A stretch of DNA of 47,952 bases from a virus (lineage: Duplodnaviria > Caudoviricetes): positions 1 to 47,952 of IMG/VR virus record IMGVR_UViG_3300037427_003832; one strand, written 5' to 3'. The translations under genes were made by a program, and so were the position numbers. The notes beneath the pieces were generated by a model. It worked only from the letters and a program-made list of their open reading frames with translations. It made no database searches and was not told the DNA's origin. Shown one piece after another: positions 1 to 47,952 of this stretch; position 1 is the first letter of the stretch, and every line of letters begins with the position of its first letter.

Positions 1-361
1 ACTCAAGGGAGAACGTCTCCCAGTGCTTTTCGTCGAATAGGTAAGCAGGGGATTCAGGGTTGTCTCGCCAGTGTGATGTCATGGAGCTGTTGCCGCTATC
101 GAAGACGCTGAACGACTTGATAGGGTCCACCTCAATGCTCCAGTCGAGATCGGTCTGCCCGTTCCACTGTGATGTCTTAGCCTTCTCGTACAGCTTGTCT
201 AGTCTAGGGCGCTCGCCTTTAGTGTAGTCCCAAGTGAAGAGGGCGGCAGCCTGATCCTTCACAGCATGCAGTACCTCGTCAGGGTCGGCGTTTGTGGAAG
301 CGATGGAGTCAATATCGTTGACATGGGCTCTGCCCAGTATCTGACTGTCCTCCCTAGGCAC
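1..361 (-). CDS. Ferritin-like diiron protein (AurF-like/diiron oxygenase family), runs off the left edge
   Basis: Not in the ORF track. Manual translation from GTG 361 gives MPREDSQILGRAHVNDIDSIASTNADPDEVLHAVKDQAAALFTWDYTKGERPRLDKLYEKAKTSQWNGQTDLDWSIEVDP..., open to base 1. The LYEKAKxxQWN...DLDW motif is typical of the N-terminus of actinobacterial ferritin-like proteins. The start overlaps the ferredoxin stop. Confidence 0.7.
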   Translation of the reverse strand, partial: MPREDSQILGRAHVNDIDSIASTNADPDEVLHAVKDQAAALFTWDYTKGERPRLDKLYEKAKTSQWNGQTDLDWSIEVDPIKSFSVFDSGNSSMTSHWRDNPESPAYLFDEKHWETFSLE

Positions 362-641
362 CTTCTACCTCAAGGTAGATGCATTCGCCCGGACATTCTT
401 CGGCGGCATCTATGCAGGACTCGAGTAGCTCATCAGGTACGCTCGCCATCCCGTCGGCCATCTGGAGTATAGGGTCGTTGGTTGCTGTCTTGCCGTCCTT
501 AGAGTACAGGGTAGGCCAGCCCGCTTCTTTCACGTAGGCTAAGCCGTCCTCATGCATTTCGAATATAGCAGGCTCTATTTCTGCGCAGAGCCCATCACCC
601 GTGCACAGGTCTTGATCAATCCATACTTTAACGCCGCTCAT
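354..641 (-). CDS. Ferredoxin (3Fe-4S/4Fe-4S, actinobacterial type)
   Basis: IDQDLCTGDGLCAEI...AAEECPGECI motif; TATAAT directly upstream of the ATG. Confidence 0.9.
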   Translation of the reverse strand: MSGVKVWIDQDLCTGDGLCAEIEPAIFEMHEDGLAYVKEAGWPTLYSKDGKTATNDPILQMADGMASVPDELLESCIDAAEECPGECIYLEVEGA

Positions 642-654
642 ATAGATATTATAT

Positions 655-1395
655 TCAGAAGATCGACGGCTGAGTTACATGATTACTAATTCTATTGCTC
701 GCCATATCGACATACTCCTGTGAGAGCTCAATGCCTACCCAGTCCCTACCATGGTTACGGGCAGCAAGGCCTGTTGTCCCACTACCCATGAATGGGTCAA
801 GTACTCGCCTAGCAGTAGTAGATGACACGACACGGTCAGCTAGCTCGACAGGGAAGGGGGCAGGGTGTGGGTTGCCCCTCGCCTGCGTGATCTGCCAGAC
901 ATCGCCGTGCTTGTTCGCCTGCGGTGCTAACACGAAGTTGGGCTTAGCTATGAGGTAGATGACTTCGTATGTTGGCAGGAAGTAGCCCTTGTTGAAGTTC
1001 ATGCCTCCACTGCGTTGCCAGATGATGATCTGCCTGACGGGGAAGTCGGCAACGATGTCTTGCCTGTCCTGAAGCACGCCCTTCTGTACTCGCCACTTGT
1101 GGTTGTAAAAGATCGCCCCATCATCAGTGAGTAGCCGATACATCTCCGAGAGACACGCCCTCTGCCAGTCAACGTACTCATCGTGGGGCATGTTGTCATC
1201 ATGGGCCTCATAGCCGTTGATGAGTGCCGCATTAGACCACTTACCCTTACCACCTTGCATGCCGTTGCCCGTCGAGTTCTTGAGGTTGTACGGAGGTGAT
1301 GTGAGGATAAGGCCAAAGGACTCATCAGGCCATTCACGCATCTGAGTTAGAGAGTCATTGCAGTATATGTGGTTGCTCAGTATCTCAGAACTCAT
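655..1395 (-). CDS. Site-specific DNA methyltransferase (N4-C/N6-A, beta class)
   Basis: TSPPY catalytic motif precedes HPAPFP and the DPFMGSGTTG SAM-binding motif; start trimmed to MSSEIL. Confidence 0.92.
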   Translation of the reverse strand: MSSEILSNHIYCNDSLTQMREWPDESFGLILTSPPYNLKNSTGNGMQGGKGKWSNAALINGYEAHDDNMPHDEYVDWQRACLSEMYRLLTDDGAIFYNHKWRVQKGVLQDRQDIVADFPVRQIIIWQRSGGMNFNKGYFLPTYEVIYLIAKPNFVLAPQANKHGDVWQITQARGNPHPAPFPVELADRVVSSTTARRVLDPFMGSGTTGLAARNHGRDWVGIELSQEYVDMASNRISNHVTQPSIF

Positions 1396-1954
1396 ACAGG
1401 TCTTTTGGGTCGGTGTCATCATGCTCGCCTATAGGCGGGTCAGCGGGCTTCTCATCATCGGACTCTTCTGCAGCTTCATGGAGTTGCTTCCAGAGTTCTT
1501 GAGTGCGCTCTTCTTCATCAAGTAGCTTCTCGAACTCGGGGTCAGCTTCAGCAAGCTTCATGTAGGCTTCAGTAGCTGCAATGATACGAGCAGTGCTGAT
1601 CTCTTCATCGTGTTCATCATCTACATGCAAGTCTTCTGTAGTCGCAGAGTCATGTAAGTTTAAGTCAATCGGACAGAACTGGTCTATGAAGATAGGGGTG
1701 TTGTCCCCTTCGAAGCTGTCGAAGAAGTGCTCATCAGCATAGACAGCTAGTTCAGAAGCAGTCATAGTAGGGTGCTTCTCGGCTAGTATCTCAAGAACTA
1801 TCTGCACTGAGTAGGCGATGAGTGCACGATTACCGTTTATATCACGAAAGGTGGTGGTGCCGATGATGGCGTCATCGAATCCGTCGATGTACAGTGCGGA
1901 TGGGTTCGTACTGCGAATGTGTCGGTCTAGTGCCTTTTTGTCCATTTTGTCCAT
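1385..1954 (-). CDS. Hypothetical phage protein (DGFDDAIIG family) with acidic C-terminal extension
   Basis: ORF with DGFDDAIIG...YS...G..TPIF; paralog of 2840..3133. Confidence 0.75.
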   Translation of the reverse strand: MDKMDKKALDRHIRSTNPSALYIDGFDDAIIGTTTFRDINGNRALIAYSVQIVLEILAEKHPTMTASELAVYADEHFFDSFEGDNTPIFIDQFCPIDLNLHDSATTEDLHVDDEHDEEISTARIIAATEAYMKLAEADPEFEKLLDEEERTQELWKQLHEAAEESDDEKPADPPIGEHDDTDPKDLYEF

Positions 1955-1958
1955 ATAT

Positions 1959-2273
1959 CTACTCTATCCGTCTATCATCAAAAGTCAAGTCTCTCATGTC
2001 AGAGGGGAAAGATAAGATAGCTGTTCTAGGTAATTCCCCGATTGCAGTAGAGCAAGGCTCACAGTATATGAAGACTCCGATTAAAGCCCCTTCAAGTATG
2101 ACTCGATCAGCTAGGCTCAGATCAAGCTCATCAAGAGAGCGGGTCCCTGATCGAAGCTGTAGCCAAACTGTGGAGTCTATCTCAGTAGTCGCCATCTCAT
2201 TGCAGCTGATACACTTCGCCTGTTTGCTCGCCATGTGCTCGCCATGCGCGAGCGAAAAGGGTTGGTCAGTCAT
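1959..2273 (-). CDS. Hypothetical protein, possible Zn-binding (CxxC...CxxC)
   Basis: CISC and CEPC pairs; packs tightly into the minus-strand operon. Confidence 0.65.
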   Translation of the reverse strand: MTDQPFSLAHGEHMASKQAKCISCNEMATTEIDSTVWLQLRSGTRSLDELDLSLADRVILEGALIGVFIYCEPCSTAIGELPRTAILSFPSDMRDLTFDDRRIE

Positions 2274-2412
2274 CAGATGCGCTCTTAGCAGTAGTGAGCA
2301 TGTCTAGCATCACATCTTGCAACTCATCAGATGAGAACATCGAGCGTTCAGCAGTGAGCTTGAGCATCTCTTCAATCTGGGATATGAGCGAATCAATCGC
2401 ATCTATAGTCAT
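2266..2412 (-). CDS. Small hypothetical protein (48 aa)
   Basis: Manual: MTIDAIDSLISQIEEMLKLTAERSMFSSDELQDVMLDMLTTAKSASDD; TTGATG-N17-TAGAAT ends 6 nt before the ATG; stop overlaps the next start. Confidence 0.65.
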   Translation of the reverse strand: MTIDAIDSLISQIEEMLKLTAERSMFSSDELQDVMLDMLTTAKSASDD

Positions 2413-2421
2413 ACAGTTATT

Positions 2422-2562
2422 CTACTGAGATAACTGGTCAACATCAAGTGGCTGAGGTTCCGCACCGAGTAACAGCAGTTCACTGGCTTGTTCCCAGAAC
2501 AGGGCAGGAGAGCACTCATTGGCGAGGTACACACCTGCGATAAGTCGATCAATGGTGTTCAT
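2422..2562 (-). CDS. Small hypothetical protein (46 aa)
   Basis: Manual: MNTIDRLIAGVYLANECSPALFWEQASELLLLGAEPQPLDVDQLSQ; fills the gap in the minus-strand run. Confidence 0.5.
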   Translation of the reverse strand: MNTIDRLIAGVYLANECSPALFWEQASELLLLGAEPQPLDVDQLSQ

Positions 2563-2706
2563 GCTAATACGCTATTACAGAAACATGGCAATATGTGCAG
2601 TTTTATTGACTATAATACAGTGCGTATGTGGCATGGGCTGATGAGGTGAGAGTGATGAAGGGTAAAGAGCTGCTATAATACGAGGTACACAAGATAAGGG
2701 TTGCAA

Positions 2707-2829
2707 ATGACAGAAGAGTACAATAGAATAATTAAATACAAGTGCGACAAATGCAAACTGCATGTCGAAGCGATAGACACAGCTACCGTATGGTGCCCGA
2801 AGGGACACTTGATGGAAGCTCAAGACTAG
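2707..2829 (+). CDS. Small zinc-ribbon-like protein (40 aa)
   Basis: Manual: MTEEYNRIIKYKCDKCKLHVEAIDTATVWCPKGHLMEAQD (CxxC...CxxGH). Confidence 0.55.
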   Translation: MTEEYNRIIKYKCDKCKLHVEAIDTATVWCPKGHLMEAQD

Positions 2830-2839
2830 GAGACACTAA

Positions 2840-3133
2840 GTGTTAGACAACAGAGAGATGCTACACAAAGAGCTAAGCAGCATGGGCGAGAACGAAGTAC
2901 TGTTCATGGACGGTGACGGATTCGACGAGGCTATCATCGGCATAGGCAGTCAGTACGGATCAGAGCTATCGGTAGTATACGACGAAGCTAAGCTAGTCGA
3001 AGCACTCATGGAGCAAGGCATGGACTCAGACGATGCATGGGAGTACTACTACATCAACATCAAGCACAGCTACGTAGGGAGACACACTCCCATCATACTA
3101 GAGACAGTCAACTCAATAAGAGAAAGGTTCTAA
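2840..3133 (+). CDS. Hypothetical phage protein (DGFDEAIIG family)
   Basis: AGGAG RBS before the GTG; DGFDEAIIG...VVYD...A.EY..YN....YVG..TP motif. Confidence 0.8.
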   Translation: MLDNREMLHKELSSMGENEVLFMDGDGFDEAIIGIGSQYGSELSVVYDEAKLVEALMEQGMDSDDAWEYYYINIKHSYVGRHTPIILETVNSIRERF

Positions 3134-3137
3134 GACA

Positions 3138-3278
3138 ATGGCAAGGAAAGCACCTGCATTCATTGAACGATCAAGTCGAACGAATAGGAAACGCAAAGGA
3201 GTACACGCTAAGAAGGGTAGCTCTAGTCTGAAGCAATCAAAGCTGTACAAGAAGAAGTACAACAGACAAGGAAGGTAA
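3138..3278 (+). CDS. Small highly basic protein (46 aa)
   Basis: Manual: MARKAPAFIERSSRTNRKRKGVHAKKGSSSLKQSKLYKKKYNRQGR; the YKKKYxxQGR ending resembles small basic peptides of aquatic phages. Confidence 0.65.
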   Translation: MARKAPAFIERSSRTNRKRKGVHAKKGSSSLKQSKLYKKKYNRQGR

Positions 3279-3283
3279 CACAA

Positions 3284-3352
3284 GTGGGTATCTGGATACT
3301 GCTAGGCATAGGGGTACTACTCTGGTGCATAGTTGCTGGATCAATGCTATAG
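3284..3352 (+). CDS. Possible single-TM micropeptide (22 aa)
   Basis: Manual: MGIWILLGIGVLLWCIVAGSML; GGAAGG upstream. Confidence 0.35.
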   Translation: MGIWILLGIGVLLWCIVAGSML

Positions 3353-3399
3353 AACGCTCGCCATAGTGCTCGCCATGAGCGGCGGCAAAGGACACAACA

Positions 3400-3651
3400 A
3401 TGAATCAATACTACGACACAACACACTACTACACAACAACACACAGCGACATATGGCTATGCGACGACCTAGGCGAACTGCGACGAATGGCCGAACACCA
3501 AACTGCCGACATAACCCGACTACACAGAGACAACACACAACTCAAACAACAAGTAGCTCATCTCACAGAACAAAACAACCGCAGCATCACCCAACAAATA
3601 AGAGCTCGTTTTAGCGCTCGTTTTAGCGCTCGTTCTACAGACAGTCGCTAA
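3400..3651 (+). CDS. Hypothetical coiled-coil protein
   Basis: AAGGA RBS; heptad-like segment LHRDNTQLKQQVAHLTEQN. Confidence 0.5.
   Translation: MNQYYDTTHYYTTTHSDIWLCDDLGELRRMAEHQTADITRLHRDNTQLKQQVAHLTEQNNRSITQQIRARFSARFSARSTDSR
3603..3633 (+). repeat. Tandem 12-bp repeat GCTCGTTTTAGC (~2.5 copies)
   Basis: agctcgttttagcgctcgttttagcgctcgtt seen directly. Confidence 0.8.
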
Positions 3652-3731
3652 CAACACTACCACGACAAACACAACACAAACATACAGAAAGTAACAGACA
3701 ACACACACAGTTAGTACTGTAGACTATACGC

Positions 3732-3824
3732 ATGAGAGAACACACCGACAACGAACAATGCGAATGCGAACCAACTCACGAATGCACAGCTGACAACAAC
3801 TGCGGCTGTACCTGCTGGCAGTAG
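3732..3824 (+). CDS. Cys-rich micro-protein (30 aa), metallothionein-like
   Basis: Manual: MREHTDNEQCECEPTHECTADNNCGCTCWQ; a TAGACT -10 box ends 6 nt before the ATG. Confidence 0.45.
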   Translation: MREHTDNEQCECEPTHECTADNNCGCTCWQ

Positions 3825-3914
3825 CACGCAGCAAACGCAAACGTATATAGTTCAAACTTTTTGGAGCGACCTATACCGGCTGGCTGGCTTTGTGTGGTTG
3901 CTTTGGTGGTTGGT

Positions 3915-5816
3915 TCAGTTTGTGTTTTCTGGTGGTTGTAGGAGTTGGTGTAGGTTTGGTGGTGTGTGGCTGATTGCTGGGTCTGTGTTTTCTGCTTTTT
4001 TGGTGATTGTGTTGTAGATGTGTTGGTCTATGGTGTTGGGGATTAGCATGTTGTGGATGGTTACGGGTTGGGTTTGTCCTATTCGGTGGATTCGGGCTGT
4101 TGTTTGTCGGTATTGGGCTGGTGTCCAAGGTGGTTCGATTATTAGCATGTTTGTGGCTGCTGTTAGTGTGTGTCCGTGGCTGGCGGCTGTTATGCTTATG
4201 GTGATGTTTGTTGGGTTTGTGCTTTCTTGGAATTTGGTTTTTGCGGTTTCGGTTTTTTGGGGGGTTTGTCCTCCGATTATCATGAGTCCGCTGGTTTCGT
4301 TGGCTATGGTTTGTACTATGTGGCGGTGGTGGGCGGCTATGACGATTTTGTGTCCTTGTTCGTTTGCGTTTTGTATCCATTCTAGGGCGGTTTTGATTTT
4401 GGCTTGTGCGACTATTTTTCGGAGTTCTGTGAGTTGGATTAGGGTTTCGTGGTTTTGGGTTGCGAAGTGTGCTCGGATTCGGGCGGCTGTTGGGTTTTTG
4501 CCTTCTTGTAGGGCTAGTTTTTCTTTTTCTTCTTCGTAGTAGCTTTGTAGGTCGTTGAGGGCGTGGTTGTATTCTTTTTTGTGTTTGGGGTTCATTTCTA
4601 CGGTTATTGTGTTGTATGTCATGGGTGGTAGGTCTGGGAGGACGTCTTGTTTTTCTCTGCGGATGTAGCAGTGGGTTTTGAGGTTGTTGTGGAGTTCTTT
4701 TAGGTTTGAGGCTCCGTGTGTTTGCCAGTGGCCCCAGTTGTCTTTGTAGGCGTTGCAGTAGCGTTTGTAGAAGTTCCATATTCCGCCGAATTGGTCGATT
4801 TTGTTTAGGATTTCGAGTTGGGGTGCGTATTCTGCTGGTCGGTTGGTGATTGGGGTTCCTGTGAGGAGTAGTATGTTGCCTTCTGGTGGTATGGTTTTGG
4901 CTAGGTATTTTGCGGCTTTGGTTCGTTGTGCTGTTCTGTTTTTGCAGTAGTGTGATTCGTCTAGGATTAGTGTGTTGTAGTTTTGTTCTTTGAGTGTTGT
5001 TTTGTGGTGGTGTATGTTGGGGTAGCCGATTATGGTGTAGTCGGTGTTGGTCATTTGGAGGGTTTTGCGTCCGGCGATTTGTTGGATTGTTCTTTCTGGT
5101 AGTGCTTCGTTGATTTTGTTTGCCCAGTCTTGTACGAGGCTTGAGGGGCATACGATTAGGGCTGGGTATTGGTTTGTGTATTCTGTGGTTGCTAGGGCTT
5201 GTAGGCTTTTTCCTAGTCCCATTTCGTCTGCTATGAAGCATTTGTGTTTTTCGGAGGCGTATGCTACGCCTGCTCGTTGGTATGGGTAGAGTTCTAGTTG
5301 TATGTTTGGGACTGTTATGTTTGCGTCTGTGGCTTGGGATAGTTTTGTGGCGTGTTGTGCTTGTTTTGTTTCTATTTCGACTTGTTCTCGCATGTGGTCG
5401 GGTATGGGTATGTTGTAGGTGTCTGCCCATTTGATTACGTCGTTTATGACGGAGTATGGTGCTTCCCATTTGTTTGTGAGCGCATTCCATTTGATTCCGG
5501 TGATTGTTTTGAGGCTTTTTACGGTTAGTGTGTCGTATGGGAGGGTAATTATGAGTTTGCCGTTTTTAAGTCTTATGGAGGTATCTCCGATTGGGTGGTC
5601 TGGTAGTTGTAGCCGTATGAGTTCTTGGCTGATTTCTATGTTCCACGATTTTGCGAAGTCGAGGGCTGTTTTGAGGTGGGGTAGTGGTATTCGCCATACT
5701 TTGTTTAGTTTGTCCCAACGTGCTTGTGGTATTCCGTTTTTGAGTGCTCTGACTTCGTCTGGGTTGTATGGTGTGTCTAGGACTACGTGTGTTCCGTCTA
5801 GTTTCAGTATTTTCAT
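3915..5816 (-). CDS. SNF2-family helicase with two N-terminal HARP-like domains (SMARCAL1-like)
   Basis: DEMGLGKS (motif I), DESH (II), LLLTGTPITNRP (III), RIHRIGQ (VI); duplicated PY..W....K.W..P segments at the N-terminus. Confidence 0.9.
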   Translation of the reverse strand: MKILKLDGTHVVLDTPYNPDEVRALKNGIPQARWDKLNKVWRIPLPHLKTALDFAKSWNIEISQELIRLQLPDHPIGDTSIRLKNGKLIITLPYDTLTVKSLKTITGIKWNALTNKWEAPYSVINDVIKWADTYNIPIPDHMREQVEIETKQAQHATKLSQATDANITVPNIQLELYPYQRAGVAYASEKHKCFIADEMGLGKSLQALATTEYTNQYPALIVCPSSLVQDWANKINEALPERTIQQIAGRKTLQMTNTDYTIIGYPNIHHHKTTLKEQNYNTLILDESHYCKNRTAQRTKAAKYLAKTIPPEGNILLLTGTPITNRPAEYAPQLEILNKIDQFGGIWNFYKRYCNAYKDNWGHWQTHGASNLKELHNNLKTHCYIRREKQDVLPDLPPMTYNTITVEMNPKHKKEYNHALNDLQSYYEEEKEKLALQEGKNPTAARIRAHFATQNHETLIQLTELRKIVAQAKIKTALEWIQNANEQGHKIVIAAHHRHIVQTIANETSGLMIIGGQTPQKTETAKTKFQESTNPTNITISITAASHGHTLTAATNMLIIEPPWTPAQYRQTTARIHRIGQTQPVTIHNMLIPNTIDQHIYNTITKKAENTDPAISHTPPNLHQLLQPPENTN

Positions 5817-5822
5817 TGCATT

Positions 5823-6518
5823 TTATGGTGCTTTTCTATCGTTTATTAGGAATGAGTTGTATGTTACGGGCATGTGGTCCCATAGGAAGCATTCCATTGC
5901 TGATGAGTAGTCTTGTATTTCTTTTTGGGCTGTTTTGTGTCCTCGTAGTTCTGCGAAGTGCATGAGTGCTCTTGCGTTTGTTGTTGCGTAGAATTCTGTG
6001 TATGTTCCTACTGGGATTACAAGTCTTGCGATTTCTTTAGCTACGTTTTTTGATAGGAGTAGGTCGTATTGGTCGAATGCGTTGTAGTATGCTCGTTTTA
6101 TTACGGCTTTTGCTATTCCGGTGTCCCATTCTTCCATTTGTTCAAATGTGTAGTTTCCGGGTTTGCCTACTTGTGTTCGCATATTTTCGTCAGATGGTGT
6201 GTAGTATTCGTTGTTGATTACTGAGTATCTGCCGGAGTATTCGTTGTATGACCATCCTATTCTGTGTCTGAACCATTCTCTGGCTACAAATATGGGGGCT
6301 TTTACGTGGAATCGAAAGAAGTTGTGTTCGAATGGTGTTCCGTGTTGTTCTCGCATTAGAAAGTTTATGAGCTGTGTGTCTTCTTTTTCTAATTCTTTTT
6401 TGTGTTTGCCGAAGCTTACTCGTGCAGAGTTTACTACGCTAAGGTCATCTGCGTATACTCCGTCTAGCCTTACGAATCCGTTGTCTAGTACTTTGATTTC
6501 TGTTCTGTCTTGTTCCAT
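5823..6518 (-). CDS. thyX: Flavin-dependent thymidylate synthase
   Basis: ARVSF, HGTPFEH and APIFVAREWFRHR...SYNEYSGRY ThyX motifs. Confidence 0.96.
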   Translation of the reverse strand: MEQDRTEIKVLDNGFVRLDGVYADDLSVVNSARVSFGKHKKELEKEDTQLINFLMREQHGTPFEHNFFRFHVKAPIFVAREWFRHRIGWSYNEYSGRYSVINNEYYTPSDENMRTQVGKPGNYTFEQMEEWDTGIAKAVIKRAYYNAFDQYDLLLSKNVAKEIARLVIPVGTYTEFYATTNARALMHFAELRGHKTAQKEIQDYSSAMECFLWDHMPVTYNSFLINDRKAP

Positions 6519-7567
6519 TATTCAACTAGCCATTCTGGTCGGTTCATTGTCCATTTTACTGTTCTTTCGAATGACTCGTGTACTGGTATTGGTGCATTCC
6601 AACCGTATTCTTTTAGTTTTGTGCCGTCTAGTGAATATCGCAAGTCATGACCGGGTCTACTTGAGTGGAAGTCTACTAGTTTGTAGTTGGGTTCTTTTCC
6701 AATTATTTTAGAAATTATTTTTACGATTTCTAGGTTGTCAATTTCTTTTTCTCCCGCAATGTTGAATCGTTGAATGTCTGGAGTTTCATTGGTATCCACA
6801 TAGTCGTGTGCATCTACGTTTTCTAATATAAACTGAATAGCATCTGCGTGGTTTCTGGCGTGTAGCCAAACCCTTGACCCAATTGTCCACGCATTTTCTT
6901 CAGTTTCAGCAAAGCTGTTGTCAGGGTGTGGTTTGCCGTGTATTTCTATGAGGTCCCCTGATAATGTTTTTTTAATAACCATTGGAATATACTTCTCTGG
7001 GTGTTGGCGTTCTCCAAAGTTATTCATTGTGTTTGTTATCATGACAGGAACGTTGTATGTTCGCCAATAGGCGTATGCAATTGATTCCTGTGCTGATTTA
7101 GAAGCGGAGTATGGGTTTGAAGGACGGTGTGGTTCTCCTTCAGAGTGATCGTGCCCTAATGGGGCGGGACCATATACTTCGTCTGTTGAAATTTGAATAA
7201 ACTTTTCGGGTTTAACTTCTCGAGCATATTCCAGCATGTTTAAGACGAGACTGACATTGTTTTGTATAAAGTCAACTGGGTGGGTTATTGATCTGTCAAC
7301 GTGTGAGTCAGATGCCATGTTTACAATGTAGTCAACTTGCCCAATTTTGGATTTAATTTGTGAGTGCAGTGGGGCTCTCATGTCGTGCCAAACAACTGAT
7401 ACACGGTTAGGGTCATACCCTTCTATGTCTGTGAGCCGTTCAATTCGTCCAGAGAAGCGTAGTGCGTCTACAACTATAATGTCCCAATCAGTGTTTTTAA
7501 GCCAATGTTCTACTGTGTGACATCCTATGAATCCTAGCCCACCTGTTAGTAATACTCTTTTGCTCAT
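6518..7567 (-). CDS. rfbB: dTDP-glucose 4,6-dehydratase-like NAD-dependent epimerase/dehydratase
   Basis: TGGLGFIG, SHVDRSI, STDEVYG, PYSASK, RPGHDLRY; start trimmed to MSKRVLL with AAGGA RBS. Confidence 0.88.
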   Translation of the reverse strand: MSKRVLLTGGLGFIGCHTVEHWLKNTDWDIIVVDALRFSGRIERLTDIEGYDPNRVSVVWHDMRAPLHSQIKSKIGQVDYIVNMASDSHVDRSITHPVDFIQNNVSLVLNMLEYAREVKPEKFIQISTDEVYGPAPLGHDHSEGEPHRPSNPYSASKSAQESIAYAYWRTYNVPVMITNTMNNFGERQHPEKYIPMVIKKTLSGDLIEIHGKPHPDNSFAETEENAWTIGSRVWLHARNHADAIQFILENVDAHDYVDTNETPDIQRFNIAGEKEIDNLEIVKIISKIIGKEPNYKLVDFHSSRPGHDLRYSLDGTKLKEYGWNAPIPVHESFERTVKWTMNRPEWLVE

Positions 7568-7585
7568 TTGATTTCCTTGTTTTGT

Positions 7586-7629
7586 AAAAGTTAACCTCGG
7601 CACATATGGGGAGCTGCACCGAGGTTAAC
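7586..7629 (-). terminator. Rho-independent terminator-like hairpin
   Basis: 11-bp inverted repeat GTTAACCTCGG (7590-7600) / CCGAGGTTAAC (7619-7629), followed by TTTT on the minus strand. Confidence 0.65.
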
Positions 7630-7677
7630 GATCATTACCTGCATACATTATGCTATTTATTGTATTTAGGGTGATTA
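7586..7677 (-). ncRNA. Candidate ~90-nt antisense sRNA
   Basis: Lies between a TTGACA-N17-TAGAGT promoter and a terminator; no ORF; 20-nt perfect complement of 12569-12588. Confidence 0.55.
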
Positions 7678-7682
7678 CTTAT

Positions 7683-7711
7683 ACTCTATTAATGTTTGCT
7701 TTTTGTGTCAA
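7683..7711 (-). promoter_or_regulatory. sigma70/SigA-type promoter
   Basis: TTGACA-N17-TAGAGT on the minus strand. Confidence 0.7.
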
Positions 7712-7714
7712 GTC

Positions 7715-9499
7715 CTACCATTCCTTTGAGTCACCATCAAATTCTTCGTTTTCATCTACTTTGTTGCTTGTGCCATCTGCTGAGTAGTCGGCAAACTCAA
7801 TTACTTCGAAGGGCCATGTGTCTCCTCGTTTGCAAAGCTCTGGCCATTCTCTAGCTTCTCTCTGCCCACGGTAGTGTCTGAACTCAATAAGTTGGGGATC
7901 AGTTGGATCAGGGGCTAGGGCAATACCAAACTCTGACCATCTTGACCATACGGCTGAACCGAATGGTCTTAGATCTCTTTGGCCACCTGATCCTAGCGGG
8001 GCATGGTGTTCTATCCATAGTGCGCAGTTATATGTGTGTCTAATGTAGTCTAAGAATCTAGCTACTTCAATTGATACTGATTCTGCTGTTCGTCCGCCCG
8101 GATCTAGGAAAGATTTGTATAGTGGACCAAAGAACAGTATGTCTGGCTCAACAGATGCAACATATTCTTCAACCATTGCCCTGTCCTCAGCTTTTAGTAG
8201 GTTAACGCCGTCTGGCTTCATTAGAAGGTGGGCGTCCATATCTTTGTGTTGGTCAAACCATTTGATTTTGTCATAGATTCGTTTTGATGTTCTTCTAATT
8301 ATTCTTTCAGGGTTTTCTAGATCAATCATGAGTGTCCTGACGGGCTTCATGGGTGAGCGTAAGAAGGGGTGTATTCCTGCAGAGGCCATCAACGCTACCT
8401 GTCTGGCTAATGTTGTTTTTCCTGCGCCTTCTGCGGCAACTACGACAACACGCTCTTGTCTTTCTAAAACGTTTGGAATAACCCAGTCATACGATAGGTC
8501 TACGTCCATTTCTAAGAACGGGCTCCATTCTACAAGGTTGCCTGTCTCTCTATGTTGCAGGGATGCGTCAGATAAAAATTTGTCAAATGAAGCCGATGCT
8601 TTACCTAGTATTACCCCTTGAGAGGCATCAGCAACTTTTAGTTGTTCTAAGGATGTTATTAGATCATCGATAGCCCCAACGTTTAGAAGGTCGTCACTAG
8701 TATTGGTTTCCTCGACAGATTCTTCAAATGGGATCAGTGCCTCTGCCAACTCTTCGCCTGCTTCAATCAAATCACTTACGTCTTTGTGTTTTCCGGGTTT
8801 GAATACTTTTACGTTGCTTCCTGCGTCCGTTAGCATTTTATGGACTGATCGTGCATGTAGATAGCCTGCTTCATCATTATCGCATATTATTATTACTTTT
8901 GCCCCCGCAAGAGAAGCTGTATGTTTTTCGGTCCATTTGTTTTGTCCCTCTGCGCCAGCCCCTCCGGGATTTGTGGTAGCTACTTTACCCAAGCTCTCTA
9001 GACTATGTACGTCTTTTTCGCCTTCAACTACATAAATTGGCACGCCTTGTTCTTTAGCAGACATAACTTGTGGTAGCCGATATAGTGGTTTTTCTAAACC
9101 TGATGTGCTCCAGTTCCACCCGCCGTTATTATCAGGCTGGCGTTGTCTGAATGTTTTCTTTCCGTCAGAGTCACGGTAGCGCAATACTTCCATAACAAGC
9201 TCTCCGGATTCACTGAAGTATTTGTAGGTGTCTTCTACCGTAAGTTTTTTCTTTTTAGGCTTGGCTGTATCTTTAGGAAATAGATCCTTAAGATCAAGGT
9301 CGATGCTTTTACATATCTCACTTATGTCACATCCTCCACCTCGCATGCACTTCATTAAAACTTGATTTTGATTGCCTACTGATATTCTTAAAGATGGATT
9401 CTCGTCATCATTTCTGCATGGACAGGAGGCATCCCATTGGTTTTCTCCTGCTTTTGTGTGGTTTACTCTTGCTAAAACATCTTCGATTGGATTACTCAC
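7715..9499 (-). CDS. DNA primase-helicase (Zn-binding + TOPRIM + AAA_25/RepA-like helicase)
   Basis: CPC..DD.NPSL, VVEGEKD, ICDNDEAG (TOPRIM); AEGAGKT Walker A, IDLENP, IEHH. Confidence 0.9.
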   Translation of the reverse strand: MSNPIEDVLARVNHTKAGENQWDASCPCRNDDENPSLRISVGNQNQVLMKCMRGGGCDISEICKSIDLDLKDLFPKDTAKPKKKKLTVEDTYKYFSESGELVMEVLRYRDSDGKKTFRQRQPDNNGGWNWSTSGLEKPLYRLPQVMSAKEQGVPIYVVEGEKDVHSLESLGKVATTNPGGAGAEGQNKWTEKHTASLAGAKVIIICDNDEAGYLHARSVHKMLTDAGSNVKVFKPGKHKDVSDLIEAGEELAEALIPFEESVEETNTSDDLLNVGAIDDLITSLEQLKVADASQGVILGKASASFDKFLSDASLQHRETGNLVEWSPFLEMDVDLSYDWVIPNVLERQERVVVVAAEGAGKTTLARQVALMASAGIHPFLRSPMKPVRTLMIDLENPERIIRRTSKRIYDKIKWFDQHKDMDAHLLMKPDGVNLLKAEDRAMVEEYVASVEPDILFFGPLYKSFLDPGGRTAESVSIEVARFLDYIRHTYNCALWIEHHAPLGSGGQRDLRPFGSAVWSRWSEFGIALAPDPTDPQLIEFRHYRGQREAREWPELCKRGDTWPFEVIEFADYSADGTSNKVDENEEFDGDSKEW

Positions 9500-9956
9500 T
9501 GTTGCTGTACCTTTCTAAAATATAAGATTCTCTAACTTTCTCATACAAAGAAGTAAACATAGCACGGTCAGAGTTTGTTGTTAGAGCTGTGGCGTTTGCA
9601 CCAAGTCTTTTGATTGTTGTGGTTAGGACAGGATGTGGCTTTTCATAATCATAAGTACCACTATATATCTTTTGCCCTATCGATTGGAGTAGGGTCCATG
9701 CTTCTTCTGGCTCAGGTGGAAGGCTTTCCCCACTGATTCTTGCCATTGTCGCAATTCTAACTTCTCCCGGCCTTGGAATCCACCTTCTGCCAGACAATCC
9801 CATTTCTTTGACTGTCTGTTTAACGTCGTCGTAGGGTAAATCCCCAATATATTCCCAGTAGCCTTTGGCTCTAACTGTTAGTGATGATTGGTCAATGGGT
9901 TTGTCCCATGTGACACTTAGCAGTTCTGTAACATGTAAGCACTCTTGTTTATCCAT
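9492..9956 (-). CDS. Possible replicative helicase loader/inhibitor-like protein
   Basis: W...L.DLPY....P.PGEVR...PEEAW pattern; directly upstream of the primase-helicase; AAAGGAG RBS. Confidence 0.55.
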   Translation of the reverse strand: MDKQECLHVTELLSVTWDKPIDQSSLTVRAKGYWEYIGDLPYDDVKQTVKEMGLSGRRWIPRPGEVRIATMARISGESLPPEPEEAWTLLQSIGQKIYSGTYDYEKPHPVLTTTIKRLGANATALTTNSDRAMFTSLYEKVRESYILERYSNSE

Positions 9957-9982
9957 ATTGCTCCTTTATAGCATAAAAGTAT

Positions 9983-10090
9983 AGCGAGTTGTCGGCGGAG
10001 TCCATCATTCCAGACCATCTCTCTTACCGTTGGCTTAGCTCATATTCCTTGAAGGACCAGAGCCAGTCCCACTGACCGATAACTACACTA
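9983..10090 (-). ncRNA. Candidate structured RNA downstream of ssb
   Basis: GC-richer intergenic segment closed by an AGUUAUCGG/CCGACAACU stem with two internal hairpins. Confidence 0.4.
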
Positions 10091-10100
10091 GTTATGTTGT

Positions 10101-10535
10101 TTAGAAGTCTTCAAACGGATCTGAAGATGGAACTGTTGCTTTTCCACTAGCAGTAGTGCTTGCGCCTGCTGGTGCAGCTTTTCGTGGCTTTCTAGTTACG
10201 TTTTCAATTCCATAAACGTTTACGCCAACAGTGTCAGCCACCAATTCTACCGTAGAACGGTTTGCTCCAGATTCTTTATCTTGCCAAGTACGTTGTTCAA
10301 GACGTCCTTTGACTAGAACTGGTAAACCTTTTTCTAGAACGTTTGCAGCATCTTCAGCGACTTTGCGCCATGCTACAACATTAAAGAATGATGTTTCTCC
10401 TGTCCATTCACCATTGACCTGATATCGTCTTTCAGACGCAACTGAAAAAGAAACTCTAGCGCTTCCATTCGAAGCATACTTAAGTTCAGGGTCAGCGGTG
10501 ATATTACCTGTTACTACAACATCTGCGTTACTCAT
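10101..10535 (-). CDS. ssb: Single-stranded DNA-binding protein
   Basis: GNITADPELKY...FFNVVAWR...GRLEQRTW; acidic tail DPFEDF. Confidence 0.95.
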   Translation of the reverse strand: MSNADVVVTGNITADPELKYASNGSARVSFSVASERRYQVNGEWTGETSFFNVVAWRKVAEDAANVLEKGLPVLVKGRLEQRTWQDKESGANRSTVELVADTVGVNVYGIENVTRKPRKAAPAGASTTASGKATVPSSDPFEDF

Positions 10536-10574
10536 ATTGATCTCCTTAAGATTTAACTATTTACAGATATAAGT

Positions 10575-10638
10575 ATCTTATGTAATATTTTGAGTCGTGT
10601 CAAGACTGCTTGCAAAAAAAATTTATTTTTATTAAGAT
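10575..10638. promoter_or_regulatory. Divergent promoter pair
   Basis: Minus: TTGACA(10603-10598)-N17-TAAGAT. Plus: TTGCAA(10610-10615)-N17-TAAGAT(10633-10638), 7 nt before ATG 10646. Confidence 0.65.
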
Positions 10639-10645
10639 AATCCAT

Positions 10646-10852
10646 ATGGACGAAAACGAAATAAAGCAAGCGAAGGTAAAACTTCTTCAGCACTTTGTCA
10701 CGGTTATGGTTGAATTAGCCGAACCTGAAGATGATGAGTTTGATGAGATTACTGATGACTTTATAAATGTGGTTGATTTGATTTTTGAAGCAACAGGTCT
10801 TACTATTGAATCTGTAGATGAGTCTAAGGTTACCGCATCATTCATGATTTGA
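10646..10852 (+). CDS. Small acidic hypothetical protein
   Basis: MDENEIKQ...; leaderless promoter geometry. Confidence 0.65.
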   Translation: MDENEIKQAKVKLLQHFVTVMVELAEPEDDEFDEITDDFINVVDLIFEATGLTIESVDESKVTASFMI

Positions 10853-11443
10853 TTGATAATCAACATGATCTAAAAAGTGCTTACGGCACATAACCTTATA
10901 AGCTACTACAGTGGTGTTGTCAACTATTTCGTCAGCACCATCAAATATGCGTTTGCCGTTTGTGTAAAGAGCGTTGTGTGTTGCAGGTTTTCCACACCAG
11001 CATCGCATGTTGTTGTTTAGTTGGTTGAAGCAATCTGCCAATTCTAACAATCTTTTAGAAGCAGGAAACATGGAGCCTTTGTATGTGGTTAACAGGCCGT
11101 AAGCATGTACTTCCACGCCCCGTACATCTGCAACATACGCTAATTCGTCAATTTGTGGTGTGCTTAAAAATTGCACTTCATCTAAAAATAAATACCTAAT
11201 GTGGTGCCGTCGCTCGTTTTCTTCTTTTTCAAGTATGTCCATTATGCTTGAGTCATCATCAACATTTACGGCAATAGTGGCATTTCCAGACCTGTTACTA
11301 CAAACGCACTTTCCTGATCTGTCATTTTTTGTAATAAGCAAAACTTCACCCGGAAATGCAGCATCAATGTTAAAATGGGTTTGCAGCAAATGCGTTGTTT
11401 TGCCAGAAGACATCGTTCCTACGTTAAAAACTATTTTACCCAT
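10838..11443 (-). CDS. tdk: Thymidine kinase
   Basis: GTMSSGKT, DEVQF, YGL...G..F..S..L..LAD, C-terminal CWCG...CRKH Zn site. Confidence 0.93.
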   Translation of the reverse strand: MGKIVFNVGTMSSGKTTHLLQTHFNIDAAFPGEVLLITKNDRSGKCVCSNRSGNATIAVNVDDDSSIMDILEKEENERRHHIRYLFLDEVQFLSTPQIDELAYVADVRGVEVHAYGLLTTYKGSMFPASKRLLELADCFNQLNNNMRCWCGKPATHNALYTNGKRIFDGADEIVDNTTVVAYKVMCRKHFLDHVDYQSNHE

Positions 11444-11460
11444 ATGTATTTATTATAAGA

Positions 11461-11694
11461 TTATGATTGCTGTGCAGAGTTCCACAAACTAGACCTAGTG
11501 GGATTATTTACATGGCTCTCTGTAGCAGGGACATTGGCTTTGCCTTTTATGGTTGGTGCAGAAAATATTTTTTTAACATCCATTATTTTACCGCTTTTTG
11601 GATGGGCCATTTCTGTTAGTGCGTCATCAGACATGGGCTGATAAACAGTTACCGTTTCGTCTGTATCAATAAACTTATAGGTGTAATGGGGCAT
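11461..11694 (-). CDS. FmdB-like small regulatory protein lacking the Cys ligands
   Basis: MPHYTYK...VYQPMSDDALT...KKIFSAP pattern of the FmdB family. Confidence 0.6.
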   Translation of the reverse strand: MPHYTYKFIDTDETVTVYQPMSDDALTEMAHPKSGKIMDVKKIFSAPTIKGKANVPATESHVNNPTRSSLWNSAQQS

Positions 11695-11696
11695 TG

Positions 11697-12503
11697 CTAA
11701 ACCTCTGCGGTTAGAGCATTCCAAGTGTCTTTGTCAATCACGCCTGTTTCTGGCAAGCCATATGAAAATTGCAGTAGCTTAATACTGTTTTCCATTTCTT
11801 TATCAAAGTCACTTCCACTAAGTTTTAAAAACTCTTTTATTTCTGGAATTTTCTTTGATTTAGATCCTATTCTAAGTGGTCTGCCCGGATATTTACCAAG
11901 TACGGTTTCTTCCTCTACTTGATTTTCCTCTGGAGCAAACGCTTCATTCCATATTTCTGCCATGTCGTCAGGAAGTATTGAATAGTGGAACCAAGTTTCA
12001 CACGAAGTTGTTGGCAATACACCCGTGGCTGGTTGCCACTCACCCCTGTTTAGACGAGCAATGTCTAAAGATCTTCCTTGTGTAGGGAAGTACCCTAGTT
12101 TTTGATCAACATTTAAATGAGGCAAATTCAAGAATAAAAAGTTTTCTAATATCGATTTAGCGTGTTTGTCTAGTTCTGCATGGTTATGACCAACAACATT
12201 TATCCAGTAACTTGTTGTATCTCGATTAGGGAGGTAAAGTGCATGCTCAGGATAGGCGCAAGCAGCTTTAGTTAAATCTGTATGATTGTACAAAACTTTA
12301 TTTTCGGTGTCTAAGGTTGCATGAGGAGCGGCTTTGTTATTTTCATAAATTCTAAAAGCTTCTTCCGCAGTCGCACAACCTGTTAGGCCTATAATTAATT
12401 TATTATTTCCTTCGGACACCCGATCATAAACGTTTCCATTAGCTATAAACTTTAATGACTTATCAACTTGCTTTACGCCTGAAAATTGTAAAAACTTATT
12501 CAT
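11697..12503 (-). CDS. Protein with C-terminal peptidoglycan-binding domain (endolysin/amidase-like)
   Basis: YPGRPLRIGS...Q..YGL..TG.ID..TW.AL (PG_binding_1 pattern); N-terminal part looks like a degenerate amidase. Confidence 0.6.
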   Translation of the reverse strand: MNKFLQFSGVKQVDKSLKFIANGNVYDRVSEGNNKLIIGLTGCATAEEAFRIYENNKAAPHATLDTENKVLYNHTDLTKAACAYPEHALYLPNRDTTSYWINVVGHNHAELDKHAKSILENFLFLNLPHLNVDQKLGYFPTQGRSLDIARLNRGEWQPATGVLPTTSCETWFHYSILPDDMAEIWNEAFAPEENQVEEETVLGKYPGRPLRIGSKSKKIPEIKEFLKLSGSDFDKEMENSIKLLQFSYGLPETGVIDKDTWNALTAEV

Positions 12504-12596
12504 ACTTGTTATTATACTGATATTCTCACCTTCCGCAAGTGTTGTCTTCAGTACAATATTTATGATCGTGCTATTTATTGTATTTAGGAGTATTCT

Positions 12597-15500
12597 TTGC
12601 GTATCAAAGGGGGTTTTTTTCGCAAGCTGTCCAAGGCATGTCTGGTTTGGTTCTTCATTGTGGCATTTGTCGCAGTTACCCCTGCTCATGCCACGAATCA
12701 TCAAGTTACTGGATTATCAGATTGGTACTTTTATTTAGACCAAGAAACTGAAATAACTCTGTATGGAAACTCAGATGAGGCTTGTAGCGAAATTAACTGG
12801 GAGACAACAGGCACTGATCCGTACCTTTTTTTGTACGACTACGATGATAACGATACCTATTTGACTGAAGACGATGATGCAGGACACATTGAAAACAGTC
12901 AGTGTGTTAGTGCTAAAATTACTGGAACATATCCGGCGGGTATCTATAGAATAAGGGCTGGTTACTGGGACGAGGACTCTGGGTCTACGGTAAACGGAGG
13001 CACAGGCAACCCAGACTATGTTCAGGATTGGGGAGACTTAACATATACTCTTGCTAGCAATAATATACCGCTGTATGATGTTGCTCCATCAGTTGGGCCA
13101 CCCATGAATTTAACTGTAACTGATAATGGCGACTCAATAACTCTAGACTGGGATGCACCTAACACGGGATACATTCCTGTTGAACGTTACGCAATATCTT
13201 GGAACATTCCGCCTAATGCTGGTTGGTCAATATCAACTGGAAACGTTGGAGATGCAGACGCTCTTAACACAGAAATAACTATTGCTTATTCAATATTTGC
13301 ACAACATGGGGGGTTAGGGCAAACATTCCGATTTGACATTAGATCGGACAATGATACCTATGGATATTACTCAGGTTGGTCTAATGAAGTAACAATTCTC
13401 ATTGGGGAGCCTGACACTGATGGTGATGGTGTCGTAGATAGTGCTGAAACTGAAGGCTGTGTTGACGATGTTGATTGTGACGATGACGGAACAGGTGACG
13501 CTACTGACCCAGATGACACTGACCCAGATGTTCCTGTTTTGACTGTAGACACAGATGGCGACGGTGTATTTGATGCAGAAGAAGACACTGGGTGTCAGAA
13601 CAGTACAGACTGTGATAGCGACGGTACAGATGATGCTCAAGATCCTGACGATCTTGACCCAGACGTTCCTACATTAACTGTCGATACGGATGGCGATGGG
13701 GTTTTTGATGCGGAAGAAACTGAAGGTTGCGAGGACGACGAGGACTGTGATAATGATGGCACAAATGACGCAGAAGATCCAGACGACACAGACCCTGACG
13801 TACCAACACTAACAGTTGATACAGATGGAGACGGTGTTTTCGATGCAGAAGAAACCGAAGGTTGTGCTGATGATACTGACTGTGATGACGACGGAACAGA
13901 TGACTTCCACGATGTAGACGATACAGATCCAGACATACCAACCCTTACCGTGGACACAGACGGAGATGGCGTGTTTGACGCTGAGGAAACTGAAGGCTGT
14001 GTAAATGATGAAGACTGTGACGATGATGGCACGGGAGACTTTGCGGACTCTGACGACACCAACCCAGACATTCCGGTATTAACAGTTGACACCGATAGTG
14101 ATGGAGTGTTTGACGCTGAAGAGGAAGAAGGGTGTGAAGATAACTCTGATTGTGATGACGATGGTACAGGAGATGCGGAAGACCCTGACGACTTTGACCC
14201 AGATGTTCCGTTTTTAACAGTGGACACTGACGGTGATGGTGTTTTTGATCAAGAAGAAGAAAACGGAACAGACCTTTATACAGGAGAAGAAGTCCAATGT
14301 ATGTATTTCGAAGACTGTGATAATGACGGAACAATGGACTTTGATGATCCCGAAGATCATGATCCAGACATTCCTGTTTGGACTATAGACGACGATGGTG
14401 ACGGAGAGTTTAACCAAGGCGAAGAAGAAGGGTGTGAGTACACGGTTGACTGTGATAACGATGGAACAAACGACCTTGAAGACCCAGATGATTATGAACC
14501 CGATGTGCCCGTATGGACTATAGACAACGATGGTGATGGTGTTTTTGACAGGGGCGAAGAGGCAGGTTGCGTTTGGGATACGGACTGCGACGATGATGGG
14601 ACGGGTGACTTTAATGATCCTGATGATTATGAGCCGGATGTTCCTGTATGGACAATCGACTCAGACGGTGACTTTGTTTTTGACAGGGGAGAAGAATTTG
14701 GTTGTGAGGAACTGGTAGACTGTGACTTTGATGGAACTTGGGACTTTGAAGACCCTGACGACTTTGACCCAGACTTACCTTTCCTAACAGTTGACTCCGA
14801 TGGTGACCTTGTATTCGACCAAGAAGAGTTTGAACAATGTATTGAAAATCCTGACTGTGATTTTGATGGAATTGAAGACTTTGAAGATATTGACCCCCTT
14901 GATCCGGATGCGCCTTTCCTCACAGTTGACACTGATGGAGACGGAGTGTTTGATGCAGAAGAATGGTTCAACGACGAAGTGGACTGTTTGTGGGACCCAG
15001 ACTGTGATGGAGACGGCTTTACAGACGACATTGACCCAGACCCGTTAGACCCGAACGTGCCCGTTGAGATGGTCACGGTAAATGGGGAGGAAGTTGAATT
15101 TACGTTTGTTGATGAAGACACAGGAGAGGAACTGTCAGTGGTAGAATTCTTTGAAGAGTTTGAAGTTGACGAAGAAGACCAAGAACTTGCCCTAGAGTTC
15201 AATGAACTTGGTATTGACATTGAAGATGTAAACCTTTCTGAAGTTGACGTTGCTGAAGAAAAAGTTATTGAAGATTTAGATGCAATCGACGAAGAGTTCG
15301 CTGAGGACTTTCTTGATATTGTAGACGGTGAGGTAACCGTAGAAGAAATTGAAAACGTATTGGAAAATGAAGAAGTGTTTGATCAAATAGTTGATGAAGG
15401 CGGAGCCGCCGTTCAAATATTAGTTCAAGCGGTTAACGAAGCAGACGATGATGTCAAAGCTCAATTTGAAGAAGAAGTAGATATTTTTGAAGACGAAGCT

Positions 15501-15734
15501 TTTAATGACTATGTTGCTGAAGGATCTGCCGTCGATACCGAGACTCGAAGGACGGTTGTGGCTGTTACGGCGGCTACGACTGCAGTGGCGGCAGCTTCAG
15601 CCGCAAGGCCTTCAGCATCTAGCACAGCCGGACCTTCCCCATCTGCCACTGGTGGTGGCGGAGGTTCCGCTGGTGCCACTTCAGGTAGCTCTGGTGGCGG
15701 TAGAGGATCGTCAAGAAACATTAGAAGAAGGTAG
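12597..15734 (+). CDS. Large secreted/membrane-anchored acidic protein with FN3 domain and 12 Ca-binding thrombospondin type-3-like repeats
   Basis: AGGAG RBS + TTG start; signal peptide ending PAHA; FN3 (GPPMNLTV...LDWDAP...RSDND...YSGWSNEV); DxDGDG repeats; hydrophobic Ala/Val stretch then a Gly/Ser/Arg tail. Confidence 0.8.
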   Translation: MRIKGGFFRKLSKACLVWFFIVAFVAVTPAHATNHQVTGLSDWYFYLDQETEITLYGNSDEACSEINWETTGTDPYLFLYDYDDNDTYLTEDDDAGHIENSQCVSAKITGTYPAGIYRIRAGYWDEDSGSTVNGGTGNPDYVQDWGDLTYTLASNNIPLYDVAPSVGPPMNLTVTDNGDSITLDWDAPNTGYIPVERYAISWNIPPNAGWSISTGNVGDADALNTEITIAYSIFAQHGGLGQTFRFDIRSDNDTYGYYSGWSNEVTILIGEPDTDGDGVVDSAETEGCVDDVDCDDDGTGDATDPDDTDPDVPVLTVDTDGDGVFDAEEDTGCQNSTDCDSDGTDDAQDPDDLDPDVPTLTVDTDGDGVFDAEETEGCEDDEDCDNDGTNDAEDPDDTDPDVPTLTVDTDGDGVFDAEETEGCADDTDCDDDGTDDFHDVDDTDPDIPTLTVDTDGDGVFDAEETEGCVNDEDCDDDGTGDFADSDDTNPDIPVLTVDTDSDGVFDAEEEEGCEDNSDCDDDGTGDAEDPDDFDPDVPFLTVDTDGDGVFDQEEENGTDLYTGEEVQCMYFEDCDNDGTMDFDDPEDHDPDIPVWTIDDDGDGEFNQGEEEGCEYTVDCDNDGTNDLEDPDDYEPDVPVWTIDNDGDGVFDRGEEAGCVWDTDCDDDGTGDFNDPDDYEPDVPVWTIDSDGDFVFDRGEEFGCEELVDCDFDGTWDFEDPDDFDPDLPFLTVDSDGDLVFDQEEFEQCIENPDCDFDGIEDFEDIDPLDPDAPFLTVDTDGDGVFDAEEWFNDEVDCLWDPDCDGDGFTDDIDPDPLDPNVPVEMVTVNGEEVEFTFVDEDTGEELSVVEFFEEFEVDEEDQELALEFNELGIDIEDVNLSEVDVAEEKVIEDLDAIDEEFAEDFLDIVDGEVTVEEIENVLENEEVFDQIVDEGGAAVQILVQAVNEADDDVKAQFEEEVDIFEDEAFNDYVAEGSAVDTETRRTVVAVTAATTAVAAASAARPSASSTAGPSPSATGGGGGSAGATSGSSGGGRGSSRNIRRR
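13413..15063 (+). repeat. 12 degenerate tandem ~135-bp (45-aa) coding repeats
   Basis: Unit DTDGDGVFDAEETEGCxDDxDCDDDGTxDxxDPDDxDPDVPxLTV counted 12 times in the translation. Confidence 0.92.
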
Positions 15735-15754
15735 ATAGAGGAAAGGAGGTTTCC

Positions 15755-15946
15755 ATGATTAAAAGATTAATAAGAGAAATGTATTACACATCTTGGACCC
15801 TAGGTGGCACTGCGTTGGTTCTCATCACTTTGTCGTCTGCGACCCTGACACAAGGAATATATATATCTGTGGCTGCTTTTGTATTTCATATGCTTGGAGT
15901 TGCTATAGACTATAGATATGACAAACGGAATCAAAACAATGACTGA
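15755..15946 (+). CDS. Small membrane protein (2 TM)
   Basis: AGGAGG RBS; two hydrophobic segments. Confidence 0.75.
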   Translation: MIKRLIREMYYTSWTLGGTALVLITLSSATLTQGIYISVAAFVFHMLGVAIDYRYDKRNQNND

Positions 15947-16202
15947 ACAATCAGTTCATTTAGCTATCAATACCTTGGGAAGAATTTTTGCTGTTTTTGC
16001 GATGAACTCAATGGCAATTATTGGAGGGTCCAGTCTTATAGGTGGAATCGATCCGTGGAAAGCTGCATTTTTGGCAGGTGTGACTGCAACAGCTACAGTT
16101 GTTCAGAAACTTGCTGCAGCTTATGCTGACGATGGCAAAATTACTGCTGACGAAATCGATGCTGCTTTTAGACTTTCACAAGCAAAATCTTCTGAAAGTT
16201 AA
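15939..16202 (+). CDS. Holin-like membrane protein
   Basis: Two TM segments, then DDGKITADEIDAAF. Confidence 0.65.
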   Translation: MTEQSVHLAINTLGRIFAVFAMNSMAIIGGSSLIGGIDPWKAAFLAGVTATATVVQKLAAAYADDGKITADEIDAAFRLSQAKSSES

Positions 16203-16314
16203 GCTATACTTTGCATAAACGTTACTTTCGGGTACATATAGGCATGTGGTAGAATATTTATGTAGAGAACACTAGTGTTTTCTGCTTTAATATCCCCTAA
16301 CTAGGAGAAATAAT

Positions 16315-16521
16315 ATGCCTGAAATTAACATGGACATCTTAAAGCAAGTTGGAGAGCGTGCGGCTATGACCTTCGCTCAAACATTTGCTGCGATGTTTGT
16401 AGTTACTGATCTAAGTTCAGCTAAAGGTGCTGCAACTGCTGCGATTGCTGCTGCATTATCTGTAGTTAAATCTTTTGTTGCAACTAAAGTTGGCGACAAA
16501 GATTCTGCATCGGTGATATAA
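16315..16521 (+). CDS. Holin (r1t-like actinophage type)
   Basis: ERAAMTFAQTF...A..AA.LSV.KS motif; AGGAG RBS. Confidence 0.75.
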   Translation: MPEINMDILKQVGERAAMTFAQTFAAMFVVTDLSSAKGAATAAIAAALSVVKSFVATKVGDKDSASVI

Positions 16522-16529
16522 ATCATCGC

Positions 16530-16558
16530 TTGATCGTAGAATAGTAGATCAGTATAAT
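16530..16558 (+). promoter_or_regulatory. Promoter for an ORF-less transcript
   Basis: TTGATC-N17-TATAAT. Confidence 0.6.
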
Positions 16559-16564
16559 AAATAA

Positions 16565-16657
16565 AAAGTTAGGGGAATTGGATTTTTCGCTCCTTTGTTG
16601 TATCCCTTACCGCTAACTAGAATGGTCCCCAGCCTTAATCGGCTGGGGATTTTTCTT
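16565..16657 (+). ncRNA. Candidate ~90-nt sRNA
   Basis: Has its own promoter and terminator; AGUUAG/CUAACU stem enclosing a CUCCUUU anti-SD; no ORF. Confidence 0.5.
16626..16657 (+). terminator. Rho-independent terminator
   Basis: TCCCCAGCC-ttaatc-GGCTGGGGA followed by TTTTTCTTT. Confidence 0.85.
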
Positions 16658-17025
16658 TACTGCCTTGGAGAAACCATTCCTTTTCCGTGAACCACTCTTT
16701 TTGTAATTGATTTAACATCGGAAAGTTGGCAAGCCCGCATTGATATTATTGTTCGGCTGTTTCGATGTTCAGTGTTTTGATAGACAGCATCAATCTCTAT
16801 TAAGCCATCGGGCCACTGAACTATTCTTTTGCACTTCCACCAGCCTCTACCTGCATGACGCTTGTTGGTGTTAACTTTAAAAACTCTGTTTCGTTCTAAA
16901 GGATATCTAAATCCTTTTACTTTAAGTTCATCTAAAATTATAGGTCGCTTTTCTTCGGGAAGGTGTTCCCACTCTTGCCTAACTTTTGATGATTTTTTCT
17001 TTCTGGTTATTTTTTTGTTTTTCAT
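16657..17025 (-). CDS. Basic hypothetical protein
   Basis: ORF with upstream TTGACA(17080-17075)-N17-TAATCT promoter and AAGGGA RBS. Confidence 0.7.
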   Translation of the reverse strand: MKNKKITRKKKSSKVRQEWEHLPEEKRPIILDELKVKGFRYPLERNRVFKVNTNKRHAGRGWWKCKRIVQWPDGLIEIDAVYQNTEHRNSRTIISMRACQLSDVKSITKRVVHGKGMVSPRQ

Positions 17026-17076
17026 AGCATAATCCCTTAGTCGATATTACGAGATTACACTATATGTTACCAGATG

Positions 17077-18051
17077 TCAAATCGAGTCATATATCTTATT
17101 TGCTATTTCTTCTCTAATGTTCGGATTTTCATCAAGAAACGCTTTTGTATTTACCCTGCCTTGACCAATGTTTTCACCGTTGTACGCATACCATGCACCT
17201 TTTTTATCAAGTATTTCTAATGATGCACCGATATCAACAATGTCTCCAGTTCTGCTAATTCCTTCTCCGTATGTTATTTCAAACTCTGCTTGTCTAAATG
17301 GAGGGGCAACTTTGTTCTTTACAACTTTAACTCTTGTTTTATTTCCTGAAGCCTCACCATCTGCTTTAAGAGTTTCTATTCTGCGAATGTCTAGTCTTAC
17401 TGAGGAATAAAATTTTAAGGCACGTCCACCTGTAGTGGTTTCTGGAGATCCAAACATAACCCCAATTTTTTCTCTAATTTGGTTTATCATTATAAGTATT
17501 GTTTTAGAGTTGTTCAGATTTGCAACTATTTTACGCATTGCCTGTGACATTAGTCTTGCGTGAAGACCCACGAAGCTATCGCCCATTTCGCCCTCGATTT
17601 CTTTTGCAGGTGTTAGTGCAGCAACTGAATCCACAACGATCACGTCAACTGCGCCAGACTGAATTAGTTTGTTGGTTACAGTTAAGGCTTGTTCTCCAGT
17701 ATCTGGTTGACTTACTAGCAAGTTGTCTACATCGCATCCAATTGCTTTCGCATAAATGGGGTCTAAAGCGTGTTCTGCGTCAATAAACGCACAAGACCCT
17801 CCAAGTTTTTGGGCTTCAGCTACTACATGTAAAGCAAGCGTAGTCTTGCCAGAGGATTCTGGTCCGTATATTTCACATACTCGACCTTTAGGAAGGCCAC
17901 CAACTCCGAGTGCAATATCAAGGGCAATTGATCCAGTAGATATTGTTTCTATTTCCATCGAGCTAGCATCGCCAAGCCGCATAACGGTTCCTGCGCCGAA
18001 CTCTTTTTCTATTTGGCTTAGTGCGTCACTAAGTAATTTATCTTTATTCAT
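17077..18051 (-). CDS. recA: Recombinase RecA
   Basis: [42 protein letters not shown]; start trimmed to MNKDKLL. Confidence 0.98.
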
Positions 18052-18057
18052 AGCTTT

Positions 18058-18101
18058 ATTGTATGGCTTCCCTTGCAATAGGTCAAGGGCTTAAATAGAA
18101 T
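18058..18101. promoter_or_regulatory. Overlapping divergent leaderless promoters (recA / 18108 gene)
   Basis: Minus TTGACC-N17-TACAAT-N6-ATG(18051); plus TTGCAA-N17-TAGAAT-N6-ATG(18108). Confidence 0.75.
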
Positions 18102-18107
18102 AAAATT

Positions 18108-18458
18108 ATGGACAAAAAGGGACCAAGAAAAATTGTTACTGAAGCGGTGAAGATTGGGACCTACGGTAACACAAAATGGCATTTGCAATTAGAGTGTGGC
18201 CATTCTCTTGACACTCAACGCAAGCCTAAAATCAATGAAACAAGAATATCCTGCAAGGCTTGTCTAAACCCTGTTTCCAATGAAGTTGCTACAGTCCCAA
18301 TAGGCTTGGCTGATGAGGTTGATCCCTTATCAGAACTAAAAATACGAGCAGCAATTGCATCATACTTTAATGTGCAGATAGAGCAGGTGGATTTCGCATG
18401 GGGCACTGCGACTGTTTTTTTAGATGCTCAACAGGTTAAAAGAATATCTAGTCAGTAA
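18108..18458 (+). CDS. Hypothetical protein with Zn-finger-like motif
   Basis: LECGH...CKAC. Confidence 0.7.
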   Translation: MDKKGPRKIVTEAVKIGTYGNTKWHLQLECGHSLDTQRKPKINETRISCKACLNPVSNEVATVPIGLADEVDPLSELKIRAAIASYFNVQIEQVDFAWGTATVFLDAQQVKRISSQ

Positions 18459-19071
18459 CCTTACAGTCTATAAAGTTTTCCCTATGTCGCCGGTAGTAAA
18501 GCAACGGCTCTTCAACATGTGAGACTGTTGCACCTAGGTCTAACATTCTGTCCCATAGTGCCCAGTCCTCACAGGCAGCATTGCCTTCTGCGAAGTCCTT
18601 GTGACGTCTGTACCCCGCTTCTTGTCCAATAGAGGTTCTGTACATTATTGATCCATGGTGTCCATCCCATTGCCAGTAAATGTCTCCATCAAGGATGTTC
18701 TCCTCTTTTGCGTCTCTGTGTCCCATCTTGTGTTCCCCTGTCACCATCACATGGTAGGTAACAATATCAGTATCTTGTTTAAGTAGGGTTTCAACCGCAT
18801 CTGACCTTAGCCAGTTGTCTGCCCCAAGAAACATTGTGTACTCTGTTTCTACTTTCATAAGCATGTCTTGGAAGTTATCAACGGTACCTAAGTTTTCTTC
18901 CCTTAGGGTGTATTTAACTTCTGGGTAAACTTTTAGAAGGTGTGTGCAGTCGCCAACGCCATCGTCCACGAAGAGTATCTTTTCTGGTTGGACCGTTTGA
19001 GAAAGCAGGCTTTCAATGCAGTGTGCTGCTAGGTGCCCATAATGGTATGATGCAACTACGACTGTTAACAT
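18448..19071 (-). CDS. Glycosyltransferase family 2
   Basis: TVVVASY..G...CIES, FVDDG, FLGADN, CEDW, PLLYYRRH. Confidence 0.9.
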   Translation of the reverse strand: MLTVVVASYHYGHLAAHCIESLLSQTVQPEKILFVDDGVGDCTHLLKVYPEVKYTLREENLGTVDNFQDMLMKVETEYTMFLGADNWLRSDAVETLLKQDTDIVTYHVMVTGEHKMGHRDAKEENILDGDIYWQWDGHHGSIMYRTSIGQEAGYRRHKDFAEGNAACEDWALWDRMLDLGATVSHVEEPLLYYRRHRENFIDCKVTD

Positions 19072-19799
19072 GGTATTCTGCTTGCATCAATGTGTGGAAC
19101 GAGTCGCCCATCTACTAAATAGTCAGGGTACTCTAGCACACTATCTGATTTGCAAAACCCGTTCATATAAGTCATACGTGATTGATTAGAGGTGTTTGCT
19201 TCGCTTCCATGGACAATTGTAACTGACCAAAGCATAACGTCGCCCTTGTGTGCTATATATTTAGTTCCAGACAGTTCTTTGCGTTCAAACTTTCTAAGAT
19301 TTTCAGGAGTGTCAAAGTTTGCCCATTCATGTGACCCTTCAATAAATTCTACAGCTCCATTTTCTTCTGTAATGTCATCTATTGCTATAATTGTCTGCAG
19401 GTAGTCTGTTTCAACAGTGTCTTTAAATTGAGATCTTTCCCTGAAAATTGTGTCTCGATGCCAAGCAAATGTATCTATGTCTTCTGCTTCACGAAAGTAA
19501 ACTTGGTTGTTTATTTGTCGAACGTTTGGACCTAAAAATGTACTTACAATGTGTAGCATTCTGGGGTCCGTTCGAATAACGTTTAAATAGTCGTTTGCTA
19601 AAGCAGGAAAAAATATTAAAGATTTTTTATTGTAGGCTTTTTCGCTTGGAATATGGGGATATCCTGCACTAGTTATGTCTTCATCTGTGACTGAGTATGC
19701 TGCAGCTTTCATTAGATCGCACTCTTGTTCTGTAAAAACTGCAGGAATGACTGCTATTCCCTTTTTTAAGAATACTGCTTTGCTAGATGAAAGGGACAT
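19065..19799 (-). CDS. 2-oxoglutarate/Fe(II) dioxygenase, PhyH family
   Basis: WHRD (HxD), IAIDD..EENG....EGSH, GDV..W....VHGS..N.S..SR. Confidence 0.9.
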   Translation of the reverse strand: MSLSSSKAVFLKKGIAVIPAVFTEQECDLMKAAAYSVTDEDITSAGYPHIPSEKAYNKKSLIFFPALANDYLNVIRTDPRMLHIVSTFLGPNVRQINNQVYFREAEDIDTFAWHRDTIFRERSQFKDTVETDYLQTIIAIDDITEENGAVEFIEGSHEWANFDTPENLRKFERKELSGTKYIAHKGDVMLWSVTIVHGSEANTSNQSRMTYMNGFCKSDSVLEYPDYLVDGRLVPHIDASRIPC

Positions 19800-20304
19800 A
19801 GTCACTATATATTTTGTATCTAGCATCAGGAGCAAACTCATCTTGTTCTCCCTGAGTAACTGAGTATGCTTTTTCGTAGCCTGCTTCTTTTACTAAGCTT
19901 ATGACCCTGTCATCATATTCACCATATGGATATCTTAGGTACTTTGTGGGAAATGGTGCTGTTATTTCTTGGAGCACTTCTTTGTCGGAAAGCTCAGTCA
20001 AGTTCCTGTGCGACCAAGTGTGCCAGCCTATTTCAAAATTGTGTGTAAAGCACAACTGTTTGACTTGAAAAAGTGTGCAGAAAGTTTCTAATTTCGGGAC
20101 GTTGTCTAAATCAAACTCGTTGTCCTTACCCATGTAGCCACCCATTACAAACATGATTCCTGACTTGCCTTCTAGGACGTCTTGGTTTTTGTATACGTTC
20201 CAGTACACACCATCAAAACCAATTGGTTCATTGCAAGCAAGAATCTGCTCACGGGTGTGGTAGTTTGAATGATCTTCATCTCCTATGCTGTGTGCTAGTC
20301 TCAT
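19783..20304 (-). CDS. Polysaccharide deacetylase (NodB/CE4-like)
   Basis: GFDG, EIGWHTWSH.NL, RYPYG. Confidence 0.85.
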   Translation of the reverse strand: MRLAHSIGDEDHSNYHTREQILACNEPIGFDGVYWNVYKNQDVLEGKSGIMFVMGGYMGKDNEFDLDNVPKLETFCTLFQVKQLCFTHNFEIGWHTWSHRNLTELSDKEVLQEITAPFPTKYLRYPYGEYDDRVISLVKEAGYEKAYSVTQGEQDEFAPDARYKIYSDYVPFI

Positions 20305-20795
20305 GCGTACTCCCATACGTCAATTATGTGCGTATACTCTCTGTAGGGTATCTCGAAATGCCGTATCCTGCTACCGAATCCGTAGGGTTTAAGCCAGCCT
20401 TTTATTCCTGCAATCATAACTTTAGTCCCGTGCGTTTGAGAGGAAGCCCCATGGATTATGCGGTTTACAAGGGCATGATCATACTGTTCGTACAAGACCC
20501 CTGCCGCTATTACTAGGTCGTACTTCTGTGTTATTCGCTGGACTCTTTCTACGCTTTCGGGGAGTCGCCCTGCCGCCTCGTCGCTGAGTTCAAAGGCATG
20601 TTTCGTTTCGCTAGGTAGGTCCTTTGTTATCCACCCTTCGCCAGCACCGATGTCGAGCGCTTGTGCAAATGCGGGGCCGACGTCTTCAAGCACCGCCATG
20701 TAGAAGTTTTTTCGGTAGATGTCGTCTGAGTGTGTCTGGTATGCCCAAGGGTCTGGCGTGCTGTACCAGTTTTCGAGTTCTTCTTTTGTCTGCAT
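20301..20795 (-). CDS. SAM-dependent methyltransferase (NodS-like)
   Basis: DPWAY...D..RK, ALDIGAGEG, YDLVIA.GVLY; promoter TTGCCA-N17-TAGAAT 7 nt upstream. Confidence 0.8.
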   Translation of the reverse strand: MQTKEELENWYSTPDPWAYQTHSDDIYRKNFYMAVLEDVGPAFAQALDIGAGEGWITKDLPSETKHAFELSDEAAGRLPESVERVQRITQKYDLVIAAGVLYEQYDHALVNRIIHGASSQTHGTKVMIAGIKGWLKPYGFGSRIRHFEIPYREYTHIIDVWEYA

Positions 20796-20827
20796 GTGCT
20801 TTATTCTACATTCCTAGTTCGTTTTTG

Positions 20828-21235
20828 GCAAAGACTACCTACCCATTCGTGTGGTATTAGGCGATACCCTACGAACGGCACTAGGCTGGTCCTGTAATGA
20901 TTTTAAGATCTACTTGCTCTTCGACTCCAACGCCACCTATTTTTTCAGTGACGCAACACTCCCCAGATATGGCTCTGGTAGCCCGTGTGTCGGAACCGCT
21001 TGGGCTCTTGCTAGTTCCGAACCTACTCCTCAAGTCCTAATGTTCTCCGTGCAGTGACTGGAGTGCTGCCTAGCACTGTTATCCAGTTTATCGTGCGATT
21101 CAAATCTTCACTCTTTGGGTAGGCGTGCCCGTTTATCTCACCAGTTGCGTAACGTGTTTCCCACCAGTGTCCAAGCAAGCCTTTATGTCATCGAGATTTC
21201 TCGGAAGGCTTTAAAATTTTTCTCCTGTCTTGTTG
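20828..21235 (-). ncRNA. Candidate large structured ncRNA (~400 nt)
   Basis: Promoter TTGACA(21270-21265)-N17-TAAAGT; no credible ORF; at least six stems including a long-range closing helix. Confidence 0.55.
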
Positions 21236-21319
21236 CCTGTTACTTTATAATCACAAGCGAACGATGTCAAGCCATATTTTCCATTTGTTTTCTTGACAAA
21301 TTTTCCTTATCATACTGGT

Positions 21320-21553
21320 ATGTTAAATTTAAAAATACCCTCTTGGTTTGAGGATGCGCCTTGTTCAGGGGAAAATGAATTGTTTTTTTCAAGTCATCCT
21401 ACAGATAGAAAAAAAGCTTGCATGGTATGTGTTGATTCTTGTAAAAATGTTAATGATTGTTTACAGTTTGCTGTGTCGGAAAATCTTAAAATAGGAGTAT
21501 GGGGTGGAAAGACGGGCCCACAGATAGAAAGATTGGTTAAGGCAGATGGGTAA
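21320..21553 (+). CDS. whiB: WhiB-family Fe-S transcription factor
   Basis: W...A.C.......FF......C..SC.....C...A......GVWGG; leaderless (TTGTTT-N17-TATCAT-N6-ATG). Confidence 0.9.
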   Translation: MLNLKIPSWFEDAPCSGENELFFSSHPTDRKKACMVCVDSCKNVNDCLQFAVSENLKIGVWGGKTGPQIERLVKADG

Positions 21554-21968
21554 TAATGAAGAAGTAGATTTTTTAGATAATGATGTTTTAGCAGTCATGG
21601 ACAGAAACGGTGTTAAAGTTACTTTTATTGTTTGTGATAACGATGCGCTTGGCCCTGAACACTACAGACTTTTGTTATGGGATAAAAGCGAAGTTTTGAT
21701 TGGGATATCCTATCAGTATTTGCACCATCATTTCAATGACGTTATTATGAATGATGTTTTAGAAGTTATGAAGTCTACGATTGAAACAGATGTATGCCAA
21801 ATTGAGGATATTGAGGATCACCCTGATTTTAGAGAGATAGCTATAGACGCCATGAGCGATAACTTATCTAAGATACTAAAGATCTTAATATCTTCGCCAA
21901 AAGGCAAGATAGAAAGTTTTAAATCGTCGTCAATCGATGAAAGCATTGCTGAAATTTTAGATTCTTGA
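21546..21968 (+). CDS. Hypothetical protein
   Basis: ORF overlapping the whiB stop. Confidence 0.75.
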   Translation: MGNNEEVDFLDNDVLAVMDRNGVKVTFIVCDNDALGPEHYRLLLWDKSEVLIGISYQYLHHHFNDVIMNDVLEVMKSTIETDVCQIEDIEDHPDFREIAIDAMSDNLSKILKILISSPKGKIESFKSSSIDESIAEILDS

Positions 21969-21993
21969 CTTTTTTCTAGAGGCACGGTACAAT
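21965..21993 (+). promoter_or_regulatory. Promoter of recombination operon
   Basis: TTGACT-N17-TACAAT. Confidence 0.75.
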
Positions 21994-22026
21994 ACTACTA
22001 ATACTTACTATTTACTATGAGGTAAA

Positions 22027-22554
22027 ATGAATAAAAAAGATGACGCTATTCCAGACTTGATAAGTGATATTTCCGGCAAGTTAGAAGATCTTGAGACTAT
22101 CCTATTTGAAGAATCTGGGGCAGCAACGTTAAAAGACGTTGCTTTAGAAGACGAAGAGTTTTTGCAAAGAATTGTTGATTTGCACTCTTTAAAGAAAAAG
22201 ATAACCTACATCTTTTCTGAGTATCAAGACATAGTATCGTCGCACGTGGGGTTGGTAACTCAACCCGTTCAAGTCAATGGTGCAACAGTTGAAATCAAGA
22301 ATGGTTCTTCTAGAAAGACTTGGGCACATAAAGAATTAGCTGCAGATGTTAGTAAGAGAATCATGCAACGAAGCATCAACATCGATACGGGCGAAATTAC
22401 TAAGTCTACTGAAGAAATGATGCAGGAATTGGTAAACTTTATGGGTGTTTCATATTGGAAAGTTACTGAATTGAAAAAGATTGCCATTGATGCAGATGAA
22501 TACTGTGAAGTTAGCCCCCCAAAAAAGAGCGTAGTTATTAGGAGATCATCGTGA
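22027..22554 (+). CDS. Hypothetical protein in recombination operon
   Basis: GAGG RBS; translationally coupled to the annealase gene. Confidence 0.8.
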   Translation: MNKKDDAIPDLISDISGKLEDLETILFEESGAATLKDVALEDEEFLQRIVDLHSLKKKITYIFSEYQDIVSSHVGLVTQPVQVNGATVEIKNGSSRKTWAHKELAADVSKRIMQRSINIDTGEITKSTEEMMQELVNFMGVSYWKVTELKKIAIDADEYCEVSPPKKSVVIRRSS

Positions 22555-23180
22555 ATATTTTAAGTGCTTTATCAGAACCTTTCCCAAGCGAAGTTGAAAA
22601 ACAACTGAAAAAGGGAGGAGCTAGTTTAACTTATATACCTGTAAGTGAAGTCATAACACGTCTGAATAAGGTTTTAGGTGTGGATATGTGGTCATACGAG
22701 ATTCTTAGCTGTTACAGAGACGAGTTAGACCCTGATTTTGTTGTGGCACACGTTCGCCTTAGCGCTACGTTTGTTCCTACAGATAACGCTCCTTCGATTA
22801 TCATAACCAAAGATGGTATTGGTGGTCAAAAAATAAAACGCACAAAAAATGGGGGCATTCTAGACCTAGGTGATGAAATGAAAGGCGCAGTTTCAGATGC
22901 ATTGAAGAAAGCTGCTCAGCATTTCGGGGTGGGGATTTACTTAGCTAGATCTGAAGAGTCAATGAACTTAGAAGCTTACGAAGAGCAAGCTCAAAATTCT
23001 ATTTCAGATGAGCACTTTGAAAAGTTGCGAGAGCTACTTAATTCTCTTGAGCCTGATAAGAGATCAGAAGCTAAAGATTATTGGGACAAAATATCTAATA
23101 ATCTTGAATTTGACCAAAGCAGCATAACTAATGCGTTGTTGTCAGAAATGTTGTCATTTGTAAAAGCTAATTTAAAGTAG
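22551..23180 (+). CDS. Rad52/Rad22-family (Sak-like) ssDNA annealing protein
   Basis: LSEPFP...LTYI....VITRLNKVLG...W; KGAVSDALKKAA.HFGVG.YL. Confidence 0.88.
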   Translation: MNILSALSEPFPSEVEKQLKKGGASLTYIPVSEVITRLNKVLGVDMWSYEILSCYRDELDPDFVVAHVRLSATFVPTDNAPSIIITKDGIGGQKIKRTKNGGILDLGDEMKGAVSDALKKAAQHFGVGIYLARSEESMNLEAYEEQAQNSISDEHFEKLRELLNSLEPDKRSEAKDYWDKISNNLEFDQSSITNALLSEMLSFVKANLK

Positions 23181-23185
23181 GCGAT

Positions 23186-23977
23186 ATGCAAGACAGTTTA
23201 CCGATGGAGTCAGTTCCATACAGCCTGCCAAGCTACTTGTCTCCAAGTTCAATAGGTACATTTAATCAATGTCCGATGAGATACAAGTATGCAAAGCTAG
23301 ATAAAATACCTGAGCCGTCTACAGAGCCACAGATTCTAGGATCGTTTGTGCACGAGATACTAGAAGATTTATTTAAGTTAGATGCTAGTGAGCGTACTGA
23401 GCCGAATGCTAGGAAAATTGCTAAAGGGCTTTGGAATGATAAGTGGGCCGAAGAGTACCACGATTTAATTAAAAAAGATTCATCTGAAAATGAGTTTAGG
23501 TGGAAAGCTTGGTGGTGTGTTGAAAACTATTTTGCAATGGAAGATCCGACGGCCTTTGAAGCTGAAGGTATTGAGGCAAAAATGGATGGGGATATTAACG
23601 GTGTTCCTATCTATGGAATTATTGACAGATGGTCTTTGTCAGAGGACAACAAGTTAATAATTTCAGATTACAAAACAGGCAAGAAGCCAAGAAAGCAGTA
23701 TGAGTGGGAAAAGAAAATGCAAATTTCAATTTATTGCATACTTTTAGAAAAAGAAACTGGTCTTAGTATTGACAGAGGTGAGTTGCTGTATTTGAAATCA
23801 GGAAGTTTTGCACGCTATGATATTTCTGACGATATGAAAGAGGCTGTAACAAAAGAAATTACGGAGACATGGAATCAACTGAAAGTTAGTTGTGAGTCTG
23901 GTGAGTTTGAAACTAGGACAGGACCTTTGTGTAATTGGTGCAACTATCAAAAGATATGCCCTGCTTGGAGAAAGTAA
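23186..23977 (+). CDS. RecB-like/Cas4-like PD-(D/E)XK nuclease
   Basis: LSPSS....QCP, G..VH..LE, GIIDR, ISDYKTGK, C-terminal CNWC....CP. Confidence 0.92.
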   Translation: MQDSLPMESVPYSLPSYLSPSSIGTFNQCPMRYKYAKLDKIPEPSTEPQILGSFVHEILEDLFKLDASERTEPNARKIAKGLWNDKWAEEYHDLIKKDSSENEFRWKAWWCVENYFAMEDPTAFEAEGIEAKMDGDINGVPIYGIIDRWSLSEDNKLIISDYKTGKKPRKQYEWEKKMQISIYCILLEKETGLSIDRGELLYLKSGSFARYDISDDMKEAVTKEITETWNQLKVSCESGEFETRTGPLCNWCNYQKICPAWRK

Positions 23978-24432
23978 TGATTTCAGAAGACCAATTTGCT
24001 TTGATGGTTTCGGAAGATATAAAAAATAAAGCAGATCAGACCACTAAAGATATTTTAAGATCAAAAGATAATCGTGATCGTTGGAGACAAGCTCTTATAA
24101 AGATTATATCTAATGTTGAAAAAAGAGTAGACTATCTAAGCAAAGAAGCTATGTCATTAAGGCATAATTATCCAAATTTTGAAGATGATCCTGCAGGGTC
24201 TATAGCCAAGACTATTGAAAAATCTGAAAGATTTAAGTTTCATGCTGAAAAAAAGTTAGCAGAAGTAGACAGATTAATTTTTTTAAAGGAAGAAAACCCT
24301 GACGCCAAATTATCTGGATTTTTAAAAGACGCTATTTTGATGCATAAACAACTTAAACAGAGTTACAAAAGGCCCGCAGATCATGCTGATGTTGCTTTAT
24401 GGAACGCCATAGACGGTAAGTGGACATTCTGA
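23977..24432 (+). CDS. Hypothetical protein, tandem paralog 1
   Basis: Start at MISEDQF (TAATG overlap); similar to the next ORF. Confidence 0.8.
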   Translation: MISEDQFALMVSEDIKNKADQTTKDILRSKDNRDRWRQALIKIISNVEKRVDYLSKEAMSLRHNYPNFEDDPAGSIAKTIEKSERFKFHAEKKLAEVDRLIFLKEENPDAKLSGFLKDAILMHKQLKQSYKRPADHADVALWNAIDGKWTF

Positions 24433-24442
24433 TGAAGGCGCT

Positions 24443-24886
24443 ATGAAAGACTTTGAAATAATTGTGTCAGAAGATATAAAAAATAAATCTTCTGGAACAG
24501 ATAAAGAATTTTTAAAATCTCACAAAGAGGAGTGGCGTAATGCCTTGTTAGTTATTGTAAAAACAGTATCTAACAAAGTTAAAGAGCTAGACAATGAAAT
24601 AGACACTTTGCGCAGCACATACTCTGGTTTTGAAATTGATCCTGCGTCTGGACTAGACGAGCAACGGACAAAAGCAAATCGCTTTAGGTTCCATGCAGAA
24701 AAAAAGTTAGCAGAAGTTGATAGGTTGATTGGGCTGGGAACCGAAACTAACCAAGACAGTAAGTTGATTGATTTTTTGCGTGATGCAATTAGCGCACATA
24801 AAGTGTGGGTTCTTGAGAATGGTCATTCACCTCGTAAAGGCGATGAGTTGCTTTGGGAAGCACTTGATGGAAAGTTAAGTATTTAG
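24443..24886 (+). CDS. Hypothetical protein, tandem paralog 2
   Basis: Shares VSEDIKNK, FHAEKKLAEVDRLI, FL.DAI..HK and LW.A.DGK with paralog 1. Confidence 0.8.
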   Translation: MKDFEIIVSEDIKNKSSGTDKEFLKSHKEEWRNALLVIVKTVSNKVKELDNEIDTLRSTYSGFEIDPASGLDEQRTKANRFRFHAEKKLAEVDRLIGLGTETNQDSKLIDFLRDAISAHKVWVLENGHSPRKGDELLWEALDGKLSI

Positions 24887-24887
24887 T

Positions 24888-25982
24888 ATGAAAATTGGTT
24901 TTGCGTCTAATGATTGGTCCAGAAGCGTAGCTAATATTCATGGGCATCCAGTTATGGGAGGTTCTGGGCATGTCAGAATCGGGCAATACTTGAAGTATCT
25001 TAGAAAGCAAGGCGTTGATGCTGAGTGTGGTATTTTAGCACAGAATAGTATGACTGGAACTTTTGGCGTACACTGTTGGAACGGTGTAGACCATTTTGAT
25101 TGTGATGTTATTGTTATGCAGAGATACATGCACATGCAGGCTTTAACTGATTTAATACGTGCGAAATCCACAGGGCAAATAATTTTGCAAGACATTGACG
25201 ATTGGTATTGGGGGTTAAGTCCATTGAATGCTGCTTATGATGCTTCCTTGCCTTCCAAAAACCCCGCAGAGAACACAGACTGGTATCGAGACATCATCAA
25301 AGCTAGCGATGGGGTAATAGCTTCTACTGATTTTCTTTATGAAAAAATGAAAATGTGGAATGAAAACACTTTGGTGCATAAGAACCACGTAGAAGCAAAT
25401 AAGTATTCCCCAAGAGAGCATCGAAATGATACTGAGAAACTTGTAGTAGGGTGGATGGGGTCTACTTCTCATAGGAGTGGTGATCTTGAGATACTACGTC
25501 CGTATTCACAGGAAATTAGTGAATATGCAACATGGCACCATACAGGCCATATGGTAAGCCCTCATATCCCTACTTTTTCAAGCGCAGTTGGCGTAAATGG
25601 TACGGAAGTATCTTTAAGTCAATTTTTGCCGCCAGAGCAGCTGCATCTAGGGTTTACTTTTGATGCAGGTATAGTACCTTTAACAGACATACCTTTTAAT
25701 CATGCGAAGTCCTATATTAAAGGAATTGAGTATGCATGTGGGGGAGTTCCTTTCGTAGCATCAGCTGTACCAGAGTATGTTGAGTTATCAGAAAAATATG
25801 GAATTGGAGTTATAGCCGAATCCCCTAAAGATTATGTCAAGCTATTAAAAAGGTTTGTTGATCCTGAATACAGGCAAGAAGTAGCTGATAATAATTTCAA
25901 AAAAGTACAAAGATTTGATACAAGGCACGGGGCTAAACTACTATTCTCAACTATTAAAAAGCTTAAAAAGGGCGCTAGATGA
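24888..25982 (+). CDS. Glycosyltransferase (GT-B fold, GT4-like)
   Basis: VMQR, DIDD, VGWMGS.SH.GDL, PL...FN.AKS.IK..EY...GVP.VAS. Confidence 0.85.
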   Translation: MKIGFASNDWSRSVANIHGHPVMGGSGHVRIGQYLKYLRKQGVDAECGILAQNSMTGTFGVHCWNGVDHFDCDVIVMQRYMHMQALTDLIRAKSTGQIILQDIDDWYWGLSPLNAAYDASLPSKNPAENTDWYRDIIKASDGVIASTDFLYEKMKMWNENTLVHKNHVEANKYSPREHRNDTEKLVVGWMGSTSHRSGDLEILRPYSQEISEYATWHHTGHMVSPHIPTFSSAVGVNGTEVSLSQFLPPEQLHLGFTFDAGIVPLTDIPFNHAKSYIKGIEYACGGVPFVASAVPEYVELSEKYGIGVIAESPKDYVKLLKRFVDPEYRQEVADNNFKKVQRFDTRHGAKLLFSTIKKLKKGAR

Positions 25983-26449
25983 AAAGAGGCAAGCCACTAA
26001 AGCGAACACCTTTAAAGCGAGGGAACAAACAACTCAAACGAACACCACTTAATCCAAGATCTGCCAAAATGAAAAGCAAATATGTGGCTAGGCGAAAAAT
26101 AGTTTCAGATATGCTAATTGAATACCCGTCGTGTGACGCTTGCATACTATTTAGTAGGTACGATGGCGAATCAGGAATTGTTAGGGTAAACAAAACTGTT
26201 GATATTCATGAAATTATAAATAGATCTCAAAATGGCAGCATAACAGATAGAAAAAATTTATTGGCTATATGCCGTAAATGTCACAGGAGGGTAACTGACA
26301 ATCCAAAGCAAGCTGAAACTCTTGGACTCCACTTAGAGAGCTGGTGCAACTCTGACATCTATTATCGAGAAGCAGAAAAGATTAGAGAAAGCTGGAAAAA
26401 GGGTTCACCTAGAATACCGTTTTGGATAGAAGAGGTCACAGATGAATAA
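25979..26449 (+). CDS. HNH endonuclease-like protein with basic N-terminus
   Basis: PLKRTPLKR repeats; CDAC...DIHE...RS..G......NL..ICRKCH. Confidence 0.8.
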   Translation: MKRGKPLKRTPLKRGNKQLKRTPLNPRSAKMKSKYVARRKIVSDMLIEYPSCDACILFSRYDGESGIVRVNKTVDIHEIINRSQNGSITDRKNLLAICRKCHRRVTDNPKQAETLGLHLESWCNSDIYYREAEKIRESWKKGSPRIPFWIEEVTDE

Positions 26450-27335
26450 AAGATTAAATGACTTTTTAGGGGAAGCATTAAACGAACATCCTGACTTGCT
26501 TGATGAAGCAAACTCTTTAGCAGGCAACTTTTCTGACGGGATGTTGCCTTTTTTAGATCAACAAAAAGTAGATGGTGCCCTGCTATCACAGATGCAAAAA
26601 GATTGGCGAAAAAATGGAGTGGTCATACTAGAGAATTTTATACCGGACCCTATGATTGAGGCATATCGCACTGACTGGATTCAGCACAATAGAGTGAATC
26701 ACGATAGGCCCTTAGGTTATCCCGGAGAATGTGCTTACTATCAGGTTCCAAGTTTGATGAATATTGCTACGTTTGGACCGCTGCAAGATGTAATGCGTTC
26801 TTTAATTGGTGAGCCTATGGGAGTACACCTGAACCTAACGGGGTGGAAATCAACTCAACGAAACTGGCATCAAGATGGGTATTTGAATCCAGATACAAAC
26901 TACGATCATTACTTAGCAGTTTGGGTAGCACTTGATGACGTTCACGAAGATTCAGGGCCATTTGAGTATGTTCGAGGATCGCATGTTCTTCCAATAATTA
27001 CCCAAGACAAGACCTTGGCCCGACTAGAAGAGGCAGAGAGGCGTGATCCACTGTGGCCAACTTATTCAGAGCGCTTCTTAACGCCCATGTTTGAAGACAT
27101 TTTGGAAAGAGGAGAACTAGATACTGAAAAGTTTTTAGCTAGGAAAGGTGACGTCCTCTTGTGGCATGCTAGATTGATGCACCGTGGGTCAATTCCCAAT
27201 AATTCTGATTTGTGGAGAGAGGCAGTAATTATGCATTATTCTGGCGTTAACCATAGACCTGATATGCCTACCCAAGCGGTACAGCACCAACAAGGGGGTT
27301 GGTACTTTCCACTGAATCAAAATATTCCTTTATAA
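26442..27335 (+). CDS. 2-oxoglutarate/Fe(II) dioxygenase, PhyH family
   Basis: WHQD, WVALDD...DSGPF.Y..GSH, GDVLLWH..L.HRG. Confidence 0.9.
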   Translation: MNKRLNDFLGEALNEHPDLLDEANSLAGNFSDGMLPFLDQQKVDGALLSQMQKDWRKNGVVILENFIPDPMIEAYRTDWIQHNRVNHDRPLGYPGECAYYQVPSLMNIATFGPLQDVMRSLIGEPMGVHLNLTGWKSTQRNWHQDGYLNPDTNYDHYLAVWVALDDVHEDSGPFEYVRGSHVLPIITQDKTLARLEEAERRDPLWPTYSERFLTPMFEDILERGELDTEKFLARKGDVLLWHARLMHRGSIPNNSDLWREAVIMHYSGVNHRPDMPTQAVQHQQGGWYFPLNQNIPL

Positions 27336-27715
27336 TGCCTACTAATTACGGGAAGAAGGCCAAAGCTAAAGCAACTAAGTTACATAGTTTAGTCGTTAGA
27401 ACACGTGATAATTTTACTTGCCGTTGGTGTGGCATTACCAGAAATGAAGGTAAGCAAATTCAGTGTGCCCATATTATCTCTCGAGCTATTTCAGCGACTA
27501 GGACTGATGAAGAAAACGCCTTAGCGCTGTGTGCTTCATGCCATTGGAAGCAATCCAAAAACCCTTTGGTATGGGCAAGATGGTTAGAGCAGGAGCTTGG
27601 TAAAGCCCATCTTGATTGCTTATTAGACAAAGGAGTTGCGGGTGTTAAGGTGGATTGGGATTCTGAAGTCGAGAGGCTTCAAACAATTCTTGACGAGCTG
27701 TCAAATAATCAATAG
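27335..27715 (+). CDS. NinG-like/HNH nuclease
   Basis: VRTRD.FTCRWCG...QCAHIISR....TR.D..N...LC..CH. Confidence 0.75.
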   Translation: MPTNYGKKAKAKATKLHSLVVRTRDNFTCRWCGITRNEGKQIQCAHIISRAISATRTDEENALALCASCHWKQSKNPLVWARWLEQELGKAHLDCLLDKGVAGVKVDWDSEVERLQTILDELSNNQ

Positions 27716-27718
27716 AAT

Positions 27719-28081
27719 ATGACTATGAATGACTCGTTTAATAGATCAAAGCCAATTAGCTCAGTTGAAATTGAAGCAGAGCTTATTCGTATTACGCAGC
27801 AGATGGAAAAAGAAACTGAAGATTTTGAGATTTTGATTAAAGAACATGCAGTGAAAGAAGCAGAGTACAAAAAGAATTGGTTTAAAGAATATCTTGCTGC
27901 GGAAGGCGCTGTAAAACAAAAAGAAAGTTGGGCAGGTTACAAGACAAGTGAGCTTCATTACGAGACGCTAGTTGCTGAGGCTCTGGTAAAGGCTAAAAGA
28001 GAAAAGTTGCATTCTTTGCGCACTGCTTGCGATGCTTTACGTACTCTAGCAGCTAATGTTAGATCTCAGGTTAAGTTTTAA
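27719..28081 (+). CDS. Hypothetical coiled-coil protein
   Basis: ORF; TTGACG-N17-TAGAAT (27690-27718) suggests a leaderless start at 27725. Confidence 0.75.
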   Translation: MTMNDSFNRSKPISSVEIEAELIRITQQMEKETEDFEILIKEHAVKEAEYKKNWFKEYLAAEGAVKQKESWAGYKTSELHYETLVAEALVKAKREKLHSLRTACDALRTLAANVRSQVKF

Positions 28082-28089
28082 GGTTTAAA

Positions 28090-28251
28090 ATGATTAAACA
28101 TATAAAACAACCGTTTCAAGCAGGAGGCATAAATGATTTAGTAATTTACCTAGGTGATTTAGCTACGATTTTAACTTTTCTGTATTATGTAAAGTTAAAT
28201 TATTTAGGTTTTGGTTTTTGGTTTGGTTGGCTATTTGGGTGGTTTTTATAA
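28090..28251 (+). CDS. Small membrane protein (53 aa)
   Basis: Manual: MIKHIKQPFQAGGINDLVIYLGDLATILTFLYYVKLNYLGFGFWFGWLFGWFL; TAATG overlap with the next gene. Confidence 0.55.
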   Translation: MIKHIKQPFQAGGINDLVIYLGDLATILTFLYYVKLNYLGFGFWFGWLFGWFL

Positions 28252-29039
28252 TGATTGATAAAATAGATAATGCAATAAGAGACTTAGCAGTTGACATAAC
28301 TTCGCTTACTCCCTTAGAAGGCAATGCACGCATTGGCGATGTTGACGCTATCAAAGCTTCATACAATAAATTTGGGCAATTAAAACCAATTGTAGCCGTA
28401 AGAGACTTAAGCGGAAAAGTTACTGTTATAGCGGGTAATCATCAATTGGCAGCAGCTAAAGAATTGGGGTGGGACGAAATAGCGGTTTCTATAGTAGACC
28501 TAAATGAAGAAGATGCAATTGCGTTTTCTTTGGCAGACAACCGCATATCCGAGCTTGGTGAAATTGATAAGCAGAACCTTTATGATCTTATTTCAGACGT
28601 TTCAGAGGCTGACCCTGAATTTTTTGATTTGCTAGGATGGGATGATTTTGCGGTTACGGCTATTGAAAACTCTGTGATACAAGAGTCAACGGCGCTTGAT
28701 AGTAACGAAGGTTGGCAAGCACCTCAGATAATTATTTCACCAGAGTCTGATGATTCAGACCATGCGTTTGTAGATCAGCTTCCGGATAGTGATGAAGGTG
28801 GAAAGTCATTTAATCCGACGTCAAGCACTGACGATATTGTCGCACAAGGAAGCACAGTGACTCCTGTTACCTCGAATAAGAAAGTGACTGTCCAATACAC
28901 TTTAGTTTTTAGTGATACTAATGAACAAAAAGAGTGGTATTCGTTTTTACGTCATGTTAAATCGTCAGGTAGGTATGCGGGGGAAACTTCTGCTCAGCAA
29001 ATTCTTGACTTTATAAAACAAAACATAGAAGAGCAGTAA
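28251..29039 (+). CDS. ParB/sulfiredoxin N-terminal domain protein
   Basis: GNAR.GDVDAI..S...FGQ.KPIV...VIAGNH...AA..LGW...A...LADNR. Confidence 0.88.
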   Translation: MIDKIDNAIRDLAVDITSLTPLEGNARIGDVDAIKASYNKFGQLKPIVAVRDLSGKVTVIAGNHQLAAAKELGWDEIAVSIVDLNEEDAIAFSLADNRISELGEIDKQNLYDLISDVSEADPEFFDLLGWDDFAVTAIENSVIQESTALDSNEGWQAPQIIISPESDDSDHAFVDQLPDSDEGGKSFNPTSSTDDIVAQGSTVTPVTSNKKVTVQYTLVFSDTNEQKEWYSFLRHVKSSGRYAGETSAQQILDFIKQNIEEQ

Positions 29040-30154
29040 TGCCAAGAAAGCGAATGTTTCTAGATATAGACTGTGTAGATGCGGCTAGAAAAAGATTAGA
29101 GCATGTTTACGACACTTTTGATACTGTTTGTGTTTGTTTTTCTGGTGGAAAGGATTCTACAGCGTTACTGTATTTAGCAAAAGAGATACATGAGAAGCGC
29201 AACTTAGGCCCTGTTAAAGTTTTGTATAGGGATGAAGAGTTTATTGCGCCGTCTGTAACCAAGTTTGTAAAAGAAGTGCGAGAGTATGACTGGGTTGACA
29301 TGGAGTGGTATTGCTTACCTACATTTAGTGAACTTTTTTGTTTAGGGCAAAGAGAGTTTTTACTAACTTGGAGTGCCATGCGAGAATCGGAGGGACGTCT
29401 TTTTACTGACATGCCTGAATACGCAATTACTGCTGAACATTTTGGTGAAGATCGAACTACCACTCTCTCTAGAAAAATGGATGAGTACCTTATGCACGGC
29501 AAGTCAGGCAGAGTAGCTTTTCTTTTAGGAATTAGAGCAAATGAGTCAATGCTTCGTTACAGAACTGTTGTTCAAAAGCTTCATGAAAACTATATAACTA
29601 GACCTAAGGGATTATCAAAGTCTATTCCGCTACGACTGGCTAGACCTATTTACGATTGGTCTTCCGATGATGTTATGAAGTTTGTCACTGAAGAACATAA
29701 TGGGACTTTTTCAGAATACTACGATTTAGCTTACTTAGGTAGGGCAAATCAAAGAGTTGGTATGGCTGTTCATATTATTGCTGCAAGGAGAATAGCGGAT
29801 ATCATTAGGACCGAACCAGAGTTTTATGACAGAGTAATTGAAGTTTTCCCACACCTTGATGGGCATCGGCGTCTATGGCCTGAATATGACATTGAAAAAG
29901 CTATTGCGTCATATGCTTCAGATGGGTGGAACGGTGTAAAAGATTGTATTGAACACACTTACATGACTCAGGGCTTAAAGAAAAGGGCTAAAGTTTTTGC
30001 ACATCAATTTAAGCAAGCAAGGGCAAAAGATCCGTATGGCTATCCGATTGAAAGTTGTGTTAGAACGTTGATGATATCTGAAATTTGGGCGTCTCCTGTA
30101 CCAGTCGGTCCAAGAACAAGATCAGACAGGCTTCGCAGACAAGATCAAAGTTGA
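29039..30154 (+). CDS. PAPS-reductase-family PP-loop protein (IbrA-like)
   Basis: FSGGKDS, RDEE, GIRANES..R, PIYDW. Confidence 0.88.
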   Translation: MPRKRMFLDIDCVDAARKRLEHVYDTFDTVCVCFSGGKDSTALLYLAKEIHEKRNLGPVKVLYRDEEFIAPSVTKFVKEVREYDWVDMEWYCLPTFSELFCLGQREFLLTWSAMRESEGRLFTDMPEYAITAEHFGEDRTTTLSRKMDEYLMHGKSGRVAFLLGIRANESMLRYRTVVQKLHENYITRPKGLSKSIPLRLARPIYDWSSDDVMKFVTEEHNGTFSEYYDLAYLGRANQRVGMAVHIIAARRIADIIRTEPEFYDRVIEVFPHLDGHRRLWPEYDIEKAIASYASDGWNGVKDCIEHTYMTQGLKKRAKVFAHQFKQARAKDPYGYPIESCVRTLMISEIWASPVPVGPRTRSDRLRRQDQS

Positions 30155-30185
30155 CTTTTTCTTTTATTTCTAATACTCTATAAGT

Positions 30186-30707
30186 ATGGATTATGTAAAA
30201 ACATCTGACTTGAAGCCGTCAAAATGGCAAACTATTGGACATGTACCCGGATCGGATAGGAAAGTTTTAGTAAAGTCAATAACAAAGCATGGCATGTTGC
30301 ACCCTTTAACGATAAAACCTGATGGAACGATAATAGATGGATACCACCGCTGGGCGCTAGCACATAGAAACAAGATAAAAGAAGTACCAGTGGTGGTTGT
30401 TGACGTAGACGATGTGGATGCAATGTTATTACACATTCAGCTTAACAGGTATAGAAGCATTTCGGTTGGAAAATATTTAGCTAGGGTAATAAAGTTTATT
30501 AGAATGAGTGAAAAATACACTGATGCTGAACTACAAGATATGCTTATTATGGAGCCAGAAGAGTTTGAGATACTAAAAACAGGCAATTTACTTAAGTCAA
30601 GAAATTTAAAAAAGTATTCATACTCGAAAGCATGGGTTCCGATAGAGTCCAAGGCTGGTGAAGAAATCCACATAGAGAGACGCACAGGTCTACCCGATCA
30701 CGTATGA
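30186..30707 (+). CDS. ParB-like nuclease domain protein (IbrB-like)
   Basis: SI..HG.L.P....DGTIIDGYHRW...A....IQLNR; TTGACT-N17-TACTCT-N6-ATG. Confidence 0.85.
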   Translation: MDYVKTSDLKPSKWQTIGHVPGSDRKVLVKSITKHGMLHPLTIKPDGTIIDGYHRWALAHRNKIKEVPVVVVDVDDVDAMLLHIQLNRYRSISVGKYLARVIKFIRMSEKYTDAELQDMLIMEPEEFEILKTGNLLKSRNLKKYSYSKAWVPIESKAGEEIHIERRTGLPDHV

Positions 30708-31651
30708 CCCCCAAACAAAAACAGTGGGACTCTCTTGGAATTTCTATTAATGAGTCTTGGAGTAAAGATGAAATTTTATTCCGTAGTAAATCTGATTATA
30801 CTGTTGTTCTTAATCCAGTTCAAGTTTATGATAAAACCCTTGAAGCGTTTGTTTGAGTCCCAGATCGTTATGTCACTGGAAGAATCAATCCGGATACGGA
30901 TTTTTTAGATAATTGGGAAGTTGTAAAAGGTAGATATGAGATACTTCCCAATAGTCTAATTGTTGATAAAGCGTTAGCAATTGTAGAAAAATCTTCTAGT
31001 AAAGCATCTTTACATAACTGCGGCATTTTAGATAACGGTAGAAAGTTTTACGTTAGTATCAAAACTTCGGGGCACGCCTTACAAGTCGGTGAGACAGCAG
31101 AAAGTATAGACTCGTATGTAGTCGTCATGACTTCCCATGATGGAAGCATGCCAGTTTGCTACTACAATTTAGATGTTCGCCGTAAAAATAAATCAGTGTA
31201 CAGAATAGATTCTAAAGAATATGATTTCGTTTTGAAGAAGCGGCATACGCCAAATGCTAAAGACAGACTAGAAGAAGCACAAGAAGTTTTACACATGAGA
31301 GAAGAGTGGTCATCTGAGATAGTGTCTGCTCTAAAAGATTTGCAAGTTAAAATTACAGATGATAAGGTTAGTACAACTTTGAATAAATTTTGGTCTTTAG
31401 AGAAAGCTAACACTAAAAAGAAAAGGCAGCACGCAGAGTCCGTGCATGAGAAGATAAATGAGTTGTTCAGAACAGATTATAATAAAGGTGTTTTTGGTCA
31501 GACAAAGTGGGCTTTATTAAATGCATTGAATGAGTACATTGATTTTCACAGAAACATTCCAGATGCAGAAGCTGCACAACACTGCCTAGAGATAGATAAT
31601 TATAGCCATAGACTAAAAGTACAGCTTTTTAATTTTCTAAAGGAGATTTAG
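30704..31651 (+). pseudogene. DUF932/TIGR03299-like phage protein interrupted by an in-frame TGA at 30854-30856
   Basis: ATG 30704 is in frame with the track ORF at 31127 and codon 51 is the only stop. Motifs VV..RYE...N, G.L.NGRKF, MTSHDGS, KRHT.N, T.WAL.NA..EY.D. Confidence 0.75.
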
Positions 31652-31872
31652 TGGCAAAAAAGAAAAAGAAGTGTTACTATTGTGATGAATATGTTGAGAT
31701 TAGCGTTGGTGCTTATAGGAAAGTTTCGGGGTGGGCACAAATTCGTGAACAAGGTGGTAGCAACTCATTAGCGTTTATGTCTGAGCCAGAAGCATGGGCG
31801 CACTCGGCTTGCATTGATCGACAGAAACAGATTAAAAGCGGAAGATTGAAACAGACAGAAACTTTGTTCTAA
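31651..31872 (+). CDS. Small Zn-binding hypothetical protein
   Basis: CYYC...HSAC; AGGAG RBS. Confidence 0.7.
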   Translation: MAKKKKKCYYCDEYVEISVGAYRKVSGWAQIREQGGSNSLAFMSEPEAWAHSACIDRQKQIKSGRLKQTETLF

Positions 31873-32561
31873 TGCATTATATTATGTGGTACTTATTAAA
31901 ACTAATTTCTGTTTTGGCTATTGGTTCGGCATCATCTTTCTTTACGCCACAAATGACGGACGCTTTGCCGGAGCCAGTCGAAACAGGTATTGCTGAACTT
32001 ACAGAGATCTCTGGAGAATTGTTTAGCTCTGTTCTTATAGTTGACCCTAAAACACAATTTATGTGGCATGTGGTAGATGGGGCAATACGAAGACAGTATC
32101 GTGTATCAACAGGGCATGGGTCGCTTAATGCCGCAGGTGAAAGAGTGCGCTTGGGAAATACGGTTGGATCACATCGAACACCTGTAGGCTACATGACCAC
32201 TATAGGTTCAGAAGCTACTGTTTGTGATATGGATGAGATAGGGGCACAGTGGACGACCACAAGTTGTTTTAGTCGTTACGCCACGGTTGATCAAACTTTA
32301 CCCAAAAGTCAAAGGCCGCAGTTAACTAGACAGCTAACCACAGTTATTTTACGTATGTACTCTCAAGAAGAAAGAAATTCTAATTCTGTTGCTAGAGGTA
32401 TTCTTATACATGGAACCAACCATTATGATTCAGTTTATGGGCAGTATCCAGACTCTTGGGGATGTGTTAGACTTCTGCCTGAAGAAATTCTTGACTTAGC
32501 AGCACATTTAGATGATGGTGTCAATCAGATTTATATTTTAGATAGGGAATGGCGTGGATGA
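31872..32561 (+). CDS. L,D-transpeptidase (YkuD family), signal peptide
   Basis: Y.VSTG, TP.G, ILIHGT......G...SWGCVRL catalytic motif. Confidence 0.88.
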   Translation: MHYIMWYLLKLISVLAIGSASSFFTPQMTDALPEPVETGIAELTEISGELFSSVLIVDPKTQFMWHVVDGAIRRQYRVSTGHGSLNAAGERVRLGNTVGSHRTPVGYMTTIGSEATVCDMDEIGAQWTTTSCFSRYATVDQTLPKSQRPQLTRQLTTVILRMYSQEERNSNSVARGILIHGTNHYDSVYGQYPDSWGCVRLLPEEILDLAAHLDDGVNQIYILDREWRG

Positions 32562-32724
32562 CGAAAAAGTAGATATCATGATAACACTACCTTTTGATGT
32601 GGCTGTTGCAGCTTTATCAGCAATAGAAGCAGCTAAGGATAGGGTTGATCCCGAAAGAGTGGAGCATCGTGAAAAGCTGTACGATGCTCAGAGAATCTTT
32701 ATGCAGGCAATGGGTGTAGCCTAA
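32554..32724 (+). CDS. Small hypothetical protein (56 aa)
   Basis: Manual: MDDEKVDIMITLPFDVAVAALSAIEAAKDRVDPERVEHREKLYDAQRIFMQAMGVA. Confidence 0.55.
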   Translation: MDDEKVDIMITLPFDVAVAALSAIEAAKDRVDPERVEHREKLYDAQRIFMQAMGVA

Positions 32725-34037
32725 ATTATAATTTCTATTTTGCGCCTTAGTCCCATACCTAAGCCTGCGCAGTGATTGAAAGCGTGAACTGCGGCATCGA
32801 CTTGGTCATCGTGTACACGAGCTTCAGGGAATGAAGCTAGCTCGTCAATAAAATCAGTATTCCAAGATCCTTCTAATAATCTAACATTCCCGTTTGCAAC
32901 TGCAGCCGATAGCGGTTTGGCCCTAGTTTGTTTATCCCCTGTAGCTCGTTTTCCCATAAAATCATATCCTTGCAGAACGTACCGTGCGTATTGGTCTAGT
33001 AAGTTTTTACCTGCAGATCCGGGTTCTTGTTCCATTCGTATGGGTATTTCAGGGCCGTCTTCTATCGCAGTTTGCCTGATAAAGTTTTCTATTTTATCGC
33101 CTTTGGCCCGTATTCGTCTAACATCTATAATGTAGAATACGCCATTCTCAAAAGCTGCAAGACACCCCACGGTCCAGTCAGGGTCTGGGTTAGATTGTGT
33201 TGGCTCTGTTCCGGCTAGATCCCAAAATCTAACCAGTGAAGCATTTTTAGAAAAGCTTGGTATTTCGTTTGGTTCTAAAGTTATGAAATTAGTTCGATCA
33301 AACATTGACCCTAGGGTAGTTGCCCACCAGTCACCGAACTCTAGTCGTTTCCGTTCAATTGGGTCCAACTCTTGTAAGACCGCACGATAAGATTCTGGGT
33401 CAATTCCCGGATTATCAGTTAGTTTAGAAGGTATAAATATTCGCCCGTGGTCTTTACCTTCTACAAGAAATCGTTGCCTTACCCAGTTTGGCGCTGGGTT
33501 TGTTGCAGCACGCATTCTAAGGGGAACTTTGGAAAGTGGCCCATTTGCAGGTCTACGCAAACGAGAAAACATGTAGCGATAATCAGCCTCTCTAATTTCG
33601 GTAACTTCATCCATGCCTATAAATTGAAATTCAGATCCTTTATAGCGAAGGTAGTCATTTACGTTATTTAAATACCCAAATGTTATTCTTGCACCACTAG
33701 GAAAAGTAGCGGTGTACATGTTAGAGTTCCAATGAACGTCATCATATGCAGTTACCCATTCTTTAAACCTATCCATTAGTGCTCCGGGTAGAGCTAAGTC
33801 AGCGTATGTTCGTCGAAAAAGGATAGCAGAGTAGCTTGGAATGTCAACGTACTGTAAAGCGGCCATAATCAGAGCAGAGCTTTTTCCACCGCCTGCGGCA
33901 CCTCCGAATAAAACTTCAGTTTTTTCAGATTTTAAAAAGACTTTTTGTGTTAGGGAAGGCTCTTCTATCCAGTAACTTGACCTTTTAGGTTCTAAGTATT
34001 CTTTAATTTTTTGCCAATCCGCTGTTTCTGTAGACAT
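32721..34037 (-). CDS. terL: Terminase large subunit
   Basis: FGGAAGGGKS Walker A, IGMDE Walker B, ATNP, RFWDLA, EQEPGSAGK, HDDQVDA. Confidence 0.95.
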   Translation of the reverse strand: MSTETADWQKIKEYLEPKRSSYWIEEPSLTQKVFLKSEKTEVLFGGAAGGGKSSALIMAALQYVDIPSYSAILFRRTYADLALPGALMDRFKEWVTAYDDVHWNSNMYTATFPSGARITFGYLNNVNDYLRYKGSEFQFIGMDEVTEIREADYRYMFSRLRRPANGPLSKVPLRMRAATNPAPNWVRQRFLVEGKDHGRIFIPSKLTDNPGIDPESYRAVLQELDPIERKRLEFGDWWATTLGSMFDRTNFITLEPNEIPSFSKNASLVRFWDLAGTEPTQSNPDPDWTVGCLAAFENGVFYIIDVRRIRAKGDKIENFIRQTAIEDGPEIPIRMEQEPGSAGKNLLDQYARYVLQGYDFMGKRATGDKQTRAKPLSAAVANGNVRLLEGSWNTDFIDELASFPEARVHDDQVDAAVHAFNHCAGLGMGLRRKIEIII

Positions 34038-34078
34038 ATTTACTTGTTTCCTATGTAAAATAACGGTAAAGTAGTAAT

Positions 34079-34237
34079 ATGAAGAAATTTATGAGTCGTA
34101 CAGTTACGGCCCACACCTTTATGGTAATTTCTATAGGACTTATCCTAGTTGGTATTAGTATACTAAGTTTAGGGTGGGGTTTAGCAAGTGGTGGCTTGTG
34201 TTGTGGAATATATGGAGTCCTTTTAGGAGCGGATTGA
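34079..34237 (+). CDS. Small 2-TM membrane protein preceding the portal
   Basis: Manual: MKKFMSRTVTAHTFMVISIGLILVGISILSLGWGLASGGLCCGIYGVLLGAD; TAAAGT-N6-ATG. Confidence 0.7.
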   Translation: MKKFMSRTVTAHTFMVISIGLILVGISILSLGWGLASGGLCCGIYGVLLGAD

Positions 34238-34240
34238 TAA

Positions 34241-35746
34241 ATGGCTTGGAACACTTCTAACAAATCTTTGGAAGACGCTTTACGGAATGGGGCGTCAAAA
34301 GCTATGCCTATTTCAGTCGGCGCACCAATCTCCTATAGCCCATCCTTGCAAAAAGGGTCAGGCTACCATGATGGATGGGACATTGTAAAAGCATACAAAG
34401 AGGGCGTATCTCGTGTAACATGGGTTTTTAGGTGTATCGATGTCATATCGTCTAATCAAGCACGGTTACCTATGATACTTCGTAAGGACAATAGTCCTTT
34501 TGGTGAGGTAGTTCAAGACGATGATTTGTTAAAGTTATTTAACAATACTGCTAACAACGGAGAAAATGCTTTTGCGTTTAGATATCGTTTGTCATCTCAG
34601 CTGCTTATGAGCAGTAGAGGCGTGTTTGTTGAAATTGTTAGGGGTAGAGGTGGAATGCCAATTGCGCTACATCTTCTTCCCCCTCAAAACACTTCCCCAA
34701 TTCCTGATGTTAATAAGTTTGTAAAAGGGTTTGAAGTAAAGATAAGTGCTCATGAAACAAGAACAATTAAACCACAAAACGTAATTTGGATTAGAAGACC
34801 TCACCCATTGGACCCGTATCTGTCCATGACCCCGATGGAAGCGGCAGGGGTAGCAATCGAACTTGAAAGTTTAGCTAAAATTTATAATAGAAACTTTTTA
34901 ATAAACGATGGCCGACCCGGCGGTCTACTAGTGATAAGAAGCGAAATAGACGAAGAAGATAAAGATGAACTTAGATCTCGCTTTCAAGGCAATATAGGGC
35001 GTGCTGGCGCAGTTGGTGTTATTTCATCAGATGATGGGGCTGATTTTGTTGATACTGCAGCAAGCCCTAGAGACGCCGCCTACGTACAAATGAGAAACAT
35101 AACGAAAGAAGAAATATTAGCTGCGTTTGGTGTTCCAGAGTCAATCATAGGAAACTCCGCAAATAGGACTTTCTCTAACGCCATGGAAGAGGGTAAGGTT
35201 TTCTGGATGGAAACTATGTCCCCCCATCTGGACTTAATAGCTAGGTCGTTTGATGCAATTGACCCTGATAATTTTATTGATTTTGATATAACAAATGTAC
35301 CTGTGCTTGTATTAGCTAGCCAAGAAAGAGAAAAGCATAGTTTAACTGAATTTCAATTAGGGCTAATTAGTGTTAATGAATACAGAGAGGCAGCTGGGCG
35401 CAAGAAAGTGGAATCAGATATTGCTGATTCATTATTATCTAATCCTAACCAGACGCCAATAGCTAACACTGAAAAGCCAATGAATCAAGATACAGAAGAT
35501 GTTCTAGAGGCAGGGGTACCATTTGGCCAACAAGGTCAGGCTGCAACTAATCAACAGCTTGGAGAGTTTGACCCAGAGACAGGCAGATATGTGCCAGTTG
35601 GGCAAGTAGATGGAACCCAATTGATTGAAGCGCCTGCTGCTCAAGTTCCTAGCGGTGAAGGTTTAGCTACTGTACAGGGAACTATGCAGGTTGAAGTACC
35701 TGCTGCTCAAGTACCTAGTGAGCTTTCTGATGAAGAACCTAAGTGA
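34241..35746 (+). CDS. Portal protein (HK97-like)
   Basis: WVFRCID.I, P.P.DPY...TP, N.GRPGG, I.AAFGVP, NE.R. Confidence 0.93.
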   Translation: MAWNTSNKSLEDALRNGASKAMPISVGAPISYSPSLQKGSGYHDGWDIVKAYKEGVSRVTWVFRCIDVISSNQARLPMILRKDNSPFGEVVQDDDLLKLFNNTANNGENAFAFRYRLSSQLLMSSRGVFVEIVRGRGGMPIALHLLPPQNTSPIPDVNKFVKGFEVKISAHETRTIKPQNVIWIRRPHPLDPYLSMTPMEAAGVAIELESLAKIYNRNFLINDGRPGGLLVIRSEIDEEDKDELRSRFQGNIGRAGAVGVISSDDGADFVDTAASPRDAAYVQMRNITKEEILAAFGVPESIIGNSANRTFSNAMEEGKVFWMETMSPHLDLIARSFDAIDPDNFIDFDITNVPVLVLASQEREKHSLTEFQLGLISVNEYREAAGRKKVESDIADSLLSNPNQTPIANTEKPMNQDTEDVLEAGVPFGQQGQAATNQQLGEFDPETGRYVPVGQVDGTQLIEAPAAQVPSGEGLATVQGTMQVEVPAAQVPSELSDEEPK

Positions 35747-36527
35747 TAAAAATATAGGTACTTGGGAAGAAAAAACTCTTTACAGAGTAGAATCTTTAGA
35801 AGAGTCATTTGGTGACATTTTAGATAATATCATTGATGCACAAGAAATAATTGTGCAAAACAATTTAAACGCACCAACTACCCTAGCTCTTTTGCAACTT
35901 GGTGAAGGTGCAGACTTTTCTTCTGTTGCTCCTTTGGCTGAGTTAGCGATGTCAACGAATGTCTTATTAAATGAGATGAGCAAGGCGTATGCACAAGGAG
36001 TAGGGGACACTATTGAAGAAGGTGTTGGTACTAAGGTGGATGGGGAAGTAGCTGATGCCGCATTGTCAGAGAATTTGTCAGTTGTTAATAATTTTAACAG
36101 CACAACGCACGAAGAAGTTATTGCTGCTTTGCAGACTGCGGCATCGTTTACGGGTGATGAATTAAATGGTGACACTGATGTAGGTTATAAAGCCTATATA
36201 GCTGCTATTCTGATCAAAACTATTTTCAATAAACTACGAAATAAGCGAAAAAATCTTATAGTTGAAACAGGCGTACTTGGAGCCTACAATATGGGCATTT
36301 TTGATGCAGGTGTAGGCATGTTCAGAAGAGATCCTACACTAAAAAAACAGTGGGTTTCGAGAAAAGATGGTAAAGTTAGACTTCCACACAGGGACTTAAA
36401 CGGTGAAGAAATCCCTGTTAATAGTGCGTTTTATGTTAATGGAGCTCCAATAAGGTTTCCTAAAGACCCGTTAGCACTACCAAATTTAACTATTAACTGT
36501 AGGTGTGTTCTAAAATTTGTAAGATAG
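35730..36527 (+). CDS. Head morphogenesis protein (Mu gpF/SPP1 gp7-like)
   Basis: KKQWVS..D..VR..H..L.GE......F...PKDP......INCRC. Confidence 0.88.
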   Translation: MKNLSDKNIGTWEEKTLYRVESLEESFGDILDNIIDAQEIIVQNNLNAPTTLALLQLGEGADFSSVAPLAELAMSTNVLLNEMSKAYAQGVGDTIEEGVGTKVDGEVADAALSENLSVVNNFNSTTHEEVIAALQTAASFTGDELNGDTDVGYKAYIAAILIKTIFNKLRNKRKNLIVETGVLGAYNMGIFDAGVGMFRRDPTLKKQWVSRKDGKVRLPHRDLNGEEIPVNSAFYVNGAPIRFPKDPLALPNLTINCRCVLKFVR

Positions 36528-36552
36528 ATTATATAAAGTTAGTTTATATAAT
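36528..36552. promoter_or_regulatory. Perfect 10-bp inverted repeat, candidate operator
   Basis: ATTATATAAA-gttag-TTTATATAAT upstream of the protease promoter region. Confidence 0.45.
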
Positions 36553-36618
36553 GTGTCAAGTTAGCTTTTATTTGAGTGTATAGGATACTTAAAGAAGTTC
36601 AATTATTTTAGGAGAGAA

Positions 36619-38154
36619 ATGTCTGCAACAATCTTTGATATGGAAGATGCACGACGAGTTGAAGACAATGTTGTGTTTAAGGCAATATCAGGCCAAATTG
36701 GCATTGATAAAGCTGAAGGAGTAGTAGAGTGCTTTGTATCGGGGATAGGAAATAAAGACTCTGTTGGCGATATAGTCGTGAGCGGTGCTTTTAACGGTTC
36801 ATTAAAGCGTAGAAAACCACGAGTAGTTTGGGGGCATGATTGGAATCAGCCTATAGGGAAAGTTTTAGAAATATACGAAGTTCCTTCATCTGACCCAAGA
36901 CTGCCCGAAAAAATGAAACAAGCTGGCATTGGGGGCCTTTTTGCGAAAGTTCAGTTTAATCTTAATACTGAAAGAGGACGTGAAGCTTTTGCAAACGTGG
37001 CATTTTACGGAAATGAGCAAGAGTGGTCAATAGGATACAAAACATTGACTGCTGATTTTGATACAAATAGTCAAGCAAATGTTCTAAAAGAAGTTGAATT
37101 ATATGAAATTTCTCCAGTGTTACATGGCGCAAACCAGCTTACTGGAACAATATCAGTTAAAGATGAAAAAGGAGGCATGAATAAGCCTTCAATGGAATCG
37201 GGATCAATGTCTGCAATGCTGGCTAGAGGCCTTTCTCAAGCACTACGAAAACCAGTAGAGATCATTAGTACTGATGAAGGAATAGTTGTATTTCAGTCAG
37301 GCCCAAATATGATGTGGCGTGCGCCTTTTAATCTGACTGACGGCTCGGTTCAAATTGGAAAACCAGTTAGAGTAAAGCCAAACTATGTTCCAGTTGAGGA
37401 AGAAGAGGCTACACCTCCTGCAAGTATGATGCGTAAAGAAAACGCACAAGAGCCTGAAGGCGTCAGAGACGCAAAGCCAGACGATGGTACGTGGGCTACG
37501 CCAGATATTGCTCTTGCATGGGCTAAAACATTTGGTTGCGAAGGCTACCATTCAGAAGGTGCTGGGTATCTTCCATGCGAAACTTCTGAAGAGTATCGAA
37601 AGGCCCTAGCTGCTTTTGATGATAACGCAAACATAAATTCACACAACAACTACCTTAGTGGGGTTGAAGTTGAAGAAGCAAAAGATGGTTATAAGGGGCA
37701 TATGAGAGGGTCTTGCCCATCATGTGGAATGAGATCCAAAAAACCAGACTACTTAAAAGATCCGTTAGCACTGCTAATGATGGCTTACAACGAGATGATT
37801 CCGCTTAGAGGAGCGGGTGAACTTCGTGACTCCACACTAGAGTTAATTGAAGGAGTTGGAAAGTATTTAGCTAGCTCTCCAGCTTCTTTAGAGTTAGAAA
37901 AAGGCGCAAAGTCAGGATTCATTCTCCACGTAAAGTGTGATGAATTGCAATCATTAGACATAACGCAATGTGTTGCCCATATTCCAGTCTTCTCTTTTAA
38001 GAGTGACACTGGAGTTGACATCCATTTTTCAACAAAAATGGAGCATCAGGAGCTACTTAAAAAGGTAGCAAAATCATTATCTAGTTTAGATTTTGATCCT
38101 GATTTGTCGGTAACAAAACCCAAAGATGTTGACACCAATTCTGGTGTCGAGTAA
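36619..38154 (+). CDS. Prohead protease (HK97 family) with long C-terminal extension
   Basis: GNKDSVGD....GAF, WGHDW..PIGK, EWSIGY, L.E.SPVLHGAN. Confidence 0.92.
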   Translation: MSATIFDMEDARRVEDNVVFKAISGQIGIDKAEGVVECFVSGIGNKDSVGDIVVSGAFNGSLKRRKPRVVWGHDWNQPIGKVLEIYEVPSSDPRLPEKMKQAGIGGLFAKVQFNLNTERGREAFANVAFYGNEQEWSIGYKTLTADFDTNSQANVLKEVELYEISPVLHGANQLTGTISVKDEKGGMNKPSMESGSMSAMLARGLSQALRKPVEIISTDEGIVVFQSGPNMMWRAPFNLTDGSVQIGKPVRVKPNYVPVEEEEATPPASMMRKENAQEPEGVRDAKPDDGTWATPDIALAWAKTFGCEGYHSEGAGYLPCETSEEYRKALAAFDDNANINSHNNYLSGVEVEEAKDGYKGHMRGSCPSCGMRSKKPDYLKDPLALLMMAYNEMIPLRGAGELRDSTLELIEGVGKYLASSPASLELEKGAKSGFILHVKCDELQSLDITQCVAHIPVFSFKSDTGVDIHFSTKMEHQELLKKVAKSLSSLDFDPDLSVTKPKDVDTNSGVE

Positions 38155-38157
38155 AAT
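38129..38157 (+). promoter_or_regulatory. Promoter
   Basis: TTGACA-N17-TAAAAT. Confidence 0.65.
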
Positions 38158-38187
38158 AAGCTGAGAAAGATTTTAGGAGTAAACAAA

Positions 38188-39999
38188 ATGAGTGACAATT
38201 TAGATGTAGAACTTCAAAAGTTCGAAGAGCTTGAATCTCAGCTTGCAGAAGTTGAGGTTAAGTCAGAGGATGAAGAGGTTGTGGAAGATACTGCAGAAGA
38301 AAGTGCAGAAGAAGCCACAGCTGAAGAAGAACCAGCAGAAGAAGCAGAAGAAGCTGAAGAAGAAGCTGAAGAAGAAGCTGAAGAAGAAGCTGAAGAAGAG
38401 GCTGAAGAAGCACCTGCTGAAGAAGAATCAGAGAATGGGGAGGAATCTGATGAAGTTAGTGAAGAACCTGATAACGAAGATGAAGTTGAAGAAGCAGCAG
38501 AAGAGGATTCATCAGATAATCATGAAGGCGAAGAAAAGTCGGCTGATTCAGAGATGAGCGCAAAGGCTATGAGCATTATGCAGCAAATCTCTGAAGAAGA
38601 GTCCGAATCAGACATGCCTGTATTATTCTTAACTGATGTTCGTTATAAAGAAATGATGGAAAACGGCGAACTTCTTATGAGAGAATCTTTTGATGGATTA
38701 GACGAAGACGCTAAGTACGCTTATGAAAAAGTTGGTGTATTTGAAGAAAATGATGGGAAAGGCTATGGAACACGCTATCGCCGTAGAAGTCCTTTAGAAA
38801 TAAACACCGAACGGAAAAAGCATTCTGGAGTACCCCATGAAGACGATGCTAGCCTTAGCGAAAAAGATGAAGGCGGCGACACAGACATGTTTGAAAGCGA
38901 AGCACAAGCAGTTGCACGGGCAGCCCAACTGGGGTGTGACGGCGCACATCAGCATAGCAGCGGTAGCTGGATGCCATGCAAAACAATGGAAGCGTATCAA
39001 GCATTAGCCTCTGAGGGAGAAAAATCAGCATGCTTATGTGGTCTGCAGAAAAAGATGTTAGATGAGCCTTGTGATATGTGTGAAGGCGGGTGCGCATCTG
39101 TTGATGGATTACCCGGACTTGCCGATATAGAAAATCAAGTTAAGTCATTGTATGAAAACGCTGAAATTGTTAATTCAGGGTACTCATCATTAGATGATAT
39201 TTATGTTGTAGATATTAAACAAGACACAGGTAAGTACATTGAAGTGTTTATGTCTGGCGATGGAGAAGAATTGGGTTGGCTAACTATAGACCCTTCGATC
39301 ATGGATGAGAAATCTGCTGAAGATCTGAACATAATTTCTAGGCAAGATGCTGAAAGTGTTGCCATTAAAGAACTTGCTGATAGAGACATTAAAGGCTCTA
39401 TTTCAAGCGTTATGGTCGATGTTTTTGGAAACGAAGATGTGTATGTTGTTGAGATTGAAGCAACTGACGAAAAGAGTTATGATTTCTTTGTTTCAGTAAA
39501 CGGTAAAGTACTAGGATACGATGAGTATGAACTAGAAACTGAAGTTGAGCTTAGCGAAGAAGAAGAAATAAAAGCGCTTGAAGCTGAGTTATCAATAAAG
39601 CGCATGTATTCTCGTGAGCAAAGAGAACAGATGGCTGAAAACGGAGATGCACTACCAGATGGATCATTCCCAATTGCTGATCAAGCTGATTTGGAAAATG
39701 CAATAGTAGCATTACCTAGAGCAAAAGACCAAGTTGCTGCGAAAGCACATATTATGAAACGTGCTAAAGAGCTGGGACTAGAAGACTTACTTCCACCTGA
39801 AATGATGCAAGGTGAAGAAGGAGAAGAGGGAGAAGAAGGAGAAGCTGCACCTGCTGCTGCACCTGCTGCTGCTCCTGCTGCTGCTCCTGCAGGTGGAGGC
39901 GGAGATGCTCCTGCTCCAATGCGTAGAATGGAAGATGAAAAATCTCTAGAAGAACAGTTGGCAGAATTTGAATCTCTGAAATCAGAGGAAGGTCTTTAG
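38188..39999 (+). CDS. Acidic multi-domain head-associated (scaffold-like) protein
   Basis: Glu-rich N-terminus; GC.GAH..W.PC motif; two PepSY-like YVV.I segments; ALPDGSFPI...DL.NAI domain; follows the protease. Confidence 0.75.
   Translation: MSDNLDVELQKFEELESQLAEVEVKSEDEEVVEDTAEESAEEATAEEEPAEEAEEAEEEAEEEAEEEAEEEAEEAPAEEESENGEESDEVSEEPDNEDEVEEAAEEDSSDNHEGEEKSADSEMSAKAMSIMQQISEEESESDMPVLFLTDVRYKEMMENGELLMRESFDGLDEDAKYAYEKVGVFEENDGKGYGTRYRRRSPLEINTERKKHSGVPHEDDASLSEKDEGGDTDMFESEAQAVARAAQLGCDGAHQHSSGSWMPCKTMEAYQALASEGEKSACLCGLQKKMLDEPCDMCEGGCASVDGLPGLADIENQVKSLYENAEIVNSGYSSLDDIYVVDIKQDTGKYIEVFMSGDGEELGWLTIDPSIMDEKSAEDLNIISRQDAESVAIKELADRDIKGSISSVMVDVFGNEDVYVVEIEATDEKSYDFFVSVNGKVLGYDEYELETEVELSEEEEIKALEAELSIKRMYSREQREQMAENGDALPDGSFPIADQADLENAIVALPRAKDQVAAKAHIMKRAKELGLEDLLPPEMMQGEEGEEGEEGEAAPAAAPAAAPAAAPAGGGGDAPAPMRRMEDEKSLEEQLAEFESLKSEEGL
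38320..38425 (+). repeat. GAAGAAGAAGCT-type tandem repeat encoding (EEEA)n
   Basis: Seen directly in the sequence. Confidence 0.85.
39844..39891 (+). repeat. 12-bp tandem repeat encoding (APAA)n
   Basis: gctgcacctgctgctgcacctgctgctgctcct... Confidence 0.8.
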
Positions 40000-40016
40000 A
40001 CAGTTTTGGAGGAATA

Positions 40017-40187
40017 ATGCACTCTAAAAGTGCAAATATGCGCATAGGTCTGGTTAATGATCTACTGTTAAACTTAGGTGCAAAAGCCTTTCTTGGTCAC
40101 ATTGATGATGACAATTGTGTACAATATGATGAAGACGAAAATGTTTTGGAGTTTGTTCCAAGCGAATATGGACAGGATACCTTATGA
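40017..40187 (+). CDS. Small hypothetical protein (56 aa)
   Basis: Manual: MHSKSANMRIGLVNDLLLNLGAKAFLGHIDDDNCVQYDEDENVLEFVPSEYGQDTL; GGAGGA RBS; ATGA overlap with the next gene. Confidence 0.65.
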   Translation: MHSKSANMRIGLVNDLLLNLGAKAFLGHIDDDNCVQYDEDENVLEFVPSEYGQDTL

Positions 40188-41890
40188 GTATTTTTGAAGA
40201 TGAACTCAAAGCATTTGAAGCAATAGAAAAAGCCTTTGAGCAGTCTGTAAAAGCTCCAGAAGTTATTGGTATTCCCCAAGAGCGCATAACAGGCGACATT
40301 CTGAGAGGGCGAGGCCCAAGACGAGGAAATTTAGAAGATCTTCTGAAATACTGGCGACCTATAATGAAAAAACCCGGCGGATTTAGGCGCTGTGTTGTTA
40401 TTCTAGCTGATAAGCCAAAGTTGTATCCTCCTCAAAGAATATGTGCTTGGTTGCATCATGAGGTTACGGGTAAATGGCCTAATGAAGGAAACCATCATGG
40501 TCGCAAAAAGAAACCCAAAACTCGTAAAGTGACTCGAAAAATTCGTAAAGCTACCAGTAAGGCAAAGTCAGATGATTTTGTTTCTGATACGTTTGAAGTT
40601 TCTGAGTATAAAACGGCTTTGAAAGAGTCTAGAGATTTTGGTGGCGTCTTGTATCAGCCGATTGCGGACAGGCAGGCTGCTGTTGAGTTTAAGGCAGCAA
40701 TGTTTAATAAAATGCAGGATAGTTTGCCTGTGTCAAATGTTAGTGTAAAACGAGTTGGTGCTATTGGTTCGTCTAATCCTTTGTTACAAGGTGTTCAAGC
40801 AGCGGGTACTGCTGCGGTTCCGGGAAATGTTTCTGACATAAGTGTTTGGAATCCTAAACGTTTTGCTAGATCACAAGTTTATGAAGCGTTGACTCCGGGC
40901 GGAGGCCGTGCAAGGTCAAGAATCCGTAGGCTGGTTAGAGGCACTGGTAGAGGCGCAAGAAATAAGTTTAGGTGCCCTCCGGGATTTGAAAAAGGCGGTA
41001 CATTTACTAACTCTCAATTCTCAACTTGTGGAGCGCAAGTATTATCTGTTCCAAGAATAGGGCCCGGATCTCCATCAGGAGACTTATTAGGTGCTTTATC
41101 AAGGCTATTCAGAATGCGTACCATGTTTCCTGAGGTTGGAAAATCTAGAGGTTTTAATATAAGTGCAGCTACTAATGCTACTTTAATTCAGCCTGCACCA
41201 AAGAAAAATTCTTTTGTTAGGCAGCAACAGGCATTGGATTTATTGTTGAGTGCATATAATTCAGACTCTCTTGGTCCTAGGATTATACGCCGTGATGGCC
41301 TGATTCTTCAACCTGCTGTTTCATTTGCTGCTTTAGGTAAGTTAGATGAGTTTGATGATTTAGCTGATGGCTCATTGTTGGTTCGTGATAAAGCTGAAAA
41401 GAACATTGGGCGAGAGGTTGTTCAAGCGTTTAGTACTGGTTTGAGGGACATTTATGTTGCTATTCCTGATGTCGGTGCTATAAGAATTTATAGAGATGGT
41501 GGAGAGCTTTCTCCTGAAGAGCTTGGTAGCCTTAAAACGAATATCCAATCGGCAGTTAGTAGGGCTGCAGATATTCCTGACCCAACTGCATTTTTACGAA
41601 ATTTTTCAGAGTTAACTGAAGAGCGCTTTAAGCTAGATTTTGGTGAGCTTAAATCCGGAAAGTTTTCTACGACCACAAAAGAAATGCGTGAGCTTGTTAG
41701 AGTTCAGTCTGGTGATAAAGTACAAGTTGTGCCTAGGTGGGTTTATGAAACGTTTTTGTCAAGGTCTGCGCCTCGTAGACCAAAATCTTCGCCAGTTTTC
41801 GAAGTTGTTGAGAATGGAAAGAAAGCGCTAGATCCTTCTTTCCGACGTACACATATGTACGATTATTCACATAAAAAAAAAGTCAGTTAA
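40184..41890 (+). CDS. Putative virion/internal head protein, N-terminal part of a possibly frameshifted gene
   Basis: YW....PGGFRRC...ICAWLH...TG.WP motif and FRCPPG...GG.FT......CG motif; ends 9 nt after an A9 tract. Confidence 0.75.
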   Translation: MSIFEDELKAFEAIEKAFEQSVKAPEVIGIPQERITGDILRGRGPRRGNLEDLLKYWRPIMKKPGGFRRCVVILADKPKLYPPQRICAWLHHEVTGKWPNEGNHHGRKKKPKTRKVTRKIRKATSKAKSDDFVSDTFEVSEYKTALKESRDFGGVLYQPIADRQAAVEFKAAMFNKMQDSLPVSNVSVKRVGAIGSSNPLLQGVQAAGTAAVPGNVSDISVWNPKRFARSQVYEALTPGGGRARSRIRRLVRGTGRGARNKFRCPPGFEKGGTFTNSQFSTCGAQVLSVPRIGPGSPSGDLLGALSRLFRMRTMFPEVGKSRGFNISAATNATLIQPAPKKNSFVRQQQALDLLLSAYNSDSLGPRIIRRDGLILQPAVSFAALGKLDEFDDLADGSLLVRDKAEKNIGREVVQAFSTGLRDIYVAIPDVGAIRIYRDGGELSPEELGSLKTNIQSAVSRAADIPDPTAFLRNFSELTEERFKLDFGELKSGKFSTTTKEMRELVRVQSGDKVQVVPRWVYETFLSRSAPRRPKSSPVFEVVENGKKALDPSFRRTHMYDYSHKKKVS

Positions 41891-44800
41891 ATTCGACTAA
41901 AGAGATTGCTTTAGCGTTAAAAGCGGATAGCTCATATTTTGATGAGATGCATTTTAGGGCTTCTCTTTTTAGTGACTACTTAGATCAAAAAGACAGTGCC
42001 CCCAGAAGGATTGCTGGGGCAGGGCGTCGTGTTGCTGGCTCTAGCGCAGCTATTTTTGATGCGGGGGCAAATAGGTTTAGGTGCCCGCCCGGAACTAGAA
42101 GGGGTGGAACTTTTACTGATAGGTTTGGAACTAATTGTGGTTATAGGCTAGCTGAGACAGTTGTTGACTCTATCACTAAATTGCAAGCTGCGGTACATAA
42201 TGCCACTAGAAGAAGGGGGCGGATACTTCCTAAGCGTCCTCAGAAAAGGTCTAGTGCTTTACCAGATGATTATAAAAACAATTTGGACAATGCTCTGAAT
42301 GCTTTGTTGGATTCTGCAAAGAATCTGGACGATGTTGCTGGCCAATATGAAACTAGGGGAATGATAGGTAGGTCAGTTGGGGAGTTATCTCAATTGGCTG
42401 GAATGTCAGATGATGATAGGGGTGTTTTAAGAGGGGATACTTTTTTTGAAGATTTAAACAATTTGCAACGTTTGATTGGTATGCCTGATTTTGAAAATAT
42501 TGATGACGCTACTTACAGTAAGATTGTTGATGCTATTGAGCGTTCCATGAAAGCTGAAGCTGGTAGGCTTTCTTTGACTGATGGGGAGGCAAGAGACAAC
42601 GGTAAAGTACAGCGACAGATTGAAAATATAAATGGAGGCCTGTTAAATGCTCTTAATCCTAGGAGGAGAGATACTAGGCTACCTACCCCTAGAGATATAG
42701 CTAATGTTGATGAAACTCTTCCTGATGCGCCTCCTCCTAGACTACCAAGTGTTAATGAGGGACAAGTTTTAGATGTTGTTCCACCACCACCATCCGTAGA
42801 TGTTGATTTTGAAGTTGTTGATGGAACTAGAAGGTACACTAGAAGATCTTTGAACAATACTCAAAGTTTACGTCGCAGAAAATTTAGTGTAAGGAAGCGA
42901 AACGGAGAGTTAGTAGAACGAAAAAGGAAACCTAAAAAGTTGAGTTCTTTGTCCATTCATTCTAGTGATAGAAATGAGTTGGATAATAGGATTAAGCGAG
43001 AGCATACGGAGTTAAAGAATTTTTGGATAGACAGGCTGCTTCCTGAGAGGGGGCGTGTAGATAATGTGGGTAGACCGTTACCTAGGAATTATGGTGATTC
43101 GGAAATAACTGAAGAAGACATTTTGGATTATTTAGCAATATCTGCTGATGGTTCTGATGCGCATAGATTAAATATGTCGAGGTATAAGGACTTTGTTGAA
43201 TTAAGTTCATTGGTTAAGTATATTGATGAACGAAATGCGGGTTTGTATGATGACAATGAGAGTCGTGGTGATTTTCTAGATGCCCATATGCCGGGTGGGC
43301 CCTTTGTAGGAAGAAATGATGAACTTCGCCACTACGCTGACCATATTGGCAGACTTAACACAAATAGAAAACGTTCGATAGCTCTAAATGAAGATGGCTC
43401 ACTCCCTAGGGATGATATTGCTTCTGATTTTGAAATGGAAGTTGATGCGCCTGAGCTTAGAGAGCCTTTGCCGCCTCCTCCACCGCCATTGAACCCATTA
43501 GCAGATTCAATTCCGGAAGAAGCCCCTACTCCACCTCCGCCTCGAATATCTTTTTCTTTGACTCCAAGTATGGGTGATGATGAAAGGCAGCTTCCTAGAG
43601 ATGATGGTGGTGTTCCGTTTACTCCAGAGTTTGAACGCATACTTGATTTGTACGATCAAACTTTTAAAATGAATCAAACAGACCGTAACAATTACATGGA
43701 GATTTTGGCAGATGAAACTGATGACGCTACCTTGCTTGAGCTAGGCCATGCTATAGATTCTAGAGAGTTGGATGTTGTTCTCTCTGCGGGTCAGGATAGT
43801 CAAATAGGATTGGCGGAGCGTTATCCTGAAATTGCTAAGGCTCATGTTTTCTTAGAAGAACTTAAACAATGGAAGATGATAAACAAAGCTGCAATTTTTT
43901 CAGATCCACAAGGAAGACCGTGGTCTAAGCCTGAGAAAGAATTACTATATTACATCGCTAACGCTGAGGCTGATGGGTATACAGTCGAAGAAGCCATCGG
44001 CAATTTGGCAAATGTGCAGCGTATACCTGAACTTGATAAAAGTGGTATTCAACTTTTGGAGGAAGCTGAGCGAGATTTTGCTAAGAGACTTAAGACTTTA
44101 GACAATCCGAGTGAACAAGTTCAAAGTTTGTCTGCTGTTTTGACTACGAATACAGAGCTTGCAGACATATTTACGAATACTCAGATAGAAGAAACAGTTC
44201 AGTTTTTGGGGGCTAGGTCAGACTTTGGTGTTCCGTTTTCTCCTGCTTTGCAAAGTATTTATGGTAAGATTGATGAGATTGACGCAGAATTGAAAAATAC
44301 CAATACTTCAACTGGGCGAGCTTTAGAAGCACTTTCTGATGATGAGTTGGTTGGGTTATATGTGGAGAGCTTGAACAGGATAGAGGCTTTGACTTCAGGT
44401 GAGGGGTTTGATATCGATGATGTGGATCGTTCTGAATATTTGGGATTGTTGAATGAGTTTCAGTTTATAATGGCTTTGGAACCTAATGAACGTGACTATG
44501 GTAGGTTGAGTGAAATAGGTGGTGAAATTCAACAAGTAGTGGATAATTTTACTGAAGCTGATAGAGAAATTCTTAAGAATAAGTATAAGTTTATTCGTAG
44601 CGATTTAGGGGAGCGTACTGATAGAGAAGTTGGCGATATAGCAACTGTTAATTTAGACAGAGCTATTAAGCGGGAACTTGACAGGAGGCAACGTAAACAA
44701 GATGACATTGATATTGAGAGGTTGCTTGGCATAGGAGGCGGTTCTACGCAACGTAGCTCCGAAAGGGGATATGAAAACTTTAGTGAGGAGCCAATAGCAC

Positions 44801-47800
44801 GGCCTTCTCTCGCTGATATCGAAGGAGTACCCTTTGAGGATCAACCGTTGATGGTTGATCAAGTGGAAGCTGCAATAGAGGATCTACCTAATCCAGTGGT
44901 TCATATTGATAACGTTGATGACGATACTGATTTTTCAAATGCCCGCAATCCATTATACCCTGTAATTAGTCACTTTGTAGAAGAGGTTGCCTCAAACTTG
45001 CAAGACGACTTAGATCTTTCACGAATTGCATCAATGCCTGAGGGCGCTGAAAAAACAGCGGCTATTCTACAGGCTGCAGATGAGAGAAGACTTCAGGATG
45101 AAGTTGGATTTGAATATTTATTTAGGGATGCCTTGCAATTTACTATAGACGATGTTAAGCAAAGAATTAACCCAAGCGAGTATCCTAGACTTCATAGAAT
45201 GAAACAAAAAATAGATAGCCTTGAGTTTGATTCTGATGAACGTGAAAGGCGTGAAGAAATTCTTGAATCGCTTATTAGGCAAACTGTTCTAGCAGAGTTA
45301 GCTTCTTTTGTTGATGGAGATGCTGATCAGATCAGGGGAGATGGTTATCACAACAGATCAGAATATACGTTACGTTCAGAGGAACGTATGAGGTCTTTGA
45401 TTCAAGACGCTTTTGAGTTTGGTACTACGACTAATGGGGTTGTTGACAGGGAGGGCCCCGGTGAGGCTGATGTACTTAAAGCTGTAGGACGCCAAATTCT
45501 TGACAACTTTTTTATAGAAGGTAACCAATTAAGAGATTTTAGAACAGACTTTAGTGGCGAAGTAAACCGTGGATACCCCTCAATTGGTGCACCAGCAGTT
45601 CTATCTCAGCATAGGCAAAGAGATAGCAGGGTTTTAAACACTTCTATACTTGCTCTTGATCCTGAGTTGTTAAATGAAATACGCAGAGTTGTAGCACCTG
45701 AAGTAGATGGCGACGACCTTAATACCCGAGAAGGTATTGTTTTCCGCAATCAATGGAGAGAGGTGATATCACCCTCGACCAGCTTTGAAGTAACATGGGA
45801 AGATGCAGGCTTCTCTGAAGCGGAAGCAGCTGAGCTAGTAGACAATCTTCCATCAACCTTTCTAACAGATAGTCCTGAAGATTTTCTTTTAGACTTTTTA
45901 GAGCGTTACTCTACAGATCAGGATTCGCTTCAAAAGATGATTGATGGTGATTTTTCTGAGGTAGAACGTGATATAGGTAGTGAAAATTTTTATCAAGTAG
46001 CTAACGTATTGGCTAGAGTTATAGATTCAAATCATACAAAACTTGTCCGAAACAGGGAAGATAGATTGAATAGCCTAGCTCGTTCCACAGATGAGCGTAT
46101 ATTTCAAAGATGGAACGATACAGATGGTACGAACCGTATAGGAGAACGAGCGCTGTTGAGGGCTAACCCGACGTTTACTGGTGAATCAAGATACGATAAT
46201 TTATTAACAAAACTAGGTGTTACTTTGTATAACACTGCTCTTGAGGGGCCGGAACAAGATAGCGCTCTAAAAGAAAAGATGGGTTTATTGCTTGGGCATC
46301 GGTCTGATACTGACACACCACTCGACGCTATAGAACAAGCCAATTCCAACATAGCTGAGTTTACTTCTCTGACTAGCAGGATAGACTCCTTGACGGCTCT
46401 TAAGGCAACACGTGCTATTTTTGGTGGAGAAAAAGATGTTTACCCATATGAAAATACGCCTGATATTCAACCTTCAGACATAGCGGATAAATTAGCAAAC
46501 TCTGATTTAACTTTTGAAGAATTAGATAATTTTATTGATTTTCTTATAGATAAAGATCAGTCTAATTCATGGCAAGACGACTTATTGCGTTGGGCAGAAG
46601 CCGAGGTGACTCCAGTAGCTAACATTGATACTTTATCAAAGATTGATCAAAAAATATTGGCAGGTGCATTGCTTGCGAGATACCGAAAAGAAAATAGTCT
46701 TAGTGAAAGAATTCGAGAGCAATTAGACACTGGATCTGTTCCTTATCGCCAAACGCTATTGGAAAGTTTAAGGCCGTTTGAATTAAACGTACCATTTAGT
46801 TCTCTTTCCGGTGAGTCAGGAAATTTTGCTGAAAATAAAGAAAAATTGTTAGACCTTGTTTTGGGTGGTAGAGACTCACTTGTTGATAGATTGCTAAGCA
46901 CTCCGAACGTTACGATTGATAATCCAACAGTACAAGCAAGGATAAAAGAGAATTTAAGAGAATTAGGCGTGGTAGAGCTAAATAGCCTAGGTGATGTTTT
47001 GGAAGAATTGTTCTTTAGTAATTCCGCTGGCAATTTACTTCCACGTCAAGCAACAGGAAGGGGTGGGTCTGCACCTTCGCAAGCATTATTGAATGAATTA
47101 GTTAGAGAGTCTGATCTTTCTTTTAGTAATCCTGAAGATCGACAAAATATATTAAACCTAGCTTATCAGCTTGAAACTTTTCAAAGAAGGGCTTTGGAAG
47201 ATCCCACTGAGACTATGTTTAGCTTAGTAATGTCTGACGGAGAAACTCGTGAAATTGATTTTTCTGATACTACTATGGCTGCTTTAGATATTGGTTTTAC
47301 CACTAATCCTCCTGTTAGAGATTTTGATATTTTCAAAAGACTTGTAAATGAGGAAATAGCTAGAAGAACTGTTAGTGAAGCCACTGGTGATGTTATTAGA
47401 GTTTTTGAGCAAGAAACTGATGATTTTGTTGAAGTGTTAGGAGGGCGCACCTACTATTCCAGCCCAAGAACAAACGAGCTCTATAACGAGGTTGTAGGAA
47501 CTATAGGCCGAGTGAAGAAGGGTCGTCTTTCCGATGGGGAGTTTGTTGGCAAAGTAAGAGCAATAGTTTATGCAAAGAAAAATTCAAAAGAAATAGATAA
47601 TTTACGGGCAAACATAAAATGGGTTTTAGAAAAAGACGATCCTAATTGGATTAAAATTTCAGATACAAACAGACGAAGACTTACTAAAGTTTCTAATATG
47701 CTGGATGAATTAGCTTTAGAGCTTAACGAAAATCAATTAATCGGTAACCCTAGCCTAAGAGAAGTTGGAATACCTAATGCCTCCGTTGAAAAAATTGGTA

Positions 47801-47952
47801 TTGATTTTGGTTTTGAACATCAAAGAACTGCAAGATTGCATTCGCTTAGAGGACTTCTTGATGCGATAAGATACAGAGACGAATTAGATGACTTAGACGA
47901 TTTAGATCCTGTAGACACAGACTGGCTCAGGGCTATTGATCCAGAAACTTTA
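41875..47952 (+). CDS. Giant (>2000 aa) acidic protein, open to the right edge
   Basis: Absent from the track, consistent with having no stop codon. Frame 1 is open after TAA 41872-41874 wherever spot-checked. Contains a second FRCPPG..RGGTFT..FG.NCG motif and Pro-rich linkers; first ATG at 41947. Confidence 0.8.

Follow-up and report, generated by a model that had tools for sequence, protein, structure and literature searches.

We propose that the phage represented by the window, the whole 47,952-nt stretch of DNA analysed here, encodes a trans-acting, single-target antisense RNA that pairs with the 5' leader of a repeat-protein mRNA, masks its Shine-Dalgarno (SD) sequence and likely blocks its translation, a reading to which we assign a probability of roughly 0.8. 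Sequence and comparison among relatives show that the unit is laid out as a predicted promoter followed by two stem-loops (SL1 and SL2), that its predicted match of 22-32 bp begins at the putative mRNA 5' end and reaches or crosses the SD, and that both partners change together from clade to clade. Two hallmarks of trans-encoded antisense RNAs are present, namely a locus of its own, apart from that of the target, with a predicted promoter and a 3' hairpin, and complementarity to the ribosome-binding site (RBS) that co-varies with the target. The features concerned are listed in Table 1; transcription start sites are motif predictions throughout.

Table 1. Positions in the window of the predicted antisense unit, its target and the adjoining genes
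Feature	Position	Strand	Basis or remark
dTDP-glucose 4,6-dehydratase-like gene	6518..7567	-	start 18 nt past the U4 tail of the unit
Predicted antisense RNA, ~90 nt (SL1, SL2 and U4)	7586..7676	-	fold and covariance model R1
Short U4 tail	7586..7589	-	sequence
SL2, hairpin of 15 bp (terminator-like, or stabilising the 3' end)	7590..7629	-	consensus pair changes
SL1, bulged hairpin with the guide in 5' arm and loop	7631..7676	-	folding
Guide core, exact complement of the target leader	7651..7670	-	predicted duplex -29.9 kcal/mol
-10 hexamer TAGAGT	7683..7688	-	predicted +1 near 7676, inferred from spacing
-35 hexamer TTGACA of the predicted unit promoter	7706..7711	-	4 nt past the primase stop
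Primase-helicase gene (Toprim + AAA_25)	7715..9499	-	adjoins the antisense unit on its upstream side
Target promoter, -10-like box GTACAAT, without TTGAC -35	12551..12557	+	motif
5' leader of the target mRNA, predicted at ~33 nt	12564..12596	+	inferred from the -10 box
Target site running into SD AGGAG (12586-12590)	12569..12588	+	exact match
Target gene, 1045-aa acidic protein	12597..15734	+	predicted secreted or surface
Two small genes for hydrophobic proteins of 63 and 94 aa	15755..16202	+	directly 3' of the target gene

At the core of the match is a 20-mer that the original prediction had placed both in the unit and in the leader of the gene for the 1045-aa protein. Both copies are exact, they lie 4918 nt apart, and the second one sits in that leader, where it overlaps the first three bases of AGGAG. 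Every other site on either strand has at least six mismatches. The 20-mer is also the sole exact repeat of at least 20 nt in the window outside coding repeats; when the window was simulated 100 times with an order-3 Markov model, the longest exact direct repeat measured 14-19 nt, and none of the 100 reached 20. A search of viral contigs for the exact 20-mer returned 0 matches.

The whole unit has a predicted fold of -30.8 kcal/mol (z -5.4; 0 of 200 shuffles match it). Covariance model R1 matches the window at 7581-7675, the window itself being part of its training set, and Rfam yielded no match for the unit in the window or in seven relatives. The minus-strand promoter, with 17 nt between its two hexamers, is present as claimed and scored 10/12; by itself this match is weak, because 16 such sites occur between 6000 and 14000 against 18.6 expected. 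By motif prediction, TTGAC-N17-TAnnnT stands at the equivalent position in 60 of the 80 loci compared. The proposed guide-plus-hairpin layout needs one correction: rather than lying free, the 20-mer occupies the 5' arm and loop of SL1, a bulged hairpin that had been overlooked. As a fold, SL1 reaches z < -1 in 28 of 29 unique domains (mean -2.8), and pairing with the leader takes up the majority of its loop bases in 12/12 clusters; when arms were swapped, the cognate arm was preferred in just 4 of 12 rows. The predicted 11-bp hairpin corresponds to SL2, which has 11 perfect pairs (15 with G-U); the U-tract behind it is only four U long. The SL2 consensus, built on 30 sequences, shows two-sided changes at 10 of its 12 pairs. 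A riboswitch-like rearrangement of SL2 on binding was considered and not seen in folding comparisons.

A terminator scan made no call at 7586-7629. Intrinsic terminators combine a GC hairpin with at least five T in eight bases, and the window has four T; 15 of 29 unique units have at most four T in the eight bases past SL2, the range among relatives being 1-6 and the L014 clade having merely 1-2. In the window, no separate promoter was seen for the dehydratase gene behind SL2, which means that the unit could also be the leader of that gene and that termination must be leaky. Control might then run in reverse, the unit serving as the 5' leader of a downstream operon, as an attenuator or sponge, whose termination or translation is switched by the repeat-protein mRNA. 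The weak U-tract agrees with such an arrangement, as does a gene start within some 20-30 nt of SL2 with no promoter seen between them, in the window and in many relatives. We nevertheless regard it as quite improbable: when the guide is blocked, SL2 is retained in 28 of 29 predicted foldings, the gene downstream of the unit differs among relatives (dehydratase, thyX, others), and a further promoter is predicted from its motif past SL2 in six loci (L009, L015, L107, L002, L013 and L094). RNA contigs of eight of the ten listed runs, at a depth of 2-12, are uninformative here, as none spans 7586-7676.

Returning to the antisense reading, no other non-self site in the window is predicted to pair as well with the guide as the cognate leader (runner-up -22.5 kcal/mol). 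The cognate leader likewise comes first in contigs of 105, 103, 69 and 128 kb, which with the window makes five contigs in the range 48-128 kb. The computed cost of opening SL1 is 4-11 kcal/mol, against duplex energies of -25 to -44 kcal/mol. Across 29 pairs, the predicted leader measures 24-36 nt, and relatives carry a TACAAT/TAGAAT-type box at the equivalent spot before the target gene. In the predicted duplexes, at least three of the four SD-core bases are paired in 25 of these pairs; in the remaining four, the L015 clade, just one of the four is. The suggestion that two late-gene RBSs are partial targets had to be dropped. They do contain TTTAGG (at ~36607 and ~38172), yet their pairing is background, at -6.2 and -9.9 kcal/mol, values that 42% and 9% of 9584 windows equal, respectively.

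Eighty loci were compared, comprising the window and its relatives, duplicates included, and in 60 of them a promoter-hairpin-hairpin unit follows the primase gene. Joint change of the two copies in related phages had been proposed as a check, and guide and leader do change jointly: all 26 unique unit/leader pairs are matched, with a predicted duplex of 22-32 bp from the 5' end of the leader despite sequence differences between clades. Cognate pairs average -35.5 kcal/mol and non-cognate ones -21.7 kcal/mol (0 of 100000 permutations), and for 10 of the 12 leader clusters the cognate pairing ranks first (matched by 0 of 200000 permutations); for 13 of the 26 pairs, a sister leader pairs equally well or better. 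Among sister pairs on the primase tree, cognate exceeds swapped pairing in 7/7 informative cases, with none favouring the swap and five ties; two of the seven share a tree edge, so that the independent count is 6/6. The window and L110, with 93% primase identity, differ by matched changes in guide and leader (ddG -12.3), and the match is retained down to ~59% primase identity. Over its first 32 nt, the guide is 82-100% identical within each of 11 close pairs, where identity at the four-fold sites of the primase gene is 40-80%. Diversifying selection on the guide, which we also considered, was not seen, the guide being more conserved than four-fold sites. Three leaders from phages without a detected unit (L018, L019 and L024) reach -14 to -19 kcal/mol at best with any of 28 guides. 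In the differences between guide and leader copies, G-U outnumbers A-C, by 34:17 when cells are counted (p 0.024) and by 27:11 when contexts are (p 0.014). This excess is due to G/A differences (19:4), the majority of which fall within the SD; for T/C differences the ratio is 8:7. Being confounded by the G-rich SD, the bias is weak evidence of RNA pairing.

Applied out of sample, R1 located units that have moved behind the dehydratase gene in four loci (L002, L083, L013 and L094). The relocated units keep their own promoter, with a second promoter behind, and for each of them its own leader comes first or second of 31. R1 found no match in 54 more distant phage loci (L027-L080, with 42-55% primase identity) or in L139, L140 and L143, none in G006-G009 and none in 121 genomes of the class of G010, a search run without a positive control. 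As R1 models the SL2 pairs only, distant forms may escape detection. A 15-nt guide pattern occurs in 123 loci; among the 80 matches listed, two copies are restricted to clade contigs, and R1 picked out clade members only among these 80 loci. Our literature search found no description of the antisense unit. Six contig identifiers gave 0 matches in three of the six supplements of PMC10690425, and the fold may be among the 8495 unnamed IMG/VR candidates of that study.

These comparisons also bear on whether both copies are DNA operators of a single protein, just past two transcription starts, a possibility that we disfavour and deem very improbable. Each copy does lie a few bases past a -10 box, the phages encode WhiB as well as an HTH protein and a sigma factor, and the confounded G-U bias leaves room for it. 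However, the sequence differs among the 12 clusters and is still matched within each genome, there are 18 gap cells between guide and leader copies across these clusters, and the 20-mer has no apparent dyad symmetry. Moreover, a conserved hairpin always has one of the copies as its arm and loop, that copy is invariably antisense to the mRNA, and in six loci the promoter ahead of it appears dedicated to the unit.

Alternatively, the RNA might guide a TldR-like, RNA-guided DNA-binding protein to repress the target promoter. Phage-borne TldR repressors exist and, as described in bioRxiv 10.1101/2023.11.30.569447, their guide RNAs share with the present unit a guide of ~20 nt or longer and a promoter-proximal site; here, 20-30 nt of guide match DNA at the predicted transcription start. 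TldR needs a nuclease-dead TnpB, and none was found in the contigs and ORFs searched. The TnpB/Cas12f zinc ribbon (PF07282) was absent from all four contigs examined, the most complete of which reaches 87% (the control was detected in 8 of 14), no TnpB-like protein is present among the window ORFs, and Cas effector, TnpB, Argonaute and Hfq families are absent among the 106 ORFs of G001. Nor is there a conserved scaffold sequence, with 4 invariant columns out of 123 in the unit alignment, and bulges are common; this option seems scarcely probable. A functionless local duplication or chance repeat has a negligible probability and is already largely refuted by co-variation, as all 26 unique pairs are kept to ~59% primase identity, above four-fold-site conservation, and after relocation.

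If the antisense reading is correct, an RNA of ~90 nt would be transcribed from the predicted TTGACA promoter, and its 3' end would be formed at SL2 through leaky termination or trimming. The SL1 loop would seed on the free 5' end of the mRNA, whereupon its 5' arm would unzip; the resulting duplex would exclude the 30S subunit, perhaps with RNase III cleavage in addition. As for its purpose, the least certain element, the RNA might set a threshold under which the acidic repeat protein, predicted to be secreted, stays off until its mRNA outnumbers the RNA. The two small membrane genes behind the target, which likely share its operon and whose order with it is conserved in relatives, are perhaps under the same threshold.

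The 1045-aa protein has an N-terminal hydrophobic stretch, an FN3-like domain and 23 DxDxDG motifs. Its fn3 match (E 7e-4) is under the cut-off, an atlas lead points to FN3/PPC at 0.88, and homologs carry PA14/fn3. PDB, PHROG and NCBIfam gave no match, and an atlas search with the C-terminal part nothing usable. The phage of the window is tailed and carries whiB, and its host likely belongs to the Actinobacteria; the phages carrying the unit are uncultured and aquatic. TAAATA is an unlikely T4-type late promoter, the motif being scattered over 43 sites. In G001, the sole Cas-related item is a Cas4-like PD-(D/E)XK nuclease in a recombination block.

Known systems resemble the predicted unit in part. 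According to PMC4737173 and PMC1994261, the hairpin loop of IS10 RNA-OUT starts pairing at the unstructured 5' end of the mRNA, and the duplex blocks the RBS, much as predicted here. RNA-OUT is cis-encoded, from the strand opposite its target, whereas the phage RNA gene lies 4-5 kb from its target without overlapping the target's 5' end, so that the match must be maintained by co-evolution; it also has a second hairpin, and its target is a surface-type phage protein instead of a transposase. The loops of C4 RNA from P1/P7 pair with the target mRNA, occlude the RBS and vary among phages alongside the target (PMC5320573), as we predict for the present RNA. C4, however, comprises three stem-loops and two short loops, a' and b'; RNase P releases it from a precursor, and it serves temperate-phage immunity. 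Our unit has two hairpins, one guide with a continuous 22-32 bp match and no Rfam match. Integrase and serine recombinase genes are absent from five partial contigs (44-87% complete), and the unit-bearing phages give no sign of lysogeny. As far as the portion consulted of PMC12197685 goes, sar (P22), OOP and aQ (lambda), STnc6030 (BTP1) and PAK_P4as15 repress phage mRNAs through long base pairing, as predicted here, but are treated as antisense at the target locus, unlike our unit, which is encoded away from it; the trans-acting phage sRNAs PreS, VpdS, DicF and 24B_1 are Hfq-dependent (same source).

It is tempting to speculate, although we find it doubtful as a whole, that a protein-independent circuit of two RNAs surrounds the envelope/lysis block of these apparently lytic actinophages. 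One would be a movable cassette copied from the target leader, its dozen or so clade-specific pairs silencing the surface protein of the same or close phages, but not of distant ones, in co-infection; the other, a post-holin RNA with an anti-SD loop, would act on other phage or host messages. Dedicated antisense RNAs with long matches are normally cis-encoded and hence matched for free. The RNA predicted here has a locus of its own, has changed its place in the genome and is still matched through whole sequence changes. This persistent match points to strong selection for holding down one uncharacterised secreted repeat protein, which thereby merits study in its own right. The natural guide/leader pairs, 26 in number, offer a test set for the co-evolution of trans antisense pairs, and translational repressors that are partly orthogonal could be drawn from them for use in Actinobacteria.

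A search for long targets of the loop of the post-holin unit revealed none that were clear, with the placement of the unit in G133 being erroneous in that search. This second conserved hairpin-terminator unit lies after the holin gene, and the lone weak R1 match in L018 corresponds to it and not to the antisense unit.

Two identical copies of a 20-mer lie in the window, at 7651-7670 and at 12569-12588, and a search of both strands found no third site within five mismatches. Simulating the window 100 times with an order-3 Markov model gave longest exact repeats of 14-19 nt and never one of 20. The original prediction had placed the first copy in a minus-strand unit made of a promoter, a guide and a hairpin, and had the second copy run into the AGGAG Shine-Dalgarno (SD) sequence of the 1045-aa repeat-protein gene. 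The repeat and the promoter are present as described, and the second copy indeed overlaps the SD ahead of the TTG start at 12597. As for the layout, the 3' hairpin (SL2) and its U residues stand, but the 20-mer, the core of the guide, is part of another hairpin, SL1, which had been overlooked. The unit folds at -30.8 kcal/mol (7680-7580, z -5.4), and the gene downstream of SL2 begins 18 nt further on, with no promoter seen in between.

Features of the antisense unit, its target site and other elements of the window
Feature	Coordinates	Strand	Remarks
Unit promoter, TTGACA-N17-TAGAGT	7711-7683	minus	upstream of first 20-mer copy
SL1, bulged first hairpin	7676-7631	minus	predicted fold; 5' arm and loop formed by the 20-mer
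SL2, 15-bp hairpin followed by four U	7629-7590	minus	downstream of first 20-mer copy
GTACAAT box of target promoter	12551-12557	plus	second 20-mer copy begins 12 nt downstream
Second conserved non-coding unit	16530-16657	plus	downstream of holin
WhiB gene	21293-21553

At the target site, a divergent promoter (TTGCGG ... TATAAT, 12501-12538, minus strand) lies 7 nt ahead of an ATG at 12503. Its mRNA is likely leaderless, and translation of that gene probably does not begin at the annotated TTG (12704). Relatives retain the same back-to-back promoter pair.

Primase searches yielded 143 loci, of which 79 with at least 57% identity were kept and, with the window, make 80 rows in which some contigs occur twice; the remaining loci do not share this gene order and were therefore excluded from the analysis of pairs. 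The unit directly follows the primase stop in 60 rows, the target leader is readable in 59, and both are found in 44, corresponding to 26 unique pairs. As for the 20 rows with no unit after the primase, ten stop short of the site and four have the unit elsewhere; L011 stops short of this alternative site, and the unit was not seen in L018, L019, L024, L112 and L122 within the stretch covered. The primase gene itself is split by about 1.0-1.7 kb in L019 (8010-10805), L020 and L125, where it matches in two parts, possibly owing to an intron or homing endonuclease.

Co-variation of the two copies, which the original prediction proposed to look for in related phages, is borne out. A duplex of 22-32 bp is predicted in 26/26 unique pairs, with a mean pairing energy of -35.5 kcal/mol for cognate (same-genome) guides and leaders versus -21.7 for non-cognate ones (0 of 100000 permutations). 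The guide ranks its own leader first in 13/26 cases and second to fifth otherwise, with near-identical sisters ahead; once leaders are collapsed into 12 clusters, the cognate is best in 10/12 rows. On the primase tree, seven of 12 sister pairs favour cognate pairing, none goes against it and five are ties (p 0.008); two of the seven share a tree edge and the result is thus counted as 6/6. The duplex starts within the first six bases of the predicted leader in 29/29 pairs and covers at least three of the four SD-core bases in 25/29. Between members of 11 close pairs, the first 32 nt of the guide are 82-100% identical, versus 40-80% at four-fold primase sites, which indicates purifying rather than diversifying selection on the guide. 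A mid-duplex mismatch recurs across several clades (L009, L017, L021, L113) and is absent from the window pair; we speculate that it might limit RNase III cleavage.

Four loci (L002, L083, L013, L094) have no unit after the primase, yet retain a GU-rich leader. With these four excluded from its construction, a covariance model placed the unit behind the dehydratase gene in each of them (E 1.5e-5 to 9e-5). Each relocated unit has its own TTGACA promoter and a further promoter following SL2, and ranks its own leader first or second among 31. For the leaders of L018, L019 and L024, where no unit was found, even the best of 28 guides gives no more than -14 to -19; as these contigs are incomplete, the unit may lie in their missing parts.

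SL2 shows two-sided changes at 10 of 12 consensus pairs and remains intact in 28/29 cases when the guide is blocked. With one to six T in the eight bases that follow, it is not a canonical terminator. A sequence-only alignment gave no consensus SL1; the fold has z < -1 in 28/29 unique SL1 domains, and most SL1 loop bases pair with the leader 5' end in 12/12 clusters. Swapping of SL1 arms favoured the cognate in just 4/12 rows, a test biased by the chosen split points. Pairing in the sense orientation beats its own reverse complement in 22/26 cases. A neutral alignment of the two copies has 34 G-U-type versus 17 A-C-type differences, but the excess comes from G/A differences, most of them within the G-rich SD, and T/C differences are 8:7 by context; we give this bias little weight as support for RNA pairing. 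An RNA rather than a DNA element is favoured because a conserved hairpin encloses one copy, because there are stand-alone units and indels, and because the sequence changes from clade to clade. A search of four contigs gave no TnpB-like domain. RNA contigs from eight runs do not cover the unit, which is uninformative in either direction. By comparative sequence analysis, guide and leader form a real, conserved, co-evolving antisense pair, and translational repression by RNA pairing is probable (about 0.8).

Among non-self partners, the cognate leader scores best both in the window (-29.9; next site -22.5) and in contigs of 105, 103, 69 and 128 kb (best/next -28.8/-25.4, -27.6/-25.5, -44.1/-38.2 and -37.9/-25.9, respectively), with a small margin in two of these four. 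The late-gene RBSs at ~36605 and ~38171, initially put forward as partial targets, are at background (-6.2 and -9.9), as is the portal RBS (-10.6). GU-rich second-best duplex sites fall on the antisense strand of the SNF2 gene because this gene is strongly A/C-skewed; the left end of the window (1-6500) deviates in composition.

The antisense RNA would likely be transcribed from a full sigma-70-type promoter resembling those ahead of ssb and recA. The SL1 loop would capture the mRNA of the repeat protein at its free 5' end, the SL1 5' arm would then unzip (predicted net -16 to -39 kcal/mol), and the duplex would mask the SD; the co-fold of RNA and target reaches -65.7 versus -43.6 for the two apart. 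A stoichiometric antisense RNA would yield a threshold response, as excerpts of PMC1994261 describe for RNA-OUT. The TTGAC -35 is missing from the target promoter, and likewise from those ahead of the holin and of some genes in the baseplate region, an arrangement suggestive of a different timing class. Our guess is that the unit arose by leader duplication.

Going by excerpts of PMC4737173, the unit would share its mode of action with IS10 RNA-OUT, which is cis-encoded, unlike this unit. Phage origin and a guide varying together with its target recall P1/P7 C4; however, the unit does not have the C4 structure outlined in excerpts of PMC5320573. There is no Rfam match for it in the window or seven relatives. 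Literature searches turned up no account of this RNA; its fold may be among the supplementary candidates of PMC10690425.

A hydrophobic stretch lies at the N-terminus of the target protein, whose sequence is 31% Asp+Glu and contains 23 DxDxDG motifs. Its fn3 match is below threshold, with an FN3/PPC atlas lead at 0.88, and its homologs carry PA14/fn3 domains; secretion or attachment to the surface is predicted. Downstream come two small hydrophobic genes and then a putative holin gene. In L018, L019 and L020, a different gene stands in place of the target gene and both small genes, and the antisense unit was not found.

The window belongs to a tailed phage, with terminase, portal, prohead protease, RecA, ThyX, SSB, thymidine kinase and primase-helicase genes; the 105-kb relative encodes a tail sheath, baseplate J, DNA polymerase A and its own sigma-70. 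WhiB, found in 5/5 relatives and among 14 controls only in Corynebacterium, makes an actinobacterial host likely. Neither integrase nor serine recombinase was found in five contigs (44-87% complete), so a lytic lifestyle appears likely from gene content. Sugar- and oxygenase-type gene blocks (GT2, PhyH, polysaccharide deacetylase) occupy 18448-20795 and 24888-27335 of the window and 1-11300 of a relative's contig, G001, which has many 2OG-Fe(II) oxygenases. Two neighbouring paralogous genes (23935-24886; 165 and 147 aa) have common exact repeats of 18-20 nt, and consecutive ParB-N, PAPS-reductase-like and ParB-N genes (28218-30707) are a possible DNA-modification cluster.

The second non-coding unit, after the holin, comprises a TTGATC-N17-TATAAT promoter-like site, a hairpin and a strong terminator. 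It occurs in 49 loci as 30 unique sequences, and 23 of these keep the anti-SD-like CTCCT of the pyrimidine hairpin loop. It has no Rfam match at gathering score, and a search for long targets found no clear one. In most relatives its -35 region (16525-16551 in the window) lies inside an inverted repeat, possibly an operator or the holin terminator.
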